From positions 24,169 through 88,168 of the forward strand of contig JAEUHS010000044.1 in assembly GCA_016794035.1 (NCBI GenBank): a stretch of DNA of 64,000 nt. The letters are read 5' to 3'. The notes under the pieces were generated by a model. That model saw only the letters and a program-made list of their open reading frames with translations, was not told the DNA's origin and did no database searches. This DNA comes from Planctomycetota bacterium (lineage in GTDB: Bacteria; Planctomycetota; UBA1135; UBA2386). This document shows positions 1 to 64,000 of the stretch, in pieces (within the stretch, counting starts at the first letter, position 1; every line of letters begins with the position of its first letter). Both the position numbers and the translations under genes were made by a program.

Positions 1-11
1 TGCGCGGGCGC

Positions 12-938
12 GTGCCGTGCGGCAACGACGTCAACCCGCTGTCGACGATGCTGGTGCGGCCGCGCCTCGCGCCGCCGCCGCTGGCGAAGATCGTCGCCCG
101 CATCGACGAACTCGATCTCGTGTACGACGGCCCGCTCGACGACGACCTGTCGGTGTTCTTCCACCCCGACACGCTGCGCGCGATCCGGGCGCTGCGCGAA
201 CATCTGCTGCGGCGCGACCGCGCGGGCGAGCTCGACGCCGTCGACGACTGGATCCGCATGGTCGCGCTGAACCGGCTGACCGGCCACTCGTCGGGCTTCT
301 TCTCGGTCTACACGCTGCCGCCGAACCAGGCGGTGACCGCGGCTGCGCAACGCAAGATCAACGCGAAGCGCGCCCAGACGCCGCCGTTCCGGGACGTCAA
401 GGCGATCCTGAAGAAGAAGTCCGCGGCGCTGCTGCAGGACGTGTCGCCGCTGTGGGCGCACGACGCGCAGGCGCTGGCGCGCACCGCGGTGCTGACCACC
501 GGGCCGGCATCGGCGATGCCGGCGCTGCGCGACGCGAGCGTGCAACTCGTCGTCACCTCGCCGCCGTTCCTCGACGTCGTGCAGTATGCCGACGACAACT
601 GGCTGCGCTGCTGGTTCGGCGGCATCGATGCGGCGGCCGTGCCGATCACCATGGCGCGCACGGTCGAAGCGTGGCAGGCGGCGATGGGCGAGGTGTTCGT
701 CGAACTGCACCGTGTCGTGCGGCCGGGTGGTTTCGTCGCGTTCGAGGTCGGCGAAGTGCGCCGCGGCAAGGTGCGGCTCGAAGAGGCCGTGGTCCCGGCC
801 GCGCGCGGCGCCGGCTTCGTGCCCGAGCTGGTGATGGTCAACGCGCAGCAGTTCACGAAGACCGCGAACTGCTGGGGCGTCGACAACAACAGCGCCGGCA
901 CCAACACCAACCGCATCGTCGTGCTGCGGCGCGACTAG
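12..938 (+). CDS. SAM-dependent methyltransferase with TSPPF (DPPY-like) motif, probably a DNA N4-C/N6-A methylase; the frame is open to the window edge, so the 5' end may be missing
   Basis: 308-aa ORF. It has VVTSPPF followed by VRPGGFVAFEVG, as in N6_N4-type methylases. GC3 is high. No nuclease partner is visible in the window. Confidence 0.5.
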   Translation: MPCGNDVNPLSTMLVRPRLAPPPLAKIVARIDELDLVYDGPLDDDLSVFFHPDTLRAIRALREHLLRRDRAGELDAVDDWIRMVALNRLTGHSSGFFSVYTLPPNQAVTAAAQRKINAKRAQTPPFRDVKAILKKKSAALLQDVSPLWAHDAQALARTAVLTTGPASAMPALRDASVQLVVTSPPFLDVVQYADDNWLRCWFGGIDAAAVPITMARTVEAWQAAMGEVFVELHRVVRPGGFVAFEVGEVRRGKVRLEEAVVPAARGAGFVPELVMVNAQQFTKTANCWGVDNNSAGTNTNRIVVLRRD

Positions 939-2443
939 CCGGCCGCCTGGTCGCGCAGTGCCTGCTTGGTGATCTTGCCCGAGCCGGTGCGCGGCAGGGC
1001 CGCCAGGAAACGCACCGCCTTCGGCGCCTTGTAGTGGGCGATGCGGTCGCGGCAGTGCGCGATCAGCTCGGCGGCGGTCGCCGTCGCGCCGGCGCGCAGC
1101 ACGACCGCGGCGGTGACGCGTTCGCCCCAGACGGCGTCGGGCATGCCGAAGACCGCGCACTCGAGCACCGCCGGATGCGTGTACAGCACGTGTTCGACCT
1201 CGACCGAATACACCGACTCGCCGCCGGTCTTGATGACGTCCTTCTTGCGATCGACGATGTCGACGTAGCCGTGCGCGTCGATCGTCGCCAGGTCGCCGGT
1301 GCACAGGAACCCGTCGGCGTCGAACGCGGCGGCGGTGGCCGCCGGGTTCTGCCAGTAGCCCGGCGTCACGGTCGCGCCGCGCACGCGGATCTCGCCGACC
1401 GCCCGGCCGTCCGCGGCGACGGGCGCGCCGCGGTCGTCGACGACGCGCAGTTCGATGCCGCGGAACGCGCGCCCGGTCTTGCACTTCCAGCGCAGCTGCT
1501 GGTCCGGCGGCAGGCGTTGCAGCTCCGGCGACAGCAGGCTGAGCGTCAGATACGGACTGGTCTCGGTCATGCCGTAGGTCTGCACGTAGTCGCAGCCGAA
1601 CACGTCGAGGATGCGGCGCACGACCTCGGGCGCGATCGGTGCGCCGCCGCTCAGCATCGTGCGCAGCGCGTAGCGGCGGCCGGCGGCGTCGGGCTCGGCG
1701 ACCATCAGATTCAGCATCGTCGGCACCAGGTTGGTGATCGTGACGCGCTCGTGCACGAGCAGGTCGAGCGCCGCGCGCGCCGAGAACTGCGGCAGGAACA
1801 CGTGCGCGCCGCCGACCGCGGTGATCGCGAACGTCGCCCAGGCGTCGGCCAGGTGGAACATCGGCGCGATGTGCGCCCAGGTGTCGCCGTCGTCGAGGCC
1901 GAGTTCGTGCACGGCGGCGAGCGCGTGGGTGCAGACGTTGCGATGTGTCAGCACGACGCCCTTGGGAGCGCCGGTGGTGCCGCTGGTGTAGTAGAGCTGC
2001 GCCGGCTCGTCGGCGGTGGCGAGCGTCGGTTCGAAGGCGGGGGATGAGGGTGCGCTCACCGCATCGACGGCGAACGTGCCACCTCGCAACGCCACCCGCA
2101 GCGCCGCGGCTCGTTGCGCGTGCGCCGCATCGTGCAGCAGCAGCGCGCCGTCGCTGTGCGCCAGGATCGCGCGGTGTTCGCCTGCGGCCAGCCGCGTGTT
2201 CAGCGACACGAACACCGCGCCCGTGGCCGCCGCCGCGAAGTAGGCCAGCAGGTGGTCGATGCCGTTGTCCATCAGGCACGCGACGCGGTCGCCGGGTCGC
2301 ACACCGCGGTCGCGCATGCCTGCGGCGAGCGCTGCGGCAGCCGCCGCTGCCGCGGCGTAGTCGAGCCGGCGGTCGCCCTGGCGCAGCGCCGGTCGCAGCG
2401 GCGCGCGGGCCGCTGCGGTCGCGAGGAAGTCCCAGACGTTCAC
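935..2443 (-). CDS. AMP-dependent acyl-CoA synthetase/ligase
   Basis: AMP-binding signature LYYTSGTTGAPKGVVLTH. C-terminal TGDLATIDAHGYVDIVDRKKDVIKTGGE and GKITK. Start set at GTG 2443 (VNVWDFL), because the upstream 262 codons of the 764-aa ORF are an Arg-rich shadow of the opposite-strand gene. Confidence 0.85.
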   Translation of the reverse strand: MNVWDFLATAAARAPLRPALRQGDRRLDYAAAAAAAAALAAGMRDRGVRPGDRVACLMDNGIDHLLAYFAAAATGAVFVSLNTRLAAGEHRAILAHSDGALLLHDAAHAQRAAALRVALRGGTFAVDAVSAPSSPAFEPTLATADEPAQLYYTSGTTGAPKGVVLTHRNVCTHALAAVHELGLDDGDTWAHIAPMFHLADAWATFAITAVGGAHVFLPQFSARAALDLLVHERVTITNLVPTMLNLMVAEPDAAGRRYALRTMLSGGAPIAPEVVRRILDVFGCDYVQTYGMTETSPYLTLSLLSPELQRLPPDQQLRWKCKTGRAFRGIELRVVDDRGAPVAADGRAVGEIRVRGATVTPGYWQNPAATAAAFDADGFLCTGDLATIDAHGYVDIVDRKKDVIKTGGESVYSVEVEHVLYTHPAVLECAVFGMPDAVWGERVTAAVVLRAGATATAAELIAHCRDRIAHYKAPKAVRFLAALPRTGSGKITKQALRDQAAG

Positions 2444-2521
2444 ACGCGGAGGTGTAGCGCGCGGGCCCGATGCTGTCGCCTCGTCGCCGCAGCGTTGTGC
2501 CGACCCGCGCGTCCCGCTCCA

Positions 2522-3280
2522 ATGCGCCGCTCGATGACGGAGCCAGCGAGCCAGCCCCCGATCGCCGCCGCCGCCGACGCACCGGCGGCGGCGGCCGCGG
2601 CGCATCCGCCGTTGTCGGTCCTCTACCAGGACGAGACCGTGATCGCCGTCAGCAAGCCGAGCGGGCTGCTCGTGCACCGCGACGACCACCACCGCGAGGC
2701 GGCGGCCGCGCTGCAGGTCGTGCGCGACCAGACCGGCAGGTTCCTGTATCCGTTCCACCGGCTCGACCGCGCCACGTCGGGCATCCTGCTGTTCGCGTTC
2801 TCGTCGAAGGCCGCGGCCGCATGGCAGGAGGCGCTGGCCGCCGCCGACGCCCACAAGGACTACGTGGCGCTGGTGCGCTGGCCGGGCAGCCTCGCCGGTC
2901 TCGGCGACGCCTGGACCTGCGAGCAGCCGCTCGGCGACGAGAAGGACATCCCGCGCGCGGCGCGCAGCGACTTCGCGTTGCAGGAGCGTTTCCGCCATTG
3001 CGCGCTCGTCGGCTGCCGGATCTTCACCGGCCGCTATCACCAGATCCGACGCCACGCCAACCACAGCGGCCGCCACATCCTGGGCGACACGACGCACGGC
3101 AAGGGTAGGATCAACACGCTGTATCGTGAGCGCTACTCGTTGCACCGGTTGTTCCTGCATCTGCACCGCATCCGGCTGCGCCACCCGGACACGGGAGTGC
3201 CGATGGAGCTGAGCGATCCGGTGCCCCACGAGCTGACCGCGGTCCTCGATCGGCTGCGCGCCGAGGCAGCCTGCGCGTGA
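2522..3280 (+). CDS. Pseudouridine synthase, RluA/TruC family
   Basis: Catalytic motif HRLDRATSG, plus GRYHQIRRH and GDTTHGKG. ATG at 2522 (an alternative ATG is at 2534). Confidence 0.85.
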   Translation: MRRSMTEPASQPPIAAAADAPAAAAAAHPPLSVLYQDETVIAVSKPSGLLVHRDDHHREAAAALQVVRDQTGRFLYPFHRLDRATSGILLFAFSSKAAAAWQEALAAADAHKDYVALVRWPGSLAGLGDAWTCEQPLGDEKDIPRAARSDFALQERFRHCALVGCRIFTGRYHQIRRHANHSGRHILGDTTHGKGRINTLYRERYSLHRLFLHLHRIRLRHPDTGVPMELSDPVPHELTAVLDRLRAEAACA

Positions 3281-4062
3281 CCACGATCGCCCTGCTGACC
3301 CTGGTGAACGACCGCGCGCAGTTCGCCGCCTGCCAGGCGTCGTTGCGACCGGACGCGCAGCCGTTCCCGGAATGGCTCGCCGTCGAGCCCAACAAGAACG
3401 GCTGGAACGCCGCGCAGGGGCTCAACCACGGCCTCGATCGGCTGGCCGCGGACTGGGTCGTCTGCGTGCATCAGGACGTGCTGTTCCCGCGCGGTTTCTG
3501 GGCGCGCCTCGGTGCCGCGCTCGCGCGGCTCGATCCCGATGTCGCGCTGGCGGGCATCGTCGGCTGCGAGCGTTCGGGCCGCTACCGCGGTCACATCGTC
3601 GACCCGAACGGGCATTGCTACTGGCCGACGCTGCCGCACGACGTGCTGACGCTCGACGAGGTGCTGATCGCGGTGCGCACGTCCAGCGGACTGCGCTTCA
3701 GCGACGACGTGCCCGGGTTCCACTGCTACGGCGCCGACCTGTGTCTCGAGGCCGGCGCGCGCGGCCTGCGCGTCGTCGCCATCGACGCGCCGCTGGTGCA
3801 TCTGTCGACCGGCAAGGTCGATGCCAGCTACGAGCGAGCGGCCGACTGGCTGCTGGCCAAGTGGGGCGAACGCCAGGGTCACGTCCTGCCGATGCCGGCG
3901 GTGCTGGTGAAGGACGACCGCCGCGCCGGCTGGTGGCGCCGGTTCTGGTTGCGACTGCGCCAGGCGCGCGATCGACGTACGCGCAATCTCAGCGCCTGCC
4001 CTGACGCGGCCTGCGCGGCGCGGGCGCTCGGTCTCGCCACGACGGCGAAGGAGCCGTCGTGA
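3277..4062 (+). CDS. Glycosyltransferase-like protein (weak GT2-like resemblance)
   Basis: GTGA start/stop overlap with the upstream gene. GC3 is high. The fold assignment is by eye only. Confidence 0.4.
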   Translation: MTTIALLTLVNDRAQFAACQASLRPDAQPFPEWLAVEPNKNGWNAAQGLNHGLDRLAADWVVCVHQDVLFPRGFWARLGAALARLDPDVALAGIVGCERSGRYRGHIVDPNGHCYWPTLPHDVLTLDEVLIAVRTSSGLRFSDDVPGFHCYGADLCLEAGARGLRVVAIDAPLVHLSTGKVDASYERAADWLLAKWGERQGHVLPMPAVLVKDDRRAGWWRRFWLRLRQARDRRTRNLSACPDAACAARALGLATTAKEPS

Positions 4063-5447
4063 CCCGCGTCCTCGTCGTCGCCTACTTCTTCCCGCCGAAG
4101 GGCGGCGCCGGCACGCAGCGGTTCGCGAAGTTCTGCAAGTACCTCCCCGAGCACGGCATCGATCCCGTGGTGCTCGCCGCCGGCGAGGACCTGCGCAACC
4201 GCAGCGCGCCGAACGACGACCCGACGCTGGTGGCCGAGACGTCGGTCCAGGTCGAGCGGGTGCCCGAGCCCAGCCATTCGCCGTTCTGGTTCGCACTGCG
4301 ACGCAAGCTGCGGTTCCACCTCGACGAGGACGTGTGGGCGCACGTCGCCGGCGAGCGCGCGCTGGCGATGGCGCGCGACCAGGGCGTGCAGGCGGTGATC
4401 ACCACGCTGTCACCCTATGCCTGCTATCGCATCGGCGAACGGTTGCGGGCGCAACTCGGCGTGCCGTGGATCGTCGATCTGCGCGACCCCTGGGCGCTCG
4501 ATGGCTGGCGCCGCTATCGCAGCGGTCTGCACGCGCGCTGGGACCTCGGCCACATGCGGCGCGCGTTGACTCGCGCCGACTTCGTGATCGCCAACGTGCC
4601 CGAGGCGGCGCGCGCGTTCGTCGAACTCGGCGCCGACCCGGCGCGCACGGTCGTGATTCCCAACGGCTATGACGAGCAGGATTTCGTCGGCGTCACGCCG
4701 CAGCCGCGCGCGGACAGCCGCTTCCGCCTGGTGCACATGGGCACGCTGCACGACGTGGACGTGCCGGCGGGCCTGACCACGAACGGCCTCACGGTGCGGC
4801 GTCATCGCCAGATCGCTCCGCTCGGGCGCACCGGCCACTACCTGCTGCATGCGTTGGCGCGGCTGCGCACGCGGGTGCCGGATCTTCGCGATCGGCTGGT
4901 CGTCGGGTTGTACGGCAATGTCGATGCGTCGCATCAGCGTCTGGCGGCGCAACTCGGCGTCGCCGACCTGATCGAGCAACACGGCTACGTGACGCACCGT
5001 GCCTCGACCGCGGCCCTGCTGGGGGCCGACGCGGTGTTCGTGCCGTTGCACGGTGTCGCCGCCGACGAGCGTGCGCTCGTCGTGCCGGGCAAGCTCTACG
5101 AGGCGTTGGCGAGCGAGCGTCCCGTGCTCGCCGCGTTGCCGCCGGGCGACGGCTTCGATCTGGTGCAGCACCTGCAGGCCGGGCGCGTGGTGCCGCCGAC
5201 CGACACCGACGCGCTGGCCGCCGCCCTGCTCGAACTGCTCGAGCTGCATTGGCGGGGCGCGCCGTGGCGAGGGTGCGCGCGCGAGCGGCTGCGCGTGTTC
5301 ACGCGGCGGCACCTGACGGGATTGTTGGCCCGGGTCGTCGACGCGGCGGTCGCTGGTGCGCTGGCGATCACCCTCGAGGATCCCTGGCAGTCGCTCGGTG
5401 TCGGCGGGGTCGCGGCCGTCGCCGCCCCGCCCGACGGGGAGGTTTGA
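4059..5447 (+). CDS. Glycosyltransferase, GT-B/GT4-like
   Basis: GTGA overlap with the upstream gene and an AAGGAG RBS. The N-terminus VLVVAYFFPPKGGAGTQR is typical of GT4 N-domains. Confidence 0.6.
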   Translation: MTRVLVVAYFFPPKGGAGTQRFAKFCKYLPEHGIDPVVLAAGEDLRNRSAPNDDPTLVAETSVQVERVPEPSHSPFWFALRRKLRFHLDEDVWAHVAGERALAMARDQGVQAVITTLSPYACYRIGERLRAQLGVPWIVDLRDPWALDGWRRYRSGLHARWDLGHMRRALTRADFVIANVPEAARAFVELGADPARTVVIPNGYDEQDFVGVTPQPRADSRFRLVHMGTLHDVDVPAGLTTNGLTVRRHRQIAPLGRTGHYLLHALARLRTRVPDLRDRLVVGLYGNVDASHQRLAAQLGVADLIEQHGYVTHRASTAALLGADAVFVPLHGVAADERALVVPGKLYEALASERPVLAALPPGDGFDLVQHLQAGRVVPPTDTDALAAALLELLELHWRGAPWRGCARERLRVFTRRHLTGLLARVVDAAVAGALAITLEDPWQSLGVGGVAAVAAPPDGEV

Positions 5448-5741
5448 TCGGCGGCGACTCACCGACGGGCGGGGCCGGCCACCAGCGGCGTCGAATGGGC
5501 GTTCGTGGCGCCGGAAACCGCTTGACTGTATCTGCGCACGCATCAAGATGCGGCGGCGCAGACGCAGGTCGTCCGGTGTTATCGGATGCCGTCGCGCGGT
5601 CCCGCGTCCCCACTGGAACGACACAAGCATTTGGAATCCAACGAGCTACAGAAAGCCGTCCACCCGGGCCGGCGTTCCTCTCGAGCGAAAAGACCGTCCA
5701 CCAGTTCCAGTGGCTCCGCGGCGCCGTCCCCGGACTTCGGC

Positions 5742-7874
5742 ATGAACCAGAAGAAAAAGTACGCCCTCGCCGGCGGTGGCTATTGCCTCTACGCGCCTCG
5801 CTTCCCGCGCTTCCTCGCCGAGCCCGGGTTTGCCGACGAGGCGAACATTGCCAATGCCGTCGTGCCGTCGGTGTTCTTCCTGTCGTTCGTCGAAGGCAAG
5901 CGACCGCTGCTGCTGCAGTGTCGCAGTATCGCCGAAGACCGCGGGCGTCTGACGCTGACATACGAGGAGGCCGGCGGGCTCAAGGTCGTCGAGAGTCGGT
6001 TCGTCACCCAGGACGACCGTTTCGTCTCCGAACTGGAGATCGCCAATGGCGGCAAGACCGACCGCGACGTCACGGTCGTGCTCTGGACGACCACCGACCC
6101 CGAAGGCGAGCCGGTGTCGCTCGAGGGCGACAGCTTCCGCATCCGTCGCGCACTGAAGTTCGGCGACACCGCCGAGGTGCCGGCCGACATCCACTATTCG
6201 AGCCCGGACAGCAAGGGCGCGCGGTGTCTGCAGGGCGCCTTCGCCGAGGGCGGCAGCGATCGGCCGGACTTCGAGGAGACGCCGTGGTTCGACGTCGAGG
6301 GCATGCCGACGCCGCGGGCGAAGCGCCCGATGGAGAAGCCGAGTCCGATCGTGACGGGCTCGCGCGTCTACTGCGGCCTGTTCCGGCCCGTCGCCCTGAA
6401 GGTCGGCGCCAAGGCCGCGCATCGCTTCGAGGCGAACGTCGTGTTCAAGGGCAAGGGCGTCAACTTCCGCGCGCGTCGGCCGGACGCCAAGGACGAGAAC
6501 GGCTGGCAGGCGTTCTGGGACAAGGTGCCGCGCTTCCAGTGCGACAACAAGGAGCTCGAGCGTGTGGTCCGCCACCGGTTCGAGTTGCTGTATCTGCTGC
6601 GGCAGCCGCACGGCGCCGGTCTGTTCTCGTCGGCCACCGTCTGTGAGGGCAATGGACCGTTCCATCAGCCGTCGAGCTTCACCGCGCCGGCGATCATGCG
6701 GGAGGCGCGCTGGCTGCAGGATGCGACGCTGGCGCGCGGCTGCCTGAAGGCGTTCTTCGACAACATCCACCACAACGGCCAGGTGCCGGGGCGCCTGTTC
6801 ATGAGCGCCACCAATGCCGCCGACTTCTATCACGGCGACTGGGGCGGTGGCTTCGAGGCGCTCGACGCGATGCATCCCGACAAGGCGACCAAGAAGGCCG
6901 TGCTGATGTCGATGCAACGCTACGTGAAGTGGCTCGCCAACAATCGTGACCCCGAGGGCAGCGGCCTCACCGACATCGTCAATCACTTCGAGGCCGGACA
7001 GGAGTTCTCGCGCCGCTACATGGTGATCGACGGCAAGGCCGACCGCGCGATCGAGTTCACCGAGCAGTTCCGCCTCAAGGGCATCGACGCCTCCGTGTTC
7101 CGCTACCGCATGGTGAAGTGGCTGCACAAGGTCGCCGAGGAGATCCAGGAGAAGGCGATGGCCAACCGCTTCGCCGCCGAGGCGGAGGTCATCCTCGACA
7201 CGATCCGCAAGAAGATGTGGGACGAGAAGGCCGGGCTGTTCATGGACCTCGATCCGGACAACCGCCGCAAGACCAACGTCAAGGCGGCGGTCGGCTTCTA
7301 TCCGCTGGCGACCGACATCCCGAACCAGAAGCAGGTCGACCGCATGCTCGACACGCTCTCGGACCGCAACGAGTTCTGGGCGAAGTATCCGGTGCCGAGC
7401 ATCGCGATGAGCGATTCGACCTACGACGCCGCAGGCCGCTGGAAGGGCACGCGCAAGGGCTGTCCCTGGAACGGTCGCGTCTGGCCGGTCGTCAACTCGC
7501 ACATCCTCGAGGGCCTGACGCACTGGGCCGAGCGCGGCAACAAGCGCGCGCAGAAGCTCGCCAACGAACTGCTGAAGAAGACCGTGTCGATGCTCAGCGG
7601 TGCCACCGAGGGCGGCGACAGCGCCAACTCGTTCGAACACTATCACCCGGAGACGGGCATCGGCTCGCGCTATCGCGGCATCGATCAGTACTGCAACGCG
7701 TTCGTGCTCGACAACATCTTCCGCATCGCCTGCGGCTTCGCGATCCGCTATGGCGAGGCGCAGGACGACCCGATCGGCGATGCGATCGACTTCAAGTTGC
7801 AGGGCATGCCGCTCGGCAACAAGGTCTTCGACGTCGAGCGCAAGAACGGTCGCCTGCGCGTGCAGCCGGCGTAG
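5742..7874 (+). CDS. (alpha/alpha)6-barrel glycoside hydrolase, GH63/trehalase/MGH1-like
   Basis: 710 aa from ATG 5742 (MNQKKKY). C-terminal blocks WDEKAGLFMDLD, FYPLATDI, EFWAKYPVPS and CPWNGRVWPVVNSHILEGL resemble GH63-like hydrolases. Confidence 0.6.
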   Translation: MNQKKKYALAGGGYCLYAPRFPRFLAEPGFADEANIANAVVPSVFFLSFVEGKRPLLLQCRSIAEDRGRLTLTYEEAGGLKVVESRFVTQDDRFVSELEIANGGKTDRDVTVVLWTTTDPEGEPVSLEGDSFRIRRALKFGDTAEVPADIHYSSPDSKGARCLQGAFAEGGSDRPDFEETPWFDVEGMPTPRAKRPMEKPSPIVTGSRVYCGLFRPVALKVGAKAAHRFEANVVFKGKGVNFRARRPDAKDENGWQAFWDKVPRFQCDNKELERVVRHRFELLYLLRQPHGAGLFSSATVCEGNGPFHQPSSFTAPAIMREARWLQDATLARGCLKAFFDNIHHNGQVPGRLFMSATNAADFYHGDWGGGFEALDAMHPDKATKKAVLMSMQRYVKWLANNRDPEGSGLTDIVNHFEAGQEFSRRYMVIDGKADRAIEFTEQFRLKGIDASVFRYRMVKWLHKVAEEIQEKAMANRFAAEAEVILDTIRKKMWDEKAGLFMDLDPDNRRKTNVKAAVGFYPLATDIPNQKQVDRMLDTLSDRNEFWAKYPVPSIAMSDSTYDAAGRWKGTRKGCPWNGRVWPVVNSHILEGLTHWAERGNKRAQKLANELLKKTVSMLSGATEGGDSANSFEHYHPETGIGSRYRGIDQYCNAFVLDNIFRIACGFAIRYGEAQDDPIGDAIDFKLQGMPLGNKVFDVERKNGRLRVQPA

Positions 7875-7902
7875 CCGTGAACGGCGGGGGCATGGTCACG
7901 CC

Positions 7903-8835
7903 GTGACGACCCTCGCCGACGTCCGCGCCGCCGCCGCGCGCATCCGCGACCACGTGCATCGCACGCCGGTGCTGACGTCGAGCACGCTCGACGGCGAGCT
8001 GGGCGCACAGGTGTTCGCGAAGTGCGAGAACCTGCAGAAGGTCGGCGCCTTCAAGGCGCGCGGCGCGTGCAACGCGGTGTTCTCGCTCGACGACGCCATG
8101 GCCGCGCGCGGCGTCATCACCCACAGCAGCGGCAACCACGCCGCGGCGCTGGCCTACGCGGCGCGCGCGCGCGGCATCGCCTGCGCGGTCGTGATGCCGG
8201 AGACCGCGCCGGCGGTGAAGGTGGCGGCCGTACGCGGCTACGGCGCCGAGATCCGCTTCTGCAAGCCGGCCGAACGAGAGGCGACCTGCACCGCCTGGCA
8301 ACGGGAGCGCGGCGCCCGGCTCGTGCATCCGTTCGAGGACTCCGACGTGATCGCCGGCCAGGGCACGGCGGCGCTGGAGCTGCTGGAGCAGGTGCCGGAC
8401 CTCGACCTCGTCGTCGTGCCGGTCGGCGGCGGCGGCCTGTGCGCCGGCACCGCGGTGGTCGTGTCGTCGCTGCGGCCCCAGGCGCGCGTGATCGCGGCCG
8501 AGCCGCTGGCCGTCGACGATGCGGCCCGTTCGCTCGCCACCGGCCGGCGCCAGCCGCGCGTCGAGGGAGCGACGACCTGGGCCGATGGCCTGTTGACCGG
8601 GCTCGGCGAACCCAACTTCCGGTTGCTGATCGACCACGGCGTGCGCGTCGTCACGGTCGACGAGCCCGCGATCGTCGCCGCCGCGACGTTCTTCCTGCAG
8701 CGCATGAAGCTCGTCGTCGAGCCGAGCGCGGCGACGGTGCTGGCAGCGCTGCGCGGCATCGCGCCGGAACTGCGCGGCGCCCGCATCGGCATCGTGCTCA
8801 GCGGCGGCAACACCGACTTCGGCTGGCTGCGTTGA
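7903..8835 (+). CDS. Fold-type II PLP enzyme, threonine/serine dehydratase or serine racemase-like
   Basis: PLP-lysine motif KVGAFKARGA, plus HSSGNHAAALA and the GGGGL glycine loop. GTG start at 7903. Confidence 0.8.
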   Translation: MTTLADVRAAAARIRDHVHRTPVLTSSTLDGELGAQVFAKCENLQKVGAFKARGACNAVFSLDDAMAARGVITHSSGNHAAALAYAARARGIACAVVMPETAPAVKVAAVRGYGAEIRFCKPAEREATCTAWQRERGARLVHPFEDSDVIAGQGTAALELLEQVPDLDLVVVPVGGGGLCAGTAVVVSSLRPQARVIAAEPLAVDDAARSLATGRRQPRVEGATTWADGLLTGLGEPNFRLLIDHGVRVVTVDEPAIVAAATFFLQRMKLVVEPSAATVLAALRGIAPELRGARIGIVLSGGNTDFGWLR

Positions 8836-9357
8836 TCAGGAACGCGGGCCGGCCGGCAGGCCGGCGAGCGGCCGCAGCACGTCCAACGTGCTGACGATGC
8901 CGACGAGGCGGCCGCGGTCGACGACCAGCAGCCGGTGTATCTCCCGCTGCACCATCGTGCGTGCGACTTCGACCAGGCTCGTGTCCGGCCCGACGCTGGC
9001 CACGTCGGTCGTCATGACATCGCCGGCGCACATCACGCCACCCTGGGACCGTCGGTATGCCACGGGTTCGGTGTCGTCCGGATCCAGCACGGTGTCCTGG
9101 AAGCCGAGGTCCTCGGGCACCTCGGCGTCTTCGGCGTGGCTTCGCACCAGGTCCTTCGCCGACAGCACGCCCAGCATCTGGCCGTCGTCGTCGAGCACCG
9201 GCACGCCGCTGACGCGCGCGTCGGCGAGCACGCGTTCGACTTCCGTGAGCGGGTCGCTGGCGCGTACGCACACGAGATCGTGCTGCATCACATCGCGGGC
9301 CCGCAGGTCGGCCAGGTCGGGCCGCGGCGCGGCGGGAGCCTTGTTCTTGGGTTTCAT
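8836..9357 (-). CDS. CBS-domain pair protein
   Basis: Two CBS-like repeats (VMQHDLVCV...VSGVPVLDD and VMTTDVASV...IHRLLVVD). Start at ATG 9357 (MKPKNK). Confidence 0.75.
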   Translation of the reverse strand: MKPKNKAPAAPRPDLADLRARDVMQHDLVCVRASDPLTEVERVLADARVSGVPVLDDDGQMLGVLSAKDLVRSHAEDAEVPEDLGFQDTVLDPDDTEPVAYRRSQGGVMCAGDVMTTDVASVGPDTSLVEVARTMVQREIHRLLVVDRGRLVGIVSTLDVLRPLAGLPAGPRS

Positions 9358-9533
9358 CGCGTCACCTCGTCTGTCCATCGAACCACTTCGCGCGCGCCGG
9401 TGTTTCACCGGAACCTCCAGGTGGCCGAAGAGCGGATGGCCGGTTCGCCCGTTGGAGACGATGCTCTACGCTCTGGGAGTGAACGGGCGACGCCGCGCCG
9501 GCGCCGCCTCGGCCAACGAACAGGAGCTCAGCA

Positions 9534-9968
9534 ATGCCTGGCATCGTACTGACGACGGATCTCTCCGACGAATCCAAGCGGGCGTTCGCACCCGTGCGGT
9601 CGCTGGCGAAGAAGCTCGGCCTGCAGGTGACGCTGGTCGCCGTGCTCGAGGACCTGCCGTTCGAGCCCACGGGCGGCGGCCTGATGGCGACCTATCCCGA
9701 TCGGTCGCAGGTCAAGAAGGACTGGGAGAAGTCGCTCGCGGCGCTCGCCGACGAGTTCGGTCGCGACGTCTGCAAGGAGACCGTCGTGCTCGACGGCGCC
9801 GATGTCTCGCGCGCGATCGTCGACCACGCGGCCGCGATCAAGGCCGACTACCTGGCGATGGCCACGCACGGCCGCACCGGCCTGCGCCGCATGCTGCTCG
9901 GTTCGGTCGCCGAGATGGTCCTGCGGCACGCCCACGTGCCGGTCGTGCTCTACCCGCCGCCGGCCTGA
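9534..9968 (+). CDS. Universal stress protein (UspA family)
   Basis: 144 aa. C-terminal ADYLAMATHGRTGLRRMLLGSVAEMVLRHAHVPVVL is a typical Usp ATP-binding region. Confidence 0.85.
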   Translation: MPGIVLTTDLSDESKRAFAPVRSLAKKLGLQVTLVAVLEDLPFEPTGGGLMATYPDRSQVKKDWEKSLAALADEFGRDVCKETVVLDGADVSRAIVDHAAAIKADYLAMATHGRTGLRRMLLGSVAEMVLRHAHVPVVLYPPPA

Positions 9969-10627
9969 GCCGCCGGCCGCCGCCAGCTCTCGAAGCGGTG
10001 CACCATCGCAGCGGTCGCGAACACCGGCGCGATCAGGTTCACGAACGGGACCGTGAGCAGGAAGGTGATGCCGGCGCCGGTCAGGATCAGCTCCGGCTCG
10101 TGCCGCCGACGCAGCGCGCGCGCCGCGGGCAGGTCGAGGCGCCGTTGTGACACGAGGTCGTAGTACTCGCGGCCGAGCAGCAGTCCGTTGACGACGAAGA
10201 AGCCGACCGGGTAGGCGAGCGGGAAGAACCACAGCAGCAGCAGCGCGGCGTTCGCGAGCAGCATCAGCCCGAAGAACTGCAACGCGGCGAGCAGGGCCTG
10301 ATGCCACGGCAGTCCGGTCGCCGGCGGCAGCAGCGGGTAGTGTCGCGCCTCGACGATGCGCGCGACACGATCGAGGAACAGGCCGACGAAGGCGCTGGTC
10401 ACCACCGGGAACAGGAACCACGCGGCGATCAGGGCCGCGAGCACGCCGAGCCAGTCGAGCACCCTCTGCACGGGGCCAGTGTCGACCAGCACCGAGGTCA
10501 GCAACCAGTGCAGCACCCACCACAGGGCGACGAACGTGAGCGCGCTCAGCATCGCACACGCTCCCAGCACGCCGAGGATGCGCCGATCGAACAGGATGCC
10601 CAGCGCGCGAACGAAGGCGTGCACCAT
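9950..10627 (-). CDS. Polytopic membrane protein, CysZ/EI24-like
   Basis: Several hydrophobic helices. The overall pattern resembles the CysZ/EI24 family. Its 3' end overlaps the convergent usp gene by 19 nt. Confidence 0.5.
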   Translation of the reverse strand: MVHAFVRALGILFDRRILGVLGACAMLSALTFVALWWVLHWLLTSVLVDTGPVQRVLDWLGVLAALIAAWFLFPVVTSAFVGLFLDRVARIVEARHYPLLPPATGLPWHQALLAALQFFGLMLLANAALLLLWFFPLAYPVGFFVVNGLLLGREYYDLVSQRRLDLPAARALRRRHEPELILTGAGITFLLTVPFVNLIAPVFATAAMVHRFESWRRPAAQAGGG

Positions 10628-10629
10628 GG

Positions 10630-10773
10630 TCAGCTCGACAGGCGGCGCAGGGCGGCGGAACGCCTGCGCAGGTCGTCGTCGTCGTCGAGCGAGAACGAGC
10701 GGCCGTGGCCGATCTGCTCGCGCAGGAACGTGGCGGTCTCGTCGGCGTCGAGCGGGCGCGCCGCCACGATCAT
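10630..10773 (-). CDS. 47-aa micro-ORF coupled between pepP and the CysZ-like gene (tentative)
   Basis: ATGA overlap with the pepP stop and a stop 2 nt before the next start. GC3 is high. No recognisable motif. Confidence 0.3.
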   Translation of the reverse strand: MIVAARPLDADETATFLREQIGHGRSFSLDDDDDLRRRSAALRRLSS

Positions 10774-12182
10774 GCTCCGCCGCTGCCGACCAGGGCCTCG
10801 ACGGCCACTCGTTCCTTCGGCACCGCTGCGGTCAGCACCTCGGGCCCGGACTTCGTGCACAGCACGTCGTCTTCGATGCGGATGCCGCCGAAACCGCGCA
10901 GCGAGTTCATGGTCAGGAAGTGCTCCGCGCGGGCGAAGTCGACCTGGCCCTTGAACTGCTTCCTGAACGCCGGATCGCGCAGGATCGCCGGCACGAAGTA
11001 GATGCCGGGTTCGATCGTGAAGCACATGCCCGCCTCGAGGTCGAGATCGAGCCGCAGGTAGGCGGTGCCGAACTGCTTGCTGCGCTTCCGGCCCGGTCCG
11101 TAGGCGACGAGGTCGCCGAACGCCTCCATGTCGTGCACGTCGAGGCCGAGCAGGTGGCCCACACCGTGCGGGAAGAACATCGCGTGGGCGCCGCTCTCGA
11201 CCAGCGCATCGGCGTCACCGTGCATCAGGCCCATCTGCACCAGCCCGTCGCTGAGCACGCGCGCGGACAGCAGGTGCAGGTCGCGGTAGCGCACACCCGG
11301 CTTCACGGCGGCGATCGCGGCCTGCTCCGCGGCGAGCACCACGTCGTAGACGTCGCGCGCCTCGGGCGAGAAGCGGCCGCTGACCGGCCAGGCGCGCGTC
11401 ACGTCGGCGCAGTAGCCCGACGCCATCTCGGCGCCCGCGTCGAGCAGCACGACGTCGGTGTCGTGCAGCAGATTCGCGTGCGTGGTGTTGTGCAGCACCT
11501 CGCCGCGCACCGACAGGATCGTGTTGTAGGCCGGCACGCAGCCGTGGCGCACGAACGTGCCTTCGACGTGGCCGACGAGTTCCTGTTCGTAGATGCCGGG
11601 GCGCGTGCGTGCCATCGCGACCGTGTGCGCCTCCCGGGTCACTGCCGCAGCCTGCCGCATCTCGGCGAGTTCGTCCGGTGCGCGGTGGTTGCGCAGCTTC
11701 GCGATCGCCAGCAGGAGATCCTGGTCGCCGACCCGGCTGCTGTCGAAGAAGTCCACCTTGTCGCCGGTGATCGCGCGCGCTTCGGCGGTGGCGCGCTGGT
11801 CGGCGATCGCCAGCGTGCGGACCTTGCGCGTGCCGCACTGCTTCGCGACCAGGCGCTTCAGATCGGCGCGCTTCTCGACCCTGGTGACGCCGAGTGCCCG
11901 CTTGACGTCGGCGAAGCTCGGCACCGGTCCGTGCCACAACGCGTCGGCCTGGGTGCGCTCGTCGAGGAACAGCGTCACCGAACCGTCCTTCGGGTCGAAC
12001 AGCGCGGCCGCGTTCGGCTCGGGCTGGGGGAAGAAGAACAGGAAGGTGCTGTCGGCGCGGAACGGACTCCAGTTCGCTGGGTAGTTCCGGGAGATCCACC
12101 CGCCTGCCATCAGCAGGACGGGCGTGTCGATGGTGGCGAGCAGCTGGCGACGGCGGGCCTTGTGGTGCGTGGAGGACGGCAT
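10770..12182 (-). CDS. pepP: Xaa-Pro aminopeptidase (M24B)
   Basis: M24 metal-ligand blocks DAGAEMASGYCADVTR, FPHGVGHLLGLDVHD, FTIEPGIY and IRIEDDV. Start at ATG 12182. Confidence 0.85.
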   Translation of the reverse strand: MPSSTHHKARRRQLLATIDTPVLLMAGGWISRNYPANWSPFRADSTFLFFFPQPEPNAAALFDPKDGSVTLFLDERTQADALWHGPVPSFADVKRALGVTRVEKRADLKRLVAKQCGTRKVRTLAIADQRATAEARAITGDKVDFFDSSRVGDQDLLLAIAKLRNHRAPDELAEMRQAAAVTREAHTVAMARTRPGIYEQELVGHVEGTFVRHGCVPAYNTILSVRGEVLHNTTHANLLHDTDVVLLDAGAEMASGYCADVTRAWPVSGRFSPEARDVYDVVLAAEQAAIAAVKPGVRYRDLHLLSARVLSDGLVQMGLMHGDADALVESGAHAMFFPHGVGHLLGLDVHDMEAFGDLVAYGPGRKRSKQFGTAYLRLDLDLEAGMCFTIEPGIYFVPAILRDPAFRKQFKGQVDFARAEHFLTMNSLRGFGGIRIEDDVLCTKSGPEVLTAAVPKERVAVEALVGSGGA

Positions 12183-12314
12183 GAGGTGCGCCAGAGTAGG
12201 CGAGCTGCGGCCTCCGTGCATGCGCCGAGTGGCCCGGACCGGGCCAGGGCCGCGAACAGGAAGTAACCTCCGCACCCGGCCGTCCACGCGCGCCTACTGT
12301 TCCGGGGAACCGCC

Positions 12315-15236
12315 ATGCCCACGAAGTCGCTCGTCGTGATCCTGTTGCTCGTCGCCGTCGCAGCTGCGGCGTGGTTCGTGTTCCGCGCCGGTTTCGCGCC
12401 CGACGTGCCGGTGGCCCCGCCGGCGGCGGCGCCGGCGGTCGCGCCGGCGCCGGCGGAACGCAGCGCCGAGCGCGCCGCGGGCGAACGTCCGGCGGTCGCG
12501 GCGCCGGTGCAGCGCACGGTCGTGCCGGCGCCGGTGGCGGCGGCGGCATCCGACGCAGCGGCGACCTATCGCGTGCGCGGGCGGCTGGTCGACGTGCAGG
12601 GCGCGCCGCGCGCATCGGTCGAGGTGACGGCCTCGACCTGGCCGGTCGGCGACGACCTCGAGATCCTGCGGTCGGCCGCGGCCGGAGCTGGCGCGCCGCC
12701 CGCGCCCAGGTCGACCACGAACCGGGCGGGGGAGTTCGTGCTCGACATCCCGACCGGACGAGCGGGCAGCCTCGAACTGCACGACGACGAGCTGGTGTTC
12801 GTGGCGGACGCGCCGCAGTTCCCCAGCGGCAACGGTGATCAGGACCTCGGTGACGTGGTCGCGGTACGCAGCGGCGCGCTGCAGGGCGTCGTGCAGGACG
12901 AGAACGGCCGACCGGTCGCCGACGTCAAGGTGGAGGCGGCGTTCGGCGTGTTCGCGTTCGGCACGCGCAGCGAGGCGACGACCGGCGCCGACGGCACGTT
13001 CGCGGTCGGCAAGCTGCGGCCGGGCAAGTGGCAGGTCCGCACGGTGTCCAGCCGGTTCATGCCGACGACGCTCGAGGTCCTGTTGGCCGCCGAAGAGCGG
13101 CGTGTCGACCTGGTGCTGGTCGTGCGACCCGGCCGCGCGATCGCCGGCCAGGTCGTCGACGAGCGCGGGGTCGGGGTCGCTGGCTGCAGGGTCGGCAGCC
13201 AGCGCGTCGAGGTGCGCGGCGCGATGAACATCCAGCGCTTCTCGAGCGACGAGGCGACCACGAGCGACGCGGCGGGCTTCTTCACGCTGGCGGGATTGCG
13301 CGAGGGGACGGCGACGATCCGCGCGTTCGGCCCCGGCCACACGACGGCGATGGCCACCGACGTCGCGGTCGGCACCGGCGATCTCGTGCTGCGCGTGCAG
13401 CGGCTCGCCGCGATCGAGGGCGTGCTGGTCGCCGCGGACGGGAGCCCGATCGCCGGTTCGCTGGTCACGATCGAACCGGCGGCGCGGGCCGCGCCCCGCT
13501 TCGAGCGGCCCGACGAGATGCCGTCGGTGGGGCGCCGCAGTTCGGCGACGACCGGCAGGGACGGGACCTTCCGCGTCGAGTCGGTGACGCCGGGCATCGT
13601 GCACGTGAGCGCGCGCGGCGCGGGCCATCTGCCGGCCGAACGCGCCGACCTGGAGCTGCTGCCGGGCCAGACCCTGCGCGGCGTGCGGCTGATCGCCGAC
13701 GCCGGGGCGACCGCGCGCGTCACGGTTGTCGACGCCGACGGCAAGCCGGTCGCCGATGCCCGGGTGCGCGTCACGCGCGAGCCGGCGGAGGGGGAGCTCG
13801 ACGGACGGATGCTCACGCAGGCCGTCGAGGTCGACGGTGACGTGCCGGATTTCGTCCTCGAAGGCACCGACCGCCTCGGTACGGCGACCACCGATCGCAG
13901 CGGCATCGCCCTGGTCAGCGGACTGCCGGCGGGCCCCGCCCGGTTCGTGGCCGAGCATGCGTCGTTCGCAGCGGCGCCGCCGGCCACGGTGTCGCTGCCG
14001 CGCGTCGGCTCGACCGAAGTGCGACTGCAGCTGCAGGTGCCGGGATTCGTCGAGGTGCACGCGGTCGGCGTCGATGGTGCCGATGCCGAAGGTGCACCGC
14101 TCCGGATCGCGGCCGCCGGGCCGCGCGGGCGCCGTGCGGACGAGACCGCGGTCACGGGTGATGAAGGGCGCGTCCGGGTCGGCCCGCTCGCACCGGGCGA
14201 GTACACCGCCGTCCTGACGCGCAAGAGCGACCCGCAACGCGTCGGCGACGCAGTCTTCGTGTTCGGTGACGAGCACGACGCGCTGGCTGCGTCGCGCCAG
14301 AGTTTCGTGGTCGTCGCCGGCGAGACCACGCAGGTCGAACTGCGGCGGCCGTTGCTGACGCGGCTGCAGGGCGCCGTGCTCGGCGCCGACGGTCCGATGC
14401 CCGACTGCGCGATCCAGCTGGCACGGCGCGACGAGGGTTCGTTCGCGATCCCCGGTTTCGGCGGTCGCAGCGCCAGGACGGGCCCCGACGGGACGTTCGA
14501 GTTCGCGGACGTGGAGGCCGGCGCCTACACGCTGCGCTTCGGCAAGGAGCAGCAGCTGGTCAAGGCCTGTCACGACGTCGACGTGCCGCCGAACGTCGCC
14601 GAGCTGCGCCAGGACCTCCTGCTGCGCACCGGTCGCGTGTCGGTGCGGGTGCACGAGGCCGGCTCCGGCACGCCGATCGAGGGTGCCGAGGTCGAACTCG
14701 AACGCGCGGAATCGGCCGGCCCGCAGCGGCAGGAGCGCATCCTGTTCGCCGTGACCACGGGCGGCGAAGACGAGGAGTCGATGCTGATGACGACGGGTGT
14801 ACAGCGCACGCACACCGATGCCCAGGGTCTGGCCGAGGTCGACGACGTGCCGGTCGGAACCTACACCCTGCGGGTGCACCACAAGGGCCACACCGGTGGC
14901 GAGAAGCAGCAGCAGCTCGTCGTCGAGCGGCAGACGACCGACTGCGGGCGTCTCGAGCTGTCGGCCGCCGGCAGCATCCGTGGCACGCTCGCCGAGGCGG
15001 ATGGCGGCGCCGCGACGTTGGCGCTGGTGCAGCAGCGCCGCATCGGCACCGACGCGTGGTCGGAGCCCGAGCCGGCGATGGGTGGATCGTATCGACTCGA
15101 CGCATTGCCGCCGGGTCGCTACGCGGTGCGCGCCCAGCGACCCGGCAGCGGGGCCGTTCGTACCGGCCCCGAGGTCGAAGTCGAAGTGAAGGCCGGCGCG
15201 ATCTCGACGGCCGATCTGCGGCTGCCGGGGCGGTGA
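12315..15236 (+). CDS. Membrane-anchored 973-aa protein built from repeated carboxypeptidase-regulatory-like (CarboxypepD_reg) beta-sandwich modules
   Basis: N-terminal TM helix (LVVILLLVAVAAAAWFVF). Repeats recur of the form G-V-V-x-D-x-x-G-x-P-V-A-x-A-x-V (for example GVVQDENGRPVADVKV, GQVVDERGVGVAGCRV, VTVVDADGKPVADARV). Confidence 0.7.
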   Translation: MPTKSLVVILLLVAVAAAAWFVFRAGFAPDVPVAPPAAAPAVAPAPAERSAERAAGERPAVAAPVQRTVVPAPVAAAASDAAATYRVRGRLVDVQGAPRASVEVTASTWPVGDDLEILRSAAAGAGAPPAPRSTTNRAGEFVLDIPTGRAGSLELHDDELVFVADAPQFPSGNGDQDLGDVVAVRSGALQGVVQDENGRPVADVKVEAAFGVFAFGTRSEATTGADGTFAVGKLRPGKWQVRTVSSRFMPTTLEVLLAAEERRVDLVLVVRPGRAIAGQVVDERGVGVAGCRVGSQRVEVRGAMNIQRFSSDEATTSDAAGFFTLAGLREGTATIRAFGPGHTTAMATDVAVGTGDLVLRVQRLAAIEGVLVAADGSPIAGSLVTIEPAARAAPRFERPDEMPSVGRRSSATTGRDGTFRVESVTPGIVHVSARGAGHLPAERADLELLPGQTLRGVRLIADAGATARVTVVDADGKPVADARVRVTREPAEGELDGRMLTQAVEVDGDVPDFVLEGTDRLGTATTDRSGIALVSGLPAGPARFVAEHASFAAAPPATVSLPRVGSTEVRLQLQVPGFVEVHAVGVDGADAEGAPLRIAAAGPRGRRADETAVTGDEGRVRVGPLAPGEYTAVLTRKSDPQRVGDAVFVFGDEHDALAASRQSFVVVAGETTQVELRRPLLTRLQGAVLGADGPMPDCAIQLARRDEGSFAIPGFGGRSARTGPDGTFEFADVEAGAYTLRFGKEQQLVKACHDVDVPPNVAELRQDLLLRTGRVSVRVHEAGSGTPIEGAEVELERAESAGPQRQERILFAVTTGGEDEESMLMTTGVQRTHTDAQGLAEVDDVPVGTYTLRVHHKGHTGGEKQQQLVVERQTTDCGRLELSAAGSIRGTLAEADGGAATLALVQQRRIGTDAWSEPEPAMGGSYRLDALPPGRYAVRAQRPGSGAVRTGPEVEVEVKAGAISTADLRLPGR

Positions 15237-15237
15237 G

Positions 15238-16626
15238 TCAGTGCCCGCGGCGCCGCGTCCGGGCGGCGGCGATCGCGCGGGCGCGTTCCTGGTGCAGCGC
15301 GGCGCGGAAGGCGTCGAGGTCGTCGGGATGCCGCTGTCGCAGCGCGCCGGCATCGACGCCGCTGCAGACCTCGCGCAGCCACTTCAGATCGTCGGCGACC
15401 CGCTGCTCGGTCTCGGCACCCTGGTGTTCGTGGCCGAGGCGTCCGGCGGTGTCGGCCGCGACGGCCATCGCGAACAGCTCGACCGGATAGTCCTTGGCGC
15501 GGAAGAAGTCGTCATGGAGATCGGCCAACGTGCCGGGCCGCAGTTCGTCGAAGTGCCGCACCTCGACGTGCAGCGCGCAGACGTCGCGCGCCAGGGTTCG
15601 CGAGCGGGGATCCGCGAGTCCGGGCCAGCGATCCAGCAGACTGTCGACGTAGGGCACGCCATCACGTTCGTGGCCGTGGTGGCTCGGCAGGTGCGACGCT
15701 CGCGTGTAGCCCTTGCCCAGGTCGTGGCACAGAACGGCCAGCAGCACCGCCATGCGGTCGCGTTCGTCGAGTTCGGCGATGCGCTGCACGGCCCACTCGA
15801 GGGCGAGCACCAGGTGCAGCGCCTGCGACACTTCGGGATGCCAGCGCTGGGGGCCCGCAGGGCGGCCGTCGAACTGCCGCGCCAGCTCGGGCGCGATCGT
15901 CGCCAGCACGCCGTCCTCGTGCAGTTCGAGCAGGCATCGACCAGGGGAGGCGCACTTCGCCAGCACCGCGCGCAGTTCGAGGGCGACCGCCTCGGGCGGC
16001 ACCGTCAGCAGCACGTCCGGCGTCAGCTCGAGCGACCGGACCGCGCGATCGAGAGCGAAGCCGAGCTCGTGCGCCTTGCGGTAGTAGCGCAGCCAGCGGA
16101 TCGGATGCTCACGCACGCGCTGGTCGGCATCGCCGACGGGCACGATGCGGCGCTGGCGCCAGTGTTCGAGGCCGCCATGGGGATCGTGCAGCCGTTGGGT
16201 CGCCAACTCGAACGCGAGTGCCCCGATCGTCATGTCGCGCTCGCCGAGATCGGCGGCGATGCGCTCGGCGGTCGACTGGCCCGGTTCACCGCCGCGCAGC
16301 GTGGTGATCTCGATGCGGCGGCCGGCGATCTTCATCGCCAGGGTGCCGCGGGCCCGATTGCCCTCGGTGGTGGCCACGAACACGTCACGGTCCTGCAGCA
16401 GCGACGTGCCGGGATCGACGTCGAGCCGCCACGACAGGTCGACGTCGACGGGTTGCGGCCCCGGTTCACCCTTGCTGCGGCAGGCCAGGGCCAGCGCCTG
16501 CGAGCCGACGAGACAGGTGCCGAGGTCGGGTGCGAACAGCCACTCCGCCTCAGCATGCAGCCACGCGATCGTGCTGCTGCCCGCGGCCCCGGCGCGGCTC
16601 AACGCAGTGGGTTCTTCTGCAGCCAT
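15238..16626 (-). CDS. cca: tRNA nucleotidyltransferase (CCA-adding enzyme) with HD domain
   Basis: PolyA-pol head-domain blocks (DRDMTIGALAF, ERVREHPIRWLRYYRK) and the HD motif LCHDLGK. The start at ATG 16626 is uncertain and overlaps the upstream gene by 28 nt. Confidence 0.75.
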   Translation of the reverse strand: MAAEEPTALSRAGAAGSSTIAWLHAEAEWLFAPDLGTCLVGSQALALACRSKGEPGPQPVDVDLSWRLDVDPGTSLLQDRDVFVATTEGNRARGTLAMKIAGRRIEITTLRGGEPGQSTAERIAADLGERDMTIGALAFELATQRLHDPHGGLEHWRQRRIVPVGDADQRVREHPIRWLRYYRKAHELGFALDRAVRSLELTPDVLLTVPPEAVALELRAVLAKCASPGRCLLELHEDGVLATIAPELARQFDGRPAGPQRWHPEVSQALHLVLALEWAVQRIAELDERDRMAVLLAVLCHDLGKGYTRASHLPSHHGHERDGVPYVDSLLDRWPGLADPRSRTLARDVCALHVEVRHFDELRPGTLADLHDDFFRAKDYPVELFAMAVAADTAGRLGHEHQGAETEQRVADDLKWLREVCSGVDAGALRQRHPDDLDAFRAALHQERARAIAAARTRRRGH

Positions 16627-17351
16627 GCCCGCGCCTCGTTCGTGGTGCTGAAACGCTGACCGGTGATCGCGAACAGGGCGTCCTTGACCTTGCTCTTCCA
16701 CACCGACCAGGCCTTCCAGCGGGCCTCCCAATACTCCTTCGGCGGATTGTCGGCGTCGTGCACGTTCTCCGGTGTGGGCTCGTCGAGGTTGCGCAGCAGC
16801 AGCTCGATCGCCTGCTTCTCCTTGTGCGCCGTGATCAGCTCCAGCAATGCCTCCTGCAGCGGCACTCGTTCCGGCTGGTAGTCGGCCTCGAACAACCCGT
16901 CGATCTCCCGCCACGACTTCGGGTCGTAGCCGCAGAGCGACATCCCGCGCACGAGCTCGGCGAGCACGCCGGGCTGGGGCCTCACCCTCGGGCTCTTCAG
17001 CAGCGCGCGGATCGTCGCCATCGCGTCGTCCTTCGGCTGGTCCCGCAACAGCACCGCGGCGCGCTTCCGGATCACGAGCGACTTGTCCTTCTCGACGAGG
17101 TTCGCGAGCGGTTTCAGCAGCCGCGTGTGCGAACTACCGTCGATGCGGTCGAGGGCGCGGCTCTTGTCCGCCAGCGATGCGCTGCCGCCGACCGCCTTCT
17201 CGAGTTCGGCCGCGACCTCCTTCGCCGCCTTGTCGTCCAGGACTTCGACGACGCGCGGTGCTGCTGCCGGCGCGGGCCTGGCGTCCGCGGGCGCCGGCAC
17301 CGGCGCGGGATCCTGCCAGCAGAGCAGGCTCGTCAGCATGCAGGCCAACAT
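16599..17351 (-). CDS. Secreted/lipoprotein-like helical-repeat (HEAT-like) protein
   Basis: Short hydrophobic N-terminus (MLACMLTSLLC). Alpha-helical repeat character. No catalytic motif. Confidence 0.5.
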   Translation of the reverse strand: MLACMLTSLLCWQDPAPVPAPADARPAPAAAPRVVEVLDDKAAKEVAAELEKAVGGSASLADKSRALDRIDGSSHTRLLKPLANLVEKDKSLVIRKRAAVLLRDQPKDDAMATIRALLKSPRVRPQPGVLAELVRGMSLCGYDPKSWREIDGLFEADYQPERVPLQEALLELITAHKEKQAIELLLRNLDEPTPENVHDADNPPKEYWEARWKAWSVWKSKVKDALFAITGQRFSTTNEARAWLQKNPLR

Positions 17352-17387
17352 GGGGCTCCGATGATAGCGGGGTGCCCGCGCCGAGGC

Positions 17388-18359
17388 TCAGGTGCCTTGC
17401 GATCGCAGCACCTCCCGCGCGAGGAAGCCGAAGTACGCGATCAGGAACACGAATCCGACCGGCCGCGGCACGCCGCGCCAGATGCGCAGCACGGCAACCA
17501 GCGCGACGGCCGACAACACGGTTGCGACGATCAGCGGGCTCAGCGCCACGGTGTCGACCGGGAACGGGCGGATCAGGGCGGCGATGCCGAGCACGGCGCC
17601 GACGTTGAAGATGTTGCTGCCGACGACGTTGCCGATCGCGATGCCGGGTTGCTTGCGGAGGGCGGCGACGGTCGAGGTCGCCAGCTCGGGCAGGCTGGTG
17701 CCGACCGCGACGACCGTCATGCCGACCACCGCCTGGCTGAGGCCCAGCGAAGTGGCCACCGCCACGGCGCCGTCCACCAGCCAGTCGGAGCCGTAGGCGA
17801 GCAGGAGGAGGCCGAGTCCGAGCAGCAGCAGGTGCAGCGCCCAGCCGGCGACGGTGGTCCGGTGGGTGAGTGCCTCGCCGGTTGGCGGTGCGTGTTCGCG
17901 TTCGCGGCGCAGCAAGAGGCCGCAGAACAGCACCAGCATCACGACCATCGTGCCCGCGATCGGCCGGCTCATCTCGGCGCCGAAGACGAACGGCAGGCAC
18001 GCGAGTGCGGTCGCCAGCAGCAGGAACACCAACTCGAACCAGCGCACCTGCAGGCGGATGGCGCAGAGCGCGGCCGCGGAGCCGACGATCAGCAGGACGT
18101 TGGCGACGTTGCTGCCGATCACGTTCGCCATCGCGATCTCGCTGCTGCCCTTCTGGGCGGCCGTCAGGCTGACCATCAGCTCGGGCATCGACGTGCCCAT
18201 CGCCACGAGGGTCAGTCCGACCGACATGTGGCTCATGCCGACCGACAGCGCGATCCACACGGCGCCGCGCACCAGCAGGTCGGCGCCGACGACGAGCGCG
18301 ACGAGGCCGGCGAGGATGGCGAGCAACGGGTAGTCGGGTGCCCAATGCGGCATCGGCAC
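17388..18359 (-). CDS. Ca2+/cation antiporter (CaCA, YrbG-like)
   Basis: Two alpha-repeat motifs, GTSMPELMVS and GTSLPELATS, followed by GNVIGSN / GNVVGSN. Confidence 0.85.
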   Translation of the reverse strand: MPMPHWAPDYPLLAILAGLVALVVGADLLVRGAVWIALSVGMSHMSVGLTLVAMGTSMPELMVSLTAAQKGSSEIAMANVIGSNVANVLLIVGSAAALCAIRLQVRWFELVFLLLATALACLPFVFGAEMSRPIAGTMVVMLVLFCGLLLRREREHAPPTGEALTHRTTVAGWALHLLLLGLGLLLLAYGSDWLVDGAVAVATSLGLSQAVVGMTVVAVGTSLPELATSTVAALRKQPGIAIGNVVGSNIFNVGAVLGIAALIRPFPVDTVALSPLIVATVLSAVALVAVLRIWRGVPRPVGFVFLIAYFGFLAREVLRSQGT

Positions 18360-18436
18360 ATCCTAGGCCGATCGGTGTCGTGTTCTGCAACGAAGTCGGC
18401 TCCAGCCGACCGATACCAATGGCCGATCGGTGACGC

Positions 18437-19156
18437 ATGCACCGATCTTCGTTCGCGGTTCTCCTGCTCGCGTTGTGCAGCGGCTGTCTCGAGATGGAGC
18501 AGACCGTCACGCTGGCCGCGGACGGCAGCGGGCGCCAGGCGATCGTGCTGACCATCGCAGATGCGACGCTCGCGGAGATCCAGAAGGTCAGTCCGGCCGC
18601 ACAACTCGGTGGTGTGGCCAATGCCGCCGCCGTCTTCGACGACGAGCTGGTCGGCGGCGAGCTGCGTCAGGCCGGCCTCGAGCTCGTGCGCCATGCGACC
18701 CGACAGACGCCCGGGCGTCGCACGGTCGACCTGGAGGCGTCGTTCCCGGACTTCGCCGCGCTGCAGCGCAGCCCCCTGTGCGGGACCGGCGCGCAGTGGG
18801 TGCTCGCCGCCGGTCCCCGGCCCGGCACCGCGAAGCTGACGCTCTATCCGCAAGGCAAGTCGGCGTGGACCGAGGCCCGGGCCAAGGCGGAGAAGATGGA
18901 CGCCTCGACCGACCCGGTGGCCGCGGACTTCTTCCGCAAGCGGCAGCAGTCCCTGGCGGGGCTCGACGTCGCCATCCGGCTGCGGCTGCCCGGTGACGTG
19001 CTGGTCTGGACGCGCAACCTCGACAAGACCGGCGACCGCGAGGTCACCGCGCGCATCACCGCCGACAAGCTGCGCACGCCCGAGGACCTCGTGCGATGGC
19101 TCGCACCCAGGTTCGAGGTCATCTTCGATGCCAAGGACTGCAAGCTGCCGCTGTAG
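18437..19156 (+). CDS. Lipoprotein of unknown function
   Basis: Lipobox LLLALCSGC directly after the N-terminus. GC3 is high. Confidence 0.6.
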   Translation: MHRSSFAVLLLALCSGCLEMEQTVTLAADGSGRQAIVLTIADATLAEIQKVSPAAQLGGVANAAAVFDDELVGGELRQAGLELVRHATRQTPGRRTVDLEASFPDFAALQRSPLCGTGAQWVLAAGPRPGTAKLTLYPQGKSAWTEARAKAEKMDASTDPVAADFFRKRQQSLAGLDVAIRLRLPGDVLVWTRNLDKTGDREVTARITADKLRTPEDLVRWLAPRFEVIFDAKDCKLPL

Positions 19157-19280
19157 GACCGTGTCGTTCCGCTGACGGAACAGCCGGAAGGATCGGCTCG
19201 GAACCAGGGCGGGGTCGAAGGCGTTGGTGCTCGGTTCGGCACGCTGCGTGCACTCGCGCGGCGTCCCCTCGAGGTCCGTC

Positions 19281-21662
19281 ATGAAACCAACGCCGTGGCT
19301 GCTTTCCCTCTCCTTCCTGGCTCCGCTCTCCGCGCAGGGACTCTGGATCGGTCCCGGGGAGCCGCGGCCCGACCAACTGATCAGCCCGGTGCCGGCCGGC
19401 TCTCGCCCCGCGGTCCGGATCGTGCGCACCGCCGTGCACGCCGAGATCGTCGATGGCGTGGCGACGACCACGGTCGACCAGGTGATCCACAACGACGGCG
19501 ATCGGGACGCCGAGGGCACCTGGTTCCTGCCGCTGCCGATGGGCGCGGTCGCCGATGCCTTCACGATGACGGTCGGCGGCAAGGAGATCGCCGGCGAAGT
19601 GCTCGACGCCGGACAGGCACGTTCGGTCTACGAGACCATCGTGCGCAAGCGCCGCGATCCGGGTCTGCTCGAGTACGCCGGCGACGGCATGCTGCGGGCG
19701 CGCATCTTCCCGATCCCGGCCCGCGGTGACGTCGGCATCACGGTGCGCGTGCGCCAGGTCCTGCAGCCGATCGGCGGCATCTACGAGTGGGTCTGGCCGC
19801 TGCGGTCGGCGGGCATGGGGGACGCCGCCGTCGGGCCGGTCGGCCTCGACCTGCGCATCGAATCGCAGACTCCGCTCGCGACGGTGATCGCGCCCTACGC
19901 CAATGCCGAGATCCGGCGCAGCGGTGAACACGCGGCCACCATCACCGTCGAAGGCGCGGCCGCGCAGTTCGAGGACCTCAAGGTGCTGTACGGTCTGAGC
20001 GAGCAGGAGTTCGGCCTGCACATGCTGCCGTATCGACTGCCCGGAGAACCCGGCTGGTTCACGCTGCTGCTGTCGCCGCCGCGATCGCTGGCGGCCGACA
20101 AGGCGCCGCCGCGGCGCTGTGTGCAGTTCGTGGTCGACACGTCGGGGTCGATGGCCGGCGAGAAGATCGAACAGGCCAAGGCGGCGGTGCGCACGTTCCT
20201 GCGCAGCCTGCGACCGCAGGACCGGTTCCAGGTGATCACGTTCGCCTCCGCGGTGCAGTCGTTCTTCGAGGCGCCGCAGCTGGCCACCGGCGCGAACCTC
20301 GACGCCGCCGTGCGACGCGTCGAATCACTGACGGCGATGGGTGGAACGAACATCAGCGGCGCGCTGCAGCAGGCATTGGCGGCATCGCTGCCGCCCGGCG
20401 ACGACGGCGCCGTATGGCTGCAGCAGATCGTGTTCGTGACCGATGGGCAGCCGACGATGGGCCTGACCAACCCGCAGCAGATCCTCGAACTGACCCGGCG
20501 CGAGGACCAGCAGGCGACCCGTATCTTCGCGCTCGGAGTCGGCGACGACATCGACGTACCGCTGATCGACGACCTCGTGCAGCAGCACCGCGGTGCGCGC
20601 GATTTCGTGCGCAACCGGGAGAAGATCGAGGCCAAGGTCGACGCGCTGTGCCAGAAGATCGCCCAGCCGGCCCTGACCGACGTCGAAGTGCGCTGCGACG
20701 GGCTCGATGCCATGGACGTGCACCCCACGCGCACACGCGACCTGTTCTGCGGCGAGATGCTGCAGGTCGTCGGTCGCTACCGCAACTCCGGCAAACAGAA
20801 GGTGCGCGTGACCGGCAAGCAGAACGGCATCGCCCGCGAGTACGTGTTCGAGGTCGATTTCCCGGCGGCAGCGACGCAGCACTCGTTCGTGCAGACGCTG
20901 TGGGCGCGCCAGCACATCGCCGCACTGCTCGACGCGATCCGGCACAACGGCCAGAAGCCGGAGCTCGTCGAGGAGGTGAAGCGACTGGCGACCCAGTACG
21001 GCATCGTCACTCGCTACACGTCTCAGTTGATCGTCGAGGAGGGCATGCGGCTGGGCGGCGAAGGGCGGCAGGTTCGGGGCCCCGCCGATGCCCTGGCCCC
21101 GGCCGAACGCCTGAGCCCCGGCGGTGGCGCCTACCGCGGGCCGACGACCGGGGGCGCGGCAAGCCCGGTCGGGCTGACCGCCAGCGGCCCGACCACCGCC
21201 GGAGCGGCAGGACCCGCCAGCCCCACGGCCGACACCGCGGCTCGATCCAAGCTCGCCGACCTCGGTCGCTCTCGGACCGGTGCCGAGGCGGTCGAAGAGA
21301 GTCTCGAGACCGATGCCGACGACCTCTACCTGGGCTCGCGGCCGGGTTCGGAGGCCAAGAAGGAGCGGCGCGCTGCCCGCGAGCAGATCGTTCGCCGCGC
21401 GGCTGGCCGGGTGTTCGTGACCGTCGGCGAAGATCTCGTCGAGCAGGGCCTGCCGGCGGACTGGGCGAAACAGGCGGTGGTCGTCGAGGCGTTCGGCGAC
21501 GCCTACTTCGAACTGCTGCGGCAGAAGCCGCAGCTGCGCGAAGTGCTGGCGCTCGGCGACCGGGTGGCGTTCCGCGACGGCGAGCGGATCGTCTACGTGA
21601 AGCCGTCGCCGCAGCCCGCGCCGAAGCCGGTCGAGGGCGCGGAGTCGCCGGTCGTGAAGTGA
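19281..21662 (+). CDS. Secreted VIT-domain plus von Willebrand factor A-domain protein
   Basis: Signal peptide MKPTPWLLSLSFLAPLSAQ. VIT-like N-domain (VDGVATTTVDQVIHNDGDRDAEGTWFLPLP). vWA MIDAS motif VVDTSGSM ... GGTNI. Confidence 0.8.
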   Translation: MKPTPWLLSLSFLAPLSAQGLWIGPGEPRPDQLISPVPAGSRPAVRIVRTAVHAEIVDGVATTTVDQVIHNDGDRDAEGTWFLPLPMGAVADAFTMTVGGKEIAGEVLDAGQARSVYETIVRKRRDPGLLEYAGDGMLRARIFPIPARGDVGITVRVRQVLQPIGGIYEWVWPLRSAGMGDAAVGPVGLDLRIESQTPLATVIAPYANAEIRRSGEHAATITVEGAAAQFEDLKVLYGLSEQEFGLHMLPYRLPGEPGWFTLLLSPPRSLAADKAPPRRCVQFVVDTSGSMAGEKIEQAKAAVRTFLRSLRPQDRFQVITFASAVQSFFEAPQLATGANLDAAVRRVESLTAMGGTNISGALQQALAASLPPGDDGAVWLQQIVFVTDGQPTMGLTNPQQILELTRREDQQATRIFALGVGDDIDVPLIDDLVQQHRGARDFVRNREKIEAKVDALCQKIAQPALTDVEVRCDGLDAMDVHPTRTRDLFCGEMLQVVGRYRNSGKQKVRVTGKQNGIAREYVFEVDFPAAATQHSFVQTLWARQHIAALLDAIRHNGQKPELVEEVKRLATQYGIVTRYTSQLIVEEGMRLGGEGRQVRGPADALAPAERLSPGGGAYRGPTTGGAASPVGLTASGPTTAGAAGPASPTADTAARSKLADLGRSRTGAEAVEESLETDADDLYLGSRPGSEAKKERRAAREQIVRRAAGRVFVTVGEDLVEQGLPADWAKQAVVVEAFGDAYFELLRQKPQLREVLALGDRVAFRDGERIVYVKPSPQPAPKPVEGAESPVVK

Positions 21663-21693
21663 CGCGCGCGTGCGCACCGGCTACCGTGCCACC

Positions 21694-22032
21694 ATGTTGC
21701 GGGTGGCGCGGTGGCTGTGCGCGGTGCTCGGTGGCGTGATCCTCGGCAGCGGGCTCGTGCTGCACGGACAGGTCGCCATGGCGCGTTACATGCGCGCGGA
21801 GGTCGACAGCACGTTCTTCCTGTGGCGTGCGATCGGGCGTGCCACGTTCGCGTTCCAGGGCGGCGACACGCAGATGGCCCTGGCGATGAGCAACGTGCCC
21901 GAGGCCGCGCTGGTCGAATCCGATCGTGCCGGCTGGGTGCTGGTGATCGTCGGCAGCCTGGTCGCGCTGACCGGCCCGCTGCTGCGGCGCGGCCGCGCGC
22001 CGGCGGGCAAGAGCGTGGCCAAGCGGGCCTGA
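21694..22032 (+). CDS. Small two-helix membrane protein
   Basis: Two hydrophobic segments. Follows the VIT-vWA gene closely. An alternative start is at 21670. Confidence 0.4.
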   Translation: MLRVARWLCAVLGGVILGSGLVLHGQVAMARYMRAEVDSTFFLWRAIGRATFAFQGGDTQMALAMSNVPEAALVESDRAGWVLVIVGSLVALTGPLLRRGRAPAGKSVAKRA

Positions 22033-22052
22033 TCTCCGCCGGCGTCGCCGGC

Positions 22053-23840
22053 TCAGAGGTTCGCGAACCTGCCGCCGTTCTGTTCCGCGAGGCGCTTCAT
22101 CAGCTCCTCGGGTGGCACCTCCATCTTCGGCACGGCGCGCCGCTGGTCCTCGGGTGGCTCGGTGTTGACGAAGACGGTGTTGATGCGCGTCGCCGCGAAA
22201 CGGTTGGTCTCCTTGACGAGGCGCAGGATCTCGACCGGGTCGACGACTTCGCCGACCGACGGCGCTCCATCGGACAGCACGAAGATCTCGTCCAGCGTCG
22301 TGTCGTAGCTCGTGCCGAACACCAGTGATCTGATCTTCAGCGCCTCTTCCAGCGCGCTCCACAGGTTGGTGCCGCCCCGCGCCTTCAGGCCGTCGACGAA
22401 CTTCAGGAAGCGTTCGCGGTTCTTCTCGCTCGCGACCACGAGGTCCTTGTTCCACAGCTCGGCGCGGGAGTCGCCGTTGAACGTGATCAGGTTGAACTGG
22501 GCGTTCGGTGCGATCGCCGCGATGGCACGGCGCAGCTCCTGTTTCGCGAAGTCGAGCCCGGAGGAGCCCTTCTTCCTGCCCGCACCCGCCTGTCCCCGCA
22601 TCGGCCAATCCATGCTGCCGGACAGGTCGAGGATGAAGACCACGCGTGTGCCCTCGATCGGGATGCCGCAGAAGTCGCCGGCGGACGTCGCGCCGCCGCT
22701 CTTGGGCGCGCGCTTCTCGGTGACCTTGATGTTGTCCTTCTCGGCGTCCCAGAACTGGCGCCACTTCTCGGGCTGGTCGGCGGCGAACACGGCGCCCGTC
22801 ATCGCCACGAGCAGTTCGTGGACCTGGAACTGCAACAGGCCCGACAGCTTGCCCGACCTGAGTTCCTCGGGGTGGTCGCGAAAGCGCTCGAGTACGCCGA
22901 TCAGGGCCGGAACCGACTCTCGGGCACGGAAGCCGTCGAGGAACCGGACCAGCGCCATGTCGGCGCGCCACGTCGTGCGGCACAGCGCGTCGCTGCAGGC
23001 CCGCACGGCCAGCCGGATGCCCTCGGGCGGGGCCTCGGCAGCCGCGGCCGGCGTCCCGGCGGCACCCTCGGTGGCGTCCTTCGGCGCCGACATCTCGCTG
23101 CCGGTGACGAACCGCGCGAACACCGTGCGCAGTGATTGTGCCGCGGTCATCAGCACCGCGTCGTTGGTCTCGCGCTGCACCAGTTCGATCAGCGGCATGG
23201 CGGACCGGTCGTCGGCGAGCTTGCCGAACGCCTCGGCCGCGTTGACGCGCACGATCGTCTCGCTGTCGCCGAGCAATGGTTCCAGGGTGGCGCGCAGGGT
23301 GCGATCCTCGAGCAGGCCGATGCATCGGGCTGCGGCCGCGCGGAAGGCGACCGCGCGGCTTTTCTCGATCTTCAGCTCGCCGCGCGCGGCCTTGCAGATC
23401 TCCTCCTTGGCGGCTGCCGTGCGCAGCTTCGCGACCCAGCGTTCACCGGCAGCGCGCACCTCGGCGGGAGCCATCTCGCGGGTGTACTTGCCCTGGTCGA
23501 TGCCGATCGACGTGACTTCGAGCAGCGCCTGGCCGGCGGCCGCGTCGTCGAGCTGCGCGACCGCCTCGAGGATCAGCTCGAGGTCGCCGGCCCAGGTCGG
23601 ATTGCCGAGCGCGTTCTTCGGCGCGATCCCGTACTTCGTCGCCAGGGAGTCCCTGGCGATGTTCTCCTTCGACGTGAAGTCGATCTTGCCGGCCCGGTAG
23701 AGCTTCAGCCACGCATCGAGGGCGCGCAGTGCCTTCTCCTCGGCGATCGTGCGGCCGTGGTGGGGTGCGTCGAGGCCAGGCAGGTTCGCCGCTGGCGTCG
23801 CGGTCACCAGCAGGCAGGTGGCGAGGAACGGTCGGAGCAT
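22053..23840 (-). CDS. Secreted HEAT-repeat plus vWA-domain protein
   Basis: Signal-like N-terminus MLRPFLATCLLVTA. MIDAS motif ILDLSGSM ... GGTNLWSAL. A helical-repeat N-terminal half. Confidence 0.7.
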   Translation of the reverse strand: MLRPFLATCLLVTATPAANLPGLDAPHHGRTIAEEKALRALDAWLKLYRAGKIDFTSKENIARDSLATKYGIAPKNALGNPTWAGDLELILEAVAQLDDAAAGQALLEVTSIGIDQGKYTREMAPAEVRAAGERWVAKLRTAAAKEEICKAARGELKIEKSRAVAFRAAAARCIGLLEDRTLRATLEPLLGDSETIVRVNAAEAFGKLADDRSAMPLIELVQRETNDAVLMTAAQSLRTVFARFVTGSEMSAPKDATEGAAGTPAAAAEAPPEGIRLAVRACSDALCRTTWRADMALVRFLDGFRARESVPALIGVLERFRDHPEELRSGKLSGLLQFQVHELLVAMTGAVFAADQPEKWRQFWDAEKDNIKVTEKRAPKSGGATSAGDFCGIPIEGTRVVFILDLSGSMDWPMRGQAGAGRKKGSSGLDFAKQELRRAIAAIAPNAQFNLITFNGDSRAELWNKDLVVASEKNRERFLKFVDGLKARGGTNLWSALEEALKIRSLVFGTSYDTTLDEIFVLSDGAPSVGEVVDPVEILRLVKETNRFAATRINTVFVNTEPPEDQRRAVPKMEVPPEELMKRLAEQNGGRFANL

Positions 23841-23943
23841 GTGGGATCCTGCGGCGGACGGGGCGTAGGCCACGTCGGTTGCGGCTCCGCATGCTACCGC
23901 GATCGCGTCGGAGGTTTCGGCTCCGCGCTGTCGTTCTCGGCCG

Positions 23944-25005
23944 TCACCGGCGCGAACGCGCCCAGCGGATCAGGTTCTCTCGCGCTTCGACCATGCTGCG
24001 CGGCGCGACCCAGCTGGTGCCACAGGCGTCGTCCATGGCGAACGTGCTGCTGCCGATGCCGAGGTCGTGCATGTCGTCGTCGGTGCCGAGCACGATGAAC
24101 AGCTTCGGGAAGACCTCGGGCCGCAGAGTGCTGAGCCGCACCAGCACCTCGCGCTCTTCGCGCGGGTCCGTGGGCACCAGCGAGATCATGCCGGAGAGGT
24201 TGCTGAGCCGCCGGCTCTGCAGCGCGCGGCCGACGACCTCGGTCACCGAGTCCCGGTCCCGCCGCAGCAGCTTGGTCTGGCCGAGCAGCCCAACCGCCAG
24301 GCGCAGATCGGTGCCGACCTCCTGCTCGACGAAGACCAGCCGCCGCCGGTCGCTCATCTCGAGCAGCAGCCCGCCGAGCGACTCGAACTCGTTGGCGTTG
24401 TCGAGCGCTTGCTCGACGGCGACCTCGCCATCGAGGTTGTGATCCTGCAGCTTGCCGAGCGTGTGACGGAGCGTGGCGTAGCGCTGCTCGAGCTGGCGGG
24501 CCGCTTCGAGCGCGACCACGTCGGGCGTCAGGCGCACCGTCGACGCCAGCAGCGGGTTGTGGTCGAGGCGCAGGAAATCGTCGCTCGGGCCATCGTGCAC
24601 CCGCGGCCGCAGCCCGTTCGGCGTCGCCGAGTCGGCGACCAGGTCCGCCTTCTGCGGGGTCGCATCGGAACGCAGCGCGAGCACGCCGAGCAGCACCACT
24701 GCGGCTGCCGCCGCGCCCGTCATCGCGTAGCGGATCTTGACGGTGAAGGGCACCGGCTCGTGGAAGACCGCCTCGGGGGTGCCCTCGCCGGCGCGGATCC
24801 GTTCCCAGAGCTGTTCGCGGAAGTGTTCGCCGACCCGTTCGCGCGGCAGCTGCAGCACCAGCTGCTGCGCGGCCTGCAGTTCGTTCCAGAACGTCTCGCA
24901 CCCCCGGCACTGCGCGACGTGTTCCATCACGAGCGCCCGTCGGCCCGACGGCAGTCGCCCGTCGAGACACTGGGACAGTTCGTAGCGGCAGTGGTTGCAG
25001 TTCAT
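23944..25005 (-). CDS. Anti-sigma factor with zf-HC2 zinc finger
   Basis: N-terminus MNCNHCRYELSQCLDG...HVAQCRGC (H-x3-C-x2-C type). One TM helix. Lies directly downstream of the ECF sigma gene. Confidence 0.75.
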   Translation of the reverse strand: MNCNHCRYELSQCLDGRLPSGRRALVMEHVAQCRGCETFWNELQAAQQLVLQLPRERVGEHFREQLWERIRAGEGTPEAVFHEPVPFTVKIRYAMTGAAAAAVVLLGVLALRSDATPQKADLVADSATPNGLRPRVHDGPSDDFLRLDHNPLLASTVRLTPDVVALEAARQLEQRYATLRHTLGKLQDHNLDGEVAVEQALDNANEFESLGGLLLEMSDRRRLVFVEQEVGTDLRLAVGLLGQTKLLRRDRDSVTEVVGRALQSRRLSNLSGMISLVPTDPREEREVLVRLSTLRPEVFPKLFIVLGTDDDMHDLGIGSSTFAMDDACGTSWVAPRSMVEARENLIRWARSRR

Positions 25006-25027
25006 CGGCGTGTCGTGCGGCGCCTGC

Positions 25028-25588
25028 TCAGACCTTGATCAATCGGCTGACCAGCGACTTGAAGCGTTGGCGCGCCCGGAACAGGCGCGTCGACACTGTC
25101 TTCACGGGGCAGCCCATGATGGCTGCGGCGTCCTCGTAGCTGAGCCCTTCAACTTCGCAGAGCAGGAAGGCCTCCCGGAACTTGGTCGGCAACTCCTCGA
25201 TCGCGTGCTCGATCGCCTGGTTGGCCTCGCGCGTCTCGGCGATCTGGTCGGGAGCCGCCGCGTCCGCGTCGGACAGGGTGAAGGGCTGGTCGTCGTCCTT
25301 CTGCAGGTCGCGGAACAGGCTGAGCTTGAACTTGCGCCGGCGCAGCTGGTCGAGGCAGAGATTGCGCGCGACCCGGAACAGCCAGGGGCGGAAGGCGGCG
25401 ACCGGGACCTGGTTCAGATGCCGGTAGAGGGCCAGGAACGAGTCCTGCGCCACGTCTTCGGCTGCGATCGCATCGCCGAGCAGGCGGGCCGCGTAGGCCT
25501 TGATGCTGTCGGCATGTTCGGCCAGGGCGCGATGGTACGAGACCATCGTCACCGGGTCGGGTTGGTATTCCGGGTTCTGCTTCGCCAT
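25028..25588 (-). CDS. ECF (group IV) sigma-70 factor
   Basis: Region 2 (EDVAQDSFLALYR, FRPWLFRVARNLCLDQLRR) and region 4 (LCEVEGLSYEDAAAIMGCPVKTVSTRLFRARQ). Start at ATG 25588. Confidence 0.9.
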   Translation of the reverse strand: MAKQNPEYQPDPVTMVSYHRALAEHADSIKAYAARLLGDAIAAEDVAQDSFLALYRHLNQVPVAAFRPWLFRVARNLCLDQLRRRKFKLSLFRDLQKDDDQPFTLSDADAAAPDQIAETREANQAIEHAIEELPTKFREAFLLCEVEGLSYEDAAAIMGCPVKTVSTRLFRARQRFKSLVSRLIKV

Positions 25589-25702
25589 GGCGACGCGCGG
25601 GAGAGATCCTATTCGGTGCGTGCCACGTCCCGCGGTGAGGGCATCGAACGGGTGTTCCCAGACGGGCCCGCAACCAGGAAACTCCAAAGCGTGCCGATCC
25701 CG

Positions 25703-26626
25703 ATGTCCATCCGCTCCCCGTCGTCGGCTCGACCCGTGCGTCACGCCGGTGGCACCGGCGTCCTGGGTCGCCCCGTGGCGCCCGCCGGCGCCGGCATCCT
25801 GCTGCTGGCGATGGCTGCCTGTGGCGGCGGGCTGTCCTACCGTTCAGTCGCCGAATTGTCGGGTGAGGTGCCGATCGGTCAAGGCGTCACCCGGGTTCGC
25901 ATCGAGGTGCAGGACGGCACCATCGGCGTCGACTCCGGCACGGCGCGCGTCGTCGAGTATCGGGGTGGCGTGCGGCGCGCCGGTGACACGGCGGCGGACC
26001 TGTCGCGGTTGGAGCAGATCCCGCTGCAGTTGACCGCCAGTGTGGACCCCGCGGACCCTTCGGTCCTGGTGGTGCGCGGACCGATGCGCGACGAGACCGG
26101 TCCCGAGGGGGTGTTTGCCTTCGAGCTGGGCATCCGCGTGCCGCCGGACGTGGCGCTCGAGCTGCGCATCCTCAGCAACGGCGACGCCACGGTGGCCAAT
26201 CGCCAGGCTCCCACGGACGTGTCGACCGGGCGCGGCGACCTGAGGTTTCCGGCGTGCAGCGGGGGGCTGCGGGCCAAGACCGGGCGCGGCAACGTGATCG
26301 TCTACGACCATCGCGGCGACCTCGACATCGTCACCAAGGTCGGCAACATGCAGGCGTTCGTCGTCGAGCCCGGCGAACGCATCCGGCTCGGCACGGGTGA
26401 GGGTACGGTGCAGTGCCATGTGCCGGCGGGACTCGACTTCGAACTGGATGCGCGCGCCGAGACCGGCAAGGCCGTGGCCGACGGGTTCGGACTCGAGAGC
26501 CAGAGCGTGGGCGAGTACGGCGCCGTACTGACCGGCCTGCGGGGGACCGGCCGGACCAAGATCGTGCTGCGCACCGGCTCCGGCCATCTCTCGCTGTCGC
26601 CCCGGAACTTCGGCGCCAACCGCTGA
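25703..26626 (+). CDS. Lipoprotein, DUF4097-like putative adhesin/beta-helix
   Basis: Lipobox LLLAMAACGG. Repeated G-D/N-V/I strands (TGRGDLRF, TGRGNVIVY, TGSGHLSL). Divergent from the ECF sigma gene. Confidence 0.55.
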   Translation: MSIRSPSSARPVRHAGGTGVLGRPVAPAGAGILLLAMAACGGGLSYRSVAELSGEVPIGQGVTRVRIEVQDGTIGVDSGTARVVEYRGGVRRAGDTAADLSRLEQIPLQLTASVDPADPSVLVVRGPMRDETGPEGVFAFELGIRVPPDVALELRILSNGDATVANRQAPTDVSTGRGDLRFPACSGGLRAKTGRGNVIVYDHRGDLDIVTKVGNMQAFVVEPGERIRLGTGEGTVQCHVPAGLDFELDARAETGKAVADGFGLESQSVGEYGAVLTGLRGTGRTKIVLRTGSGHLSLSPRNFGANR

Positions 26627-26866
26627 GGGCGCCCGCCGCGGGTGTTCGCCCGAAGCCGTTACCGCGGGGACCCCGCGGCCTACGCGAGGCGTGTCCCGCC
26701 CGCCGGGGCGGGGACGTGGAAATCTCGGCAGGAACCTCACGTCTTCGGCGACGTCCCGTAGCAATCGTCGTCTGCCCCCCTACCCATTGACCCCTCCAGC
26801 CGCGCCTGTCACGCCGCCCCCCGGGCGGCGCATCCCGAGCGAGGCAGTCCGCGCGCAACCCCACTC

Positions 26867-27280
26867 ATGACTCTCGGCAAGCGCCTTCTCCTCTTCTCCG
26901 CCCGCGACCCCGCCGCTGCCGCCCTCGGCAAGTCGACCGCCGACTGGGGCTGCATGGTCACCAACTGCAGCTCGATCGACGAACTGCGCGCCCGCATCGA
27001 GGGCAGCGACTTCGACCTGGTGCTCGTCGAGCCGTCGGCCGCGCTGCAGCGGCTCATCGCCGACAACGCGCTCGACGAGACCCTGCAACTGCCCCTGGCC
27101 GAGGTCGAGAAGCGCCACATCCAGCGCATCCTCGCGTCCACCGGCGGCAACAAGACGCAGGCGGCGCGCGTGCTCGGCATCGACACCAAGACGCTCTACA
27201 ACAAGCTGAAGAGCTACAAGTCGGCCGAGGCGGTGGCGCGCAAGCGCATGCTGGGGCCCGGGTCGATGACCATCATCTGA
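26867..27280 (+). CDS. Fis-type HTH protein with a truncated pseudo-receiver N-terminus
   Basis: C-terminal EKRHIQRILASTGGNKTQAARVLGIDTKTLYNKLK is an HTH_8/Fis motif. The N-terminal roughly 60 aa look like half a receiver domain (RLLLFSARD ... FDLVLVE). Confidence 0.7.
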   Translation: MTLGKRLLLFSARDPAAAALGKSTADWGCMVTNCSSIDELRARIEGSDFDLVLVEPSAALQRLIADNALDETLQLPLAEVEKRHIQRILASTGGNKTQAARVLGIDTKTLYNKLKSYKSAEAVARKRMLGPGSMTII

Positions 27281-27786
27281 GCCGCGTCCCGAAGACGGTT
27301 TGCCACCGGTGGCGGGTCGGCGCGCACGCGCGGGCCCGTGCCTGCCGGGGAAAGGGCGTTGGCAAGGCCGCGGGCCGGGCGAGTGACGAGAACTCGCACG
27401 CGTCGACGCCGCCTGGCGCGATCGTCCCGTTGCGGGGCTTTCCCGCCGAGTCGTCGCCGCGTGTTTCGCCGGCGCGGTCCGCCGATCCGCCGGTGCGATC
27501 GCACGCCCCTCGCAGCCGGCGACCGGGCCCTTCGGCCGCCTCCTGCACGGGCGGCTCATGTGCGATGCGCGCCCGCCGAGAATCAACCGCCGCGGCAACG
27601 CGGTGGTGATACTCGGAACCCGCGACGGGCCATGATTCGCCGACTTCGATCCTTTGCCTGCAGTGTCCGTCGCGGGTTTCATTTCTTCGCCCTGACGTCG
27701 GCCAGGGGCCGCGGCGCGCGGCCGCCTCGGCACGCGAGCCCGGACGGAAGGTGGACATCCACCGCGGGTGGTGTTTTGATCGGCCC

Positions 27787-28897
27787 ATGGGCCTCAACGA
27801 CCACCTCGACACTCTGAAGGCAGCCGAGCAGCGGATCGAGACGCTCAAGGTGAGTCTTTGACTACCTTCGTTGTCACCGGGAACTGGCGGACATCGAACA
27901 CCAGATGACCCAGGCGGGCTTCTGGGAGCAGCCCGAGCGCGCCCAGGCCGTCGTCCAGCGCAAGAAGGTCTGCTACCAGGTTGTCGAGCCGATCGACCGG
28001 CTGCTGCAACTCGTCAAGGACGGGCGCGACTGGGTCGAGATGGGCCGGGACGATCCGGCCGCGGTGGCGGCCGATCTCGACCAGATCGAGGCCCAGATCG
28101 CCGCCGGGCTCGACCAGCTGGAGTTCCAGCTGATGCTGGGTGGTGAGCACGACGCCAGCAACGCGATCGTCACGCTGCAGTCGGGCGCAGGCGGCGTCGA
28201 CGCCTCGGACTGGGCCGAGATGATGCTGCGCATGTACGTCAAGTGGGCGGCCAAGCACGACTACGAGGTCGAGGAGACCGACTTCCAGCGCGCCGAAGAG
28301 GCCGGCATCAAGAACGCGACCATCCTGGTCAAGGGCCCGTACGCCTATGGACGCCTCAAGGCCGAGCAGGGCGTGCACCGGCTGGTGCGCATCTCGCCGT
28401 TCGACGGTCAGGGCCGCCGGCAGACGTCGTTCGCGTCGGTGGAGGTCGTGCCCGAACTCGACGACGCCGAGGCCGTCGAGATCCGCAAGGAGGACCTGAA
28501 GGTCGACACGTTCCGCAGTTCGGGCGCGGGCGGCCAGCACGTCAACAAGACCGAGTCCGCGATCCGCATCACGCACATTCCGACCGGCATCGTGGTCGCC
28601 TGCCAGGCCGAGCGAAGCCAGCACAAGAATCGCGAGTCGGCGATGCGCACGATCCGCTCCAAGCTCTACCAGCTCGAGTTGGCGAAGCGCGAGGCCGAGC
28701 TGGCCAAGTTCTACGGCGATCGTGGCTCGATCAGCTGGGGCAACCAGATCCGCAGCTACGTGCTGCAGCCCTACCAGATGTGCAAGGACATGCGCACGGA
28801 CATCGAGACGTCCGACGTGCAAGGCGTGCTCGACGGCGACCTCGATCCCTTCATCGAGGGCTACCTCAAGCAGCGCAAGGAGGCGGCGAAGTCATGA
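27787..28897 (+). CDS. prfB: Peptide chain release factor 2, made by a programmed +1 frameshift at 27859
   Basis: Frame 0 runs from ATG 27787 for 24 codons to CTT TGA C. The +1 frame continues DYLRCHREL... and contains [19 protein letters not shown] (the GGQ motif). Confidence 0.92.
27856..27862 (+). promoter_or_regulatory. RF2 autoregulatory +1 frameshift site CTT TGA C
   Basis: Exact canonical heptamer, with the purine-rich AAGGTGAG a few nt upstream acting as an internal SD-like element. Confidence 0.9.
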
Positions 28898-30474
28898 GGC
28901 GAGCGTTGATCTCGGTCACCGACAAGCACGGTGTCGTCGAGTTCGCGCGGGGCCTGATCGAGTCCGGGTTCTCGCTGCTGTCGACCGGGGGCACGCGCAA
29001 GACCCTTCGCGACGCCGGGGTCGAGGTGGTCGAGGTCGCCGACTACACGGGCTTCCCGGAGACGATGGACGGGCGCGTGAAGACCCTGCACCCGAAGGTG
29101 CACGGTGGCCTGCTCGCACGCCGCGACGAGGAGTCGCATCGGCGGGCGATGGAGCAGCACGGCATCGACCCGATCGACGTGTTGTGCGTCAACCTGTATC
29201 GCTTCCGCGAGACCGTGCGCACGCCGGGCATCTCGCGCGCCGAGATCGTCGAGCAGATCGACATCGGCGGGCCGGCGATGATCCGCAGCGCCGCGAAGAA
29301 CCACCAGAGCGTCGCCGTCGTCGTCGATCCGGCCGACTACCCGGCGGTGCTGCGAGCCCTGCGCGAGCACGGTGGCACGCTGCCGCCGGAACACCTGCGG
29401 CGGCTCGCGGCGAAGGCGTTCGCGCACACCGCCGCCTACGACGCGGCGATTGCGCAGTGGTTCGATTGCGAGCGTCGCACGATGTCGGGCGAGGCGTTCT
29501 TCCCGCCGCGCATCGCGTTCGCCGGTGACAAGCTGCAGGACCTGCGCTACGGCGAGAACCCGCATCAGAAGGCCGCCTTCTACGGCTTCGGGGATCCGAC
29601 GCCGAGCCTCGCCGGCAGCCGTCAGCTCGGCGGCAAGGAACTCAGCTACAACAACATCCTCGACGCCGACGCGGCGCTCGGGCTGGCGCTCGAGTTCGAT
29701 CGCACGAGCTGCGTGTTGGTGAAGCACAACAACCCGTGCGGCACGGCGGTGGCGGACCAGCTGTCGCGCGCCTTCGAGTTGGCCCTGGCCGGCGATCCGG
29801 TGTCCGCGTTCGGCGGCATCTTCGCCACCAACCGCACCTTCGACGTCGCCACGGCCAAGGCGATCGTCGACAGCGGCACCTTCCTCGAGGTGGTGGTCGC
29901 ACCGACCGTCGAACCGGCCGCCGCGGCGGAACTGCTGCGCGCCAAGTGGGGCGCCAACGTGCGCGTGCTCGAGCTCGGCGGCCTGCCCGACGCGACCGTG
30001 CGCAATCGCTACGTCGCCCGCCCGGTCAGCGGCGGCTTCCTGCTGCAGACGGCGGACGTGCCGGCCGAGGCGCCGCGACACGACGTGGCGAGCAAGCGGG
30101 CGCCGACGGACGCGGAGCGGGCGGCGCTGGCGTTCGCCTGGAAGGTCTGCAAGCACGTCAAGTCGAACGCGATCGTGTTCGCGCGCGCGACCGACGACGG
30201 CGCCTTCCACACGGTAGGCGTCGGTGCCGGCCAGATGAGCCGCGTCGACGCGGCGAAGATCGCCGTCGACAAGGCCGGCGAACGCACCCGCGGCGCCGTG
30301 GTCGCGAGCGACGCGTTCTTCCCGTTCCCCGACGGACTGGTCACCTGCGCCGAGGCGGGCGCCACCGCGGTCGTGCAACCCGGCGGCAGCAAGCGCGACG
30401 CCGAGATCACCGCGGCTGCCGACGCGCACGGCATGGCGATGGTGTTCACCGGCCAGCGCCACTTCCGTCACTGA
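28894..30474 (+). CDS. purH: Bifunctional AICAR transformylase / IMP cyclohydrolase
   Basis: ATGA overlap with the prfB stop. N-terminus [16 protein letters not shown], plus [14 protein letters not shown], and C-terminal [10 protein letters not shown]. Confidence 0.92.
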
Positions 30475-30479
30475 TCGCC

Positions 30480-30836
30480 GTGGACATCCACGAAGCCATC
30501 GCCGACCTGCAGCACGGAGCTTCGCTGCTCGAGATCGCGTCGGGGTATCGCGAGGCCCTGATCGCCGAAGTCGGTCTGCGGCCCGAGCAGGTCACCGCGC
30601 AGACGTTCCGCGGCGAGGTCTCGGCCTTCATGCGTCGGCTGGCCCGACACCTCGGTGATCGTCACGCCGGCGAGCCGCGTATCGGCCACGCGCTGCGCGA
30701 ATGGGTGCGCCACAGCGACCACTACGAAGCGTGGGACGCCCTGCTGACCGGCTTCGCGGTCGACGGCCGCGAGGCGCTGCTGCGCCGCGGCAGGGTGATG
30801 TTCCCCGGGCCGTTGACGGCGCATTGGCCGCAGTGA
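30480..30836 (+). CDS. Hypothetical 118-aa protein
   Basis: GTG start 6 nt after the purH stop, and its stop overlaps the yggS start (TGATG). GC3 is strong in this frame. No recognised motif. The opposite-strand ORF 30468..30824 is judged a shadow. Confidence 0.5.
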   Translation: MDIHEAIADLQHGASLLEIASGYREALIAEVGLRPEQVTAQTFRGEVSAFMRRLARHLGDRHAGEPRIGHALREWVRHSDHYEAWDALLTGFAVDGREALLRRGRVMFPGPLTAHWPQ

Positions 30837-31534
30837 TGACCGGCGTCGCCGACGTGCCGGCTCGGCTCGCCGCGGTCCGCGCGCAGATCGCCGGCCTCTG
30901 CGAACGATCCGGCCGCCCGGCGGACGCAGTGGAACTGCTCGCGGTCAGCAAGCAGCATCCGGCTGCCTCCATCCGCGCCGCCTACGCCGCCGGCCAGCGC
31001 GCGTTCGGCGAGAATCGCGTGCAGGAACTCGTGACGAAGGCGCTCGAACTCGCGCCGCTGTCCGACCTCCGCTGGCACATGATCGGTTCGCTGCAGACCA
31101 ACAAGGTGCGCGAGCTGTTGCGCGTGCCCGGTCTGGTGCTGCTGCACAGCCTCGACCGCGTGCGCCTCGCCGACGAACTGCAGCGCGAACTGGCGCGCAC
31201 CGGCCGCCACCTCGACGTGCTGCTCGAGGTCCACGCCTCCGGCGAGCCGACCAAGCACGGTTGTCCGCTCGTCGACGCGCCGGCGCTGGTCGCCCACGTC
31301 CAGGCGAACTGTCCGGCCGTCGCGCTGCAGGGCGTGATGGCGATGGGGCCGCTGGCGGGCGACCCGGCGCCGACGTTCGCGCGCACGGCCGCGCTGCGGG
31401 ACGAACTGCGCCGCCGCTCGGGGCTGCCGCTGCCAGTGCTGAGCCTCGGCATGTCCGGCGACCTCGCGGCCGGGATCGCGGCCGGCTCCACGTTGGTGCG
31501 CGTCGGAACCGCGGTGTTCGGATCGCGCGGTTGA
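30836..31534 (+). CDS. yggS: PLP homeostasis protein, YggS/PROSC family
   Basis: LLAVSKQHP (PLP lysine), FGENRVQE, WHMIGSLQTNK, LSLGMSGD. Confidence 0.88.
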   Translation: MTGVADVPARLAAVRAQIAGLCERSGRPADAVELLAVSKQHPAASIRAAYAAGQRAFGENRVQELVTKALELAPLSDLRWHMIGSLQTNKVRELLRVPGLVLLHSLDRVRLADELQRELARTGRHLDVLLEVHASGEPTKHGCPLVDAPALVAHVQANCPAVALQGVMAMGPLAGDPAPTFARTAALRDELRRRSGLPLPVLSLGMSGDLAAGIAAGSTLVRVGTAVFGSRG

Positions 31535-31560
31535 GCCTTGCCCCCCGGGACCGCTAACCT

Positions 31561-32328
31561 GTGCCAGTGGCCACCAGCAGGAAGCCGACCGTCAGCGTCG
31601 CCCGACCCGCGCCCGAAGCCGTCGCGCAGATCGCGGCGCGCCTCGCCGCGGCGATCCCGCAGCCGCGCTGCGAACTCGACCACCGCGACGCCTGGACACT
31701 GCTGATGGCGACGATCCTCAGCGCCCAGAGCACCGACCGCACGGTCAACACGGTGACGCCGTTGCTGTTCCAGAAGTGGCCCAGTCCACAGGCGCTGGCG
31801 GCGGCCCCGCGCGACGAGGTCGAGGCGGTCGTGCACCGCACCGGCTTCTTCCGCAACAAGGCCAAGGCGATCCAGGGTGCGAGCCTGGCGATCCACCAGC
31901 AATACGGCGGCGAGGTGCCGCGCACGATGGCGGAGCTGGTGGGCCTGCCCGGCGTGGCCCGCAAGACGGCGAACGTCGTGCTCGGGGTCGCGTTCGGCCT
32001 GACCGAGGGCGTGGTCGTCGACACCCACGTGATGCGCGTCGCGCAGCGCCTGGGCCTGTCCGCCGCGTCGCAAGCCGACAAGGTCGAACAGGACCTGTGC
32101 GCGCAGTTCCCGCGCGAGCAGTGGAACGACACCGGCCACCGCCTGCTGCTGCTCGGCCGCTACGTCTGCCTCGCCAAGGGACCCAGGTGTGCGGACTGCC
32201 CGCTGTCCGAACTGTGCGCCTCGCGTGCCGAAGCCCCGCTCGGGACCTGGCAGCAGCGCGCGGAGACGGTGCAGCAGCTGGTCGCTCCCGCTACGCCCGA
32301 CACCGGTCCGGCGGCCGCATCCGGATGA
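31561..32328 (+). CDS. nth: Endonuclease III
   Basis: HhH-GPD block LPGVARKTANVVL and the 4Fe-4S cluster C-x6-C-x2-C-x5-C (CLAKGPRCADCPLSELC). Confidence 0.9.
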   Translation: MPVATSRKPTVSVARPAPEAVAQIAARLAAAIPQPRCELDHRDAWTLLMATILSAQSTDRTVNTVTPLLFQKWPSPQALAAAPRDEVEAVVHRTGFFRNKAKAIQGASLAIHQQYGGEVPRTMAELVGLPGVARKTANVVLGVAFGLTEGVVVDTHVMRVAQRLGLSAASQADKVEQDLCAQFPREQWNDTGHRLLLLGRYVCLAKGPRCADCPLSELCASRAEAPLGTWQQRAETVQQLVAPATPDTGPAAASG

Positions 32329-32885
32329 GCACCGGGGCTGGATGCTGGCTGGCGGCGGCGCTGCTGCTGAGCGCGTGCTCGGACCACGGCGCCTGGGTGC
32401 CGAGCGCCGCCGATGCACCGGCACAGGCGTCGCGCCGCGCGGCGGCCGCGGCGGCGCGGGATCAACTCGCCTCGCAACTGCTGGGGGAACTCACCGCTGC
32501 GCTCGCCGACGGTGGTCCGGCCAAGGCGATCGCCGTCTGTCGCGAACGCGCCCCGGCCCTCGCGGCGCAGGTCGGCAGCGAACGCCACCTGCGCATCGGC
32601 CGCACGTCGCAGCGGTTGCGCAATCCCGCCAACCGTGCGCCGGCGTGGGCCACCGCCGCCATCGCCAGCGCGGCGGCCGAGCCGACGTTCTTCACCGGGC
32701 CGGACCAGCAGCTCGGGGCACTGTATGCGATCCGGCTGCTGCCGCAGTGCGTGCAGTGCCATGGCCGCACCGAGGACCTGTCGGCGGAGGTCCGCAGCGC
32801 GCTGCGGCGGCACTACCCGGACGATGCGGCCACCGGGTTCGCGGTCGGTGACCTGCGCGGCTGGTTCTGGGTCGAGGTTCCCTGA
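32325..32885 (+). CDS. Lipoprotein with a CxxCH haem c site, DUF3365-like
   Basis: ATGA overlap with nth. Lipobox LLLSAC. LPQCVQCHG haem-binding motif. C-terminal GDLRGWFWVEV. Confidence 0.6.
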   Translation: MSTGAGCWLAAALLLSACSDHGAWVPSAADAPAQASRRAAAAAARDQLASQLLGELTAALADGGPAKAIAVCRERAPALAAQVGSERHLRIGRTSQRLRNPANRAPAWATAAIASAAAEPTFFTGPDQQLGALYAIRLLPQCVQCHGRTEDLSAEVRSALRRHYPDDAATGFAVGDLRGWFWVEVP

Positions 32886-32904
32886 CGCCGGACCGCCCCG
32901 CAGC

Positions 32905-33849
32905 TCACGAGCGCTGCAGATCGGTGCACGCACGGGCGAACCGGCTCGCCACGTCGTCCCACGGCGCCAGCGGCGGCAGGACGGCGGCGGCGCGGGCGCG
33001 GGCGAGTTGCCGCCCATCGCCGAGCACTTCGTGCAGGCGCCGCTGGAACGCCGCGTCCGGCGCGCTGGCGGGCACCAGCCAGCCGTTCCTGCCGTCGTGC
33101 ACGAAGGTCGGGATCTCGCCGGTGGCGAACGCCAGCACGGGCACGCCGCAGGCCGCGGCCTCCGCGACCGCCATGCCGAACGACTCGTCGCGCGACGCGG
33201 ACACGCACAGTTCGGCGCGCTGCAGCTCGACGGCCACCTCGGCGGGTGGCAGCACGCCGCGCAGGTGCAGCGTGCAGGGCGCCGCGGCGGCCTCGACCTC
33301 GCGCACGTAGTCGGGAGCCAGGTTGCGGTCACCGAGCAGCACGAGGTCGCAAGGCCCCGCCGCCGGCGCCGTCGCCAGCGCGCGCGCCACCAGCAGCTGG
33401 CCCTTGCCGGGGCAGACCGTGCCGATGCAGACGACGCGGCGCCGCCGCGCGGGCGCCGCGGCCGGTCCGGGCCGGAAGCACGCATCGAGTCCCGGCCGCA
33501 CGACCTCGACCCGGCACGCAGCCGCGGCGACGGCATCGGCGGTCGGCTGCGACGTGGCGATCACCGGCAGCGGTGCCGCGGCCCACGGCGCCAGCTCCGG
33601 CGCGCCGTGCAGCAGCGCGACGACGCCGGCCGGCAGGACCCGGCGCGTCCGGGTGACGAACAGGCCGTCGACGACCACCACCGCCTGCGTCGCCGTCGCC
33701 GCCGCCACCGCGGCCGCGAACTGCCCCGGCGCGACCGCGCGCAGTTCGCCTTCGCCGCGCGCCGCGAGCCGTCGCGCGATCTCGGCCTGGTAGCGGTAGC
33801 CGCCGGAGACGAAGCCCGCCGGGCGCTGCGGCTCCAGCAGCAGGATCAC
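32905..33849 (-). CDS. Glycosyltransferase (GT-B, GT4/GT1-like)
   Basis: GTGA overlap with the upstream PTPS-like gene. C-terminal ASRDESFGMAVAEAAACGVPVLAFATGEIPTFV is the typical E-x7-E region. Confidence 0.7.
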   Translation of the reverse strand: MILLLEPQRPAGFVSGGYRYQAEIARRLAARGEGELRAVAPGQFAAAVAAATATQAVVVVDGLFVTRTRRVLPAGVVALLHGAPELAPWAAAPLPVIATSQPTADAVAAAACRVEVVRPGLDACFRPGPAAAPARRRRVVCIGTVCPGKGQLLVARALATAPAAGPCDLVLLGDRNLAPDYVREVEAAAAPCTLHLRGVLPPAEVAVELQRAELCVSASRDESFGMAVAEAAACGVPVLAFATGEIPTFVHDGRNGWLVPASAPDAAFQRRLHEVLGDGRQLARARAAAVLPPLAPWDDVASRFARACTDLQRS

Positions 33850-34244
33850 GCCACCGGACCTTCGAAGCTGGCCCAGGCGACGCGGCTCTCTTCGAGCGTC
33901 ACGCGCAGCACGCCGCGGAACCGGCCGCGCAGCCGCGCGGCGATCTGCCCGTGGATCCACTGCGCCAGGAACTCGGTGGTCGTGTTCACACCGGCGAACG
34001 GCGGCAGCTCGTCGAGGTTGTGGAAGCGCAGCGGATCGAGCACGGCGGTCAGCACCTGATGGCACAGGCCGATGTCCAGCACGATGCCGTCGGCGTCGAG
34101 TCGCTCGGTGGCATACTCGGTGATCACCTCGTAGGTCGCGCCGTGCAGGCGCTGCGCCGGCCCGAACACCGCGCCGCGCAGGCTGTGCGCGACCATCACG
34201 TGGTCCCTGACGGCGACTCGGAACGTTCCCTGGGTCGGTTGCAT
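33846..34244 (-). CDS. 6-pyruvoyl-tetrahydropterin synthase/QueD-like protein with non-canonical active-site residues
   Basis: Aligns by eye to QueD/PTPS (VAHSL, RLHGATYEV, LDPLRFHNLDELPPF, TTEFLAQWIH). The Cys of C-x-R-L-H-G-H is Ala, and the last His is Ala. Confidence 0.7.
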   Translation of the reverse strand: MQPTQGTFRVAVRDHVMVAHSLRGAVFGPAQRLHGATYEVITEYATERLDADGIVLDIGLCHQVLTAVLDPLRFHNLDELPPFAGVNTTTEFLAQWIHGQIAARLRGRFRGVLRVTLEESRVAWASFEGPVA

Positions 34245-34250
34245 GGTGGT

Positions 34251-35231
34251 TCAGTAGGCGACGACCGGACACGGCTCGGACACTTCGCCGCGGCACAGGC
34301 GCGCGAAGAACTGCGGCAGTTGCAGGAACGGGATCGGCGGTCCGAGCAGCGTGTCGAGCCGGTCGTCGGCCAACAACCCGAAGACCTGCGCGGTGCGCGC
34401 CGCGCGGCCGGCGGCACGATGGCTCGGCGCGATCGTGGCGACCTGCGAGGCGACGATGCGCTTGCGCTGGTGATGGAAGCTCGTGCCGAGTTGCAGCAGC
34501 ACGGATCGACTGCCGTACCACGACAGTTCGAGCACGCGTCCCTCGAAGCCGAGGGCGTCGATCGACAGCTGCAGTCCGGCGTTGCTCGCCGACGTGTGGA
34601 ACACGACGTCGAAGCGATCGTGCGCGACTTCGTCCGGCGCGATCACCGCAGCGACCCAGGGCAGGCGCGCGGCGAGCTCGCGCCGCCGCGCATCGGCCTC
34701 CACCAGGACGGCACCCTCACCGTGCACCTGCTCCAGCACCAACGCCACCAGCAGGCCCACGCCTCCGCCGCCGACGATGGCGATGCGCTCACCGGGGCGC
34801 AGCTCCGCGTCCCAGACCGCGTTGAGGGCGGTCTCGAGGTTCGGCAGCAGTGTGGCCCGCGGTCCGGGTGCAAGCGTGTCCGGCAGGCTGATCAGGTCGT
34901 CGCCGGCGACGACGGCACGATCCTGGTGCGGGTGCATCGTGAACACACGTCGCCCCGCGAGTCTGCCCCCGGCGATCCGGCCGACGAGGCTGTAGCCGTA
35001 GCAGATCGGCAGCGAGAACGAGCCCTGCATGGCGCGGCAGGCCATCGCGGCGGCGCAGCTGTCCGGTACGAGGCCGAGACCGACGAGGCGTTCCGTGCCG
35101 GTGCTGATGCCCGAGAACTCGCTGTGGATCAGGTGGTCCTCGACGCCGGGGCGGCGCAGGGTCGAACGGCGCAGGGCACCGACCCCGGGTGACTCGATCC
35201 AGAACGCGAGTGCCGTGTCGTCGGTCACCAT
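34251..35231 (-). CDS. Medium-chain (zinc-type) alcohol dehydrogenase family protein
   Basis: Rossmann motif IAIVGGGGVGLL. MDR-like N-terminal domain. 3-nt gap from the upstream gene. Confidence 0.7.
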   Translation of the reverse strand: MVTDDTALAFWIESPGVGALRRSTLRRPGVEDHLIHSEFSGISTGTERLVGLGLVPDSCAAAMACRAMQGSFSLPICYGYSLVGRIAGGRLAGRRVFTMHPHQDRAVVAGDDLISLPDTLAPGPRATLLPNLETALNAVWDAELRPGERIAIVGGGGVGLLVALVLEQVHGEGAVLVEADARRRELAARLPWVAAVIAPDEVAHDRFDVVFHTSASNAGLQLSIDALGFEGRVLELSWYGSRSVLLQLGTSFHHQRKRIVASQVATIAPSHRAAGRAARTAQVFGLLADDRLDTLLGPPIPFLQLPQFFARLCRGEVSEPCPVVAY

Positions 35232-35234
35232 CGT

Positions 35235-36227
35235 TCAGCCCGCCTCGCCGACCGATGGCCAGCACGACAGCAGCACGTGGCCGTCGAGCATCGTGTGGTC
35301 CATGGTGAACTGCAGACCGTGCCGCACGTGCTCGACCGGCGTCAGCGTGAAGCTGGGAATGCCCGCGCCGAGCACCATCGCCGCGATGTGCACCTGCAAC
35401 AGGTCGATGCAGCGCGCCTGCAGGAACGACGACAGGGTCTGCGAGCCGCCTTCGAGGTAGATCGAGTGCACGTCGCGCGACCGGAGGGCCGCGAGCACCG
35501 CGACCGGATCGAGGGCGTCGGCGGTCGCGGGGACCTCCAGCACATGGCTGCGGCCCGGCGCCGGTGCGCCGTTGCCCGCGGCGACGACGACGTCACAGCC
35601 CGCCCCGCGAAACGCGTGGCGATCGTGGCGTTCGCGCAGGATGGCGCCGCTGCCACTGAGCACGATACGGCGCGGATTCGGGCCGGTGACGTGCCGCACG
35701 TCGAGGCGCGGATCGTCGGTGCGCACGGTGCCGGCGCCGACCAGCACGCCGTCGAGCAGCGCGCGCATGCGGTGGGCGTGTCGCAGGTCGGCGGCGTTGC
35801 CGATCCACTGTGACTGGCCGTTGGGACAGGCGATGCGGCCGTCGAGCGTCTGCGTCACGTGCGCGGCCACGAACGTGCGCCCGCGCCGCCGCGCCGCCGC
35901 GGCGCCGAGCAGGACCGGCAGGTACACGCGCGCCATGGCGAGGAAGCTCGCATCGACGGGGCGCCGGGTCGGGTGCACGAACGTCGGCACCATGGCATCG
36001 GCCGGATCGAACACGGTCAGCGCGGCGTCGGCGGCCAGCGCCGACACGGGCGCGTGCGACAGGGCGAACACCTGCTGCGCCGGTCGCAGGTCGGCGGTGC
36101 CGGTCGGCAGGCAGGACCACTGCGCGCCACGCCGCACGAACACGAACTCGCGCGTGCCCTGCGCGAGCACGGACCGGGCCTCGAGAAAGGCGGGCCAGGC
36201 GCTGTCGTCGCCGAGTTCGCAGACCAT
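35235..36227 (-). CDS. RibD C-terminal (DHFR-like) reductase-domain protein with an approximately 100-aa N-terminal extension
   Basis: HVTQTLDGRIACPNGQSQWIGN...LRALLDGVLVGAGTVRTDDPRLDVR...IYLEGG matches the RibD_C pattern. Start at ATG 36227. Confidence 0.7.
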   Translation of the reverse strand: MVCELGDDSAWPAFLEARSVLAQGTREFVFVRRGAQWSCLPTGTADLRPAQQVFALSHAPVSALAADAALTVFDPADAMVPTFVHPTRRPVDASFLAMARVYLPVLLGAAAARRRGRTFVAAHVTQTLDGRIACPNGQSQWIGNAADLRHAHRMRALLDGVLVGAGTVRTDDPRLDVRHVTGPNPRRIVLSGSGAILRERHDRHAFRGAGCDVVVAAGNGAPAPGRSHVLEVPATADALDPVAVLAALRSRDVHSIYLEGGSQTLSSFLQARCIDLLQVHIAAMVLGAGIPSFTLTPVEHVRHGLQFTMDHTMLDGHVLLSCWPSVGEAG

Positions 36228-36321
36228 GCGGGAGGTGCGGGTTGCAGGCACGCCGGTGGCGGGCGAACCGCGAGAGAACCGGGACAGCCTATCTCGGCCG
36301 GGCGCGGTAGGCTCCCCCTCG

Positions 36322-37023
36322 ATGGCGATCGCGGCCCTGAGCACCTGGTTGCGCGCGCAGGCGGTCTGGTGGCTCGGCTGGCTGCTGGCTGCGGTCTGGT
36401 TCGGCGCGGCGGAACTGCCGGCGTGGTGGTTCGCCGTGCAGACGGTTGTCATGGCGCTCTCGTACGCGGTGCTGGTGCCGATCCTGCGCGCGGGCCGGCG
36501 CGCGGCGGACGTGGTCACGGTCGCGCGCTTCGGCGGCCTGTTGGCGGTGATCTGGCTGGCGGCCGCCGGTCGGCCGTGGTCCTGGTTCGCCGCCGTCGCC
36601 GTGGTGTTGCTGGACCTGGTCGACGGCGCGGTCGCGCGTCGCTGCGGCGGTTCGCCGCAGGGTGCCGTGCTCGACATGGAGACCGATCAGTTCACCGTGC
36701 TCGGTCTGGCGACGCTGGTCGCGGCGGCCGGTGGCGGCGGGCACGTGCTGCTGCTGCCGGCGCTGCGCTACGTGTTCGTGCTGGCGATGTGGTGGGCCGG
36801 GGCGCCGGCGCACGAGCCGAAGCCGGTCGACGGCGACAACCGGCGCGGCCGCACCGTCTGCGCATGCGTCCTGATCGCGCTGCTGGTGGCGCTGTGGCCG
36901 AACCTGCCGCCGCCGGTCGGTGACGTGGTGACCGCGGTCGCGGTGCTGCTGCTGGCGTGGTCGTTCGCCGGCGATGCCGGCTTCCTGCTCGCGCAGCTGC
37001 GCGGGCCGCGGAGCCGCGCGTGA
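36322..37023 (+). CDS. CDP-alcohol phosphatidyltransferase
   Basis: Complete signature D-x2-DG-x2-AR-x8-G-x3-D-x3-D, seen as LDLVDGAVARRCGGSPQGAVLDMETDQ. Multiple TM helices. Confidence 0.85.
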   Translation: MAIAALSTWLRAQAVWWLGWLLAAVWFGAAELPAWWFAVQTVVMALSYAVLVPILRAGRRAADVVTVARFGGLLAVIWLAAAGRPWSWFAAVAVVLLDLVDGAVARRCGGSPQGAVLDMETDQFTVLGLATLVAAAGGGGHVLLLPALRYVFVLAMWWAGAPAHEPKPVDGDNRRGRTVCACVLIALLVALWPNLPPPVGDVVTAVAVLLLAWSFAGDAGFLLAQLRGPRSRA

Positions 37024-37634
37024 ACGTCACCGAGATCGTGGTGCTGGCCGCCTACGCGTCGCTGGTCGTCGAGCTGGTGCTGTTCCCGATCCCGAGCGAA
37101 GCGAGCACGTGGCAGCTGCTGGCCGCCGAGACGCCGGCGAACGCACCCGCCGGCGACGCGCTGCTGCGTGCCCGCTCGCGCCCGCTGGCCCAGAAGATCC
37201 TGCGGCTGTTCCTGCCGACCGCGCTGGGCGTCGTGTCCTGGCTGCTGCCGCTCGGCTGCATCCTGGTGCCGGGGTTCGCGGCGGCGGTCTGGAGCACGTC
37301 GGTGCCGTGGCTGCAGGCGCCGGGACTCGCTCTGGTCGTGCTCGGCCGCGCCGTCACGTTCGCCTCGGTGCTGCAACTGCGCGCGCAACGGCGCCGCGGT
37401 GCAGCGCCGGGCTGGTTGTTCCGGCGGTCGCGCAATCCGGGCCTGGTCGGCATGTTCACCTGCTATCTGGGCCTGTGCTGCCTGTTCGGTTCGCCGCTGC
37501 TGTGGCTCGGCCTGCCGCTCTACGTCGGCAACATGCACGGTCGCGTGCGCATGGAGGAGGCGCACCTGTCGCGGCGGCTCGGTGCCGCGTGGACCGACTA
37601 CGCCGCCCGCGTGCCGCGGTATCTCGGCTGGTGA
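37020..37634 (+). CDS. Membrane methyltransferase, ICMT/PEMT-like
   Basis: GTGA overlap with the upstream gene. C-terminal SRNPGLVGMF...YVGNMHGRVRMEEAHLSRRLGAAWTDYAARVPRY matches the ICMT/phospholipid-methyltransferase C-terminus. Confidence 0.65.
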   Translation: MNVTEIVVLAAYASLVVELVLFPIPSEASTWQLLAAETPANAPAGDALLRARSRPLAQKILRLFLPTALGVVSWLLPLGCILVPGFAAAVWSTSVPWLQAPGLALVVLGRAVTFASVLQLRAQRRRGAAPGWLFRRSRNPGLVGMFTCYLGLCCLFGSPLLWLGLPLYVGNMHGRVRMEEAHLSRRLGAAWTDYAARVPRYLGW

Positions 37635-37667
37635 GGTTCGCCTACACTGCGCGCCCCCGAGGATCCC

Positions 37668-38390
37668 GTGGTCGAGCATCCGGTCAGCCAGGCAGACGTC
37701 GCCGCGTGGTTCGACGCCACCTACCGCAAGAAGGGTCTGCGCTACCTGCGGCCGCGGCGCGCGTACCCGATCTTCGTACAACTGCTCGGTCTGTCGCCGG
37801 GCGCGCGGCTGCTCGACGTCGCCTGCGGGCCGGGCCTCCTGCTCTGCGCCGCGGTCGAACGCGGCCTCGCCGCGGCCGGCGTCGACCTGTCGACCGAGGC
37901 GGTGTCGCTGGCGCAGGAACTGCTGCCGGCCGCCGACGTGCGGCAGGGCAACGCCGAGCGGCTGCCGTTCGCGGACGGCAGCTTCGACGGCGTGACCTGC
38001 CTCGGCTCGATCGAGCGCTTCCTCGATCGCGAGGCGGCGCTGCGTGAGATGCTGCGCGTCGGCAGGCCGGGCGCGCGCTACTGCTTCCTGGTGCGCAACG
38101 CGAACACGATCGTCTGGCGGTTCTGGCGGCAGGGCCTCGGCCGCCGCGAGGTGCAGGGCCATCAGGACGCGCAGACCATCGCGCAATGGCGCGAGCTGTT
38201 CGTCCGCGTCGGCTTCCGGGTCGAACGTGTGCTGCCGGACCAGTGGCCGCGCGCACGCTGGCGGCAGCTGCTGCCGTGGTGGCGGCCGCGGCCCGGTCGC
38301 CGCGAGCCGGTGGCGCGGCCGCTGGTGCCATTGCGCTGGTGCAACGAGCTGGTGTTCGTGTTGCGCCGGGCCGGAGACGCGGCGCGATGA
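37668..38390 (+). CDS. Class I SAM-dependent methyltransferase (type 11)
   Basis: Motif I LLDVACGPG and post-I AGVDLS, plus FDGVTCLGSIE. Confidence 0.8.
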   Translation: MVEHPVSQADVAAWFDATYRKKGLRYLRPRRAYPIFVQLLGLSPGARLLDVACGPGLLLCAAVERGLAAAGVDLSTEAVSLAQELLPAADVRQGNAERLPFADGSFDGVTCLGSIERFLDREAALREMLRVGRPGARYCFLVRNANTIVWRFWRQGLGRREVQGHQDAQTIAQWRELFVRVGFRVERVLPDQWPRARWRQLLPWWRPRPGRREPVARPLVPLRWCNELVFVLRRAGDAAR

Positions 38391-39244
38391 CGGCGCCATC
38401 GGCCGACGCGGGGGCGCTCTACGAGACGCTGTCACGGTTCCAGTGGTGGCGGTCGCGGCGCGCGCGATCGCGCGGCGAGGGTCTCGAACTGCGCAAACGC
38501 CTGTCGCCGCCGCGCGCCGGCGACGGTCCGGCCGATGGCGCCGCCGGCCTCGATCGCTGGCTGTTCGCACAGCTCGCCGGCCGCCCCGCGGCCCGCGTGC
38601 TCGACCTCGGCTGCGGCTTCGGCGCGTCGACGCAGCGTTGGGCCGCGCTCGGCGGCGGCACGGCGGTCGGCATCACGCCGAGCGCGTTCCAGGTCGACAA
38701 GGCGACCGCGGCGGCCGCGCGCGCCGGCCTCGGCTCGCGCGTGCGCTTCGTGCGCCAGGACTTCCTGGCGCCGCTCGACGGACGCTTCGACGTCGTGCTG
38801 GCGATCGAATCGCTCGGCCACGCCCACGACCTGCCGGCGGCACTCGCGAACGTGCGCCGCGCGCTGCGGCCCGGCGGCACCTTCGTCTGGGTCGAGGATC
38901 TGCTGCGCGCGCCGCTGGCCGACGACGCGGACGTGCACCGGCTCGCCGCCGCCTGGCGCTCGCCGCCGCTGCGCACCATCGACGACGCCCGCCAGGCGCT
39001 GCGCGCCGCGGATCTCGCCGTCCGGGCCGAACGGGATCTGACGCACCAGGTCCCGGTCGCGGCGATGCCTCAGTTGGCGGCGCGCGATCGCCGATTGGGT
39101 CGTGTGCGCCGCCTGTCACCCCTGTCGCCGCTGCGACGGCTGATCGACGCCTTCCGCGGCGGCGTCGCCCTCGAACGACTCTACGTCCGCCAACTCGCCT
39201 GCTACCTTGTCTGGATGAGCGAACGCCCGCCGGAGGCCTCGTGA
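38387..39244 (+). CDS. Class I SAM-dependent methyltransferase (second copy, different subfamily)
   Basis: ATGA overlap with the upstream gene. VLDLGCGFG, VGITPS, FDVVLAIESLGH, LRPGGTF. Confidence 0.8.
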   Translation: MTAPSADAGALYETLSRFQWWRSRRARSRGEGLELRKRLSPPRAGDGPADGAAGLDRWLFAQLAGRPAARVLDLGCGFGASTQRWAALGGGTAVGITPSAFQVDKATAAAARAGLGSRVRFVRQDFLAPLDGRFDVVLAIESLGHAHDLPAALANVRRALRPGGTFVWVEDLLRAPLADDADVHRLAAAWRSPPLRTIDDARQALRAADLAVRAERDLTHQVPVAAMPQLAARDRRLGRVRRLSPLSPLRRLIDAFRGGVALERLYVRQLACYLVWMSERPPEAS

Positions 39245-40875
39245 AGTTCCTCCGTCATCTCGCCTGGCCGATCGCGCTGCTGCCGGCGCTGGCGGCGTTC
39301 GTCTGGACGAGCTTCGCCTCGCGCCTGCCCGAGTCCGCCGCCGCGCGGCGCGCGCTGGGCGAGGTGACGATGCGCTGGGACTTCGCCGAGCTGGCGGACC
39401 TGCGCCAGGAGCCGGCGCACCTGCTGGCGCGGGCCCTGCACCTGGCGGCGCTGCACGTGCCGGGATCGTCGTTCTGGTGGGCCGCCTCGGTCAACGCCGT
39501 GCTGGCGCTGCTGATCGTGTTCGCGTTCGTCGCCGTCGCCCGCCGGACCTTCGCGCTCGCGGGCATGGCACAAGCGTTCGCGCTCGGGCTGGCCGGGCTG
39601 CTGGTGGGCAGTCCCGCGTTCGGCGCCGACTGGCTGTACGGCGAACGCACGGGCCTGTTCCTCGTGCCGCTGCTGCTGCTGTGGTCGCTGGTACTGCTGC
39701 TGGGCGCCGGTGGTTTCACCTGGCGCGCGCTGCTGGTGCTGCTGCTGACGGTCGCGGCGCCATTCTGTCACACGAACGGCCTGTTGGTGTTCGTCGCGCT
39801 GGCGCCTGCGCTGCTCGAGGCCGCGCGCCGCGCCGGCAGCACGCGCCGTGTCGGCTGGATGCTCGCGCTGCTGATCTGCGGCAACCTCGCCGCCGTCGCC
39901 ACCATGACGCCCGCGGGCGGGCTCGCGCTCGGCGACACCGGCCTGCTCGGCCGCCTGGTGGCGGCCCCGGCCGACACGCTGCTGCACCTGCTGCGCACGA
40001 CCGGCTCCGCGTGGCTCGATCCGGTGCCGACGGCGACCTGGGACGAACTGGCGCTTGGCGCGTTCGCCTGGTCGTTGCCGCTGCTGTTCTGGCGGCTCGG
40101 CGACCGCAGCGACGAAGCGCGCCGGCAGGCGGCGCCCTGGTGGGGTTGCGTCTGGTTCGGCCTGTCGCTGTTCGTGCTCGCCGCCGAACGGCACGGCGCC
40201 GACCTGACGGGTGCGGCGCTGCGCGAACTGACGTTCGGCGCGTTCCTGCTGCCGATCGGCTGCTTCGGCGTGCTGGCCGCGCGCTGCGGCGCCGGCATGG
40301 CGCCGGTGGGGGCGGGTGTGCTGTTGGTGCTGGCAGCGCAGGACTGGCCGCACGGCATCGAGGATCTGCGCCTCGCGCGCATGCAGGTCGAACGCACCGC
40401 GATGAATCTGCAGCTGTCGCGGGTCGGCGGTGCCACACCGGCCAACGGCCACGAGGAGCTGCAGATCCTGCAGGCGCGCGGCTGGGCCGCAGCCACCGAC
40501 GGCCTGTTCGACGCGGCACATCGCGCGGCCACCGCGCCGCCCGCCGAACACCTGGGCGGCGTGCTCGACGGCGATGCCACGTCGGTGCGCGGCCTCGTGC
40601 GGTCGTCGCTGACCGGCGACAACGTGCAGTGCGTCGTCGCCACCGTGGCCGGCAGCACGGTCGACGGCGGCGGTGAGAAGGTGCTGGGCAAGGTGCTGCC
40701 CGACTACGTGGGCCAGGGACGCAACGTGCCGTGGACGATCGCCTGGGATGCGCCGCTGGCCGACGGCACGCGGGTCCGCGTCGTCGGCTACTGCCTGCGC
40801 CGGGGCACGTTCGTGGCGCTGACCGAGGTCCGCGTCGTGAAGGACGGCAAGCTCGTGCCCGAGTCCGGCGGATGA
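39241..40875 (+). CDS. Polytopic membrane protein, possibly GT-C-like, with an extracytoplasmic C-terminal domain
   Basis: GTGA overlap with the upstream gene. About 10 hydrophobic helices are followed by a soluble 150-aa tail. No catalytic motif recognised. Confidence 0.45.
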   Translation: MKFLRHLAWPIALLPALAAFVWTSFASRLPESAAARRALGEVTMRWDFAELADLRQEPAHLLARALHLAALHVPGSSFWWAASVNAVLALLIVFAFVAVARRTFALAGMAQAFALGLAGLLVGSPAFGADWLYGERTGLFLVPLLLLWSLVLLLGAGGFTWRALLVLLLTVAAPFCHTNGLLVFVALAPALLEAARRAGSTRRVGWMLALLICGNLAAVATMTPAGGLALGDTGLLGRLVAAPADTLLHLLRTTGSAWLDPVPTATWDELALGAFAWSLPLLFWRLGDRSDEARRQAAPWWGCVWFGLSLFVLAAERHGADLTGAALRELTFGAFLLPIGCFGVLAARCGAGMAPVGAGVLLVLAAQDWPHGIEDLRLARMQVERTAMNLQLSRVGGATPANGHEELQILQARGWAAATDGLFDAAHRAATAPPAEHLGGVLDGDATSVRGLVRSSLTGDNVQCVVATVAGSTVDGGGEKVLGKVLPDYVGQGRNVPWTIAWDAPLADGTRVRVVGYCLRRGTFVALTEVRVVKDGKLVPESGG

Positions 40876-42512
40876 GACGGATCGGCGTGATCCTCGGGTG
40901 GCTCGCGGCCCTCGCGTTGCTGCACCTGGCGTCGATCGCGCCGCTGCCGTTCGCCGGCGCCGACCCCGGCCGCGCGCTGTGGCACGTGTCGCCCGATGCG
41001 GTGTGTCTGCTGGCGATCGCGGCGCTCGGGGCGTCGATCGGGCGCGGTCGTCTGTTCGCGCATCTGGCCGCGCTGACCCTGCTGGCGGCCGCGCTCTACC
41101 GAACGGCGGCGTTCTACGTCGCGGCGCTGCTCGATCGCCGGCTCGACCTGACGTTCGACGTGATGGAGGTGCCAGGAGTCTTGCACCTGCTGACGCACGA
41201 CAGCCGCCTCGAGCCATGGATGGTCGTCGCGGGCGCCGTGCTGGCCCTCGTGCTCGCGTGGCTGCTGCTGGCGTGGGCGTTCGCGCGCGCGGCGCGGCCG
41301 GCGCGCAGCACGCACGGCGCCGTGCTGCTGGTCGCGCTGCTGCAGGCGATCGTGCTCGGCGACATCGCGCGCGGCTCGCTCGACCGCCGGGCCGAATCGT
41401 GGTGGCGCCCTTCTTCGGTGCTGCCGCTGGCGACCGATGTGCGCGCCTCGGCGAGCTACTGGTTCGATCCCGGAGAGTTCGACGGAGCGATCCGCGAACA
41501 GCTGCGCGAGGCCGCCGAGCGCATGGCCGCGACGCCGACCGATCTCGGCGTGTTGCACGGTGCCGACGTGCATCTGGTGATCGTCGAGTCCTACGGCCGC
41601 TGGGCGCTGCGCGAACCGACGGTGCACGCGCGCCTGCGGTCGCTGTGGCAACAGGTCGGTCCCGAGCTGCAGGCCGCCGGCTTCGAGGTCTGCACGGCGA
41701 CCTGTCGGCCGTCGAACAGCGGCGGCGAGTCGTGGCTGACGCACGCGCAGCTGTTGTCGGCGGCGCCGATCGGCCATCGGCGCCAGTTCCAGCTGCTGCT
41801 GCAGAGCGACATCGAGCCGCTGCCGAAGCGCTTCCAGGCGGCGGGCTACCACACCGTCGAGGTGATGCCGGCGATGCCGCGGCACTGGCCCGAAGGCCAG
41901 CGCTTCTACGGCTTCGACGCGTCGATCACGCAACTCGAACTCGACTACACCGGGACGGTCTACCACTGGGGTCGCATGCCGGACCAGTTCGCGCTGCACC
42001 ACCTGCTCGAACACGTGGTGCGGCCGGCGCCGGGCCCGCTGTTCACGATGTACGTGTCGGTGACGAGCCATGTGCCGTTCCGGCTGGTGCCGCCCTACAT
42101 CGACGACTGGCGCATCGACGCCGACACGTTCCGCGGGCCGCCGCGCATCGAACACCCGCTGTCGTGGTCCAGCGTGCCGTTCGACCCGCAGCTGGTGCCC
42201 GCCTACGCCGATACGCTCGAGTACACGCTGCGGTGCACCGCCGGCTTCGTCGCGCGCCTGACGCGGCCGTCGCTGGTGATCGTGCTCGGCGACCACCAGC
42301 CGCCGATCGCGACCGTCGGCCCGACGCGCGATGCCGGCTACGACGTGCCGATCCACGCGTTCGCGAATCGGCCGGAGCTGCTGGCCCCGTGCCGGGCGCT
42401 CGGCTTCGTCGACGGCTACGAGGTGCCCGAAGGCGCGGAGGCGTTTCCGACCGATCGGTTCGCGCCGGCGTTCCTCGAGCTGTACTCGCAGCCGTCGCAG
42501 CAGCCGCGCTGA
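40872..42512 (+). CDS. Membrane-anchored sulfatase-fold (LTA-synthase / phosphoglycerol- or phosphoethanolamine-transferase-like) protein
   Basis: ATGA overlap with the upstream gene. N-terminal TM helices. The extracytoplasmic domain has VIVESYG, SGGESW, VSVTSHVPF and VLGDHQP, typical of alkaline-phosphatase-superfamily transferases. Confidence 0.65.
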   Translation: MRRIGVILGWLAALALLHLASIAPLPFAGADPGRALWHVSPDAVCLLAIAALGASIGRGRLFAHLAALTLLAAALYRTAAFYVAALLDRRLDLTFDVMEVPGVLHLLTHDSRLEPWMVVAGAVLALVLAWLLLAWAFARAARPARSTHGAVLLVALLQAIVLGDIARGSLDRRAESWWRPSSVLPLATDVRASASYWFDPGEFDGAIREQLREAAERMAATPTDLGVLHGADVHLVIVESYGRWALREPTVHARLRSLWQQVGPELQAAGFEVCTATCRPSNSGGESWLTHAQLLSAAPIGHRRQFQLLLQSDIEPLPKRFQAAGYHTVEVMPAMPRHWPEGQRFYGFDASITQLELDYTGTVYHWGRMPDQFALHHLLEHVVRPAPGPLFTMYVSVTSHVPFRLVPPYIDDWRIDADTFRGPPRIEHPLSWSSVPFDPQLVPAYADTLEYTLRCTAGFVARLTRPSLVIVLGDHQPPIATVGPTRDAGYDVPIHAFANRPELLAPCRALGFVDGYEVPEGAEAFPTDRFAPAFLELYSQPSQQPR

Positions 42513-42515
42513 CCG

Positions 42516-43652
42516 CTACTCGAAGCGGGCCTGGCGCGCGAGGCGCTTGCGGATGATCTCGATGCGCTCCAGCTGGCCGCGCGCCGGGAAGCGTTCGTAG
42601 AAGCCCTCGCGGCGGAAGTCCTGCGTCAGCTCGGCGATCGGCCGGAAGCGGGTCTCGAGCAGCTTCGCCAGTTCGGGTCCCGGTGCGATCGTCGCGTCGA
42701 TGCGCGCGGCGACGTCGCCGCACAGCCGCAGCATGCCCTCGATCGTGACGTCGCGCGTCACCATGTGGTTCTTGTTGTCGCCCCAGGCGCTGCCGAACAC
42801 CGTGCGCAGCGCCTTCAGGGTGTCGCGGATCAGCCCGTAGCCGCGGTCCTTGCTCCAGCCGCGGCCGTCCTTGAAGCGGTGCTGCGCGTCCTTGCGCCGG
42901 ATCAGGCGGTAGGTCTCGCCGAAGATCTGCGCCTGGTTGATCCACATCTCCTGCGCCGACCGGCCGCCGAGCATGTTGATGTGGTACTGCAGCGGCGAGT
43001 CGTCGGACTCGTACAGCGAACGCACCAGCGTCGCGGCGTACTTCTTCTCGGGGTCGGTGCCCCACTCGATGCGTTCGTACAGGTCGATCAGGTGCGACTT
43101 GTTGATGCGCGTGTGGGTGCTGTTGATGACGACGAACATCTCGGTCGCGAAGTCCGACGTCTTGCCGTCGAACACGACCACCGGCACTTCGACGCGGCGG
43201 TCGGCGTCCTTCTCCTGCAGGTAGAAGTGCAGGCCGGCGAGCCGGTGCTGGCCGTCGATGATCAGGAAGTCGCCGCGCGGTTCGACCAGGTTGCCGGCGC
43301 GCTCCATGCCGCGCATCGGCTGGAACTCGAGCTTCTCCGGCGTGAACAGCAGCACCGCGCCCGGGATCACCGGCTGCCGCGTCTCGTTGCGGTAGAAGTC
43401 CTTGATCTGCTTGACCTTCCTGCGGTTCAGGTCGCGCTGGAACGACTTGCTGTTCTTCTCGATCGCCTGCACGTAGCGCTCGACGTCGTCCGGCTCCTGC
43501 TTCCGCTTCGCCTTGCCGTCGTCGCCGCCGATGGTCTGCCCGCGGTCGCCGTAGAAGCGCGTCACGAAGCGCACCTTGCGCAGCAGGTCTTCCGCCGGGT
43601 AGCTGACGAAGTAGAACTCCGACTCCTTCTGCCGCATGCGCTGGGCGAACAT
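42516..43652 (-). CDS. DGQHR-domain protein (DndB/DpdB-like, ParB-nuclease superfamily)
   Basis: Literal motif IIDGQHRLAG (DGQHR encoded at 43242-43256). IPGAVLLF lies upstream and VINSTHTRINKSHLIDL downstream. Start at ATG 43652. The remaining 450 codons of the 828-aa ORF are a shadow of the opposite-strand gene. Confidence 0.8.
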   Translation of the reverse strand: MFAQRMRQKESEFYFVSYPAEDLLRKVRFVTRFYGDRGQTIGGDDGKAKRKQEPDDVERYVQAIEKNSKSFQRDLNRRKVKQIKDFYRNETRQPVIPGAVLLFTPEKLEFQPMRGMERAGNLVEPRGDFLIIDGQHRLAGLHFYLQEKDADRRVEVPVVVFDGKTSDFATEMFVVINSTHTRINKSHLIDLYERIEWGTDPEKKYAATLVRSLYESDDSPLQYHINMLGGRSAQEMWINQAQIFGETYRLIRRKDAQHRFKDGRGWSKDRGYGLIRDTLKALRTVFGSAWGDNKNHMVTRDVTIEGMLRLCGDVAARIDATIAPGPELAKLLETRFRPIAELTQDFRREGFYERFPARGQLERIEIIRKRLARQARFE

Positions 43653-43784
43653 CCGTGCTCCTTGGACCGGGTGTAGGTGCTGGGCGAGAGTTTGCTCGCC
43701 GGCGGCCGGGTTGGCAAAGGTCGGGCGGGGTTCCGTGTCGCCGGGGCTGGCACCGCCGATGCCGTCGGCACTACGGTGCCACCG

Positions 43785-45044
43785 ATGTCGCCGCTGACCG
43801 TCGTCTGGGCCTACCGCCGCACGGGGAAGTTCGCCTTCCACGTGCTGACCGGGGCGCTGGAGACCGATGCTCGGGCGGCCGGCGTGCCGATCGTGTTCGC
43901 CAACGGCGTCGAGGCGGTGGTCGCGGCGCTGCGCGAGGCGCTGGCGGCCGGGCATCGCGTGCTGGTCGGCTGGTCGTTCTATTCGCCGGACTTCGCGCTG
44001 CTCGCGGCGGAGCTGCAGCAGGTGAAGGCACGGATCGACGCTGCGCGCGTGCTGCACGTCGCCGGCGGCGTGCACGCGTCGGCCGAGCCCGAGGCGACGC
44101 TGCGCGCCGGCTTCGACCTGGTCGCGACCGGCGACGGCGAACGGCTGGTGCAGGACCTCGTGCACGCGCTGCGCACCGGCGGCGAGCCGCGCGCGATCGC
44201 CGGCATCGGCTGGCTCGAGGCCGGCGTCCTGCGGCGCAACGGCCGCGCGGCGCGCACCGCGCTCGACGAGTTCCCGCCGTTCGGCCCCGCGCACGACCGC
44301 TTCGGCCCGATCGAGATCACGCGCGGCTGCGTCTACGCGTGCCGGTTCTGCCAGACGCCGTACTTCGCCGGCGCCAGCTTCCGGCACCGCAGCGTCGCCA
44401 ACGTGCGGCATTGGGCGCGCTACCTGGTCGGCCGCGGCTTCCGGGACTTCCGCTTCCTGACGCCGACGTCGATGAGCTACGGCGCGACCGGGCCGGAGCC
44501 GGATCTCGCCGCGGTCGAGGCGCTGCTGGCCGCGGTGCGCGAGGAGATCGGACCGCAGCGGCGGTTGTGGTTCGGCACGTTCCCGAGCGAGGTGCGGCCC
44601 GAACACGTCACCGACGCGAGCCTTCGGCTGCTGCGGCGGTGGGTCACCAACAAGGCGCTGATCCTCGGCGGCCAGTCCGGCAGCGACCGCGTGCTGGCGG
44701 CGAGCGCGCGCGGTCACGATGCGGCGACCGTCGAGCGCGCGACCGCGCTGTGTCTCGAGTACGGCTTCGTGCCGCACGTCGACTTCCTGTTCGGCATGCC
44801 CGGCGAAGCGCCCGCCGATGTCGAGGCGACGCTGGCGCTGATGGACCGCCTGGTCGCGCGCGGCGCCAAGGTGCACGGTCACACGTTCCTGCCGTTGCCC
44901 GGCACGCCGTTCCGCAAGGCCGCACCCGGCGTGCTGACGCCCGCGATGCGCCAGCGGCTGCTGGCGATGGCGTCGAAGGGGCAGCTGTACGGGCAGTGGC
45001 AACAGCAGGAGGTCACCGCGCGCGAGCTGGCGGAGCGGCGCTGA
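43785..45044 (+). CDS. Radical SAM enzyme with an N-terminal B12-binding-like domain
   Basis: CVYACRFC (C-x3-C-x2-C) after a Rossmann-like N-domain. Overall resemblance to the archaeal MJ_1487-type B12/rSAM family. Start at ATG 43785 (an alternative GTG is at 43677). Confidence 0.75.
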   Translation: MSPLTVVWAYRRTGKFAFHVLTGALETDARAAGVPIVFANGVEAVVAALREALAAGHRVLVGWSFYSPDFALLAAELQQVKARIDAARVLHVAGGVHASAEPEATLRAGFDLVATGDGERLVQDLVHALRTGGEPRAIAGIGWLEAGVLRRNGRAARTALDEFPPFGPAHDRFGPIEITRGCVYACRFCQTPYFAGASFRHRSVANVRHWARYLVGRGFRDFRFLTPTSMSYGATGPEPDLAAVEALLAAVREEIGPQRRLWFGTFPSEVRPEHVTDASLRLLRRWVTNKALILGGQSGSDRVLAASARGHDAATVERATALCLEYGFVPHVDFLFGMPGEAPADVEATLALMDRLVARGAKVHGHTFLPLPGTPFRKAAPGVLTPAMRQRLLAMASKGQLYGQWQQQEVTARELAERR

Positions 45045-45153
45045 ACGGACGCGCCGAAGCGCTGCGCACAGAGACCCCGGTTGGCATGCGACGAACGTGT
45101 CCTACTGTGCGTCCATGCTCTGAGCCCTGTCGTCGCCTCGACGGATCACGGTC

Positions 45154-45324
45154 GTGATCCTCGCCGGACTGGTCGGTTGGTCGCTGCAGCATTTCGCCGG
45201 TGTCGCCGGCGCGATCCTGCCGGCCGTGCTGCTCGGCATGTTCGTGGCCATGCTGGTGCCGGCCAGGGGAGCCTGCGCGGTGCGCGGTCCTGCGGTCAGG
45301 GCGGACACGCCGGACGGCCGATAG
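45154..45324 (+). CDS. 56-aa hydrophobic micro-protein (tentative)
   Basis: Not in the ORF track. The frame ITVVILAGLVGWSLQHFAGVAGAILPAVLLGMFVAMLVPA has strong GC3 and two TM-like stretches. It ends 7 nt before the selenoprotein gene. The start codon is uncertain. Confidence 0.3.
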   Translation: MILAGLVGWSLQHFAGVAGAILPAVLLGMFVAMLVPARGACAVRGPAVRADTPDGR

Positions 45325-45330
45325 CACGAC

Positions 45331-45570
45331 ATGGACATCACGATCGTTCACTGCACGTCTTGAGGCTTCGGCCCACGCGCGGCGGGTCTCGCCGCGCAGA
45401 TCGAAGATGCGCTCGACCTCGAGGTGAAGCGCAAGACCGGGCGGCTCGGCCAGTTCGACGTGCTCGTCGACGGGCAGGTGATCGCCAGCCGCAGCGCTCG
45501 CGGGTGGCCCGATGCCGAAGCGGTGATCGCCAGCATCGAGGCCCTGCAGGCGCAGAAGCAGCGCAGTTGA
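45331..45570 (+). CDS. SelW/Rdx-family selenoprotein; TGA at 45361-45363 read as selenocysteine
   Basis: Reads MDITIVHCTS-U-GFGPRAAGLAAQIEDALDLEVKRKTGRLGQFDVLVDGQVIASRSARGWPDAEAVIASIEAL.... This has the CxxU redox motif, the G-x-G-x-F-x-V-x-VDG core and the (R/G)(F/W)P motif of Rdx proteins. GC3 continues across the TGA. Confidence 0.75.
45377..45397 (+). promoter_or_regulatory. SECIS-like hairpin
   Basis: Perfect 8-bp stem GCGCGGCG/CGCCGCGC with loop GGUCU, starting 14 nt after the UGA. The loop resembles the GGUC apical loop of the E. coli fdhF SECIS. Confidence 0.6.
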
Positions 45571-45584
45571 CGCCGCGCGGCGCT

Positions 45585-46553
45585 TCAGCCGTTCTCGGCG
45601 CGGCGCAGGCGGTTCTCGTTCTTGGGGTCGGTCGGGTCGTGGTAGACGAGGCCACCGTTGATGCGCTCGACGACGGGCTTGCGGGTCTTGTCGCGGTAGT
45701 GCCGCGTGTACGTCTGCGGCACCGAGTAGTGCGTGACGTACGACTTGCGCGTCAGGGATCGGTCGAGCACCGGCGAACCGCCGTGGGCGAGCGCGGCGTG
45801 CCAGAGGAACACGTCACCCTTCTTCGGGCAGAACGTCAGTCGTTCGAGGCCGGCCTCCCGGCAGTGCCGGTCGATGTGCTCGGCGAACTGCTGTTCGGTC
45901 GCCGTCGAGCCCGACTGGCGGAAGATGCCGTTGCCCCAGTCGAACATCGGCAGCGCGTGCGAACCCGGCACATAGGTGAGCGGCCCCGCGCGCGGATCGA
46001 TGTCCTCGAGCGCGACCCAGGAAGCGCACAGGTGCGCCGGGTTGCCCGAGAACACGTAGGCGTGGTCCTGATGGAGCAGCTGCTGACTGCCCTCGAGGAA
46101 GGTCAGCGACTGCATCATCACGACGTCGTTGGCGAAGAGATGGCGAACGAAGTCGACGATCTGCGCGTGCAGCGAGATCCGCTTGGCCGCGACCGAGGCG
46201 TGATGCAGGTCGACGAAGCGCATACGCTGGCCGAAGAAGAACTGCGGGTCGGCGGTGCGGATCGGCACGTGGTCGTACTTGTCGCTGAGGATCAGCGAGC
46301 TGTGGTCGCGGTGGTTGGCCATCACTTCGTCGATGTCGGCGAGCAGCGCGTCGATCAGCGCCGGCTCGATCGCCCGCTCCAGCACGACGTAGCCGAGCCC
46401 CATCCACTGGAACAACCGCTGCCGCAACCGCGCCCGCTCCGCGACGTCGATCGGCTGCGCCCGCACGTGGTCTTCGATCGCGTAGCGCAGCTCGTCGACC
46501 CAGGGCAGTCGCTTGCGGCGGAAATCGAGCTGTTGGGGTCCGCGGGCGAACAT
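45585..46553 (-). CDS. Fe(II)/2-oxoglutarate dioxygenase, phytanoyl-CoA dioxygenase (PhyH) family
   Basis: HQDHAY (H-x-D), a later PGSH, and WHAALAHGG. The start could be ATG 46553 or 46598. Confidence 0.7.
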   Translation of the reverse strand: MFARGPQQLDFRRKRLPWVDELRYAIEDHVRAQPIDVAERARLRQRLFQWMGLGYVVLERAIEPALIDALLADIDEVMANHRDHSSLILSDKYDHVPIRTADPQFFFGQRMRFVDLHHASVAAKRISLHAQIVDFVRHLFANDVVMMQSLTFLEGSQQLLHQDHAYVFSGNPAHLCASWVALEDIDPRAGPLTYVPGSHALPMFDWGNGIFRQSGSTATEQQFAEHIDRHCREAGLERLTFCPKKGDVFLWHAALAHGGSPVLDRSLTRKSYVTHYSVPQTYTRHYRDKTRKPVVERINGGLVYHDPTDPKNENRLRRAENG

Positions 46554-46619
46554 GGTGGCTGCGCGCGGCCAAGCATCATGGAGCGCGGTCGGCGCCACAA
46601 GCCCGAGGCGCGTGGCGGA

Positions 46620-46928
46620 TCAGCCGGCGGCCGGCGTCGCCGCGATCCACTGCCGCACGTGGCGGTCGAGCAGGAACGGCCAGATCGGCACCAGCGACGC
46701 CACGAACACCAGCAGCAGCCGCCGCACCGGCCAGCCGCGGTCGAAGTACGCCTTCACCAGCAGCCACACCAGCACCAGGAACAACACGCCGTGCACCATG
46801 CCGAACACGCGCACGGCCAGCGGCTCGCCCCAGACGTACTTCAGCGGCATCGCGATGCCGAGCAGCACCAGGTAGGAGACCGCCTCGATCAGCGAGGCGC
46901 GGCGCAACCAGGGCAGGGGATCGTCCAT
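46620..46928 (-). CDS. Small membrane protein, DUF3817-like
   Basis: LIEAVSYLVLLGIAMPLKY...HGVLFLVLVW pattern. 102 aa from ATG 46928. Confidence 0.6.
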   Translation of the reverse strand: MDDPLPWLRRASLIEAVSYLVLLGIAMPLKYVWGEPLAVRVFGMVHGVLFLVLVWLLVKAYFDRGWPVRRLLLVFVASLVPIWPFLLDRHVRQWIAATPAAG

Positions 46929-47068
46929 GGGGGCCCGCACGATCGCCGGGACGGGGTCCGCAGGCCAGGGCCTCGCTGCCACCGAAGCGGTCGCGATCCG
47001 GTTACCATCGGCGGTCGCCACCCGGGAACCTGCGCCGGCCGGCGCCGTCGATGCGCCGCTTTTGCCCC

Positions 47069-48031
47069 ATGACCATCTTCGATCGCCGTCGGTTCTTCTC
47101 CGCTGCCATGGCCGCCGCCGGCTTCACCGCGACCCGATCCTGGTGCACCGCGTGGTTTCTGCCGCAGGACCCCGATGGAACGGCGCGCGAACGACAGCTG
47201 CGCGCGGCGGTCGCGAAGGCCAGGGCCGAGGGCAAGCCGCTGCTGGTGTTCGTGGTGCCCGGCGATGGCACCGGCGAGGACCGGGCGGCGCAGAACGAAG
47301 CGGCGCTGCGCGGCCGCTGGTTCGGCGCGTTCCTGAACCACGGCGGGTCGCGGGCGCTGACGGAGCTGGCGCTGTGCGTGCCCGCCTGCGGCCGCATCGA
47401 CGAGGTGCGGCGGGTGACCGGGGCGAAGGCGATCGACGGTGCACCCCTGCTGCTGCTCGTCGATGCGACCGGCATCGGCGTCGAGGATGCGGCGCCGCCG
47501 AAGGTCACGCGGTTGGATCTGGACCTCGGCAGCCCGTTCGGGCAACACGGACGCTCGGAGGACTACGACCCGGCGGCGGACGAGCGCCGTGTCGAAGCGG
47601 GCATCGAGAAGCTGACCAAGGGCCTGCACCAGATCGTGCACCAGCACGGCGACAGCATGGCCGCGATGGCGGCCGCGGTCACGTCGCGCCTGTCGCCGGC
47701 GCAGGCGCAGACCCTGGCGGCGTGGTTCGGCGGCGGCGCGGCGCCGCCGGACGAACTGCTGGTCCGTTGCGCGGCCGAGGTGCGTCGCGCGATCGCCGAC
47801 CAGACGGACGAGCGGCGCGCCGCGCTGCAGCAGTCGCTGGTCGACGCGGTCGAACGCGAGATCGTGCACAAGCCGGTGCCGGGCGCGCGTTGGTACACCT
47901 CGGGCGGTTGCGGTTCGGAACCGGAGGAGAAGACGGCCGAGGAGAAGCAGAACGGCCGCATGATCGCCTGCGGCATGGGCATGGTGCCCACGCACTGCGA
48001 ACGGTTCCTGCAGTTGTTCACCGGGCAGTGA
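47069..48031 (+). CDS. Tat-signal protein, paralogue 1, with a C-terminal GCG-x18-CGMG-x-VP-x2-C module (candidate MNIO substrate)
   Basis: N-terminus MTIFDRRRFFSAAMAAAG. The C-terminus is PGARWYTSGGCGSEPEEKTAEEKQNGRMIACGMGMVPTHCERFLQLFTGQ. Paralogous to the next gene. Confidence 0.7.
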   Translation: MTIFDRRRFFSAAMAAAGFTATRSWCTAWFLPQDPDGTARERQLRAAVAKARAEGKPLLVFVVPGDGTGEDRAAQNEAALRGRWFGAFLNHGGSRALTELALCVPACGRIDEVRRVTGAKAIDGAPLLLLVDATGIGVEDAAPPKVTRLDLDLGSPFGQHGRSEDYDPAADERRVEAGIEKLTKGLHQIVHQHGDSMAAMAAAVTSRLSPAQAQTLAAWFGGGAAPPDELLVRCAAEVRRAIADQTDERRAALQQSLVDAVEREIVHKPVPGARWYTSGGCGSEPEEKTAEEKQNGRMIACGMGMVPTHCERFLQLFTGQ

Positions 48032-48047
48032 GCCGGAGACGCGCAGC

Positions 48048-48959
48048 ATGACGAACATCGATCGGCGCACCTGGTTCTCCTCGGCGGTCGCGGCGGCGGC
48101 GTTGACCGCCGTGCCCGATTGGCTGACGTTCTTCGCGCGCGACCGCCAGGATCCGAAGCCGCCGGCCACGCCCGGGCTGCGCGCGCGGCAGCTGCGCGCG
48201 GCCGCGGCGCAGGCGAAGGCCCAGGGCAGGCCGCTGCTGGCGTTCGTCGTGCCCGACGACGAGGCCGCCGCGTTCGCGCGCGGCCAATGGCTCGGCGCCT
48301 GGCTGATGCACGGCGGCGCCAGCGCCCGGCTCGATCTCGCCCTGTGTGTGCCGGCCGCGGCCAGCGCGGCGGAGCTCCGCGCGCTCGCACGGGTGCCGCT
48401 GCCGGACCCGGCGCCGGCGATGGTGCTGCTCGATGCGACCCTGCTCGACGACCCGGACGGGTTGGGCCTGAAGGCCACGCCGATCGAGGTCGACCTGCCG
48501 GCGGCGAGTCCGCCGGATCGTCCCGCGGACCTCGAGCGCCTGACGACGGCGCTGGCGGCGGCGTTGCCGCGGCACGCGGGCGCGCTCGACGCGATGGGGC
48601 AGCGCGTACGTGCGTCGCTTAGCGACGAGGCAGCGGACCGCGTGCTCGCCTGGCTCACGAGCAGCCGGAAGCTCGATGACGAGCTGCTGGTGCGCGCCAC
48701 GGCCTGGGTGCGCTGCACGCTGCCGAGCATGAAGGCCGAACGCGCGCGCACCGCGCAGGCGATGCTGCTGGCGGCGATCGAACGCGTGTGGATGCAGCGG
48801 CCGTTGCCCGGTGCGAGGTGGGGGCGAACCGAAGGCTGCGGCGTCGAGATCGAGGACCCCGAGGCGCCGGGCGGCGTGATCGGCGCCGGCGTCGAATGCG
48901 GCATGGGCCGGGTGCCCGAGGTCTGCCGGCGCTTCCTGGTGTTCTACACCGGGTCCTGA
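48048..48959 (+). CDS. Tat-signal protein, paralogue 2, with the same C-terminal Cys module
   Basis: GGAG RBS. N-terminus MTNIDRRTWFSSAVAAAA. The C-terminus is PGARWGRTEGCGVEIEDPEAPGGVIGAGVECGMGRVPEVCRRFLVFYTGS. Its stop abuts the next ATG. Confidence 0.7.
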   Translation: MTNIDRRTWFSSAVAAAALTAVPDWLTFFARDRQDPKPPATPGLRARQLRAAAAQAKAQGRPLLAFVVPDDEAAAFARGQWLGAWLMHGGASARLDLALCVPAAASAAELRALARVPLPDPAPAMVLLDATLLDDPDGLGLKATPIEVDLPAASPPDRPADLERLTTALAAALPRHAGALDAMGQRVRASLSDEAADRVLAWLTSSRKLDDELLVRATAWVRCTLPSMKAERARTAQAMLLAAIERVWMQRPLPGARWGRTEGCGVEIEDPEAPGGVIGAGVECGMGRVPEVCRRFLVFYTGS

Positions 48960-49838
48960 ATGACGGCGCGCGTCGGGTTCTCGCTGCAGCCGGACACCGA
49001 GTTCCTCGGCCTGCTCGAGCCGGTGCTGCGCGACGCCGACTACTTCGAGATCACGCCCGAGACGACGTGGCGCCGCGGCGGCGACGGCGGCTGGGTGCCC
49101 AACGGTTTCCACCGCGAGTTCCGGCGGCTCGGCGACGAACTGCACACGCCGTTCGTCGGCCACGCCGTGCACGGCAGCTTCGGCACCGCCGATCCGCGCG
49201 ATCGCGAACGCCAGGCGGCGTGGCAGCAGCGCATCGCCGCCGACCACGCGGTGTTCGACTTCCAGTGGTTCACCGACCACCTCGGCGCCGCGGTGCTGGA
49301 CCAACGCGCGCTGACCCTGCCGATCGCGCTGCCGATGCACGACGCCATGGCGCAGATCGTGCGCGAGCGGCTGGTGGCGCTGCAGCAGGTGGTGCCCGAC
49401 GTCGGCGTCGAGAACAGCGTGTTCTACTTCCTGCTCGGCGACTGGCTCGACGAGCCGGACTTCCTCGCACGCGTGCTGGCCGCGCCGCGCACGCACCTGC
49501 TGCTGGACCTGCACAACGTGTGGACGATGGCGCAGAACGTCGGTGCCGATGCGCAGGCGTGGCTCGACCGCCTCGACTGCTCGCGCGTGATCGAGATCCA
49601 CCTGTCCGGCGGCGAACGCAGCCAACCCGGCTGGCTGCCCGACGGTCGCACGCTGCGCCTCGACAGCCACGACCACGCCGTGCCCGACGAGGTCTGGGCG
49701 CTGTTCGAAGAGGTGCTGCCGCGCTGCACGAACCTGCGCGGTGTCACGCTCGAACGCATGGAGGGCAGCGTCGCGGCCGGCGACGTGTCGCAGGTGCAGG
49801 CCGAACTGCGTCGCATCCGCGAGGTGCTACGTGGCTGA
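48960..49838 (+). CDS. DUF692 / multinuclear non-haem iron oxidative enzyme (MNIO, MbnB/HvfB/BufB-like)
   Basis: TIM-barrel landmarks YFEITPE, HAVHGSFG, FTDHLG, VENSVFY, LLDLHN, EIHLSGG and DSHDHAVPDEVW. Confidence 0.75.
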   Translation: MTARVGFSLQPDTEFLGLLEPVLRDADYFEITPETTWRRGGDGGWVPNGFHREFRRLGDELHTPFVGHAVHGSFGTADPRDRERQAAWQQRIAADHAVFDFQWFTDHLGAAVLDQRALTLPIALPMHDAMAQIVRERLVALQQVVPDVGVENSVFYFLLGDWLDEPDFLARVLAAPRTHLLLDLHNVWTMAQNVGADAQAWLDRLDCSRVIEIHLSGGERSQPGWLPDGRTLRLDSHDHAVPDEVWALFEEVLPRCTNLRGVTLERMEGSVAAGDVSQVQAELRRIREVLRG

Positions 49839-50181
49839 TGTCGACGACCTCGTGCGCCAGCAGGCGCTGCTCGCCGACCTGCTGACGGCGCCGGATCCGG
49901 TCGCCGCGCTGCGCGAACGCCTGGCCGTCTCGCACGCGGATCCGACGCTGCGCGCGATCGACGAAGACGGCCTGCGCATTGCCGCGCTGCTGGTCGTCAA
50001 GCTGCGCTTCCAACGCCTGACCAACGGCTCGCGCCTGGCGAACGAGTGGTTCGAGCGCGATGCGCGCGGGTTCACCGACGCGTTTCGCGCCTATCACCGG
50101 GACGTGCCGCCGACGGCGCTCGATCCGTGGCGTGAGGCGGCGTCGTTTCACCAGTGGTGCACGGCTCGCGAGGAGTCTTGA
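49831..50181 (+). CDS. Short (116-aa) putative MNIO partner protein (DUF2063/MbnC-like?), possibly truncated
   Basis: The GTG start overlaps the MNIO stop by 8 nt. GC3 is high. Its position matches the partner slot of MNIO operons. Similarity to the DUF2063 N-domain is judged only loosely by eye. Confidence 0.4.
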   Translation: MADVDDLVRQQALLADLLTAPDPVAALRERLAVSHADPTLRAIDEDGLRIAALLVVKLRFQRLTNGSRLANEWFERDARGFTDAFRAYHRDVPPTALDPWREAASFHQWCTAREES

Positions 50182-50234
50182 GCCGTGCTCCTCGACGAGG
50201 CTGATGCCGTCACTCATGGATCAGCTTGACAATT

Positions 50235-50246
50235 GGGGGGGGGGGG
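50235..50246 (+). repeat. G12 homopolymer tract
   Basis: Twelve consecutive G. A TTGACA hexamer (50226-50231) lies 3 nt upstream, and TATG (ATG 50248) follows immediately. It sits at the high-GC/lower-GC junction. Confidence 0.95.
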
Positions 50247-50247
50247 T

Positions 50248-50724
50248 ATGCTGCTGCGGATGAAGGGACGACTCGCGGCGTTGACTCTCGCAGTCCTCAC
50301 GTCGGCTGGTATCCGGGCGCAGGAATGCCCGCCCGTGCCCCTGTATCAGGTCTTCGGCCCGTGGCCACCTGGCTACCCTGATACCAGCAACACCTTCTGG
50401 CTGCCCGGCCCGTCGGTGCCGGGAAACTGCCCGAACGAGCCATGTCGGTTCTACGCATGGATCCACGTCGAGATCTACACTCCGAGCCCGACAGGACCCG
50501 ATGTTACCGTCCAAGTGTGCCAGCGAACCAACACTTCCTTCGCATGCGGTCCTTTCCCGATTCCGCACGACGCGTCCCTGCCCGCATGGACCCAGATGGC
50601 GGAGGGCGACCTCAAGTGGGAGATCGCATGCGGAGAGTTCCTCCAGCAGGAACTCCAGATGGATACCCCGATCGGCTTCCTGACGTTCATTCAGGTGTCG
50701 CTCACATGCAGAACCTGCATCTGA
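50248..50724 (+). CDS. Secreted 8-Cys small protein, unknown function
   Basis: Signal peptide MLLRMKGRLAALTLAVLTSAGIRAQE. Eight Cys, including two ACG. Codon usage is visibly less GC3-biased than the flanks. Confidence 0.55.
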   Translation: MLLRMKGRLAALTLAVLTSAGIRAQECPPVPLYQVFGPWPPGYPDTSNTFWLPGPSVPGNCPNEPCRFYAWIHVEIYTPSPTGPDVTVQVCQRTNTSFACGPFPIPHDASLPAWTQMAEGDLKWEIACGEFLQQELQMDTPIGFLTFIQVSLTCRTCI

Positions 50725-50751
50725 GTTGATTGCTCCCGACCGCTTCTCCAC

Positions 50752-51564
50752 ATGAAAGGGCGATCGCTAGTAGCAGTCGGCTTGCTGCTTGCCGTGGCAG
50801 CGGTCACGCTTCTGATTGCCTTGAGGGCCCCTGGCGAATCACCAATCACGCCCTCGATTGGTTCTGCGGAGCCAGAGCGCCCTGCGCCCCCAAGCCAGGG
50901 TCTGGCCGGTTCGTCGGCCGACATACCAAGAGCCACGAGAGAGCCCTTTGCCGTCTTTGCGCCAACGGCAGCTGCACCAAACCTCACGTATGAAGGGTTC
51001 CTGCTTCAGTTCGTGTCGCGCGCCCTTCCTGACGATGCCAAGTCGAGCCTGTCGTCCGGAGAGCCTTCCGCGGACATGATGGCAGGCAACAAGAGCATCA
51101 ACCCGGGTCGCAAGCAGCTCGACGCCGAGCAAGCGGTTCGTCTAGAGAAAATGCTGAACGCACAGGCGGTCGAGGAGCAGGCGCTCCAGAGAGAGGACCG
51201 CCGCCTGTCGCGAGAGGCGCTCGTCCGTGCCATCGAGCGCGGCCAATTCGTCGCCAAGGAGCAGCCCGAGCTCACGGCAACCGACCCCGATCAGATGATG
51301 TTGGAGATTCGCCGGGCGCGTGAACGTTCTTCGCAAGACCAGAAGGCAACCATGGAAGCGCTGACGGCGCGCCTGGGAGAGCCGATGAAGGACTGGGCGT
51401 ATTCGCTCCAGACCACGCGAGAGCCGGACGGTGTGCCGCGCCAGACCGTGATCTGGTTTACGCGGGCTGCGGACCCGCAGGTCTTCGAGGTCCGCGATCG
51501 CCTTTCCGAGTTGCGGCGCCAGCAACGCGAAGACCTCAAGCAGTTCTTCGCGCGTCTGCCGTGA
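50752..51564 (+). CDS. N-terminally anchored Pro-rich/coiled-coil protein, unknown function
   Basis: TM helix LVAVGLLLAVAAVTLLIAL, then a charged helical region. Lower-GC codon usage. Confidence 0.5.
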   Translation: MKGRSLVAVGLLLAVAAVTLLIALRAPGESPITPSIGSAEPERPAPPSQGLAGSSADIPRATREPFAVFAPTAAAPNLTYEGFLLQFVSRALPDDAKSSLSSGEPSADMMAGNKSINPGRKQLDAEQAVRLEKMLNAQAVEEQALQREDRRLSREALVRAIERGQFVAKEQPELTATDPDQMMLEIRRARERSSQDQKATMEALTARLGEPMKDWAYSLQTTREPDGVPRQTVIWFTRAADPQVFEVRDRLSELRRQQREDLKQFFARLP

Positions 51565-51567
51565 CGT

Positions 51568-51903
51568 CTACACGCTGAACTTGAAGTGCAGCACGTCGCC
51601 GTCCTGGACGACGTATTCCTTGCCCTCGATGCGATACAGCCCCTTCTCGCGCGCCGCTGCGACGCTGCCGCACTTGACCAGGTCCGCGTAGGCGACGGTC
51701 TCGGCCTTGATGAAGCCGCGTTCGAAGTCGCTGTGGCTCACGCCCGCGGCCTTCGGCGCCGTGTCGCCCTGGTGGATCGTCCAGGCGCGCACTTCTTTCT
51801 CGCCGGCGGTGAAGTAGGTGCGCAGGCCGAGCAGGTGGTAGGTCGCCTTGATCAGCGCGCCGACGCCGGACTCCTGCACGCCGAGATTGTGCACCTGTTG
51901 CAA
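51568..51903 (-). pseudogene. Detached 3' fragment of ychF (C-terminal roughly 105 codons only)
   Basis: Encodes ...[57 protein letters not shown]...HFKFSV. This is near-identical to the C-terminus of the intact ychF at 54393. It lacks the G domain. Confidence 0.85.
51572..51885. repeat. Direct repeat copy A (314 bp, ychF 3' end)
   Basis: Aligns colinearly with 54397-54710. I count about 11 mismatches by eye. Almost all are synonymous third-position changes, and one gives Ile to Ser. Confidence 0.9.
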
Positions 51904-51988
51904 GAGCGGGTTGCGGTTGGCGGTCGGGAGTTCAGACCGTCATCGCTGTTGTGGCGGTGACGCGGGGGCTTGACACCAACTCAGCGGC

Positions 51989-52636
51989 ATGTCGATGATC
52001 CCGATCTGGTTGGAGGAAGATGTGACGAGCCCCGAGCCCCGAGCTGGCCAGGCCTTGTGGCTGGATGTGACACTCATCCAGCCCATCGTTGCAGAGGCAG
52101 CGGCGAGAGTGGCGCGTGATGCCACAGATCGTGACGACCTAATCCAGGAGGTCAATCTGAGCCTCCTGAGCCGGCCTGTACACACGGAAGCGCTGAAGAA
52201 CGTTCGCGCCTACGTCATCCGAATGGTGAGGAACCGGCACCTGAACGACGCAGCTGCCCGTGCGCGCCGGGGCCGAGAGGTGGCCTACGACACGGATTTG
52301 CTCCCTGCATCAGATCGAGACCCACGTACGGAAACCACGGAGGGGATCGACCGCGTCCTGGCAGCGCTTGGGCCGCGTGAGGCCCAGGTTCTTCAGGCAT
52401 GGCTGTGCGACCCGGTCATCAAGTCGGTTGCCCGAGCGCTTTATCTGGACGTCCGGCAGGTAAAGCGCTCGCTCGCAAGGTGTGCCCATACCGTGATGCA
52501 GTTCATCCGATGTTGCGATTCTTGTCCCCCTGCCTTGTCTCTGGATGGTGAGGTTGTCGTCCGACAGCCATCTGCTCGTCAATGCCATCCAGGAGATGGA
52601 AAGGAAGGAACAGCATGCCAAGCCGAGCTTCCCTAG
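51989..52636 (+). CDS. ECF-like sigma factor (divergent)
   Basis: Region-2-like DDLIQEVNLSLL ... VRAYVIRMVRNRHLND, and region-4-like LGPREAQVLQAWL...SVARALYLDVRQVKRSLARC. The start is uncertain. Confidence 0.55.
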   Translation: MSMIPIWLEEDVTSPEPRAGQALWLDVTLIQPIVAEAAARVARDATDRDDLIQEVNLSLLSRPVHTEALKNVRAYVIRMVRNRHLNDAAARARRGREVAYDTDLLPASDRDPRTETTEGIDRVLAALGPREAQVLQAWLCDPVIKSVARALYLDVRQVKRSLARCAHTVMQFIRCCDSCPPALSLDGEVVVRQPSARQCHPGDGKEGTACQAELP

Positions 52637-52965
52637 TGGCGGGACTCTTGGTCCCCTCTCTCTTGATGGGCGCGGTGTTCGCCCAACAGCACTCCAGCCA
52701 GGACTACACGAACTTACAGTGGGTCACCGCTGTGAAGGGAATCAAAACGGGGAGCGCCGTGACATCGTCGACCTACGACTCTGTTGACTACTGGGTTATC
52801 TGGCGCGATGGGCAGTATCTCTTGCGCGTGCGCAAGGACGACCCATCGCTCAGCCAGGGCGAATCGGATCTGCTCAAGCAAGCGCAAGACAACAACGAAG
52901 GAGTAGACGTCGAGATTGGCGATGACAACGGTCCCGTCGTAGATGGCGTCACCATTCGTCCATGA
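52615..52965 (+). CDS. Small secreted protein, unknown function
   Basis: AGGAAGG RBS before ATG 52615. Signal peptide MPSRASLVAGLLVPSLLMGAVFAQQ. Confidence 0.55.
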   Translation: MPSRASLVAGLLVPSLLMGAVFAQQHSSQDYTNLQWVTAVKGIKTGSAVTSSTYDSVDYWVIWRDGQYLLRVRKDDPSLSQGESDLLKQAQDNNEGVDVEIGDDNGPVVDGVTIRP

Positions 52966-54350
52966 ACTCTCCGTCAGCCGTTGCGTCGGCGTTGCTGGTC
53001 CTGAGCTTGGCTGGGCTCGGGATTTGGTACCTGCTTTCGAGCGATGGGCTGTCCGTGCCGGTGGGCCCCGAGGCGACGCCCATTCCATCGGATCCCGCCA
53101 CCCGCGAGGACGCAGCGGTTGTTCCGGTGCGGACCGCGGCCAGTCAGATTGCCGCATTGAACCCCAACGATGGTGCACCGAGTGTGAGTGTGCGCGTCTT
53201 GGACGTGGACCGGCACGACCCGGTAGCTGGCGTTGCCGTGCGCATCGAGGCCGAAGGTAGGCACTGCAACGCGATGACCGATTTCGATGGGTGGTGCGAA
53301 CTGGCATGGCCTGCACCTTCCGAGTCGGCGCAGTTGTCAGCAAGCTCCGACGATGGCTTGGTCCTGGACACCCCGCGACGAATCACCCGCGGTGATCGGC
53401 TCTGCAACTTGGCCTTTGCGCGAACGATCACGCTGTTCGGGGTGGTGCGCGATTCGCGTGGTGGGGGAGTGGCACACGCCCGGGTCTACCTAGCTGTGCC
53501 AAGACTGGAGAATTCCGGGAAGGCCCGGCTGGAGTCGAGTCTCCTAGCGCACGCCGACGCGGCAGGTCTGTACCGAGTGCAGCTGCGGCACGGTTGGCCA
53601 GCTGGCTCCCACCTGGTTGCTGTGGCCCGTCCATATGCTCCTGCCGTGGGTAGTCTATCCAACATCCAAGCCAGCACTACGCAGGTCGACCTGCAGTTCG
53701 CCGAGGGCTCGATCTTGCGAGTCCGTGTGCTGGATGAAGGTGGCCAAGGCGTTCCTCGCTGCAGGCTGAGAGTGATGACCGCGAGTTCCCCACTGCTCAG
53801 CGAATGGACGCCGGATGAGGTCCCGGAGGGCGCTGGCGGCGACCTGGGGCTCGTATCGCAACTGGTGGAAACCGACGAGACTGGGACCGCCACGGTTGCC
53901 GACTGGCCGGTGGGCCGCGATGCGATGGTACGAGTCTTCAACGAGCGGAATCGTCGTTTTTGCGTTATCGAAGCACCGGGAGTCGTCAGGGAGTCCGGTC
54001 GCCCCACGACGATTGCAGCGAACGAAGCTTCGAACGCGCAGATTCGCGTACGGGTCGAGACTCGGACGGCCGTGCAAGTCACGGGTCACTTGGAGGGCTT
54101 CTCGATGGGTGAGGCCGCACGACTCATTGTCACCCGGATCGGCGGCGACGGCGGGAACGAGATCGGGAGCATGCGTCTGTCGGAGGCCGGTGCCTTCGAG
54201 GCTCAGTTCAGCCAGTGGAGACGTGATCAAGGAGGGAGTTTCAAGCTCACGCTCCAGGCGGCGATGCGGGGGGGCGATTGGCAGCAAGAACTGGGGACCT
54301 ACGAAATTCACGGCGACCCGGTGCTGTCGGGAGTGATCATCCGCAGGTAG
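52962..54350 (+). CDS. N-terminally anchored protein with CarboxypepD_reg-like modules
   Basis: ATGA overlap with the upstream gene. TM helix ALLVLSLAGLGIWYLL. Modules such as VRVLDVDRHDPVAGVAVRIE, GVVRDSRGGGVAHARVYL and VRVLDEGGQGVPRCRLRV. Confidence 0.6.
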   Translation: MNSPSAVASALLVLSLAGLGIWYLLSSDGLSVPVGPEATPIPSDPATREDAAVVPVRTAASQIAALNPNDGAPSVSVRVLDVDRHDPVAGVAVRIEAEGRHCNAMTDFDGWCELAWPAPSESAQLSASSDDGLVLDTPRRITRGDRLCNLAFARTITLFGVVRDSRGGGVAHARVYLAVPRLENSGKARLESSLLAHADAAGLYRVQLRHGWPAGSHLVAVARPYAPAVGSLSNIQASTTQVDLQFAEGSILRVRVLDEGGQGVPRCRLRVMTASSPLLSEWTPDEVPEGAGGDLGLVSQLVETDETGTATVADWPVGRDAMVRVFNERNRRFCVIEAPGVVRESGRPTTIAANEASNAQIRVRVETRTAVQVTGHLEGFSMGEAARLIVTRIGGDGGNEIGSMRLSEAGAFEAQFSQWRRDQGGSFKLTLQAAMRGGDWQQELGTYEIHGDPVLSGVIIRR

Positions 54351-54392
54351 CGGGGTAGCCCGCAACCCGAGGGCCGGGAGACGGTCACCGGC

Positions 54393-55499
54393 TCAGACGC
54401 TGAACTTGAAGTGCAGCACGTCGCCGTCCTGCACGACGTATTCCTTGCCCTCGATGCGATACAGCCCCTTCTCGCGCGCCGCTGCGACGCTGCCGCACTT
54501 GACCAGGTCCGCGTAGGCGACGGTCTCGGCCTTGATGAAGCCGCGTTCGAAGTCGCTGTGGATCACACCGGCGGCCTTCGGCGCGGTGTCGCCCTGGTGG
54601 ATCGTCCAGGCGCGCACCTCCTTCTCGCCAGCCGTGAAGTAGGTGCGCAGGCCGAGCAGATGGTAGGTCGCCTTGATCAGCGCACCGACGCCGGACTCCT
54701 GCACGCCGAGGTCGGCGAGGAACGCCTTCGCGTCGTCGGGCTCGAGGTCGACCAGGTCGCTCTCGATCTGCGCCGAGATCACCGTGGCCTCGCAGTTGAG
54801 GTGGGTCTTGGCGTAGTCGCGCACCTTCTGCACGTAGGGGTTGCCGTCGGCGGTCGCGAGGTCGCTGTCCTTGACGTTGCAGGCGAAGATCACCGGCTTG
54901 TCGGTCAGCAGATAGAACATGCGCGCGATCGCCTTCTCCTCGGCGGTCAGGTCCGTCAGCATCGCCGGTTTGCCGGCGTTCAGCACCGGCAGGATCTTCT
55001 GCAGCACCGGGATCTCGGCGATCGCCTCCTTGTCGCCGCGCTTGGCCTGCTTGGTCTGTCGATCGATGCGCTTCTCGACCGACTCGAGGTCGGCGAGCAC
55101 CAGTTCGGTCGTGATGATCTCGATGTCGCGCACCGGATCGACCGTGCCCGACACGTGGTGGATGTCGACGTCCTCGAAGCAGCGCACCACCTGCACGATC
55201 GCGTCGACCTCGCGGATGTGGCTCAGGAACTTGTTGCCGAGCCCTTCGCCGGTCGCGGCGCCCTTGACCAGGCCGGCGATGTCGACGAACTCGATCGCCG
55301 CCGGGATCACGACGTTGGTCTTGGCGATCTTCTGCAGCACGTACAGCCGTTCGTCCGGAACGGTGACGACGCCGACGTTCGGATCGATGGTGCAGAACGG
55401 GTAGTTGGCGGCCTGCGCCTTCTGCGTGCGGGTGACGGCGTTGAACAGCGTCGACTTGCCGACGTTGGGCAGACCGACGATGCCGGCTTTCAGCGTCAC
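54393..55499 (-). CDS. ychF: Ribosome-binding ATPase YchF
   Basis: GTG start with GTGA overlap on the etfA stop. [20 protein letters not shown]-loop and the C-terminal TGS-like HFKFSV. Confidence 0.92.
54397..54710. repeat. Direct repeat copy B (314 bp, part of intact ychF)
   Basis: See copy A. Similarity ends abruptly after ...CACGCCGAG in both copies. Confidence 0.9.
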
Positions 55500-56479
55500 T
55501 TGCCGGCGACGATCTCGGCGATCGCCTTGGTCAGTGCCGGCACGATCTCGAACGCATCGCCGACGATGCCGTAGTCGGCGACCTTGAAGATCGGCGCGTC
55601 CGCGTCCTTGTTGATCGCGACGATCGTGCGCGCGGTGCGCATGCCGGCGAGGTGCTGGATCGCGCCGCTGATGCCGATCGCGATGTAGAGCGGCGGGCTG
55701 ACGACCTTGCCGGTCTGGCCGACCTGCTCGCGGTGCGGTCGCCAGCCGGCGTCGACCACGGCGCGCGAGGCGCCGACGGCGGCGACGCCCGGGCCGAACG
55801 CGGCGACCAGGTCCTCGACCAGCTTGAAGTGCGCGGCCTCCTTGAGGCCGCGGCCGCCGGAGACGACGACCTTCGCCTCCTGCAGCGGCGTGCGGCCGCC
55901 CGACGAGGCGATGACCTCCTTGACGACCGACAGCAGGTCGCCGGCCGGCGGTGCGGTCTTGCTGACCTCGGCGCTGCCGCTGCCTTCGGCGGCGGCGAAG
56001 TTGTTCGGCCGCAGCGTGGCACAGAACGGGGCCTTCTTGGCGTTGACGGTCATCGTCGCCTTGCCGGCGAACACCGGCTTCCTGGCGCCGAACGTGCCGC
56101 CGTCGCACGAGACCTCGACCACGTCGGTGACGACGCTGCCTTCGAGCAGCGCCGAGACGCGCGGCAGCAGGTCCTTGCCCATCGCCGTGTGCACCATCAG
56201 CACGGCCGTCGCAGCGGCGGCCTTGACCTGTTCGGCGATCGCGCGGGCGTAGGCGTCGCCGGAGTAGTTGGCGAACGTCGGGCCGTCGACGGCGACGACC
56301 TTGTGCACGCCGCTCTTGGCCAGCTCGGCAGCGGCGGCGTCGAGACCCGCACCACAGGCGACGGCGATGACCTTGCCGCCGCTCTTCTGGGCGAGCTGCA
56401 GACCGGCGGTGACGGCTTCCAGCGAGGTCCGCTTCAGCTGCCCACCACGAACCTCGGCGATGACGACGATGTTGCTCAT
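55496..56479 (-). CDS. etfA: Electron transfer flavoprotein alpha subunit
   Basis: C-terminal FAD block [37 protein letters not shown]. Confidence 0.92.
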
Positions 56480-56499
56480 GTTTGTTCTCGGGTTCGGTG

Positions 56500-57252
56500 T
56501 CAGAGGACCTTGGCTTCGTCGCGCAGAGCGGCGATCAGCGCCGGCACGGCATCGACGCCGGTGCCGAGGATCTTGCCGGCGGCGCGCGCCGGCGGCAGCG
56601 TCAGCGAGACGATCTCGAGCGCCGGAGCCGGCAGCGACGCGGCGGCCTCTTCGAGCGGCTTCTTCTTCGCCGCCATGATGCCCTTGAGGTTCGCGTAGCG
56701 CGGCTCGTTCAGACCCTTCTGGCAGCTGATCACCGCCGGCGTCTTGCAGGTCACGACCTCACGCGCACCTTCGATGTCGCGCTCGGCGGTGAACGTGCCG
56801 TCCGCGAGTTCGAGCTTCGCGACCTCGGTCACGCAGGCGAAGCCGAGCCGCGCGGCGAGGTTCGCCGGCAGCTGGTTGTTGTCCGAGTCGACCGCCTGGC
56901 GGCCGCACAGCACCAGGTTGCACGGCACGGACTTGATCCAGGCGGCCAGCGCGGCGGCGGTCGAGGCGCCGTCGAAGACCCATTGGTCGGTCGTCAGCAG
57001 CACCGCCTTGTCGGCGCCGCGGGCCAGCGTGTCGCGCAGTTCCTTCTGCGCGTCCTTGCTGCCGATCGTGACCACGGTCACGGTGCCGCTGCCGAGCTGT
57101 TCCTTGATGCGCAGCGCCTGCTCGAGCGCGAACTCGTCGTAGGCGTTCAGTTCGAACGACACGCCGGCGGGCTCGATCGACTTGCCGTCGGCGGCGATCT
57201 TGATCGTCGTGTCGGTGGCGGGGACGCGCTTGATGCAGACTACGATGTCCAT
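56500..57252 (-). CDS. etfB: Electron transfer flavoprotein beta subunit
   Basis: N-terminus MDIVVCIKRVPATDT, ELNAYDEFALEQALRIKE and CGRQAVDSDNNQ. Confidence 0.92.
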   Translation of the reverse strand: MDIVVCIKRVPATDTTIKIAADGKSIEPAGVSFELNAYDEFALEQALRIKEQLGSGTVTVVTIGSKDAQKELRDTLARGADKAVLLTTDQWVFDGASTAAALAAWIKSVPCNLVLCGRQAVDSDNNQLPANLAARLGFACVTEVAKLELADGTFTAERDIEGAREVVTCKTPAVISCQKGLNEPRYANLKGIMAAKKKPLEEAAASLPAPALEIVSLTLPPARAAGKILGTGVDAVPALIAALRDEAKVL

Positions 57253-57420
57253 GGGCTCGGTCGTCGGTGCGGAAAAACGGGCGAGCAGTCTAGCCGGGCG
57301 GGTGGTGGGGTCGACCGTGGAGCCGGGTTTTGCCGGGTGCGGCGGCGCAACTCGCGCCAGCCACGTCGGCGCCGCCGAAATTCCGGGCCGAACGGATACC
57401 CGGGCGGGCGGGCGCCTGCC

Positions 57421-58299
57421 TCAGACCGAGTCGAGGCCGTCGACCCAGAGCGCGGCCCGGTCGCCGTCGACGCTGCGCAGCATCGGACCCGGCACCTGGA
57501 ACGCGCCGGTCACCGCTGCGCCCAGACGTTCGCGCAGCTCGTGTCGATACGGCGGCAGCAGCAGGAACGACTCGACCAGGTCGGCGACGTGCAGCGCCGC
57601 CGGCAGCAGGCGCGCCAACGCTTCGTCGCTGCCGCCGAGTTCGTGCCAGTGACCCTGCAGGTCGGCGCCCTTGCCGCAGCAGGCGTAGGCGACGACGTGA
57701 CCGCCGTCTTCGAGCACGGCCGTGGTCATGCCCGGCGTCGTCAGCAGGCCCGACATCGTGTGGAGCGAACGTTCGACGCGCCACGGCTTCTGTTCGTGCA
57801 GTGCGTGCAGCGCGCCATGGTCGCGCGGCTCGGCCTGGCGCACGCCGGTCAGGTCGGGGCGCGGGCGCCGCGCCAGCACCAGGCACGTCTCGAGGGCGCC
57901 CGGGACGAAGCCGTGCCGCGCGTACAGCTCCGGCCGTTCGGCCCAGAGCAGCGTCAGATCGACGAGCGGAGCCGTCGCCGCCAGCGCCGCAGCCAGCACG
58001 TCGCCGGCGTGGCCGCGGCCGCGCCGCGCCGGATCGGTGGCGACCGAGCCGAGCAGGCACGCGCGCTGCGGCCCGTTCGCGCCATGCAGCGTCACCAGGC
58101 GGCAGGCGCAGTGGCTGACCAGCCGTTCGCCGTCGAGTCGCACGAAGAACCGGCCCTCGCCGTCGCTGCGGTACAGCTGCGGCCAGGTGTGCTGCACGCC
58201 GTAGAAGTGGCCGTCGAGCAGCCACCGATCGAGCTGCGGCAGCCAGCGCTGCACCGCCGCGCGGTCCAGCTGCTGCACGTCCGCGGCGACCGTGGTCAT
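57421..58299 (-). CDS. GNAT-family acetyltransferase (two-domain, Eis-like length)
   Basis: Acetyl-CoA motif VATDPARRGRGHAG. ATGA overlap with the upstream small flagellar-cluster gene. Confidence 0.6.
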   Translation of the reverse strand: MTTVAADVQQLDRAAVQRWLPQLDRWLLDGHFYGVQHTWPQLYRSDGEGRFFVRLDGERLVSHCACRLVTLHGANGPQRACLLGSVATDPARRGRGHAGDVLAAALAATAPLVDLTLLWAERPELYARHGFVPGALETCLVLARRPRPDLTGVRQAEPRDHGALHALHEQKPWRVERSLHTMSGLLTTPGMTTAVLEDGGHVVAYACCGKGADLQGHWHELGGSDEALARLLPAALHVADLVESFLLLPPYRHELRERLGAAVTGAFQVPGPMLRSVDGDRAALWVDGLDSV

Positions 58300-58574
58300 G
58301 GCCGCTGGGCGCGGAACGCGGCTTCGAGCTTCTGCCGCAGGTCCATCGCGGTCACGAAGCCGTCGTCGGCGGCCTTCAGCGCCTGCTGCAACTGCTCGGC
58401 GCCGCCGGCTGCGTCGCCGTCGGTCGCGCGGCGCTGCTCGTGCGCCAGCCTCTGCAGCGACTCGAGCAGCCGCTGGAACGACAGCGAGTCGGACTGCGGC
58501 GGCGCGGCCGGCGCGACGTTGCCGGCGTCGACCGGCTGGGTGCCCTGGATCGGGCGCATGGCGTCCTGGCTCAT
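58296..58574 (-). CDS. 92-aa protein at the end of the flagellar operon (function unclear)
   Basis: Starts 4 nt after the flgL stop. The C-terminus AMDLRQKLEAAFRAQ is faintly FliE-like, and I do not rely on that. Confidence 0.4.
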   Translation of the reverse strand: MSQDAMRPIQGTQPVDAGNVAPAAPPQSDSLSFQRLLESLQRLAHEQRRATDGDAAGGAEQLQQALKAADDGFVTAMDLRQKLEAAFRAQRP

Positions 58575-58578
58575 CGTG

Positions 58579-60006
58579 TCACCGGAGGAAGCTCTGCAGG
58601 GTGGTCTGGATCACGCGCGAGCTGACCTGCAGCGCGGCCTGGTAGGAGATGTCCTGCCGCTGCAGATCGAGGATCGCCGCGGCGATGTCGGTGTCCTGCA
58701 GCAGCGACAACGACTCGGTGCGCGCCACGCGCAGGCCTTCGACGCGGTTGCCGATCACGTCCATGCTCGACGAGCGGAAGCCGAGTTCGCGCAGGCCGTC
58801 GAGCACCGCATCGTGCGCGCCGTCGACCTCGGTCAGCATCTGCGCGACGCGGTCGCGCACGGCCTGGTCGGGCAGGCCGGCTTCGTTGCGCATCACGTCG
58901 CGCAGCGCGATCAGGGTCGTGAACGCGTCGAACGTGCCGTTGAACTTGACGTCCTCGGCGCCGGTCTGCGTGAGGTCGCGCACGTCGACGTTCAGCACCG
59001 TGCCGTCGTACGAGTTGCGCACCGCCACGCTGGAGCTGCCGAAGTCGTCGATCAGCGTGTTGCTCTGGCCGCCGTCGACCGAGAGGTTCGCCTGCGACGT
59101 GAACGTGCCGGTCAGCACGGCCGGCATGCCGGTCACGGTCAGCGAGATCGTGCGGCCGTCGGCGGTCGTGAAGGCGCCGTCGGTCACCGGGATCGCGACC
59201 TTGCTGCCGCCGTCGACGCTGAGGCCGTCCGGCGGCGTCGTGAACTCGAACGTCAGCGGACCGAGCGCCGTGGTCGGGCCGCTGCCGGCGGTCACGGTCG
59301 GCGGCGCGTCGCCGCCGAGACCGGCGAAGGTCACCGACAGCGAGCCGAAGCCGGTGCCGGTGTCGCCGCTGCCGACCGGCCGAGCGCCCGTCGCCGCGCT
59401 GCCGAGCGCCGGCGCGAACGTGGTCGCGCCGCGGTCGCGCTGCTGGAAGATCGCGTCGCCGGGGATGTTCAGCGCCGTCGTCACGCCGGGCGCCACGGTG
59501 ACGGCGACGCTCTGGCGATTGCCGTTGTAGACCACGCGGGTGCCGCCGGCGTCGGTGACCAGCGCGAACGGCGCGCTGCCGGTCTGCGTGCCGCCGAACA
59601 GGAAGCGGTCGCCGCGCCGGCTGTTGCCGATGCTGACCAGCTGGTTCAGCAGCTGGTCGACCTCGGCGGCGATGCTCTCGCGGTCGCCGCTGCTCAGCGT
59701 GCCGTTCGCCGCCTGCGTCGTCAGCTCGCGCACGCGCTGCATCAGCGACGACGCGTCCTCGAGCGACGAGGCGCCGGTGTTCAGTGTCTCGCGCGCCAGC
59801 GACACGTTGTCGACCATCTGGTCGAGGCTGCGCAGGTCGTTGCGCAACGGCAGGATCTGCAGCGCCGCCGCCGGGTCGTCGGACACTCGGTTGACGCGCC
59901 GGCCGGTCGCCACCTCCTGCTGGAGCTGCGAGTAGCGGAACAGGCTGTTCTGCACGTTGCCCAACGCCTGCGCGTAGAGCATGCCCTGCGTGATGCGGAT
60001 GCTCAT
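58579..60006 (-). CDS. flgL: Flagellar hook-associated protein 3
   Basis: Flagellin-like N-terminus MSIRITQGMLYAQALGNVQ...RVSDDPAAA and C-terminus DIAAAILDLQRQDISYQAALQVSSRVIQTTLQSFLR. ATG at 60006. Confidence 0.85.
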   Translation of the reverse strand: MSIRITQGMLYAQALGNVQNSLFRYSQLQQEVATGRRVNRVSDDPAAALQILPLRNDLRSLDQMVDNVSLARETLNTGASSLEDASSLMQRVRELTTQAANGTLSSGDRESIAAEVDQLLNQLVSIGNSRRGDRFLFGGTQTGSAPFALVTDAGGTRVVYNGNRQSVAVTVAPGVTTALNIPGDAIFQQRDRGATTFAPALGSAATGARPVGSGDTGTGFGSLSVTFAGLGGDAPPTVTAGSGPTTALGPLTFEFTTPPDGLSVDGGSKVAIPVTDGAFTTADGRTISLTVTGMPAVLTGTFTSQANLSVDGGQSNTLIDDFGSSSVAVRNSYDGTVLNVDVRDLTQTGAEDVKFNGTFDAFTTLIALRDVMRNEAGLPDQAVRDRVAQMLTEVDGAHDAVLDGLRELGFRSSSMDVIGNRVEGLRVARTESLSLLQDTDIAAAILDLQRQDISYQAALQVSSRVIQTTLQSFLR

Positions 60007-60008
60007 GG

Positions 60009-62372
60009 TCAGCGCCCCAGGTTGATCAGGGTGGTGGTCATGTCCTGCACGACGCTGATGAAGCGCGCCGCGGCCTCGTACGACTGCTGGAAGCGCAGCA
60101 TGTCGACCGTCTCCTCGTCGAGGTTGACGCCCGACACGCTGTCGCGTTGCGCCTGCAGCTGCTGCATCAGCTGGTTCTGCGCGGTCAGATCCGAGGTCGC
60201 CGCGGCGGTGCGGAAGCCGACGTCGCCGACCAGGTCGGCGTAGAAGTCCTCGATCGTCGTGCCCTCGAGGTCGTCGAGGTCGAGCCCGCGCAGCGACAGC
60301 AGGCGATCGAGGTTGCTGCCGTCGCCGTCGGCGGTGCCGATGCCCGCCGCGAGCCGGCTCGGGTTGGCGAGCAGGTCGCCGTTCACCTCGATGTCGCTCG
60401 CGTTCGAGCCGAGGAAGAACGCGTTCATGCCGATCGCGACCAGGAGGTCGCTGGTGTCGCTGTCGGCGAGCGCGTCGAGCGAGAACGCCTGGCCGTCGGT
60501 CGCCGAGATCGCGCCGGCGCCGAACGACACCTGGATGCCGTTGCCGAGATCGAGCGGCCGGCCCGGCTCGTAGCCCTCGCCGACGTCCAGCGTCGTGACC
60601 AGGTTGCCGGCGCTGTCCAGCACCCGCACGCGCAGGTCGGGCGTCTGGCCGATCAGTCCGTCGCCGGCCGGCACGAACGTGAACTGCTGGTTGCTGGCGC
60701 CCGTGTAGGTGCCTTCGGCGGCGATCGTGACGGCCTGTTCGCGGCCGCTCGCGGTCGTCGTCGACAGGCCGATCGCGCCGAGTGCCGTGCCCGCGCCGAC
60801 GTTGGCGAGGGTCAGCTGCTGCGCGCGACCCGGCTGCGCGCCGCGGATCGTCAGCCGGCCGCCGACCACGACCGCGCTGCCGGCGCTGCCGAGGTCGGCG
60901 TTGATCGCGGCGGCCAGTTCCTCGGCCGTCGCGGCACCCGGATCGACGAAGTCGGCCGCGTCGAGCGTCACCGTGTTGCTGACCGGCGCGGTCGCCGTGC
61001 CGGTCGTGACCGTGAAGCTGACCGGGAAGGTCTGGCCCGACAGGTCGAACGGCCCGGCGTTCTGCGACCCGATCGACGGCAGCGTGCCGCCGAAGGTGCC
61101 CAGGCCGTCGGGGTCGGCGTCGACGCGAGGCGAGAAGTCGAAGCCGTAGCCGGAGTCCGCGTTGATGCGCAGCCGGCCGGCCGGGTCGACGCTCGCGCTC
61201 AGGTGGTCGACGGCGCTGATGCGCGCGGCGACGTCCTGCAGCGACATCGACACCGGGTCGATCGCGATGCGCGTGCGTTCCATGCTGCCGGTCGCCTTGT
61301 CGGTGACGGCGACGTAGAGCTCGCCCTTCTGCACGTCGAAGTCGAAGCCCGACTGCGACAGGAACTCGTCGCCGCGCATGCCGTCGCCGTCGCCGTCCTG
61401 TGCGCCGTAGGCGGACGTCAGCGCGCCGAACGGGCCGTTGCCGGGCATGCCGGTCGAGTGCAGGCGGTTCCACTCCAGGATCGTCGAGCGCGCCAGCTGG
61501 TCGAGCCGGTCCTGGATGCCGGGCAACGAAGTGCTCTCCTGGCGCAGCAGCGCGGCGATGCGGCCTTCGCGGACCTGCGTCGCCACCGCGGCGGTGCCGA
61601 CGCTGACCTTGGTCCGGTTCGAGCCGTCCTTGCCGACGTTGAGCGCCGTGGCGCGGTCACCGGCGACCAGCAGCGAGCCGCCGACCAGGACGTCGAGGCT
61701 GCCGGAGCTGCGTTCGATCGTGCGGGCATCGAGCAGCTTGCCGAGTTCCTGCACGTGCTGCGCGCGCGTGTCGCGCAGGTCGTTGGCCTCGGCGCCGCTG
61801 GCCTCGGCCGAGACGATCTGGCTGTTCAGGCGCGCGACCGAGATCGCGAGGTCGTTGACCTGGCGCACGAGGCCGCGCACCTCGTCGAAGGTGCTGCCGG
61901 CGAGCGTGCCGAGGCGGTTCGAGGCGAGGCGGAAGCCCTGGCTCAGCTGGTTGCCGGCCTGCACGACGCCGCCGCGCAGCGCGCGATCGGCCGGGTCGGA
62001 GCCGAGCCTGCCCACGGCGCCGAACAGGTCCGCGATCGAGCCCGACAGGCCGCCGTCGGGTTCGGCCAGGATGCTCTCGATCTCGCTGAAGCGCGTGTGT
62101 TCGAGTTCGGCGGCGCCGACGAGACCCAGCTGCATCGCCAGCCGCGTCTCGAGGCCCTGGTCGACCATGCGCGTGATGCCGAGCACGTCGACGCCGCTGC
62201 CGATCTGGTAGCGACCGTTGACGCCGAACGGCATCGCGGCCGCCAGCTCGACGCGCTGCCGCGAGTAGCCGGCCGTGTTGGCGTTGGCGACGTTGTTGCC
62301 CGCCGTCTGCATGCCGAGGCGTGCCGCGGTCAGCGCCCGCAGTCCCGATCCGAGTCCGAAGCCGAACGTCAT
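60009..62372 (-). CDS. flgK: Flagellar hook-associated protein 1
   Basis: AGGAGG RBS. N-terminus GLRALTAARLGMQTAGNNVANANTAGYSRQ and C-terminus VNLDEETVDMLRFQQSYEAAARFISVVQDM. Confidence 0.9.
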   Translation of the reverse strand: MTFGFGLGSGLRALTAARLGMQTAGNNVANANTAGYSRQRVELAAAMPFGVNGRYQIGSGVDVLGITRMVDQGLETRLAMQLGLVGAAELEHTRFSEIESILAEPDGGLSGSIADLFGAVGRLGSDPADRALRGGVVQAGNQLSQGFRLASNRLGTLAGSTFDEVRGLVRQVNDLAISVARLNSQIVSAEASGAEANDLRDTRAQHVQELGKLLDARTIERSSGSLDVLVGGSLLVAGDRATALNVGKDGSNRTKVSVGTAAVATQVREGRIAALLRQESTSLPGIQDRLDQLARSTILEWNRLHSTGMPGNGPFGALTSAYGAQDGDGDGMRGDEFLSQSGFDFDVQKGELYVAVTDKATGSMERTRIAIDPVSMSLQDVAARISAVDHLSASVDPAGRLRINADSGYGFDFSPRVDADPDGLGTFGGTLPSIGSQNAGPFDLSGQTFPVSFTVTTGTATAPVSNTVTLDAADFVDPGAATAEELAAAINADLGSAGSAVVVGGRLTIRGAQPGRAQQLTLANVGAGTALGAIGLSTTTASGREQAVTIAAEGTYTGASNQQFTFVPAGDGLIGQTPDLRVRVLDSAGNLVTTLDVGEGYEPGRPLDLGNGIQVSFGAGAISATDGQAFSLDALADSDTSDLLVAIGMNAFFLGSNASDIEVNGDLLANPSRLAAGIGTADGDGSNLDRLLSLRGLDLDDLEGTTIEDFYADLVGDVGFRTAAATSDLTAQNQLMQQLQAQRDSVSGVNLDEETVDMLRFQQSYEAAARFISVVQDMTTTLINLGR

Positions 62373-62388
62373 GGTCTCCTCCTGTCCG

Positions 62389-62931
62389 TCAGATCTTGCC
62401 GTCGACGAGCACGCCGCGTTCACCGCGGGTGCCGCCGGTACGATCGGCGCGCGCATTGCGGTCGTAGACCGACGCGCCGAGCCTGGGTGTCTTGATGCCG
62501 GCGGTGCCGGCCAGCAGGTTCTCCTGCACGTGCCGCGTGAACTGCAGCAGGCGCTGGCCGAGCGTCACCTCGACGCGCACCGACTTCGCCAGCGCGGTCG
62601 CCTCGTCGGCGGCCTCGCGCAGCGAGTGCGCGGCCGCGGTCGGCAGCGCCGCGGCGATGCGCGTCACGTTGACGTGGGTCGACGTCGCGTTGGCCCCGGG
62701 CGGCGCCGGCAGCATCAGCCGGATCTGGGTGATCAGCTCGGCGCGCACCGTCTCCTCGCGGGCGAGCTGCTGCGCCAGTTGTTCGAGTTCGGGCGACGGC
62801 ACGACCATGCTGGCGCGGGCCGAACCCCAGGCGATGCGCCGGGTCTGCAGGCCCTGCAGCAGGTCGCGCAGCAGGCACGACGTGAGGCGGAACGACTTCT
62901 CGAGCTGCGTGCAACGGTCAGAGAACGACAT
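62389..62931 (-). CDS. flgN: FlgN-like flagellar chaperone (tentative)
   Basis: Position immediately upstream of flgK, and helical heptad character. No strong motif. Confidence 0.45.
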   Translation of the reverse strand: MSFSDRCTQLEKSFRLTSCLLRDLLQGLQTRRIAWGSARASMVVPSPELEQLAQQLAREETVRAELITQIRLMLPAPPGANATSTHVNVTRIAAALPTAAAHSLREAADEATALAKSVRVEVTLGQRLLQFTRHVQENLLAGTAGIKTPRLGASVYDRNARADRTGGTRGERGVLVDGKI

Positions 62932-63340
62932 CGGTGCCTCCGAGGCCCAGCGTGCGGGCCGTGATCAGGTTGCTGCGGCGCGCGGCGGTGACCGCCTGCA
63001 TCGCCTTGTCGGTGATCGCCTCGAGCTTCTTCCGGCGGTGTGCGACCTCGCCGTTGTGTTCGAAGTCGGCGAGCAGCTGCTCCTTGATGCCGACGTGGCT
63101 CGTCTTCGAGATCTGCTCGGCGAGGTTCTGGTCGAACCAGTCGGCGTAGGTGTCGGCGCCGGGGCCGCCGCCGAACATGCCTTCGCCGCCGATCGACGAC
63201 GTCTGGCGCAGGCTGCTGACCATCGTGCGCACGAACACCGCCTCGAACTGCGCGGCGACCTTCTCGGCCTTCGCCTGCCGCTTGTCGACCGGGCCGGCGG
63301 CCGGACGCATCGACATCGTCTCGATCGCGATCGGACCCAT
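62918..63340 (-). CDS. flgJ: Rod-binding protein (FlgJ N-terminal domain only, no muramidase)
   Basis: KVAAQFEAVFVRTMVSSLRQT...GADTYADWFDQNLAEQIS matches the Rod_binding domain. The start overlaps the flgI stop (TGATG). Confidence 0.75.
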   Translation of the reverse strand: MGPIAIETMSMRPAAGPVDKRQAKAEKVAAQFEAVFVRTMVSSLRQTSSIGGEGMFGGGPGADTYADWFDQNLAEQISKTSHVGIKEQLLADFEHNGEVAHRRKKLEAITDKAMQAVTAARRSNLITARTLGLGGTDVVL

Positions 63341-64000
63341 CAGCGCACCTCCAGCTCGGCGTGCAGGAAGCCGCCCTGGTCGAGCGCCTGGAACACCAGC
63401 ACCAGCTGCGCCGGCGTCATGCCGAGCTGCCTGAGGTTCTGCAGCAATTCGGCGACCGTCGCGCCGCCACCGACCTTCTGCAGGTCGGTGCTGGTGGTCG
63501 ACACCTCGACGCGGCTGCGGCCGACGCGCTCGGTGGTGCCCTGGCCGAACGGGTTGGGCTGTACGATCTCGTCCTCGTTGACGACCGCGATCGTCAGCTC
63601 GCCGAGGCCGACGACGCACGGGCTGATCAGCACGCCTTCGCCGGCCAGCACGGTGCCGCTGGTCTGGTCGATCAGCACGCGCGCCGGGTTCTCGATCGCG
63701 ACGCGCACGTTGCCGACCAGGTTCAGGATGCGCAGCGCGTTCTCGTTGGTGCGGTCGGCGTCCGGCAGTTCGATGCGCACGAGGCTCGGATCGACCGGGC
63801 TGACGATCGCCGCGGAGCCGTCGAGCGCGGTGCGCACGCCGGCGGCGATCGACGCGGCGTTGTAGGGGCTGGGGTTCAGCACCTGCAGTTCGAGCGCGCC
63901 CGACTCGCTGAAGAACGACGTCTGCTCCTCGCGCACGACCAGGCCGTTGTTGTGCAGCCAGGCGGTCGCGCTCGGGTTCTTGCTCGCCGACGCGTTGCTG
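63340..64000 (-). CDS. flgI: Flagellar P-ring protein (3' part; the 5' end lies beyond the window)
   Basis: C-terminus GGATVAELLQNLRQLGMTPAQLVLVFQALDQGGFLHAELEV. The frame stays open to position 64000. Confidence 0.88.
   Translation of the reverse strand, partial: SNASASKNPSATAWLHNNGLVVREEQTSFFSESGALELQVLNPSPYNAASIAAGVRTALDGSAAIVSPVDPSLVRIELPDADRTNENALRILNLVGNVRVAIENPARVLIDQTSGTVLAGEGVLISPCVVGLGELTIAVVNEDEIVQPNPFGQGTTERVGRSRVEVSTTSTDLQKVGGGATVAELLQNLRQLGMTPAQLVLVFQALDQGGFLHAELEVR

Follow-up and report, generated by a model that had tools for sequence, protein, structure and literature searches.

We found that four tightly packed minus-strand genes, at 32905-36227 of the window (the whole 64-kb stretch of DNA that was analysed), are the Planctomycetota version of a widespread, conserved module of the SCO6648-6655 (PTPS-IV) type, the probable product of which is a head group for a membrane lipid, derived from GTP and decorated with sugar. 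In the best explanation, to which we give a probability of about one half, a ribosylaminopyrimidine derived from GTP cyclohydrolase II (GCH II) is reduced, remodelled by the PTPS-IV protein together with an MDR-superfamily dehydrogenase, glycosylated and joined to a lipid, and the end product belongs to the cell envelope as an accessory component, rather than being queuosine, biopterin, folate or F420. The cluster is already in the literature but without an assigned product, and the PTPS-IV protein is not new.

The four genes encode, in order, a RibD_C-type pyrimidine-ribosyl reductase paralogue (35235..36227; 330 aa), a zinc-less MDR-superfamily NAD(P)-dependent dehydrogenase (34251..35231; 326 aa), a PTPS-IV (SCO6650-type) T-fold protein (33846..34244; 132 aa) and a GT4 retaining-type glycosyltransferase (32905..33849; 314 aa). 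Pfam searches agree with the gene identities given in a preliminary description of this DNA, and both the sequence and third-position GC bear out its claim that the genes form an operon. They are separated by 3 nt and 6 nt and then by a 4-nt GTGA overlap, by which the glycosyltransferase gene is translationally coupled to the PTPS gene; minus-strand coding, judged from third-position GC, is unbroken from 32.95 to 36.25 kb, with a switch of coding frame at ~36250; and no terminator-like or promoter-like site was found inside the block. Thus, the four genes are a real operon. As had also been claimed, no que or fol genes were seen nearby, here among the genes annotated between 28 and 45 kb. A divergent intergenic region of 94 bp (36228..36321), in which no sigma-70-like consensus was found, separates this operon from a six-gene plus-strand operon that begins with a CDP-alcohol phosphatidyltransferase gene.

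To place these genes among their relatives, we surveyed synteny at 160 loci and counted the presence of each gene at loci with flanks of at least 6 kb. A core consisting of a divergent CDP-alcohol phosphatidyltransferase, then MDR, PTPS-IV and GT4 is common to at least six phyla, and was seen in Planctomycetota, Proteobacteria, Acidobacteriota, Gemmatimonadota, Myxococcota and Streptomyces. Synteny is kept in these relatives: the MDR gene lies directly 5' of the PTPS gene at 52 of 59 loci, the glycosyltransferase gene directly 3' at 46 of 51 (median overlap 4 nt), and the CDP-alcohol phosphatidyltransferase gene is divergent from the MDR gene at 38 of 41 other loci, as here. With full flanks, the dehydrogenase was present at 110 of 112 loci, the glycosyltransferase at all 112, and the CDP-alcohol phosphatidyltransferase at 103 of 112 (69/69 Streptomyces loci). 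The partners of this core vary, and comprise RibD_C, GCH II, a creatininase-type hydrolase, methyltransferases, an MprF-type flippase and LtaS-type genes. RibD_C was found at 39 of 43 full-flank loci outside Streptomyces; GCH II and the creatininase were found at all 69 such Streptomyces loci and, outside Streptomyces, at 17 and 14 of 37, respectively. An MprF-type LPG_synthase_TM gene occurs at 76 of 80 Streptomyces loci and 10 others, and an LtaS-type gene recurs at 21 of 37 full-flank loci of other phyla. The family was found in 8 of 301 Planctomycetota genomes, a patchy distribution that suggests horizontal transfer.

The PTPS-fold protein matches the PTPS domain PF01242 at 82.3 bits, with its residues 10-129 covering positions 2-120 of the 121-position profile, and belongs to the already described PTPS-IV subfamily of COG0720, for which there is a crystal structure (SCO6650, 3D7J). 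The 3D7J sequence was matched at E 1.6e-36 by the single sequence and at 6.9e-62 by the family profile, and identity to Streptomyces orthologues is 52-53% (~53% to S. coelicolor SCO6650 over 128 residues). The subfamily signature FGPAQ, which replaces the Cys-containing motif (PMC5445326, citing Phillips 2012 and Zallot 2016), occupies residues 27-31; across 61 sequences F27, G28 and A30 do not vary, and conservation of P29 and Q31 is at least 90%. The protein is neither a QueD/PTPS-I enzyme (TIGR03367 37 bits against a cut-off of 89.25; no CxxxHGH motif) nor a PTPS-II enzyme, since the CxxxxxHGH motif and Cys-Asp-His triad are absent in the alignment to rat PTPS 1B66. A second PTPS paralogue, of the ExxHGH type, is present on another contig of the genome.

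When the protein and a family profile built from 61 sequences were aligned with HMMER to E. coli QueD and rat PTPS, the earlier claim that both the catalytic Cys and the third zinc His are Ala was confirmed (Ala30 and Ala36, opposite Cys42 and His50 of 1B66); the zinc-ligand positions His20 and His34 are retained. The Asp-His relay is also lost, with Asp88/His89 of the rat enzyme replaced by Arg73/Phe74. The protein cannot carry out canonical Zn/Cys chemistry. Ala30 and Ala36 are among 24 invariant columns in the 61 sequences and thus mark a conserved alternative site, not decay; the invariant polar residues are H15, H20, S21, H34, T37, D57, N76, D78, T88, E91, E119 and S120. In the SCO6650 work, reportedly, neither zinc nor PTPS activity was found and no ligand was identified, and the 3D7J crystal is said to have contained no metal. 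The loss of the usual catalytic residues and of a complete zinc site, this metal-free crystal and the near-obligate adjacency to MDR (52/59 loci) could also be explained if PTPS-IV were a non-catalytic ligand-binding or scaffold pseudoenzyme that presents a purine/pterin-like substrate to MDR while other enzymes do the chemistry. We think this unlikely, because 24 columns, many of them polar, are invariant across phyla at ~50% overall identity, a pattern that fits an active site better than a binding platform, and because no fusion of PTPS to MDR was seen.

The first gene of the operon encodes a RibD_C protein (PF01872, 115 bits, residues 119-305 of 330) in which the motifs TLDG...HxxR...DDPxL...R...EGG are present and Q126, D129, G130, H152, R153, D171, P173, R178 and E259-G261 are invariant. 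It scores below the cut-offs of both TIGR00227 (108 bits against 150) and TIGR00326 (99 bits against 156), and is not by these measures the housekeeping riboflavin enzyme; a housekeeping RibD (C75, 281 bits) and RibBA are present elsewhere in the genome. Among PDB sequences it lies closest to RibD and to archaeal Rib7-type reductases, and the AlphaFold model (pLDDT 91.8) has RibD/Rib7 as its top Foldseek matches (TM 0.84-0.87 on Rib7-type targets), with Rv2671 also among the matches. The family-specific N-terminal extension (residues 1-118), previously put at about 100 aa, is ~118 aa long and conserved in relatives, with an invariant Trp11 and the start M-V-C-E-L kept.

The dehydrogenase matches ADH_zinc_N (PF00107) weakly, at 17 bits against a cut-off of 31.8, and its nearest NCBIfam model is BchC (61 bits). 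It retains the Rossmann GxGxxG (G154/G156/G159), and its zinc-ligand positions read SGISTGTE (S43..T46-E47) and GYS (G79-Y80-S81), conserved in 66 sequences; the Cys / His-Glu / Cys ligands of a zinc-dependent medium-chain alcohol dehydrogenase are absent. The glycosyltransferase (PF13692/PF00534) is a generic GT4 enzyme with a conserved EX7E motif (E222...E230) and conserved K149/G150; its nearest curated relatives include MshA. In a Halomonas cluster GT4 is fused to a methyltransferase, which we count as functional coupling.

Early genes of the riboflavin-type GTP branch are almost always attached to the core, and here that gene is the RibD_C reductase paralogue. The PTPS-IV subfamily was linked to RibD_C (PF01872) and GCH II (PF00925) genes by an rGNN analysis published in 2017, and PF00925 and PF02633 genes lie inside the clusters of relatives. 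RibD_C sits in the operon here; GCH II was not found within the 64-kb window, the genome's single copy being elsewhere (C124), but it is present in clusters of other lineages. Since the window's cluster is without a GTP cyclohydrolase, a GTP origin here rests on the relatives and on the family of the reductase. The Streptomyces GCH II has Met at the Tyr switch position, where the comparison GCH II has Tyr, and we take it to be the FAPy-forming SCO6655 reported by Spoonamore et al. 2006. Creatininase-family formamidases act on this FAPy compound in bacteria (PMC9478397). Because RibD_C is missing from Streptomyces clusters, and the creatininase is kept even where the cluster's GCH II is of the Tyr type, the order of steps is either not uniform or not understood. 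The GCH II and creatininase genes of relatives, together with a CDP-alcohol phosphatidyltransferase gene that is divergent here and at 38 of 41 other loci, suggest that the pathway is entered as in riboflavin synthesis, through GCH II, and that its product is linked to a lipid.

The preliminary description had proposed a reduced, glycosylated small molecule, pterin-like or not, made by non-canonical chemistry. A reduced and glycosylated product is indeed reasonable, and canonical Zn/Cys chemistry by the PTPS-like protein is excluded, but the idea of a soluble pterin glycoside of the biopterin-glucoside/tepidopterin type is only partly supported. If this product were made from dihydroneopterin triphosphate, with the PTPS-like protein as PTPS, the reductase as sepiapterin reductase and the glycosyltransferase as pteridine glycosyltransferase, we would expect a catalytically competent PTPS, which the sequence argues against, as the Cys, third zinc His and Asp-His relay are all missing; moreover, SCO6650 reportedly does not catalyse the PTPS reaction. 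A PTPS fold, reductases and a GT-B glycosyltransferase do occur together here as a translationally coupled trio, and the genome encodes GTP cyclohydrolase I at another site; however, the cyclohydrolase linked to the cluster was GCH II and never GCH I in 160 loci, and relatives' clusters carry GCH II and the creatininase-type hydrolase instead of sepiapterin-reductase-type genes. An invariant CDP-alcohol phosphatidyltransferase and membrane proteins would also be unneeded in a pathway to a soluble pigment or cofactor. Thus, we consider a soluble pterin glycoside improbable, although RibD_C-fold proteins do include dihydropterin-binding and DHFR-like reductases, a point in its favor that counts against our best explanation.

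The CDP-alcohol phosphatidyltransferase (36322..37023, plus strand; 233 aa; PF01066 above cut-off) is a polytopic membrane protein with an intact catalytic motif, DxxDGxxAR...G...D...D, in which D98, D101, G102, A105, R106, G114, D118 and D122 are conserved (47 sequences). Its nearest curated models, archaetidylinositol-phosphate and PI-phosphate synthases, are matched far below their cut-offs. Downstream on the same strand, Pfam identified a PEMT-like membrane methyltransferase (36957-37634, start uncertain), two class-I SAM methyltransferases (37668-38390 and 38387-39244) and a membrane-anchored LtaS/sulfatase-family protein (40872-42512; PF00884), which is preceded by a polytopic membrane protein with no Pfam match (39241-40875). 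The methyltransferases of 36957..39244 are syntenic in Planctomycetota relatives, and BLAST showed no orthology between them and the methyltransferase found in the clusters of other phyla. We note that this decisive context, the CDP-alcohol phosphatidyltransferase, lies outside the 32905-36227 interval of the preliminary description.

A link to lipid is suggested by the intact motif of this enzyme, the MprF-type TM gene, and the LtaS-type and PEMT-type membrane enzymes. No cytidylyltransferase was seen among the genes that recur in the cluster, which makes CDP-diacylglycerol the likely donor. A lipid product is not proven, since enzymes of the CDP-alcohol phosphatidyltransferase family can instead link two soluble molecules, as DIPP synthase does in di-myo-inositol phosphate synthesis. 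The cluster might also make a soluble secondary metabolite of the nucleoside or pyrimidine type, with the CDP-alcohol transferase joining soluble partners or acting in self-resistance or export, a proposal consistent with the patchy distribution and suggested horizontal transfer and with methyltransferases and a glycosyltransferase as typical tailoring enzymes. We give it little credence, since the cluster lacks the regulator, transporter, cytidylyltransferase and core scaffold-synthesising enzyme that are typical of biosynthetic clusters, occurs almost universally and at a conserved position in Streptomyces (at least 580 matches), and repeatedly includes lipid-handling genes (MprF-type TM domain, LtaS-type, PEMT-type). 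Least probable is that the module serves as a second or auxiliary way of making a flavin/deazaflavin-type cofactor (riboflavin, F420 or a relative), a reading that would fit the riboflavin-type neighbors (GCH II, RibD_C, formamidase-like) and an unpublished observation tying PTPS-IV to F420 synthesis (cited in PMC5041015), but not the lack of CofD and below-cut-off CofH-like matches in this 94%-complete genome, the housekeeping RibD and RibBA elsewhere, the occurrence in 8 of 301 Planctomycetota genomes, or the GT4, CDP-alcohol transferase and flippase/LtaS-type genes, which have no role in flavin synthesis.

In the lipid-linked pathway that we favor, housekeeping RibBA would convert GTP to 2,5-diamino-6-ribosylamino-4(3H)-pyrimidinone 5'-phosphate, which the operon reductase, having no deaminase domain, would divert by reducing the ribosyl group. 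The PTPS-IV T-fold would keep a purine/pterin-type pocket in which the invariant His/Ser/Thr/Asp/Glu set replaces Zn/Cys, and, with the zinc-less MDR, would remodel the side chain: an isomerisation or an elimination would be combined with a keto/alcohol redox step, and a pteridine ring might be closed as well. A pterin ring may also be formed later in the pathway. GT4 would add the sugar, the methyltransferases would decorate the product, and the CDP-alcohol phosphatidyltransferase would couple the polyol(-phosphate) to CDP-diacylglycerol, giving a membrane lipid that associated membrane proteins would flip or pass on. More tentatively, PTPS-IV could be a zinc-free isomerase/cyclase that, after reduction of the GCH II product by the RibD_C paralogue and together with the MDR dehydrogenase, performs the Amadori-and-ring-closure half of a GCH-I-like reaction, and the product a new class of GTP-built phospholipid head group, a pteridine- or ribitylaminopyrimidine-polyol phosphate to which sugar, methyl and phosphatidyl groups would be added and which would be displayed on, or transferred at, the outer side of the membrane; we regard this as possible but doubtful. 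If true, this last reading would provide new T-fold chemistry for PTPS-IV, a product for the long-orphan SCO6650/SCO6655 genes and an undescribed class of bacterial membrane phospholipid.

We compared the module with four known systems. With QueD (PTPS-I) and PTPS-II, the PTPS-fold protein of the window has the T-fold of PF01242 in common and retains the first two zinc histidines along with the C-terminal Glu region, but it has no CxxxHGH or CxxxxxHGH, no Asp-His relay and no que genes nearby. With the archaeal and fungal riboflavin branch (GTP cyclohydrolase, the formamide hydrolase ArfB/BrbF and pre-deamination Rib7), the module shares a stand-alone RibD_C without a deaminase domain, which in relatives lies beside GCH II and a creatininase-family hydrolase; in contrast, the module is accessory and patchy and has no lumazine or riboflavin synthase genes, and the window differs in the unique N-terminal extension of its reductase and in having housekeeping RibD and RibBA elsewhere in the genome. 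As with PI-phosphate synthase and PimA (or MshA), a CDP-alcohol phosphatidyltransferase, here one whose closest curated relatives use a polyol phosphate, is paired with a retaining GT4 enzyme, which has MshA among its own closest curated relatives. Unlike actinobacterial inositol lipids and mycothiol, however, the matches are far below cut-offs, there is no inositol-phosphate synthase, and the polyol would be a GTP-derived ribosylaminopyrimidine, so that the resemblance is one of pathway logic and not of membership. S. coelicolor SCO6648-6655 and the window's cluster differ in their partner genes: the Streptomyces cluster includes a Met-switch GCH II of its own, along with an MprF-type TM protein, a c6-type methyltransferase and a creatininase-type hydrolase, and is without RibD_C, whereas the window has RibD_C as the operon's first gene, no cyclohydrolase, three unrelated methyltransferases, a membrane protein without a family match and an LtaS-type enzyme. 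Both share the FGPAQ...HGAT signature, the same missing Cys, His and Asp-His residues, and the same core, in which a divergent CDP-alcohol phosphatidyltransferase is followed by MDR, PTPS-IV and GT4.

The window, which its closest relatives place in a Planctomycetota MAG, has a GC content of ~71%, and its third-position GC revealed an unbroken run of minus-strand coding between 32.95 and 36.25 kb, which is filled by four genes. These genes encode a RibD_C reductase of 330 amino acids (35235-36227, minus strand; RibD_C domain at residues 119-305), an MDR-superfamily dehydrogenase of 326 amino acids (34251-35231, minus strand), a PTPS-fold protein of 132 amino acids (33846-34244, minus strand) and a GT4 glycosyltransferase of 314 amino acids (32905-33849, minus strand). 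The families, coordinates and spacing agree with a preliminary description of this operon, with gaps of 3 nt and 6 nt and a 4-nt GTGA overlap shared by the last pair. A scan of the operon found no promoter- or terminator-like consensus, a result that is uninformative at 72-76% GC. Six divergent plus-strand genes begin 94 bp away and encode, from 5' to 3', a CDP-alcohol phosphatidyltransferase with a full catalytic motif (CDP-OH; 36322-37023), a PEMT-like membrane methyltransferase, two class-I methyltransferases, a polytopic membrane protein of 544 amino acids (39241-40875, plus strand) and an LtaS-type enzyme. The polytopic protein had no Pfam or NCBIfam match, and its conservation is confined to the module as found in Planctomycetota. 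Related Planctomycetota MAGs share the whole set of ten genes in synteny. At the other end, genes for a Tll0287-like (PF11845) lipoprotein with CxxCH (32325-32885, plus strand) and endonuclease III (31561-32328, plus strand) converge on the end of the glycosyltransferase gene, leaving a gap of 19 bp; the closest Planctomycetota relatives (loci L001 and L002) carry the two in synteny with the module.

To compare the PTPS-fold protein with characterized enzymes, we used HMMER to align it and a 61-sequence profile of its family to rat PTPS, human PTPS and E. coli QueD. The catalytic Cys position is Ala30 and the third zinc His position is Ala36, which upholds the substitutions previously read by eye; in addition, the Asp-His relay positions are Arg73 and Phe74, and the first two zinc ligands, His20 and His34, are kept. 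Ala30 and Ala36 are invariant in the family alignment, as are H15, H20, S21, H34, T37, D57, N76, D78, T88, E91, E119, S120 and W124. Since both Ala residues and a polar set are invariant across the family, selection has evidently maintained an alternative pocket here, and the enzyme is not in decay. QueD and PTPS-II identities were both ruled out by motifs and curated cut-offs. The top PDB match was 3D7J ("Uncharacterized protein SCO6650", Streptomyces coelicolor; E = 1.6e-36 with the sequence, 6.9e-62 with the profile), and residues 27-31 read FGPAQ, the published signature of PTPS-IV (PMC5445326). Thus, the protein previously called PTPS/QueD-like belongs to PTPS-IV, the SCO6650-type subfamily of COG0720. 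With 7,990 or more sequence clusters (90% identity, E < 1e-5), PTPS-IV ranks among the large orphan branches of T-fold/COG0720 proteins, and its members are routinely misnamed "6-carboxytetrahydropterin synthase" by annotation pipelines. The crystal structure of one member dates from 2008; full-text literature searches found no characterization of the cluster and no product assigned to it.

We examined gene order in two sets of 80 loci by tblastn, with the proteins of the window as queries, and by an unbiased clustering of every ORF. One set surrounds relatives of the window's PTPS-IV protein (Planctomycetota, Myxococcota, Alpha-, Beta- and Gammaproteobacteria, Acidobacteriota, Gemmatimonadota and Latescibacterota), and the other surrounds SCO6650 relatives in Streptomyces. 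The MDR gene lies directly 5' of PTPS-IV in 52 of 59 loci and the GT4 gene directly 3' in 46 of 51 (median overlap 4 nt), and thus the grouping first noted in the window is syntenic in relatives; CDP-OH is divergent from MDR in 38 of 41 loci. Only loci flanked by 6 kb or more on each side entered the presence counts, which are given below in the order Planctomycetota (n = 6), other phyla (n = 37) and Streptomyces (n = 69). The glycosyltransferase was present in every case (6/6, 37/37, 69/69), and MDR (5/6, 36/37, 69/69) and CDP-OH (5/6, 29/37, 69/69) in most. We conclude that CDP-OH, the zinc-less MDR and GT4 are the invariant partners of PTPS-IV over at least six phyla. The remaining components were RibD_C (5/6, 34/37, 0/69), GTP cyclohydrolase II (GCH II; 0/6, 17/37, 69/69), a creatininase-family hydrolase (0/6, 14/37, 69/69) and a class-I methyltransferase, c6 (0/6, 33/37, 69/69). 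The window methyltransferases were rejected as orthologues of the c6 protein of other phyla, as the SAM motif alone matches. Other recurrent genes encode an FkbM methyltransferase, cytochrome b561, an OpgH-like GT2, an LtaS/sulfatase-type membrane enzyme and, in 76 of 80 Streptomyces loci and 10 other loci, an MprF-type LPG_synthase_TM protein. The Streptomyces order is CDP-OH (minus strand), then MDR, PTPS, GT, methyltransferase and LPG_TM, and further on creatininase (minus strand) and GCH II (plus strand), which fits the numbering SCO6648-6655.

A 2017 AGeNNT analysis of 561 PTPS-IV sequences found PF00925 and PF01872 in the neighborhood (PMC5445326). That paper names PF00925 "GTP cyclohydrolase I / FolE2", but PF00925 is GCH II (RibA type), which favors a riboflavin-type over a folate-type reading of the metabolic entry. 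At the GCH II switch position, the Streptomyces cluster enzyme has Met (LRAMALQ; Streptomyces tendae, L081:14670-15425), and the cluster-linked enzymes of other phyla (Gram-negative, L027-L077) have Tyr, as does RibBA of the window's genome. Because the creatininase-type hydrolase accompanies both types, its role cannot be deformylation of FAPy, the formylated GCH II product, alone. In Halomonas sp. HL-48 (L067:8393-10324) and in L059 and L077, GT4 is fused to the c6 methyltransferase, which other phyla encode in a gene of its own downstream; this Rosetta-stone fusion connects glycosylation with methylation. An OpgH/MdoH-like GT2 (periplasmic glucan synthase type) adjoins the module in L063 (3227-5062) and in 11 other loci of Beta- and Gammaproteobacteria. 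This GT2 and the LtaS-type enzyme hint that a head group might be attached to periplasmic glucans or to some other polymer of the envelope.

In both sequence and fold, the reductase resembles RibD and Rib7; it has the conserved motifs of ribosyl-phosphate reductases and no deaminase domain. The N-terminal extension is specific to the family, with a helix bearing an invariant Trp and a long second helix; a beta-rich insert occurs in Planctomycetota only. The idea that the extension is a degenerate RibD deaminase domain found no support, since it lacks HxE and PCxxC and shrinks in other phyla to 47-100 amino acids that form just the Trp-bearing helix and the second one. Foldseek alignments of the reductase to full-length RibD were long, but with an rmsd of 8-9 Å. 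The MDR protein keeps the dinucleotide-binding glycines, lacks the zinc ligands and comes closest to the secondary-alcohol dehydrogenase BchC. The glycosyltransferase carries EX7E, a motif typical of retaining GT4 enzymes, with MshA among its nearest curated relatives, and those of CDP-OH are inositol-phosphate-phosphatidylating synthases, at scores far below cut-off.

In the window's genome, neither GCH II nor a creatininase nor the c6 methyltransferase is linked to the cluster; housekeeping RibBA (contig C124), RibD (C75, 281 bits) and FolE (C110) are encoded elsewhere. A second PTPS-family paralogue (C24:22736-23161; L162, 1468-2469, minus strand) has an intact AAH...ERLHGHNY (ExxHGH, PTPS-III-like), and so the genome has a canonical-type T-fold enzyme besides PTPS-IV. 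PTPS-IV occurs in 8 of 301 Planctomycetota genomes, and in only 2 of 5 from the host's family; this rarity marks an accessory module.

Gene families, conserved motifs and co-location are the only observations on the module, and from these we infer all substrates in its likeliest reading, a route from GTP to a lipid head group. GCH II, in this host the housekeeping RibBA, would open GTP, and the paralogous reductase would divert the ribosylaminopyrimidine phosphate. PTPS-IV and its obligate MDR partner would remodel the side chain by isomerization or elimination and keto/alcohol redox, possibly with pteridine ring closure. GT4 and the methyltransferases would decorate the product, CDP-OH would join it to diacylglycerol phosphate, and the membrane proteins would flip it or hand it on. 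Against this route stands the variable composition of the module, with Streptomyces lacking RibD_C and creatininase present even beside Tyr-type GCH II. Moreover, CDP-OH enzymes with soluble partners exist, and some RibD_C-fold proteins, among the Foldseek matches of the reductase, reduce dihydropterins.

A soluble secondary metabolite may be made instead, but this fits the lipid-handling genes in the module, and its near-universal presence in Streptomyces, less well. The idea that PTPS-IV is a pseudoenzyme or scaffold is disfavored by the many invariant polar residues. The preliminary description, correct in its observation of the substitutions, had inferred a reduced, glycosylated small molecule, pterin-like or not, and our results support this in part. 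Against a soluble pterin glycoside made from H2-neopterin triphosphate stand the lost catalytic residues, the linkage to GCH II instead of GCH I and the invariant membrane enzymes, although a pterin ring possibly arises within the pathway. Of an F420 or flavin role, the F420 link, for which PTPS-IV is listed with just an unpublished remark (PMC5041015), was rejected for this organism, since CofD is absent from its genome and CofH-like matches fall below cut-off. The two CofH-like radical-SAM genes (C56:34725-35711 and C121:14005-14937; ~290-298 bits) probably encode menaquinone (futalosine-pathway) enzymes.

The GTP-derived, lipid-linked head group would, if true, represent a new class of lipid head group and bring a new reaction to the T-fold proteins, and the invariant partners turn a vague "pterin-like" guess into a testable lipid hypothesis. 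For the window itself, this is one more copy of the module, arranged in a way specific to its lineage; the family and the cluster are known but functionally orphan, and the substitution pattern itself is not new. In 2008, Spoonamore et al. reportedly found that SCO6650 lacks zinc and the triad and does not catalyze the PTPS reaction, and in 2006 they are said to have found that SCO6655, the GCH II homologue adjoining SCO6650, yields FAPy, with Tyr to Met as the cause. The link to CDP-OH makes the old question of the SCO6650/SCO6655 product directly testable.

Follow-up and report, generated by a model that had tools for sequence, protein, structure and literature searches.

A ten-gene cluster in a Planctomycetota bacterium belongs to an uncharacterised multi-phylum module that probably builds a decorated lipid head group

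The window analysed here, a stretch of 64,000 nucleotides from a Planctomycetota bacterium, contains two divergently oriented operons with ten genes. On the forward strand, six genes follow one another: G1 (36322-37023, 233 aa), a CDP-alcohol phosphotransferase; G2 (37020-37634, 204 aa), an integral-membrane SAM methyltransferase of the ICMT/PEMT superfamily; G3 (37668-38390, 240 aa) and G4 (38387-39244, 285 aa), two class I SAM methyltransferases; G5 (39241-40875, 544 aa), a multi-pass membrane protein; and G6 (40872-42512, 546 aa), a membrane-anchored enzyme of the alkaline phosphatase superfamily. The boundaries were derived from a GC3 frame plot and translation, and independent gene calling in a metagenome, on the identical contig, gave the same six products. 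The junctions are, in order, a GTGA overlap, a gap of 33 nt (37635-37667), and ATGA, GTGA and ATGA overlaps, so that the four 4-nt start/stop overlaps and the single gap described in the first-pass annotation of this DNA are confirmed by translation; the order of the genes and the domains assigned to them were likewise recovered with Pfam, orthologues and structural models. From the overlaps and the lack of internal terminators within the six genes we infer that G1 to G6 are co-transcribed as a real operon.

The divergent operon on the reverse strand starts with a RibD_C-type pyrimidine reductase (35235-36227, 330 aa), which is followed by a dehydrogenase-like protein of the MDR superfamily (34251-35231, 326 aa), a PTPS-like T-fold protein of the SCO6650 type (33846-34244, 132 aa) and, as last gene, a GT4 glycosyltransferase (32905-33849, 314 aa). 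As the start codon ATG of the reductase gene lies at position 36227, an intergenic region of 94 bp (36228-36321) separates the two start codons and links the operons as previously described. Neither a sigma-70-like consensus nor an Rfam family was found in this region.

G1 matches PF01066 (CDP-OH_P_transf) with 37.4 bits (cut-off 22) and carries the complete CDP-alcohol phosphatidyltransferase signature noted before, D98-x2-D101-G102-x2-A105-R106...G114-x3-D118-x3-D122, which is invariant in 24 orthologues; signature and score place the protein in this family. Among the NCBIfam equivalogs, none was reached (AIP synthase 23.5 bits, cut-off 180; PIP synthase 20.8, cut-off 170; PssA 12.9, cut-off 107), and assignments as PgsA, PssA or PIP/AIP synthase were rejected because the scores lie far below the cut-offs. 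There was also no match to phosphatidylcholine synthase or cardiolipin synthase models in NCBIfam, a library that may not include such models, and in a profile comparison with the PDB, G1 is at roughly equal distance from the CPT1, PssA, PgsA and PIS structures, with no subfamily preferred. As judged from its sequence, G1 is a distinct subfamily of CDP-alcohol phosphotransferases. The arrangement is reminiscent of phosphatidylinositol-mannoside synthesis by PIP synthase/PgsA and a PimA-type GT4, since a CDP-alcohol phosphotransferase with complete motif adjoins a GT4 gene and the faint best subfamily matches of G1 are AIP and PIP synthases. It differs, however, in that these matches score 20-24 bits against cut-offs of 170-180 and in that the module has no inositol-phosphate synthase, its partners being RibD_C, the T-fold protein and GTP cyclohydrolase II (GCH II).

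G2 scores 24.4 bits against the Pfam PEMT model (PF04191), slightly below the cut-off of 25, and nine of ten orthologues match PEMT. Its conserved motif, SRNPGLVGM...MHxRVxxEExxL..G..Y..Y..VPRY, and its family profile, which matches the ICMT structures 5V7P (E 3e-7) and 4A2N, agree with membership in the ICMT/PEMT superfamily, as does the combination of several transmembrane (TM) helices with a C-terminal R-x-P-x-x-x-G ... E-E-x-x-L-x3-F/G-x2-Y-x2-Y pattern. With PEMT/PmtA of phosphatidylcholine synthesis G2 shares the superfamily, its C-terminal motif aligning with the SAM-binding region of ICMT, but it falls itself slightly short of the Pfam cut-off and is confined to the Planctomycetota version of the module. 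G3 and G4 match Methyltransf_11 (75 bits) and Methyltransf_25 (63.5 bits), respectively.

For G5, described initially as a protein of roughly 10 TM helices, a confident AF2 model (pLDDT 89.5) predicts about 10-11 TM helices and a C-terminal beta-sandwich. No Pfam family was matched by G5 or its remote homologues. Among membrane proteins, the fold matches are weak (E ~1e-2, TM-score 0.3-0.36) and consist exclusively of GT-C enzymes (PimE, STT3, ArnT, EmbB, PglB and AftA); E31, located after the first TM helix, is invariant and E57 nearly so. On the basis of the model, G5 is possibly a GT-C glycosyltransferase.

G6 matches the Sulfatase family with 36 bits (cut-off 25). Sequence similarity to solved structures was undetectable and no NCBIfam model matched. 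The AF2 model (pLDDT 92.9) finds its best fold matches in LtaS/LtaP, full-length MCR-1, GacH, EptC and BcsG at TM-scores of only 0.45-0.6, with sulfamidases and sulfatases also among the matches. Five TM helices with the N-terminus inside are predicted from the charge distribution, which would place the alkaline-phosphatase-fold domain outside the cytoplasmic membrane, the architecture of LtaS and EptA. E239, S287, H400, D474 and H475 are invariant; E239, D474 and H475 are putative metal ligands, and S287 lies at a helix N-terminus, residue equivalence being derived here from motif position and the secondary structure of the model rather than from superposition. The nucleophile of LtaS and EptA is a threonine. 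G6 resembles the LtaS/EptA (MCR-1)/GacH/OpgB/BcsG enzymes in its 5-TM anchor, predicted outward domain, putative metal site and putative hydroxyl nucleophile at a helix N-terminus, but differs in having serine instead of threonine, in the lack of detectable sequence similarity and in the apparent source of its donor lipid, a dedicated partner enzyme instead of the bulk PG or PE pool. The earlier assignment of G6 to the fold of lipid phospho-head-group transferases agrees with the modelled fold and the predicted orientation, a fold that by itself would suit a transferase and a hydrolase alike.

The PTPS-like protein of the divergent operon matches Pfam PTPS with 82 bits, and its family profile matches the structure 3D7J of Streptomyces coelicolor ('Uncharacterized protein SCO6650') over its full length (positions 1-132, 214 bits, E 4e-63), compared with 30-40 bits for canonical PTPS/QueD; it is assigned to the SCO6650-type T-fold subfamily. 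Throughout this subfamily, HGAT replaces HGH, alanine replaces the catalytic cysteine and the third Zn-binding histidine is lost. E90 (TTTE) and E118 (HES) are invariant and align with the pterin-anchoring glutamate of PTPS/QueD. The likeness to canonical PTPS/QueD (COG0720) comprises the T-fold and these glutamate residues, whereas a function as PTPS or QueD was rejected because the Zn histidine triad and the catalytic cysteine are incomplete or missing and the QueD model gives 37 bits against a cut-off of 89. The label 'PTPS-like' of the first-pass annotation is therefore right at the level of the fold and does not extend to catalysis. A review of COG0720 distinguishes subfamilies I-VI and lists the function of PTPS-V as still unclear (PMC5041015).

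The RibD_C reductase matches PF01872 with 115 bits (residues 119-305) and, in the PDB, RibD and archaeal DARP reductases; a deaminase domain was not detected. Since the equivalogs of bacterial RibD (99 bits, cut-off 156) and of the archaeal reductase (70 bits, cut-off 186) are both missed, it represents a distinct subfamily. The profile of the MDR-like protein matches threonine, sorbitol, iditol, xylitol and galactitol-1-phosphate dehydrogenases with 42-59 bits and BchC with 61 bits, the latter far below the cut-off. The GxGxxG motif is retained, and the sequence SRGTE presumably occupies the place of the catalytic Zn-Cys motif of MDR enzymes. The GT4 protein matches Glyco_trans_1_4 with 73.7 bits, its best NCBIfam matches (EpsE, MshA and BshA) all being far below cut-off.

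The first-pass annotation had suggested that the ten genes form one unit, and their co-occurrence in distant genomes bears this out. The full ten-gene order recurs in other Planctomycetota MAGs with 36-60% identity and unrelated flanks, and in an 8-Mb chromosome the set is shuffled and still clustered. A core consisting of the CDP-alcohol phosphotransferase, G6, the MDR-like and PTPS-like proteins, GT4 and RibD_C is found as a linked set in Actinomycetota, Acidobacteriota, Gemmatimonadota and Alpha-, Beta- and Gammaproteobacteria. Among 53 loci that contain a G6 homologue with at least 8 kb of sequence on both sides, RibD_C and GT4 are each found in 37, MDR in 32, PTPS-like in 31, the CDP-alcohol phosphotransferase in 29, GCH II in 24, the MprF-type protein LPG_synthase_TM in 17 and creatininase in 16; MDR, PTPS-like, GT4 and CDP-alcohol phosphotransferase genes occur all together in 26/53. 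Fusions of the CDP-alcohol phosphotransferase to G6 are present in Actinomycetota and in one Terriglobia MAG, and GT4 is fused to GCH II in two Planctomycetota loci (L015 and L020). In actinobacterial loci, the order is MDR, PTPS-like, GT4, methyltransferase, LPG_synthase_TM, RibD_C and GCH II, divergent from the phosphotransferase-G6 fusion. Compared with these SCO6650-type loci, the Planctomycetota version adds G2, G3 and G5, and its G1 and G6 are not fused; the window contains no gene for GCH II, creatininase or an MprF-type flippase. G2 and strong orthologues of G3 were seen in Planctomycetota loci only and the named homologues of G5 all come from Planctomycetota MAGs, while G4 orthologues also occur in Acidobacteriota versions. 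G2, G3 and G5 are Planctomycetota add-ons, and G1, G6 and the divergent operon are the conserved core.

An arrangement kept in such distant genomes is not due to chance, and the ten genes are the Planctomycetota form of an uncharacterised module that is shared by at least six bacterial phyla. A literature search found no paper describing this gene combination, and no equivalog of a standard synthase was reached, in line with the earlier remark that it does not correspond to a described pathway. That the two operons are unrelated, an ordinary phospholipid N-methylation happening to lie beside a soluble pterin-glycoside pathway, is highly improbable. PEMT-like and CDP-alcohol phosphotransferase genes do occur in ordinary phosphatidylcholine synthesis, and the combination of PTPS, reductase and glycosyltransferase resembles cyanobacterial pterin-glycoside synthesis. 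Against this stand the divergent pairing of CDP-alcohol phosphotransferase and MDR genes across phyla (20 of the 28 loci that have both), the actinobacterial phosphotransferase-G6 fusion divergent from MDR, PTPS-like and GT4, the equivalogs of Pcs, PgsA, PssA and PIPS, none of which was reached, and the T-fold protein devoid of PTPS catalytic residues.

The origin of the head group is probably GTP, as suggested by the GCH II neighbours, the GT4-GCH II fusion, the deaminase-less RibD_C protein and the SCO6650-type T-fold. The GCH II copies in the clusters retain the Zn cysteine motif and the equivalent of Tyr105. In actinobacterial loci, the PTPS-like and GCH II genes are five genes apart, a distance that agrees with the locus-tag spacing from SCO6650 to SCO6655. 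Apart from the 3D7J crystal structure, published work on this region is not known to go beyond in vitro results for SCO6655, a GCH II paralogue, which Spoonamore and colleagues reportedly obtained in 2008. Alternatively, RibD_C, the MDR-like protein and the T-fold protein could act on a sugar or polyol phosphate, with the neighbouring GCH II serving another purpose; the product would then be a polyol-phosphate lipid carrying sugar and methyl groups, or a decoration resembling teichoic acid. This is considered quite unlikely: the window indeed has no GCH II, the T-fold protein is without the canonical PTPS chemistry, the MDR-like protein is similar to polyol dehydrogenases, and MshA and BshA, matched by GT4, act on small polyol or acid acceptors, but GT4-GCH II fusions exist in the same phylum, GCH II occurs in 24/53 neighbourhoods and directly adjoins the operon in Actinomycetota, the substrates known for RibD_C enzymes and for GCH II derive from GTP, and the glutamate residues of the T-fold are conserved.

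The gene context of G6 bears on the fate of the head group. Homologues of G6 are located beside MdoG (opgG) and an OpgH-like GT2 in Inquilinus, Halomonas/Vreelandella and one Gemmatimonadaceae MAG, the last of which also has the full module, and this location within opgG/opgH operons parallels the role of OpgB/OpgE. Halomonas-type loci combine G6 with GCH II, RibD_C and methyltransferase genes and have no CDP-alcohol phosphotransferase, MDR or PTPS-like gene within 10 kb; partner genes are absent altogether from nine G6 loci, so that G6 enzymes can work with other donors. It is conceivable, if unlikely, that the product is a new polar lipid that stays in the membrane and that G6 trims it as a hydrolase or phosphatase, much like the step from PIP to PI or from PGP to PG. 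The AIP/PIP synthases faintly matched by G1 use phosphorylated polyols and need a subsequent phosphatase, the fusion of phosphotransferase and G6 would fit consecutive enzymes, and the alkaline phosphatase superfamily is rich in hydrolases, with sulfamidases and sulfatases among the fold matches of G6. The best of these matches, however, are all lipid-to-acceptor transferases, the predicted 5-TM, domain-out layout matches LtaS and EptA, homologues lie within opgG/opgH operons, and flippase-like genes belong to the module. Even more doubtful is a lipid-linked export of a soluble pterin- or pyrimidine-type compound, in which the head group would be assembled on a lipid, flipped and set free through hydrolysis by G6, to act as a cofactor or signal in the periplasm or outside the cell. 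The arguments for a GTP origin would apply equally, G6 is predicted to face outward and the nine G6 loci just mentioned have no obvious acceptor-synthesis gene, yet the link with opgG/opgH speaks for a polymer as acceptor and the fold relatives of G6 are transferases; we know of no precedent for such an export.

Our main reading, to which we assign a probability of about 50%, is that the ten genes form one module for a lipid-linked, GTP-derived head group that G6 transfers to an extracytoplasmic acceptor. Probably, the module builds a GTP-derived lipid head group decorated with sugar and methyl groups, which is received by a target outside the cytoplasmic membrane; the methylated, possibly glycosylated head group for an envelope acceptor proposed initially gains support from the co-conservation and the modelled fold of G6. 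GCH II and the RibD_C reductase would first form a GTP-derived ribosyl- or ribityl-diaminopyrimidine in the cytoplasm; in many genomes the cluster itself includes the cyclohydrolase gene, as such or as part of a fusion, and here it would have to lie outside the window. This intermediate would then be remodelled by the MDR protein, which resembles polyol dehydrogenases, together with the SCO6650-type T-fold protein; GT4 would add a sugar, and G3 and G4 would methylate. Next, G1 may link the alcohol to a lipid via a phosphodiester, with CDP-diacylglycerol as the simplest donor, and G2 may methylate the lipid-bound product. The lipid would subsequently be flipped, a step at which other phyla have the LPG_synthase_TM protein. 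At the outer face, Ser287 and the putative metal site of G6 would take over the phospho-head group and hand it to the acceptor, as is the case for LtaS, EptA, GacH, OpgB and BcsG. In Proteobacteria and Gemmatimonadota the acceptor may be periplasmic glucans, as the gene context suggests; in Planctomycetota G5 may build or modify the acceptor.

A more specific proposal is put forward tentatively, with the odds rather against it: that in at least six phyla a phospholipid carrying a GTP-derived pterin- or ribityl-pyrimidine-type glycoside, made via GCH II, RibD_C, MDR-like and T-fold proteins and linked to the lipid through a new CDP-alcohol phosphotransferase subfamily, serves a new family of LtaS/EptA-like enzymes as donor for the decoration of periplasmic glycans. 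To our knowledge, no purine-derived lipid head group or envelope substituent has been known before. If our reading is correct, an uncharacterised envelope-modification pathway would be defined, the structural-genomics orphan SCO6650 and a 'dark' LtaS/EptA-like enzyme family would obtain a role, and purine/pterin-type metabolism would be tied to the head groups of membrane lipids and to the decoration of glycans in the periplasm. As MCR-1/EptA, LtaS and GacH, envelope-modifying enzymes of the same fold, affect antibiotic and host interactions, a new branch would be of practical interest. Relatives of G6 occur in at least 528 species genomes and PTPS-like homologues number at least 8000 proteins at E <= 1e-10. 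Cultured organisms that carry the module make direct tests possible: S. coelicolor (by the 3D7J match), Neorhizobium vignae, Thiorhodococcus minor, Halomonas/Vreelandella, Inquilinus limosus and Actinomycetospora chiangmaiensis.

Since the G+C content of the window is about 72%, raw ORF lists are noisy, and the six plus-strand genes G1 to G6 were called from a codon-position GC plot in combination with translation. G1 (36322-37023) encodes a CDP-alcohol phosphotransferase (CDP-OH-PT; Pfam CDP-OH_P_transf, 37.4 bits), G2 (37020-37634) an ICMT/PEMT-like methyltransferase (Pfam PEMT, 24.4 bits at a cut-off of 25), G3 (37668-38390) and G4 (38387-39244) two class I SAM methyltransferases according to Pfam, G5 (39241-40875) a multi-spanning membrane protein without Pfam family, and G6 (40872-42512) an enzyme recognized by Pfam Sulfatase (36 bits). 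The junctions are, in order, GTGA, a 33-nt gap, ATGA, GTGA, and ATGA, and an independent gene call on a metagenome contig of identical sequence (JGI 3300009870) yielded the same six products. The first gene of the divergent minus-strand operon, which according to Pfam encodes a RibD_C reductase, an MDR-like dehydrogenase, a PTPS-like protein, and a GT4 glycosyltransferase, starts at 36227, leaving an intergenic region of 94 bp. The gene content and domains, the overlapping junctions with the 33-nt gap, and the 94-bp divergent region described in the first-pass annotation were thus borne out by the GC plot, translation, and Pfam profile searches. Rfam gave zero matches to riboswitches or other regulatory RNAs across the whole window, and neither a sigma-70-like promoter nor an internal terminator was found.

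The arrangement of all ten genes recurs in four other Planctomycetota (L006, L011, L012, L014; L-numbers designate loci around G6 homologues in other genomes, with coordinates of their own) at 36-60% protein identity and with unrelated flanks, and on an 8-Mb chromosome the gene set is kept together in a different order, with a Methyltransf_24 gene in place of the PTPS-like gene. The nearest relatives with a name belong to Planctomycetota MAGs. Among the loci compared, G2 and G3 occur in Planctomycetota only, and the homologues of G5 are hypothetical proteins from metagenomes, those with a name all being from Planctomycetota MAGs. At least 528 species genomes of Planctomycetota, Acidobacteriota, Gemmatimonadota, Actinomycetota, and Alpha-, Beta-, and Gammaproteobacteria contain confirmed relatives of G6. 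For the analysis of their neighbourhoods, all ORFs of 83 non-redundant loci were clustered, an HMM was built for each frequent cluster and run on six-frame translations, and partners were counted over those 53 loci in which G6 is flanked by 8 kb or more in both directions. RibD_C and GT4 (37/53 each) were the most frequent partners, followed by the MDR-like protein (32), the PTPS-like protein and an additional SAM methyltransferase (31 each), CDP-OH-PT (29), GTP cyclohydrolase II (GCH II; 24), an FkbM methyltransferase (20), an MprF-type flippase-like protein (LPG_synthase_TM; 17), a creatininase-family protein (16), and MdoG (9). The creatininase-family amidohydrolase accompanies GCH II and RibD_C in its 16 neighbourhoods (L050 4130-5089, minus strand, and 15 other loci with full flanks). 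Two frequent ORF clusters of unknown type (263 and 212 aa) are probably shadow ORFs, as they run antisense to, and overlap with, the genes for GT4 and MDR. All four of MDR, PTPS-like, GT4, and CDP-OH-PT are present in 26 loci; of the 28 loci having both CDP-OH-PT and MDR, 20 have the two as divergent neighbours. The locus of Neorhizobium vignae follows the same logic as the cluster in the window with other accessories: one arm has RibD_C, methyltransferase, GT4, PTPS-like, and MDR genes, the other has genes for CDP-OH-PT, an FkbM methyltransferase, LPG_synthase_TM, and G6.

The two ends of the G1-G6 operon are linked by gene fusions. Actinomycetota and one Terriglobia MAG encode CDP-OH-PT and G6 as one polypeptide of about 720-800 aa, composed of an N-terminal transferase, a TM block, and an alkaline-phosphatase-fold domain and encoded divergently from MDR, PTPS-like, and GT4, which ties G1 to G6. 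The structure model of G6 is confident (pLDDT 92.9), and its closest structural relatives are LtaS/LtaP, full-length MCR-1, GacH, EptC, and BcsG, enzymes that move a phospho-head group from a phospholipid onto an extracytoplasmic acceptor. This relationship was recovered by fold comparison alone; searches of solved structures with the G6 sequence and the G6 profile returned nothing useful. Judged by hydropathy and the distribution of charges, G6 should have five TM helices, a cytoplasmic N-terminus, and an external catalytic domain. The residues E239, S287, H400, D474, and H475 are invariant; by motif position, they would be the counterparts of the metal ligands, the nucleophile, and the His that binds phosphate in LtaS, the putative nucleophile of G6 being Ser rather than Thr.

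The catalytic motif of G1 is complete and invariant across 24 orthologues. Standard synthesis of PC, PI, PG, PS, or cardiolipin, in which G1 would make a common phospholipid beside unrelated neighbours, was rejected because of the NCBIfam scores: G1 reached the cut-off of no equivalog model, and its profile is about equally far from the CPT1, PssA, PgsA, and PIS structures; the G1 sequence gave nothing useful against solved structures. The absence of a match to any standard model and of a paper on the cluster in the searchable full-text literature agrees with the initial statement that the gene combination is not a recognised pathway. G2 contains the ICMT/PEMT motif; nine of ten orthologues match PEMT, and the G2 profile matches ICMT structures. 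For G5, the structure model (pLDDT 89.5) has a C-terminal beta-sandwich, an invariant Glu follows TM1, and the sole membrane-protein matches in fold comparison are weak and all GT-C glycosyltransferases, so that a GT-C assignment may serve as a lead only; among 350 representatives of its remote homologues (E <= 1e-3) no Pfam family was detected.

The head group that G1 would attach is probably derived from GTP, as suggested by four lines of evidence. First, dedicated GCH II genes are located within or adjoining the module. Second, in Planctomycetota, GT4 is fused to GCH II at L015 3684-5339 (minus strand, 551 aa) and L020 1461-3089 (minus strand, 542 aa), with both domains recognized by Pfam in these cluster versions without G5, and, judged by frame, at L017; the fusion ties the glycosyltransferase to a GTP-derived metabolite. 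Third, no deaminase domain was detected in the RibD_C reductase. Fourth, the residues that bind a 2-amino-4-oxopyrimidine ring have retained counterparts, by alignment, in the PTPS-like T-fold protein. The GCH II copies of the cluster retain the equivalent of Tyr105 and the Zn Cys motif, and their product should therefore be 2,5-diamino-6-ribosylamino-pyrimidinone 5'-phosphate, the compound on which archaeal and fungal-type reductases act. With its similarity to polyol and polyol-phosphate dehydrogenases, the MDR-like protein would suit a ribityl chain; that this chain is oxidized and the ring then closed to give a pterin would be chemically reasonable but is speculative. SCO6655 is reportedly a GCH II variant making the formylated product, and such a route (FAPy) would account for the ArfB-like creatininase neighbour; for the cluster GCH II it is unsupported, given the conserved Tyr and Cys motif, and as these copies look canonical, an ArfB-like deformylase is not obviously needed.

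The family profile of the PTPS-like protein matches PDB 3D7J ("Uncharacterized protein SCO6650", Streptomyces coelicolor) with 214 bits, whereas canonical PTPS/QueD structures reach 30-40 bits. In contrast to the latter, the whole SCO6650-type subfamily has HGAT for HGH and lacks the catalytic Cys, but has retained the Glu residues in TTTE and HES, whose counterpart in alignments with PTPS/QueD is the pterin-anchoring Glu. SCO6650 reportedly contains no Zn and has no PTPS activity, and its site is said to be compatible with a pterin-like ligand. In actinobacterial loci the gene order is MDR, PTPS-like, GT4, methyltransferase, LPG_synthase_TM, RibD_C, GCH II, and the numbering from SCO6650 to SCO6655 fits the distance from PTPS-like to GCH II. 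Homologues of the window protein among the matches listed were Planctomycetota relatives only, the family being very large, and a review of COG0720 describes the function of one PTPS subfamily as still unclear (PMC5041015).

With respect to the acceptor, G6 homologues are located beside opgG (MdoG) and an OpgH-like GT2 gene in Inquilinus (L027 8984-15434), Halomonas (L050 5760-10996), Vreelandella, and a Gemmatimonadaceae MAG (L078 2-4769). In Inquilinus, G6 immediately precedes both on the same strand, with no further module gene detected within the 10-kb flanks; in Halomonas/Vreelandella, GCH II, creatininase, RibD_C, and methyltransferase genes are also present, and the Gemmatimonadaceae MAG has the full module. 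Periplasmic glucans, for which OpgB and OpgE provide a precedent, are thus a plausible acceptor in these phyla; the window contains no MdoG-like gene. By analogy, the module would work like the donation of phospholipid head groups to envelope polymers by LtaS, EptA/MCR-1, GacH, OpgB, and BcsG, and would differ from these in its own predicted donor-lipid synthase (G1), its own, probably GTP-derived head-group pathway, and a very divergent putative transferase family with a putative Ser nucleophile. The original interpretation, a head group built by the ten genes and passed on to an envelope acceptor, is supported and extended by conservation, fusions, and the G6 fold, and we see a substantial chance, of roughly three in ten, that the module represents new chemistry.

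Several other genes lie near the cluster. A purH-like ORF (28243-30474, plus strand; 743 aa if translated from the earliest GTG in frame) has MGS and AICARFT/IMPCHase domains that start only at residue 230, so that either the true start is further downstream or an N-terminal extension without Pfam family is present. Directly downstream of G6, a DGQHR-domain (DndB/DpdB-like) protein is encoded (42516-43652, minus strand; TIGR03187, 119.7 bits) that shares 86-91% identity with proteins of three other Planctomycetota MAGs, where neighbouring cluster proteins share 43-84%; its gene has an unusually low GC at codon position 2 (0.28-0.47) and a GC3 near 1.0, and no dnd/dpd partner genes were seen nearby. 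The following B12-binding radical SAM protein (43677-45044, plus strand) belongs to the TIGR04013 (MJ_1487) family (427.6 bits, cut-off 251) and has counterparts of 73-81% identity close to the cluster in L011, L012, and L014, whereas other versions lack it. A PhyH-family dioxygenase gene (45585-46598, minus strand), a DUF3817 gene, two ORFs without Pfam family, and an MbnB/TglH/ChrH (DUF692) gene (48960-49838) may form a peptide-modification cluster, and at 50-56 kb the GC content of the window drops to 0.63-0.67.

Follow-up and report, generated by a model that had tools for sequence, protein, structure and literature searches.

Among enzymes that modify proteins post-translationally, those of the MNIO (DUF692) type are one of the fastest-growing families, and to our knowledge the substrates characterised so far are nearly all short peptides, or else peptides and repeat proteins exported by Sec. 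In the 64,000-nucleotide stretch of planctomycetotal DNA analysed here, referred to as the window, a gene for such an enzyme directly follows two tandem genes for large paralogous proteins with twin-arginine-type N-termini and is itself followed by a small reading frame. The question raised by this locus is whether the two large proteins could be what the enzyme modifies, and if so, at which residues and at what stage relative to export.

Gene layout and conservation of the cassette

The four genes (Table 1) are packed as the earlier note had described them. Direct reading of the junctions shows that genes 1 and 2 lie 16 nt apart, that the TGA of gene 2 abuts the ATG of gene 3 and that genes 3 and 4 share 8 nt, and intergenic spaces of 16, 0 and -8 nt leave no room for a hidden small precursor. 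A second possible ATG for gene 1 lies at 47051, but the orthologues support 47069, which is therefore taken as the start. A promoter and terminator scan over 46.5-50.8 kb gave nothing above expectation, an Rfam scan of the window gave no match, and no tRNAs were found.

Table 1. Coordinates of the four genes and of the motifs discussed in the text, in window positions
Feature	Position	Strand	Description	Evidence
Gene 1	47069..48031	+	320 aa, Tat-signal / C-terminal 2-Cys family, putative MNIO substrate A	ORF, family-profile match
Gene 2	48048..48959	+	303-aa paralogue, putative MNIO substrate B	ORF, homologues, AlphaFold2 model
Gene 3	48960..49838	+	MNIO (DUF692) enzyme, 292 aa	PF05114, TglH 8HCI, ligand conservation
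Gene 4	49831..50181	+	116-aa predicted MNIO partner, GTG start at 49831	Overlap, synteny, fusions
Gene 1 twin-arginine motif	47084..47092	+	R6 R7 R8 in MTIFDRRRFF	
Gene 2 twin-arginine motif	48063..48068	+	R6 R7 in MTNIDRRTWF	
Gene 1 C-terminal module	47879..48028	+	PGARW...GC281G...AC301GMGMVP..C310ERFL	C281, C301 = invariant alignment columns
Gene 2 C-terminal module	48807..48956	+	PGARW258...GC264G..E269...EC284G285MGRVP290..C293RR295F296L297	
Gene 2 cysteines	C264 at 48837-48839, C284 at 48897-48899	+	Invariant columns	

Homologues of genes 1 and 2 were found, as the earlier note would have it, to adjoin an MNIO gene, almost always directly upstream of it. The complete layout, with one to four tandem family copies followed by an orthologous MNIO and then the partner, is present in 8 of 8 genomes and in 35 of 39 evaluable metagenome loci, and the cultured Sandaracinus amylolyticus and Minicystis rosea have the same arrangement. 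Because it recurs across genomes, metagenome loci and cultured strains, the layout is not a product of chance, and the variable number of tandem copies before the MNIO gene is itself precursor-like, since multiplication is typical of precursor genes. About 10% of loci (4 of 39) belong to a sub-clade in which the two cysteines are separated by a long charged insert; its members keep both Cys-Gly motifs but have no adjacent MNIO. The genes around the cassette are not conserved between loci or phyla; no metal-related genes are conserved near it, and no protease or peptide exporter is conserved within it.

Small reading frames of 56 aa that lie upstream in related loci of the Planctomycetota clade were considered as the real precursors. 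One encodes the C-terminal half of a SelW/Rdx-like selenoprotein whose reading frame is interrupted by an in-frame TGA, and the other a hydrophobic membrane peptide; both were rejected because neither occurs in the myxobacterial loci.

The gene 1/2 family, its signals and its C-terminal module

Genes 1 and 2 are paralogous over their full length (39% identity, E 5e-46), in agreement with the initial reading, and an orthologue 61% identical to gene 1 occupies the same position in a Planctomycetota MAG. A word-indexed search with gene 2 alone returned 8 matches and pointed to a very rare family, a view overturned by an exhaustive profile search in which the paralogue profile recovered 849 protein clusters (at 50% identity), most of them from Polyangia myxobacteria (Sorangium, Sandaracinus, Minicystis) and Planctomycetota. 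The family occurs in myxobacteria that are cultured and studied genetically, among them Sorangium, Sandaracinus, Chondromyces and Minicystis. All family clusters found are annotated as "hypothetical", and when genes 1 and 2 and 41 family members were compared with Pfam and NCBIfam, only Tat-signal models matched. Two sequence blocks that had been listed as common to the window's pair, LALCVPA and DELLVR, proved to be clade-specific and not family-wide. In our view genes 1 and 2 belong to a large family, as yet neither annotated nor described, of exported proteins that are likely to be enzyme-modified.

The N-termini in the window, DRRRFFSAAMAAAG and DRRTWFSSAVAAAA, both carry DRR-x-(F/W)-F, and neither R6 nor R7 varies across the 41 diverse members compared. 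An N-terminal RR is found in 245 of 255 members and the fuller pattern RR-x-(F/L-like)-(L/F-like) in 235 of 255, with a family consensus of M-(D/K/N)-RR-x-F(0.70)-L(0.73)-x-A-A-A. The curated Tat HMMs are short, insensitive models: at E up to 0.01, PF10518 (Pfam TAT_signal) matches 6 of 41 members and TIGR01409 matches 3 of 41, and at E up to 1 neither matched either window protein. No clear signal-peptidase site is visible in either of them. The case for Tat signals, made at first from the two window sequences, is much stronger at the level of the family, where it draws on the consensus, the frequency of the RR pair and the TAT_signal matches. With an N-terminal motif resembling (S/T)-R-R-x-F-L-K and a moderately hydrophobic stretch after it, both proteins fit predicted Tat substrates.

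At the other end, both window proteins close with GCG...CGMG-x-VP-x2-C-x-RFL, just as described before, and the module W-x3-5-GCG...CGMG(H)VP...RFL is present in 247 of 255 family members. Across 41 diverse members the invariant module columns, in gene 2 numbering, are W258, C264, C284, G285, R295 and F296, with E269 and P290 near-invariant; upstream of the module P69 is invariant, and G60, P62, L63, L64, G79 and G83 are near-invariant. Of the three C-terminal cysteines originally taken as conserved, the first two hold as invariant in the 41 members and the third does not, being Cys in 25 of 247 members and Ser in 180. Four family members have two Cys in the whole protein. Gly follows the second Cys in all 247 module-bearing members and the first in 232 of the 247.

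The AlphaFold2 model of gene 2 is globular (mean pLDDT 89.2, pTM 0.83), and its C-terminal module is modelled within a folded beta-sheet (pLDDT ~88-93 for residues 251-280 and 291-300). A predicted substrate that folds so confidently suits Tat rather than Sec, and with the module inside the modelled fold the enzyme would need to reach its sites on exposed turns or else before the protein folds. A Foldseek comparison of both AlphaFold models with the PDB gave no significant match, the best being AGR2 and thioredoxins (E at least 0.5, TM about 0.45), so that a thioredoxin-like N-terminal domain is a weak lead. A thioredoxin fold is not supported for that domain: there is no significant Foldseek or Pfam thioredoxin match, and no CxxC at the expected position.

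The enzyme and its partner

Gene 3 had been called an MNIO from short landmark motifs, and this identification is secure. It matches PF05114 (MbnB_TglH_ChrH) at 121.2 bits against a cutoff of 25, over profile positions 19-262 of 263, a score that rules out a generic TIM barrel, and the equivalents of nine iron ligands are conserved. The ligands in TglH are H71, H107, E151, D184, N187, H216, D229, H231 and E258 (PMC10880893), and the corresponding residues of gene 3, H68, H107, E151, D183, N186, H214, D235, H237 and E265, are at least 97% conserved among 31 orthologues. Eight of them align directly with TglH; the pairing of H68 with H71, which falls outside the pairwise alignment, is drawn from the motif. 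The nearest solved structure by sequence is likewise TglH (8HCI, E 1.6e-13). Against the NCBIfam equivalog models, gene 3 scores 114 for ChrH (cutoff 600), 95 for BufB (310), 92 for HvfB (360), 59 for ApyH (400) and 28 for MbnB (325). By these scores it belongs to a distinct MNIO subfamily, and as it falls below every equivalog cutoff, its chemistry is not transferable from any characterised enzyme. No signal peptide is evident in the N-terminal sequences of gene 3 or gene 4.

The suggestion that gene 4 might be a DUF2063 protein (PF09836) did not hold, for gene 4 has no match to this model and, among 17 homologues, one reached E 0.3, which is not significant. Its family is defined by the motif DG-x-R-x-x-ALLV-x-(R/K)LRF-x-R...F..F(R/K).(Y/F)H and includes 642 homologues; none of the 120 among the matches listed carries a name or a Pfam domain. 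Sequence likeness of the family to DUF2063, TglI or MbnC is undetectable, no RRE-type domain was detected, and a search of PDB sequences with the gene 4 profile at E up to 10 recovered neither 3DEE (NGO1945) nor 8HI7 (TglI). In the loci examined, a homologue lies 3' of the MNIO gene wherever the contig is long enough, and 7 of 25 loci carry an in-frame fusion in which it forms the C-terminal domain of the MNIO, which supports a physical complex. Gene 4 belongs to an unannotated family of its own, and its length and position agree with the description of PME-type 2 partners in PMC12452194.

Proposed maturation and competing explanations

On balance we think it probable that genes 1 to 4 constitute a self-contained maturation cassette, in which the MNIO and its partner oxidise two Cys-Gly sites before Tat export. 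Genes 1 and 2 would be made as ~30-kDa globular pre-proteins with Tat signal peptides, and in the cytoplasm gene 3, a multinuclear-iron oxidase, would act together with gene 4 and O2 to modify both invariant Cys-Gly sites (C264 and C284 in gene 2, C281 and C301 in gene 1). Other Cys-directed MNIOs produce oxazolone/thioamide or 5-thiooxazole heterocycles, and sulfur-containing heterocycles of these types would be the likeliest products here as well. The modified and folded protein would then leave by the Tat pathway, which suits a protein finished and folded beforehand, and outside the cytoplasm the two modified sites would probably make up a centre that is redox-active or binds a metal, plausibly copper. 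The gene layout, the MNIO assignment with its conserved iron ligands, the Tat motif, the invariant pair of Cys-Gly sites, the near-obligate synteny and the partner fusions are observed; the substrate role of genes 1 and 2, the Cys as target, the product chemistry and the final function are what we infer in this scheme.

A more specific form of the proposal, which we put forward tentatively and consider rather doubtful, is that the MNIO installs a protein-derived cofactor, a sulfur-heterocycle pair acting as a metal or redox centre in a folded ~30-kDa protein whose fold has no solved relative, while the partner couples substrate recognition to release for export. Tat would be used because the cofactor is made in the cytoplasm, on a polypeptide that folds afterwards, and the partner, acting much as Tat proofreading chaperones do, might recognise its client by the signal peptide or by the RFL motif at the C-terminus. 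If true, this would be the first MNIO acting as maturase of a true folded protein, as against a peptide or repeat scaffold, and would define a Tat substrate class by a post-translational heterocycle.

Of the competing explanations, the one that survives best, unlikely as we judge it, is that the MNIO and partner modify the Tat proteins by other chemistry and that the Cys pair is a native metal or disulfide site. The reaction might then, for example, take place at W258 or E269 or at the backbone or C-terminus, or it might excise the beta-carbon of Cys or cross-link that residue. MNIO chemistry is indeed diverse, and published accounts describe the enzymes as acting also on Asp, aromatic residues and homocitrulline, with ortho-Tyr formation, aminopyruvate and homocitrulline hydroxylation among the outcomes. 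The best, though weak, NCBIfam match of gene 3 is to ChrH, which carries out a rearrangement and not oxazolone formation, and the module holds further invariant (W258, R295, F296) and near-invariant (E269, P290) residues. The form CGMGH, found in 143 of 247 members, contains classical soft-metal ligands and could bind a metal unmodified; yet the two window proteins have Arg or Met in place of this His, and the flanking Gly (G-C-G, C-G) are more strictly conserved than either the Met or the His.

It is improbable, in our estimate, that the ~300-aa proteins play an accessory or downstream part, for example as a periplasmic receptor or carrier, with the MNIO acting on an unrecognised peptide. Their substrate status follows from position and conserved Cys only, the proteins are large and confidently folded in the model, and PMC12452194 warns that precursor calls on featureless unknown ORFs are hazardous. 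However, across phyla the cassette has no further conserved neighbours, the intergenic spaces are too tight, the upstream small ORFs of Planctomycetota are missing from the myxobacterial loci, and the copy number of the gene before the MNIO varies as a precursor's would. We give very little credence to long precursors with a giant leader of ~250 N-terminal residues, from which cleavage would free the modified last ~50 residues as a small secreted RiPP, since, even with a Cys module at the extreme C-terminus like many RiPP cores, the cassette has no conserved protease or peptide exporter, the module is modelled at high confidence as part of the fold, and the N-terminal and helical domains are themselves conserved.

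The proposed oxidation of Cys-Gly sites before Tat export has counterparts and contrasts among known systems. In pairs such as TorA/TorD and DmsA/DmsD, a Tat substrate that contains a cofactor has its own cytoplasmic factor for maturation or proofreading, and these systems follow the same logic, cytoplasmic maturation of a folded protein and then Tat export; they insert a pre-made cofactor, whereas the cassette would oxidise the protein's own residues. No paper linking MNIO or DUF692 to Tat was found in the literature searched. If the modification is real, MNIO chemistry would extend to folded-protein maturation, and the family would represent a new periplasmic metal-binding or redox protein family with a new type of partner protein.

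The bufferins (BufA/BufB/BufC; PMC11626156, PMC12452194) resemble the cassette in being self-contained, in the order substrate - MNIO - partner and in having conserved Cys as presumed targets, as proposed for genes 1 and 2. They are described with Sec signals, in contrast to the Tat motifs of the gene 1/2 family, and their partner is a DUF2063-RRE fusion (PME-type 1), whereas gene 4 represents a new family of ~116 aa that is sometimes MNIO-fused. Bufferin precursor signatures (DUF2282, Buf2 BUF_6/12Cys) are absent from genes 1 and 2 and the 41 members, presuming that the libraries hold a Buf2 model. The search for signal-peptide precursors in PMC12452194 was limited to proteins under 200 residues, and the gene 1/2 family does not figure in its supplementary tables, which deal with bufferin co-occurrence only. 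Tat export of a modified protein would offer a natural explanation of the modification-before-export order, which is open for the Sec-dependent bufferins (PMC12452194).

In the oxazolins (HvfA/HvfB/HvfC, Buf_EGKCG; PMC11252979, PMC12452194) an MNIO modifies Cys-Gly of an exported protein, as is proposed for genes 1 and 2, and their precursors span 31-506 residues (PMC12452194), so that protein-sized MNIO substrates have precedent. The idea that exported substrates of ~300 aa would be a new class by virtue of size is thus lost, large ones being known (PMC12452194); what stands is that genes 1 and 2 match no Pfam or NCBIfam model beyond the Tat signal. Oxazolins have repeated EGKCG (beta-helix or unstructured), Sec signals and DUF2063 partners, while the gene 1/2 family has a single GCG and a single CGMG site in a globular multi-domain protein without EGKCG repeats.

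The closest likeness on the enzyme side is to TglH-TglI (pearlin / 3-thiaglutamate; PMC10880893), whose iron-ligand set is identical to that of gene 3. TglI and other PME-type 2 partners are, like gene 4, small, helical-looking, non-DUF2063 proteins of about 115 residues, but TglA, unlike genes 1 and 2, lacks a signal peptide and is a cytoplasmic scaffold of 50 residues. According to PMC12452194, PME-type 2 partners go with precursors that lack signal peptides. The cassette breaks this correlation by combining a short non-DUF2063 partner with signal-bearing putative substrates, and modification of genes 1 and 2, if true, would contradict the published association of such partners with signal-less precursors.

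The cassette and its surroundings

The cassette consists of two tandem paralogues with Tat signals (genes 1 and 2), an MNIO (DUF692) enzyme (gene 3) and a small putative partner protein (gene 4), all on the same strand. Direct reading of the junctions reproduced the packing reported in an earlier sequence-only note: 16 nt separate genes 1 and 2, the TGA of gene 2 abuts the ATG of gene 3, and genes 3 and 4 overlap by 8 nt. The paralogy proposed there for genes 1 and 2 holds over their full length (39% identity, E 5e-46), and within the 64-kb window they are the only family copies and gene 3 the only MNIO. An alternative ATG for gene 1 lies at 47051; the orthologues begin at the MT.. position instead.

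Positions of the cassette genes, of the features upstream of them and of the segments in the gene 2 model
Feature	Position	Strand	Length	Basis or location
Gene 1	47069-48031	+	320 aa	ORF list, junctions read directly
Gene 2	48048-48959	+	303 aa	ORF list, junctions read directly
Gene 3	48960-49838	+	292 aa	ORF list, junctions read directly
Gene 4	GTG start 49831, end 50181	+	116 aa	ORF list, junctions read directly
DndB-like	within 42516-43700	-		upstream of cassette
B12-binding radical SAM	43677-45044	+		upstream of cassette
Membrane peptide	45154-45324	+	56 aa	upstream of cassette
SelW-like ORF with in-frame TGA	about 45334-45570	+		upstream of cassette
PhyH-family dioxygenase	45585-46598	-		upstream of cassette
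DUF3817	46620-47021	-		upstream of cassette
Gene 2 model: signal region, disordered or helical	residues 1-40			AlphaFold2
Gene 2 model: beta-alpha-beta domain	residues 44-146			AlphaFold2
Gene 2 model: helical bundle	residues 159-249			AlphaFold2
Gene 2 model: C-terminal four-stranded sheet	residues 256-299			AlphaFold2

The genes from DndB-like through DUF3817 are syntenic with the cassette solely in a Planctomycetota-like clade. The DndB-like and B12-binding radical SAM genes (42516-45044) are kept upstream in the related loci L001 and L004 and not in the myxobacterial loci, and in a further locus, L063, a different radical SAM/SPASM gene lies directly 3' of the MNIO gene. The TGA of the SelW/Rdx-like ORF falls within a C-T-S-U redox motif ('DITIVHCTS*GFGPRAAGLAAQIEDAL...GQFDVLVDGQVIASR') and is also kept in L004 (6936-7196), a metagenome locus. 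About 17 nt past the UGA begins a GC-rich hairpin, GCGCGGCG-GGUCU-CGCCGCGC. It may serve as a bacterial SECIS, but its fold z-score (-0.3) is not significant. Judged by its sequence, the ORF is likely an unannotated selenoprotein; the 64-kb window holds no tRNA-Sec. On the 3' side of gene 4 (window 50200-54400) the GC content is lower, at 0.63-0.64 against about 0.72 before. YchF GTPase is represented in the window by a 111-aa C-terminal ORF alone (51568-51903, minus strand), adjoining an ECF sigma-factor gene (51989-52636, plus strand), and ychF in L004 is intact (368 aa); the 50200-54400 stretch may be a foreign insertion disrupting this gene.

The family of upstream proteins

Homologues of genes 1 and 2 make up a family that is large and lacks annotation. 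Only 8 relatives of gene 2 came up in a word-indexed search, and an exhaustive profile search of 1.84 billion representatives returned 849 clusters at E <=1e-3, 643 at <=1e-10 and 205 at <=1e-30. A further search placed members in the cultured Sandaracinus amylolyticus, Minicystis rosea and Sorangium strains; its named matches are all "hypothetical protein" and carry no precomputed Pfam domain. When 41 diverse members were scanned against Pfam-A and NCBIfam, only Tat-signal models matched (PF10518 in 6, TIGR01409 in 3 and PF10399 in 2).

Across these 41 members R6, R7, P69, W258, C264, C284, G285, R295 and F296 (gene 2 numbering) are invariant, and G263, G265, E269, M286, P290 and L297 nearly so. 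The first two bear out the Tat-type N-termini of the earlier note, as do the wider statistics, drawn from 255 retrieved members: 245 have RR by residue 35, the pattern RR-x-[F/L-like]-[L/F-like] is matched by 235, and the consensus M-(D/K/N)-R-R-x-F-L-x-A-A-A reads as a textbook twin-arginine motif. An AxA-like site is found in 208 of the 245 RR-bearing members, and a lipobox, L-x-x-C after the twin-arginine motif, in nine (P0045, P0095, P0099, P0126, P0131 and P0137 among them), which suggests that in this minority the protein takes the form of a lipoprotein exported by Tat.

The C-terminal module is present in 247 of the 255 members, with a median of 16 residues (range 14-52) between Cys1 and Cys2, that is C264 and C284 of gene 2. 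Glycine follows Cys1 in 232 of these and Cys2 in all 247, and 143 have CGMGH. Of the three C-terminal cysteines whose conservation the earlier note made a condition, C264 and C284 stand. The third, C293 (VC293RRF), is Cys in just 25 of the 247 and Ser in 180; it marks the clade to which the window belongs rather than the family as a whole. Nor is C100 (LALC) universal, and the entire sequence of four members contains just two cysteines.

With an alignment of 9 sequences AlphaFold2 modelled gene 2 at pLDDT 71; with 41 diverse sequences pLDDT rose to 89.2 (pTM 0.83). Within the C-terminal sheet, C264 sits at the turn of a hairpin, and the loop after it carries C284. Foldseek found nothing significant in the PDB for either model; the best matches were those of the N-terminal domain to AGR2 and thioredoxins (E at least 0.5, TM about 0.45). 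The putative substrate is therefore a real globular protein rather than a floppy peptide, and its overall predicted fold lacks a significant match in the PDB.

Enzyme, partner and genetic linkage

Gene 3 scores 121 bits against PF05114 (MbnB_TglH_ChrH), whose cutoff is 25, and is therefore a true MNIO, as first read, rather than a generic xylose-isomerase-like barrel. Its closest solved structure is TglH (8HCI, E 1.6e-13), and the iron ligands of that enzyme, H71, H107, E151, D184, N187, H216, D229, H231 and E258 (PMC10880893), each have a counterpart in gene 3 (H68, H107, E151, D183, N186, H214, D235, H237 and E265), at least 97% conserved among 31 orthologues from related loci. Gene 3 stays far short of all the NCBIfam equivalog cutoffs (score/cutoff: ChrH 114/600, BufB 95/310, HvfB 92/360, ApyH 59/400, MbnB 28/325); it is a distinct MNIO subfamily, to which the chemistry of a characterised relative cannot be transferred.

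Gene 4, for which the earlier note suggested a DUF2063 search, has no significant sequence similarity to DUF2063, TglI or MbnC. It agrees with the short "PME-type 2" partners of the landscape paper (PMC12452194) in size and position only. The partner family has 642 matches, the named ones all "hypothetical", and none of the 120 matches listed out of these 642 carries a Pfam domain. In 7 of 25 loci (L008, L010, L012, L013, L014, L023 and L030) the MNIO continues in frame at its C-terminus into the partner ORF, and such fusions are strong evidence that gene 4 is a physical partner of the enzyme. The 423-residue MNIO product of L063 (8900-10171, on an 8-Mb contig) could, judging by length alone, also include a fused partner.

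The predicted co-occurrence of the upstream proteins with a neighbouring DUF692 gene was borne out. All eight loci that encode relatives in the reference-genome collection (a Planctomycetota MAG, Sandaracinaceae, several Myxococcota or "delta" MAGs and one MAG labelled Alphaproteobacteria) have an MNIO orthologue (41-83% identity to gene 3) that is directly preceded by one to four family copies in tandem and followed by a gene 4 homologue. Of 45 metagenome loci, 39 extend far enough downstream for a verdict; an MNIO lies immediately 3' of the family gene in 35 of these. The closest named genome is the Planctomycetota MAG (gene 2 64% identity, MNIO 83%). Complete genomes show the same order in Sandaracinus (288 aa, 299 aa, MNIO, 115 aa) and Minicystis (233, 237, MNIO, 118), among unrelated flanking genes, and the cassette is thus self-contained.

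The four exceptions (L041, L051, L054 and L058), which show no MNIO gene in the 1-4 kb of downstream sequence covered, form a sub-clade with a highly charged insert of about 35 residues between Cys1 and Cys2, both Cys-Gly motifs being kept. An enzyme encoded elsewhere may serve these orphan copies in trans, as is known for stand-alone bufferin genes, or they may be a sign that the module can work unmodified.

Separately, L004 (8001-8897) holds a single chimeric gene merged from two tandem paralogues. In its product, P0003, residues 1-66 share 88% identity with gene 1 and 64% with gene 2, and residues 67-298 share 81% with gene 2 and 39% with gene 1, a pattern that implies unequal recombination between the tandem copies.

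Proposed function and relation to known systems

We are confident that the four genes work together, and genes 1 and 2 are probably the substrates. In the proposed mechanism the MNIO-partner complex would modify the two Cys-Gly sites of the upstream proteins in the cytoplasm, in an O2-dependent reaction, the finished protein would next leave by Tat export, and once outside the cytoplasm its two modified sites would make up a centre that binds metal or is redox-active. Folded proteins are Tat cargo. No signal peptide is seen in the N-terminal sequences of the MNIO and its partner and the upstream proteins have Tat signals, so that cytoplasmic modification followed by Tat export is the simplest reading. 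Conversion of the cysteines to oxazolone/thioamide or thiooxazole is put forward tentatively, at somewhat short of even chances, and binding of copper or another metal by the predicted product is rather doubtful.

That the MNIO modifies the upstream proteins by other chemistry, or at another residue, we regard as improbable. It is quite unlikely that the upstream proteins are not substrates at all, given the tight gene packing, a copy number that varies as that of a precursor would and surroundings in which no further gene is conserved. Release of the C-terminal module by cleavage as a small RiPP is very unlikely, a protease or exporter being absent and the module being built into the predicted fold.

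The literature places such a cassette within a known kind of system, since large exported substrates (oxazolin-type proteins of up to 506 residues) and non-DUF2063 partners are both documented (PMC12452194). The statement in the earlier note that the upstream proteins match no known MNIO substrate class holds in that no described family matches them among Buf1, Buf2, Buf_EGKCG, CxxxxC, adjamnio-1/2/3/7/I-VI and TIGR04222, but not as regards size. The text of the landscape paper mentions neither Tat nor Myxococcota nor Planctomycetota, and a full-text literature search linking MNIO or DUF692 with Tat, or with myxobacterial genera, returned nothing relevant. The landscape paper's search for precursors with signal peptides was limited to fewer than 200 residues and Sec signals (PMC12452194), and would therefore have missed this family, which is specific and sizeable and has cultured members open to direct tests. 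If gene 4 is of the PME-type 2 kind, the cassette also runs against the correlation, reported in PMC12452194, of such partners with precursors that have no signal peptide. The proposed mechanism is like that of the bufferins and oxazolins in its order of substrate, MNIO and partner, its exported product and its Cys targets (PMC11626156, PMC11252979, PMC12452194); the route of export, the build of the substrate and the partner are different. How a Sec substrate is kept from leaving before it is modified is a problem that the landscape paper raises (PMC12452194), and Tat would be a natural solution.
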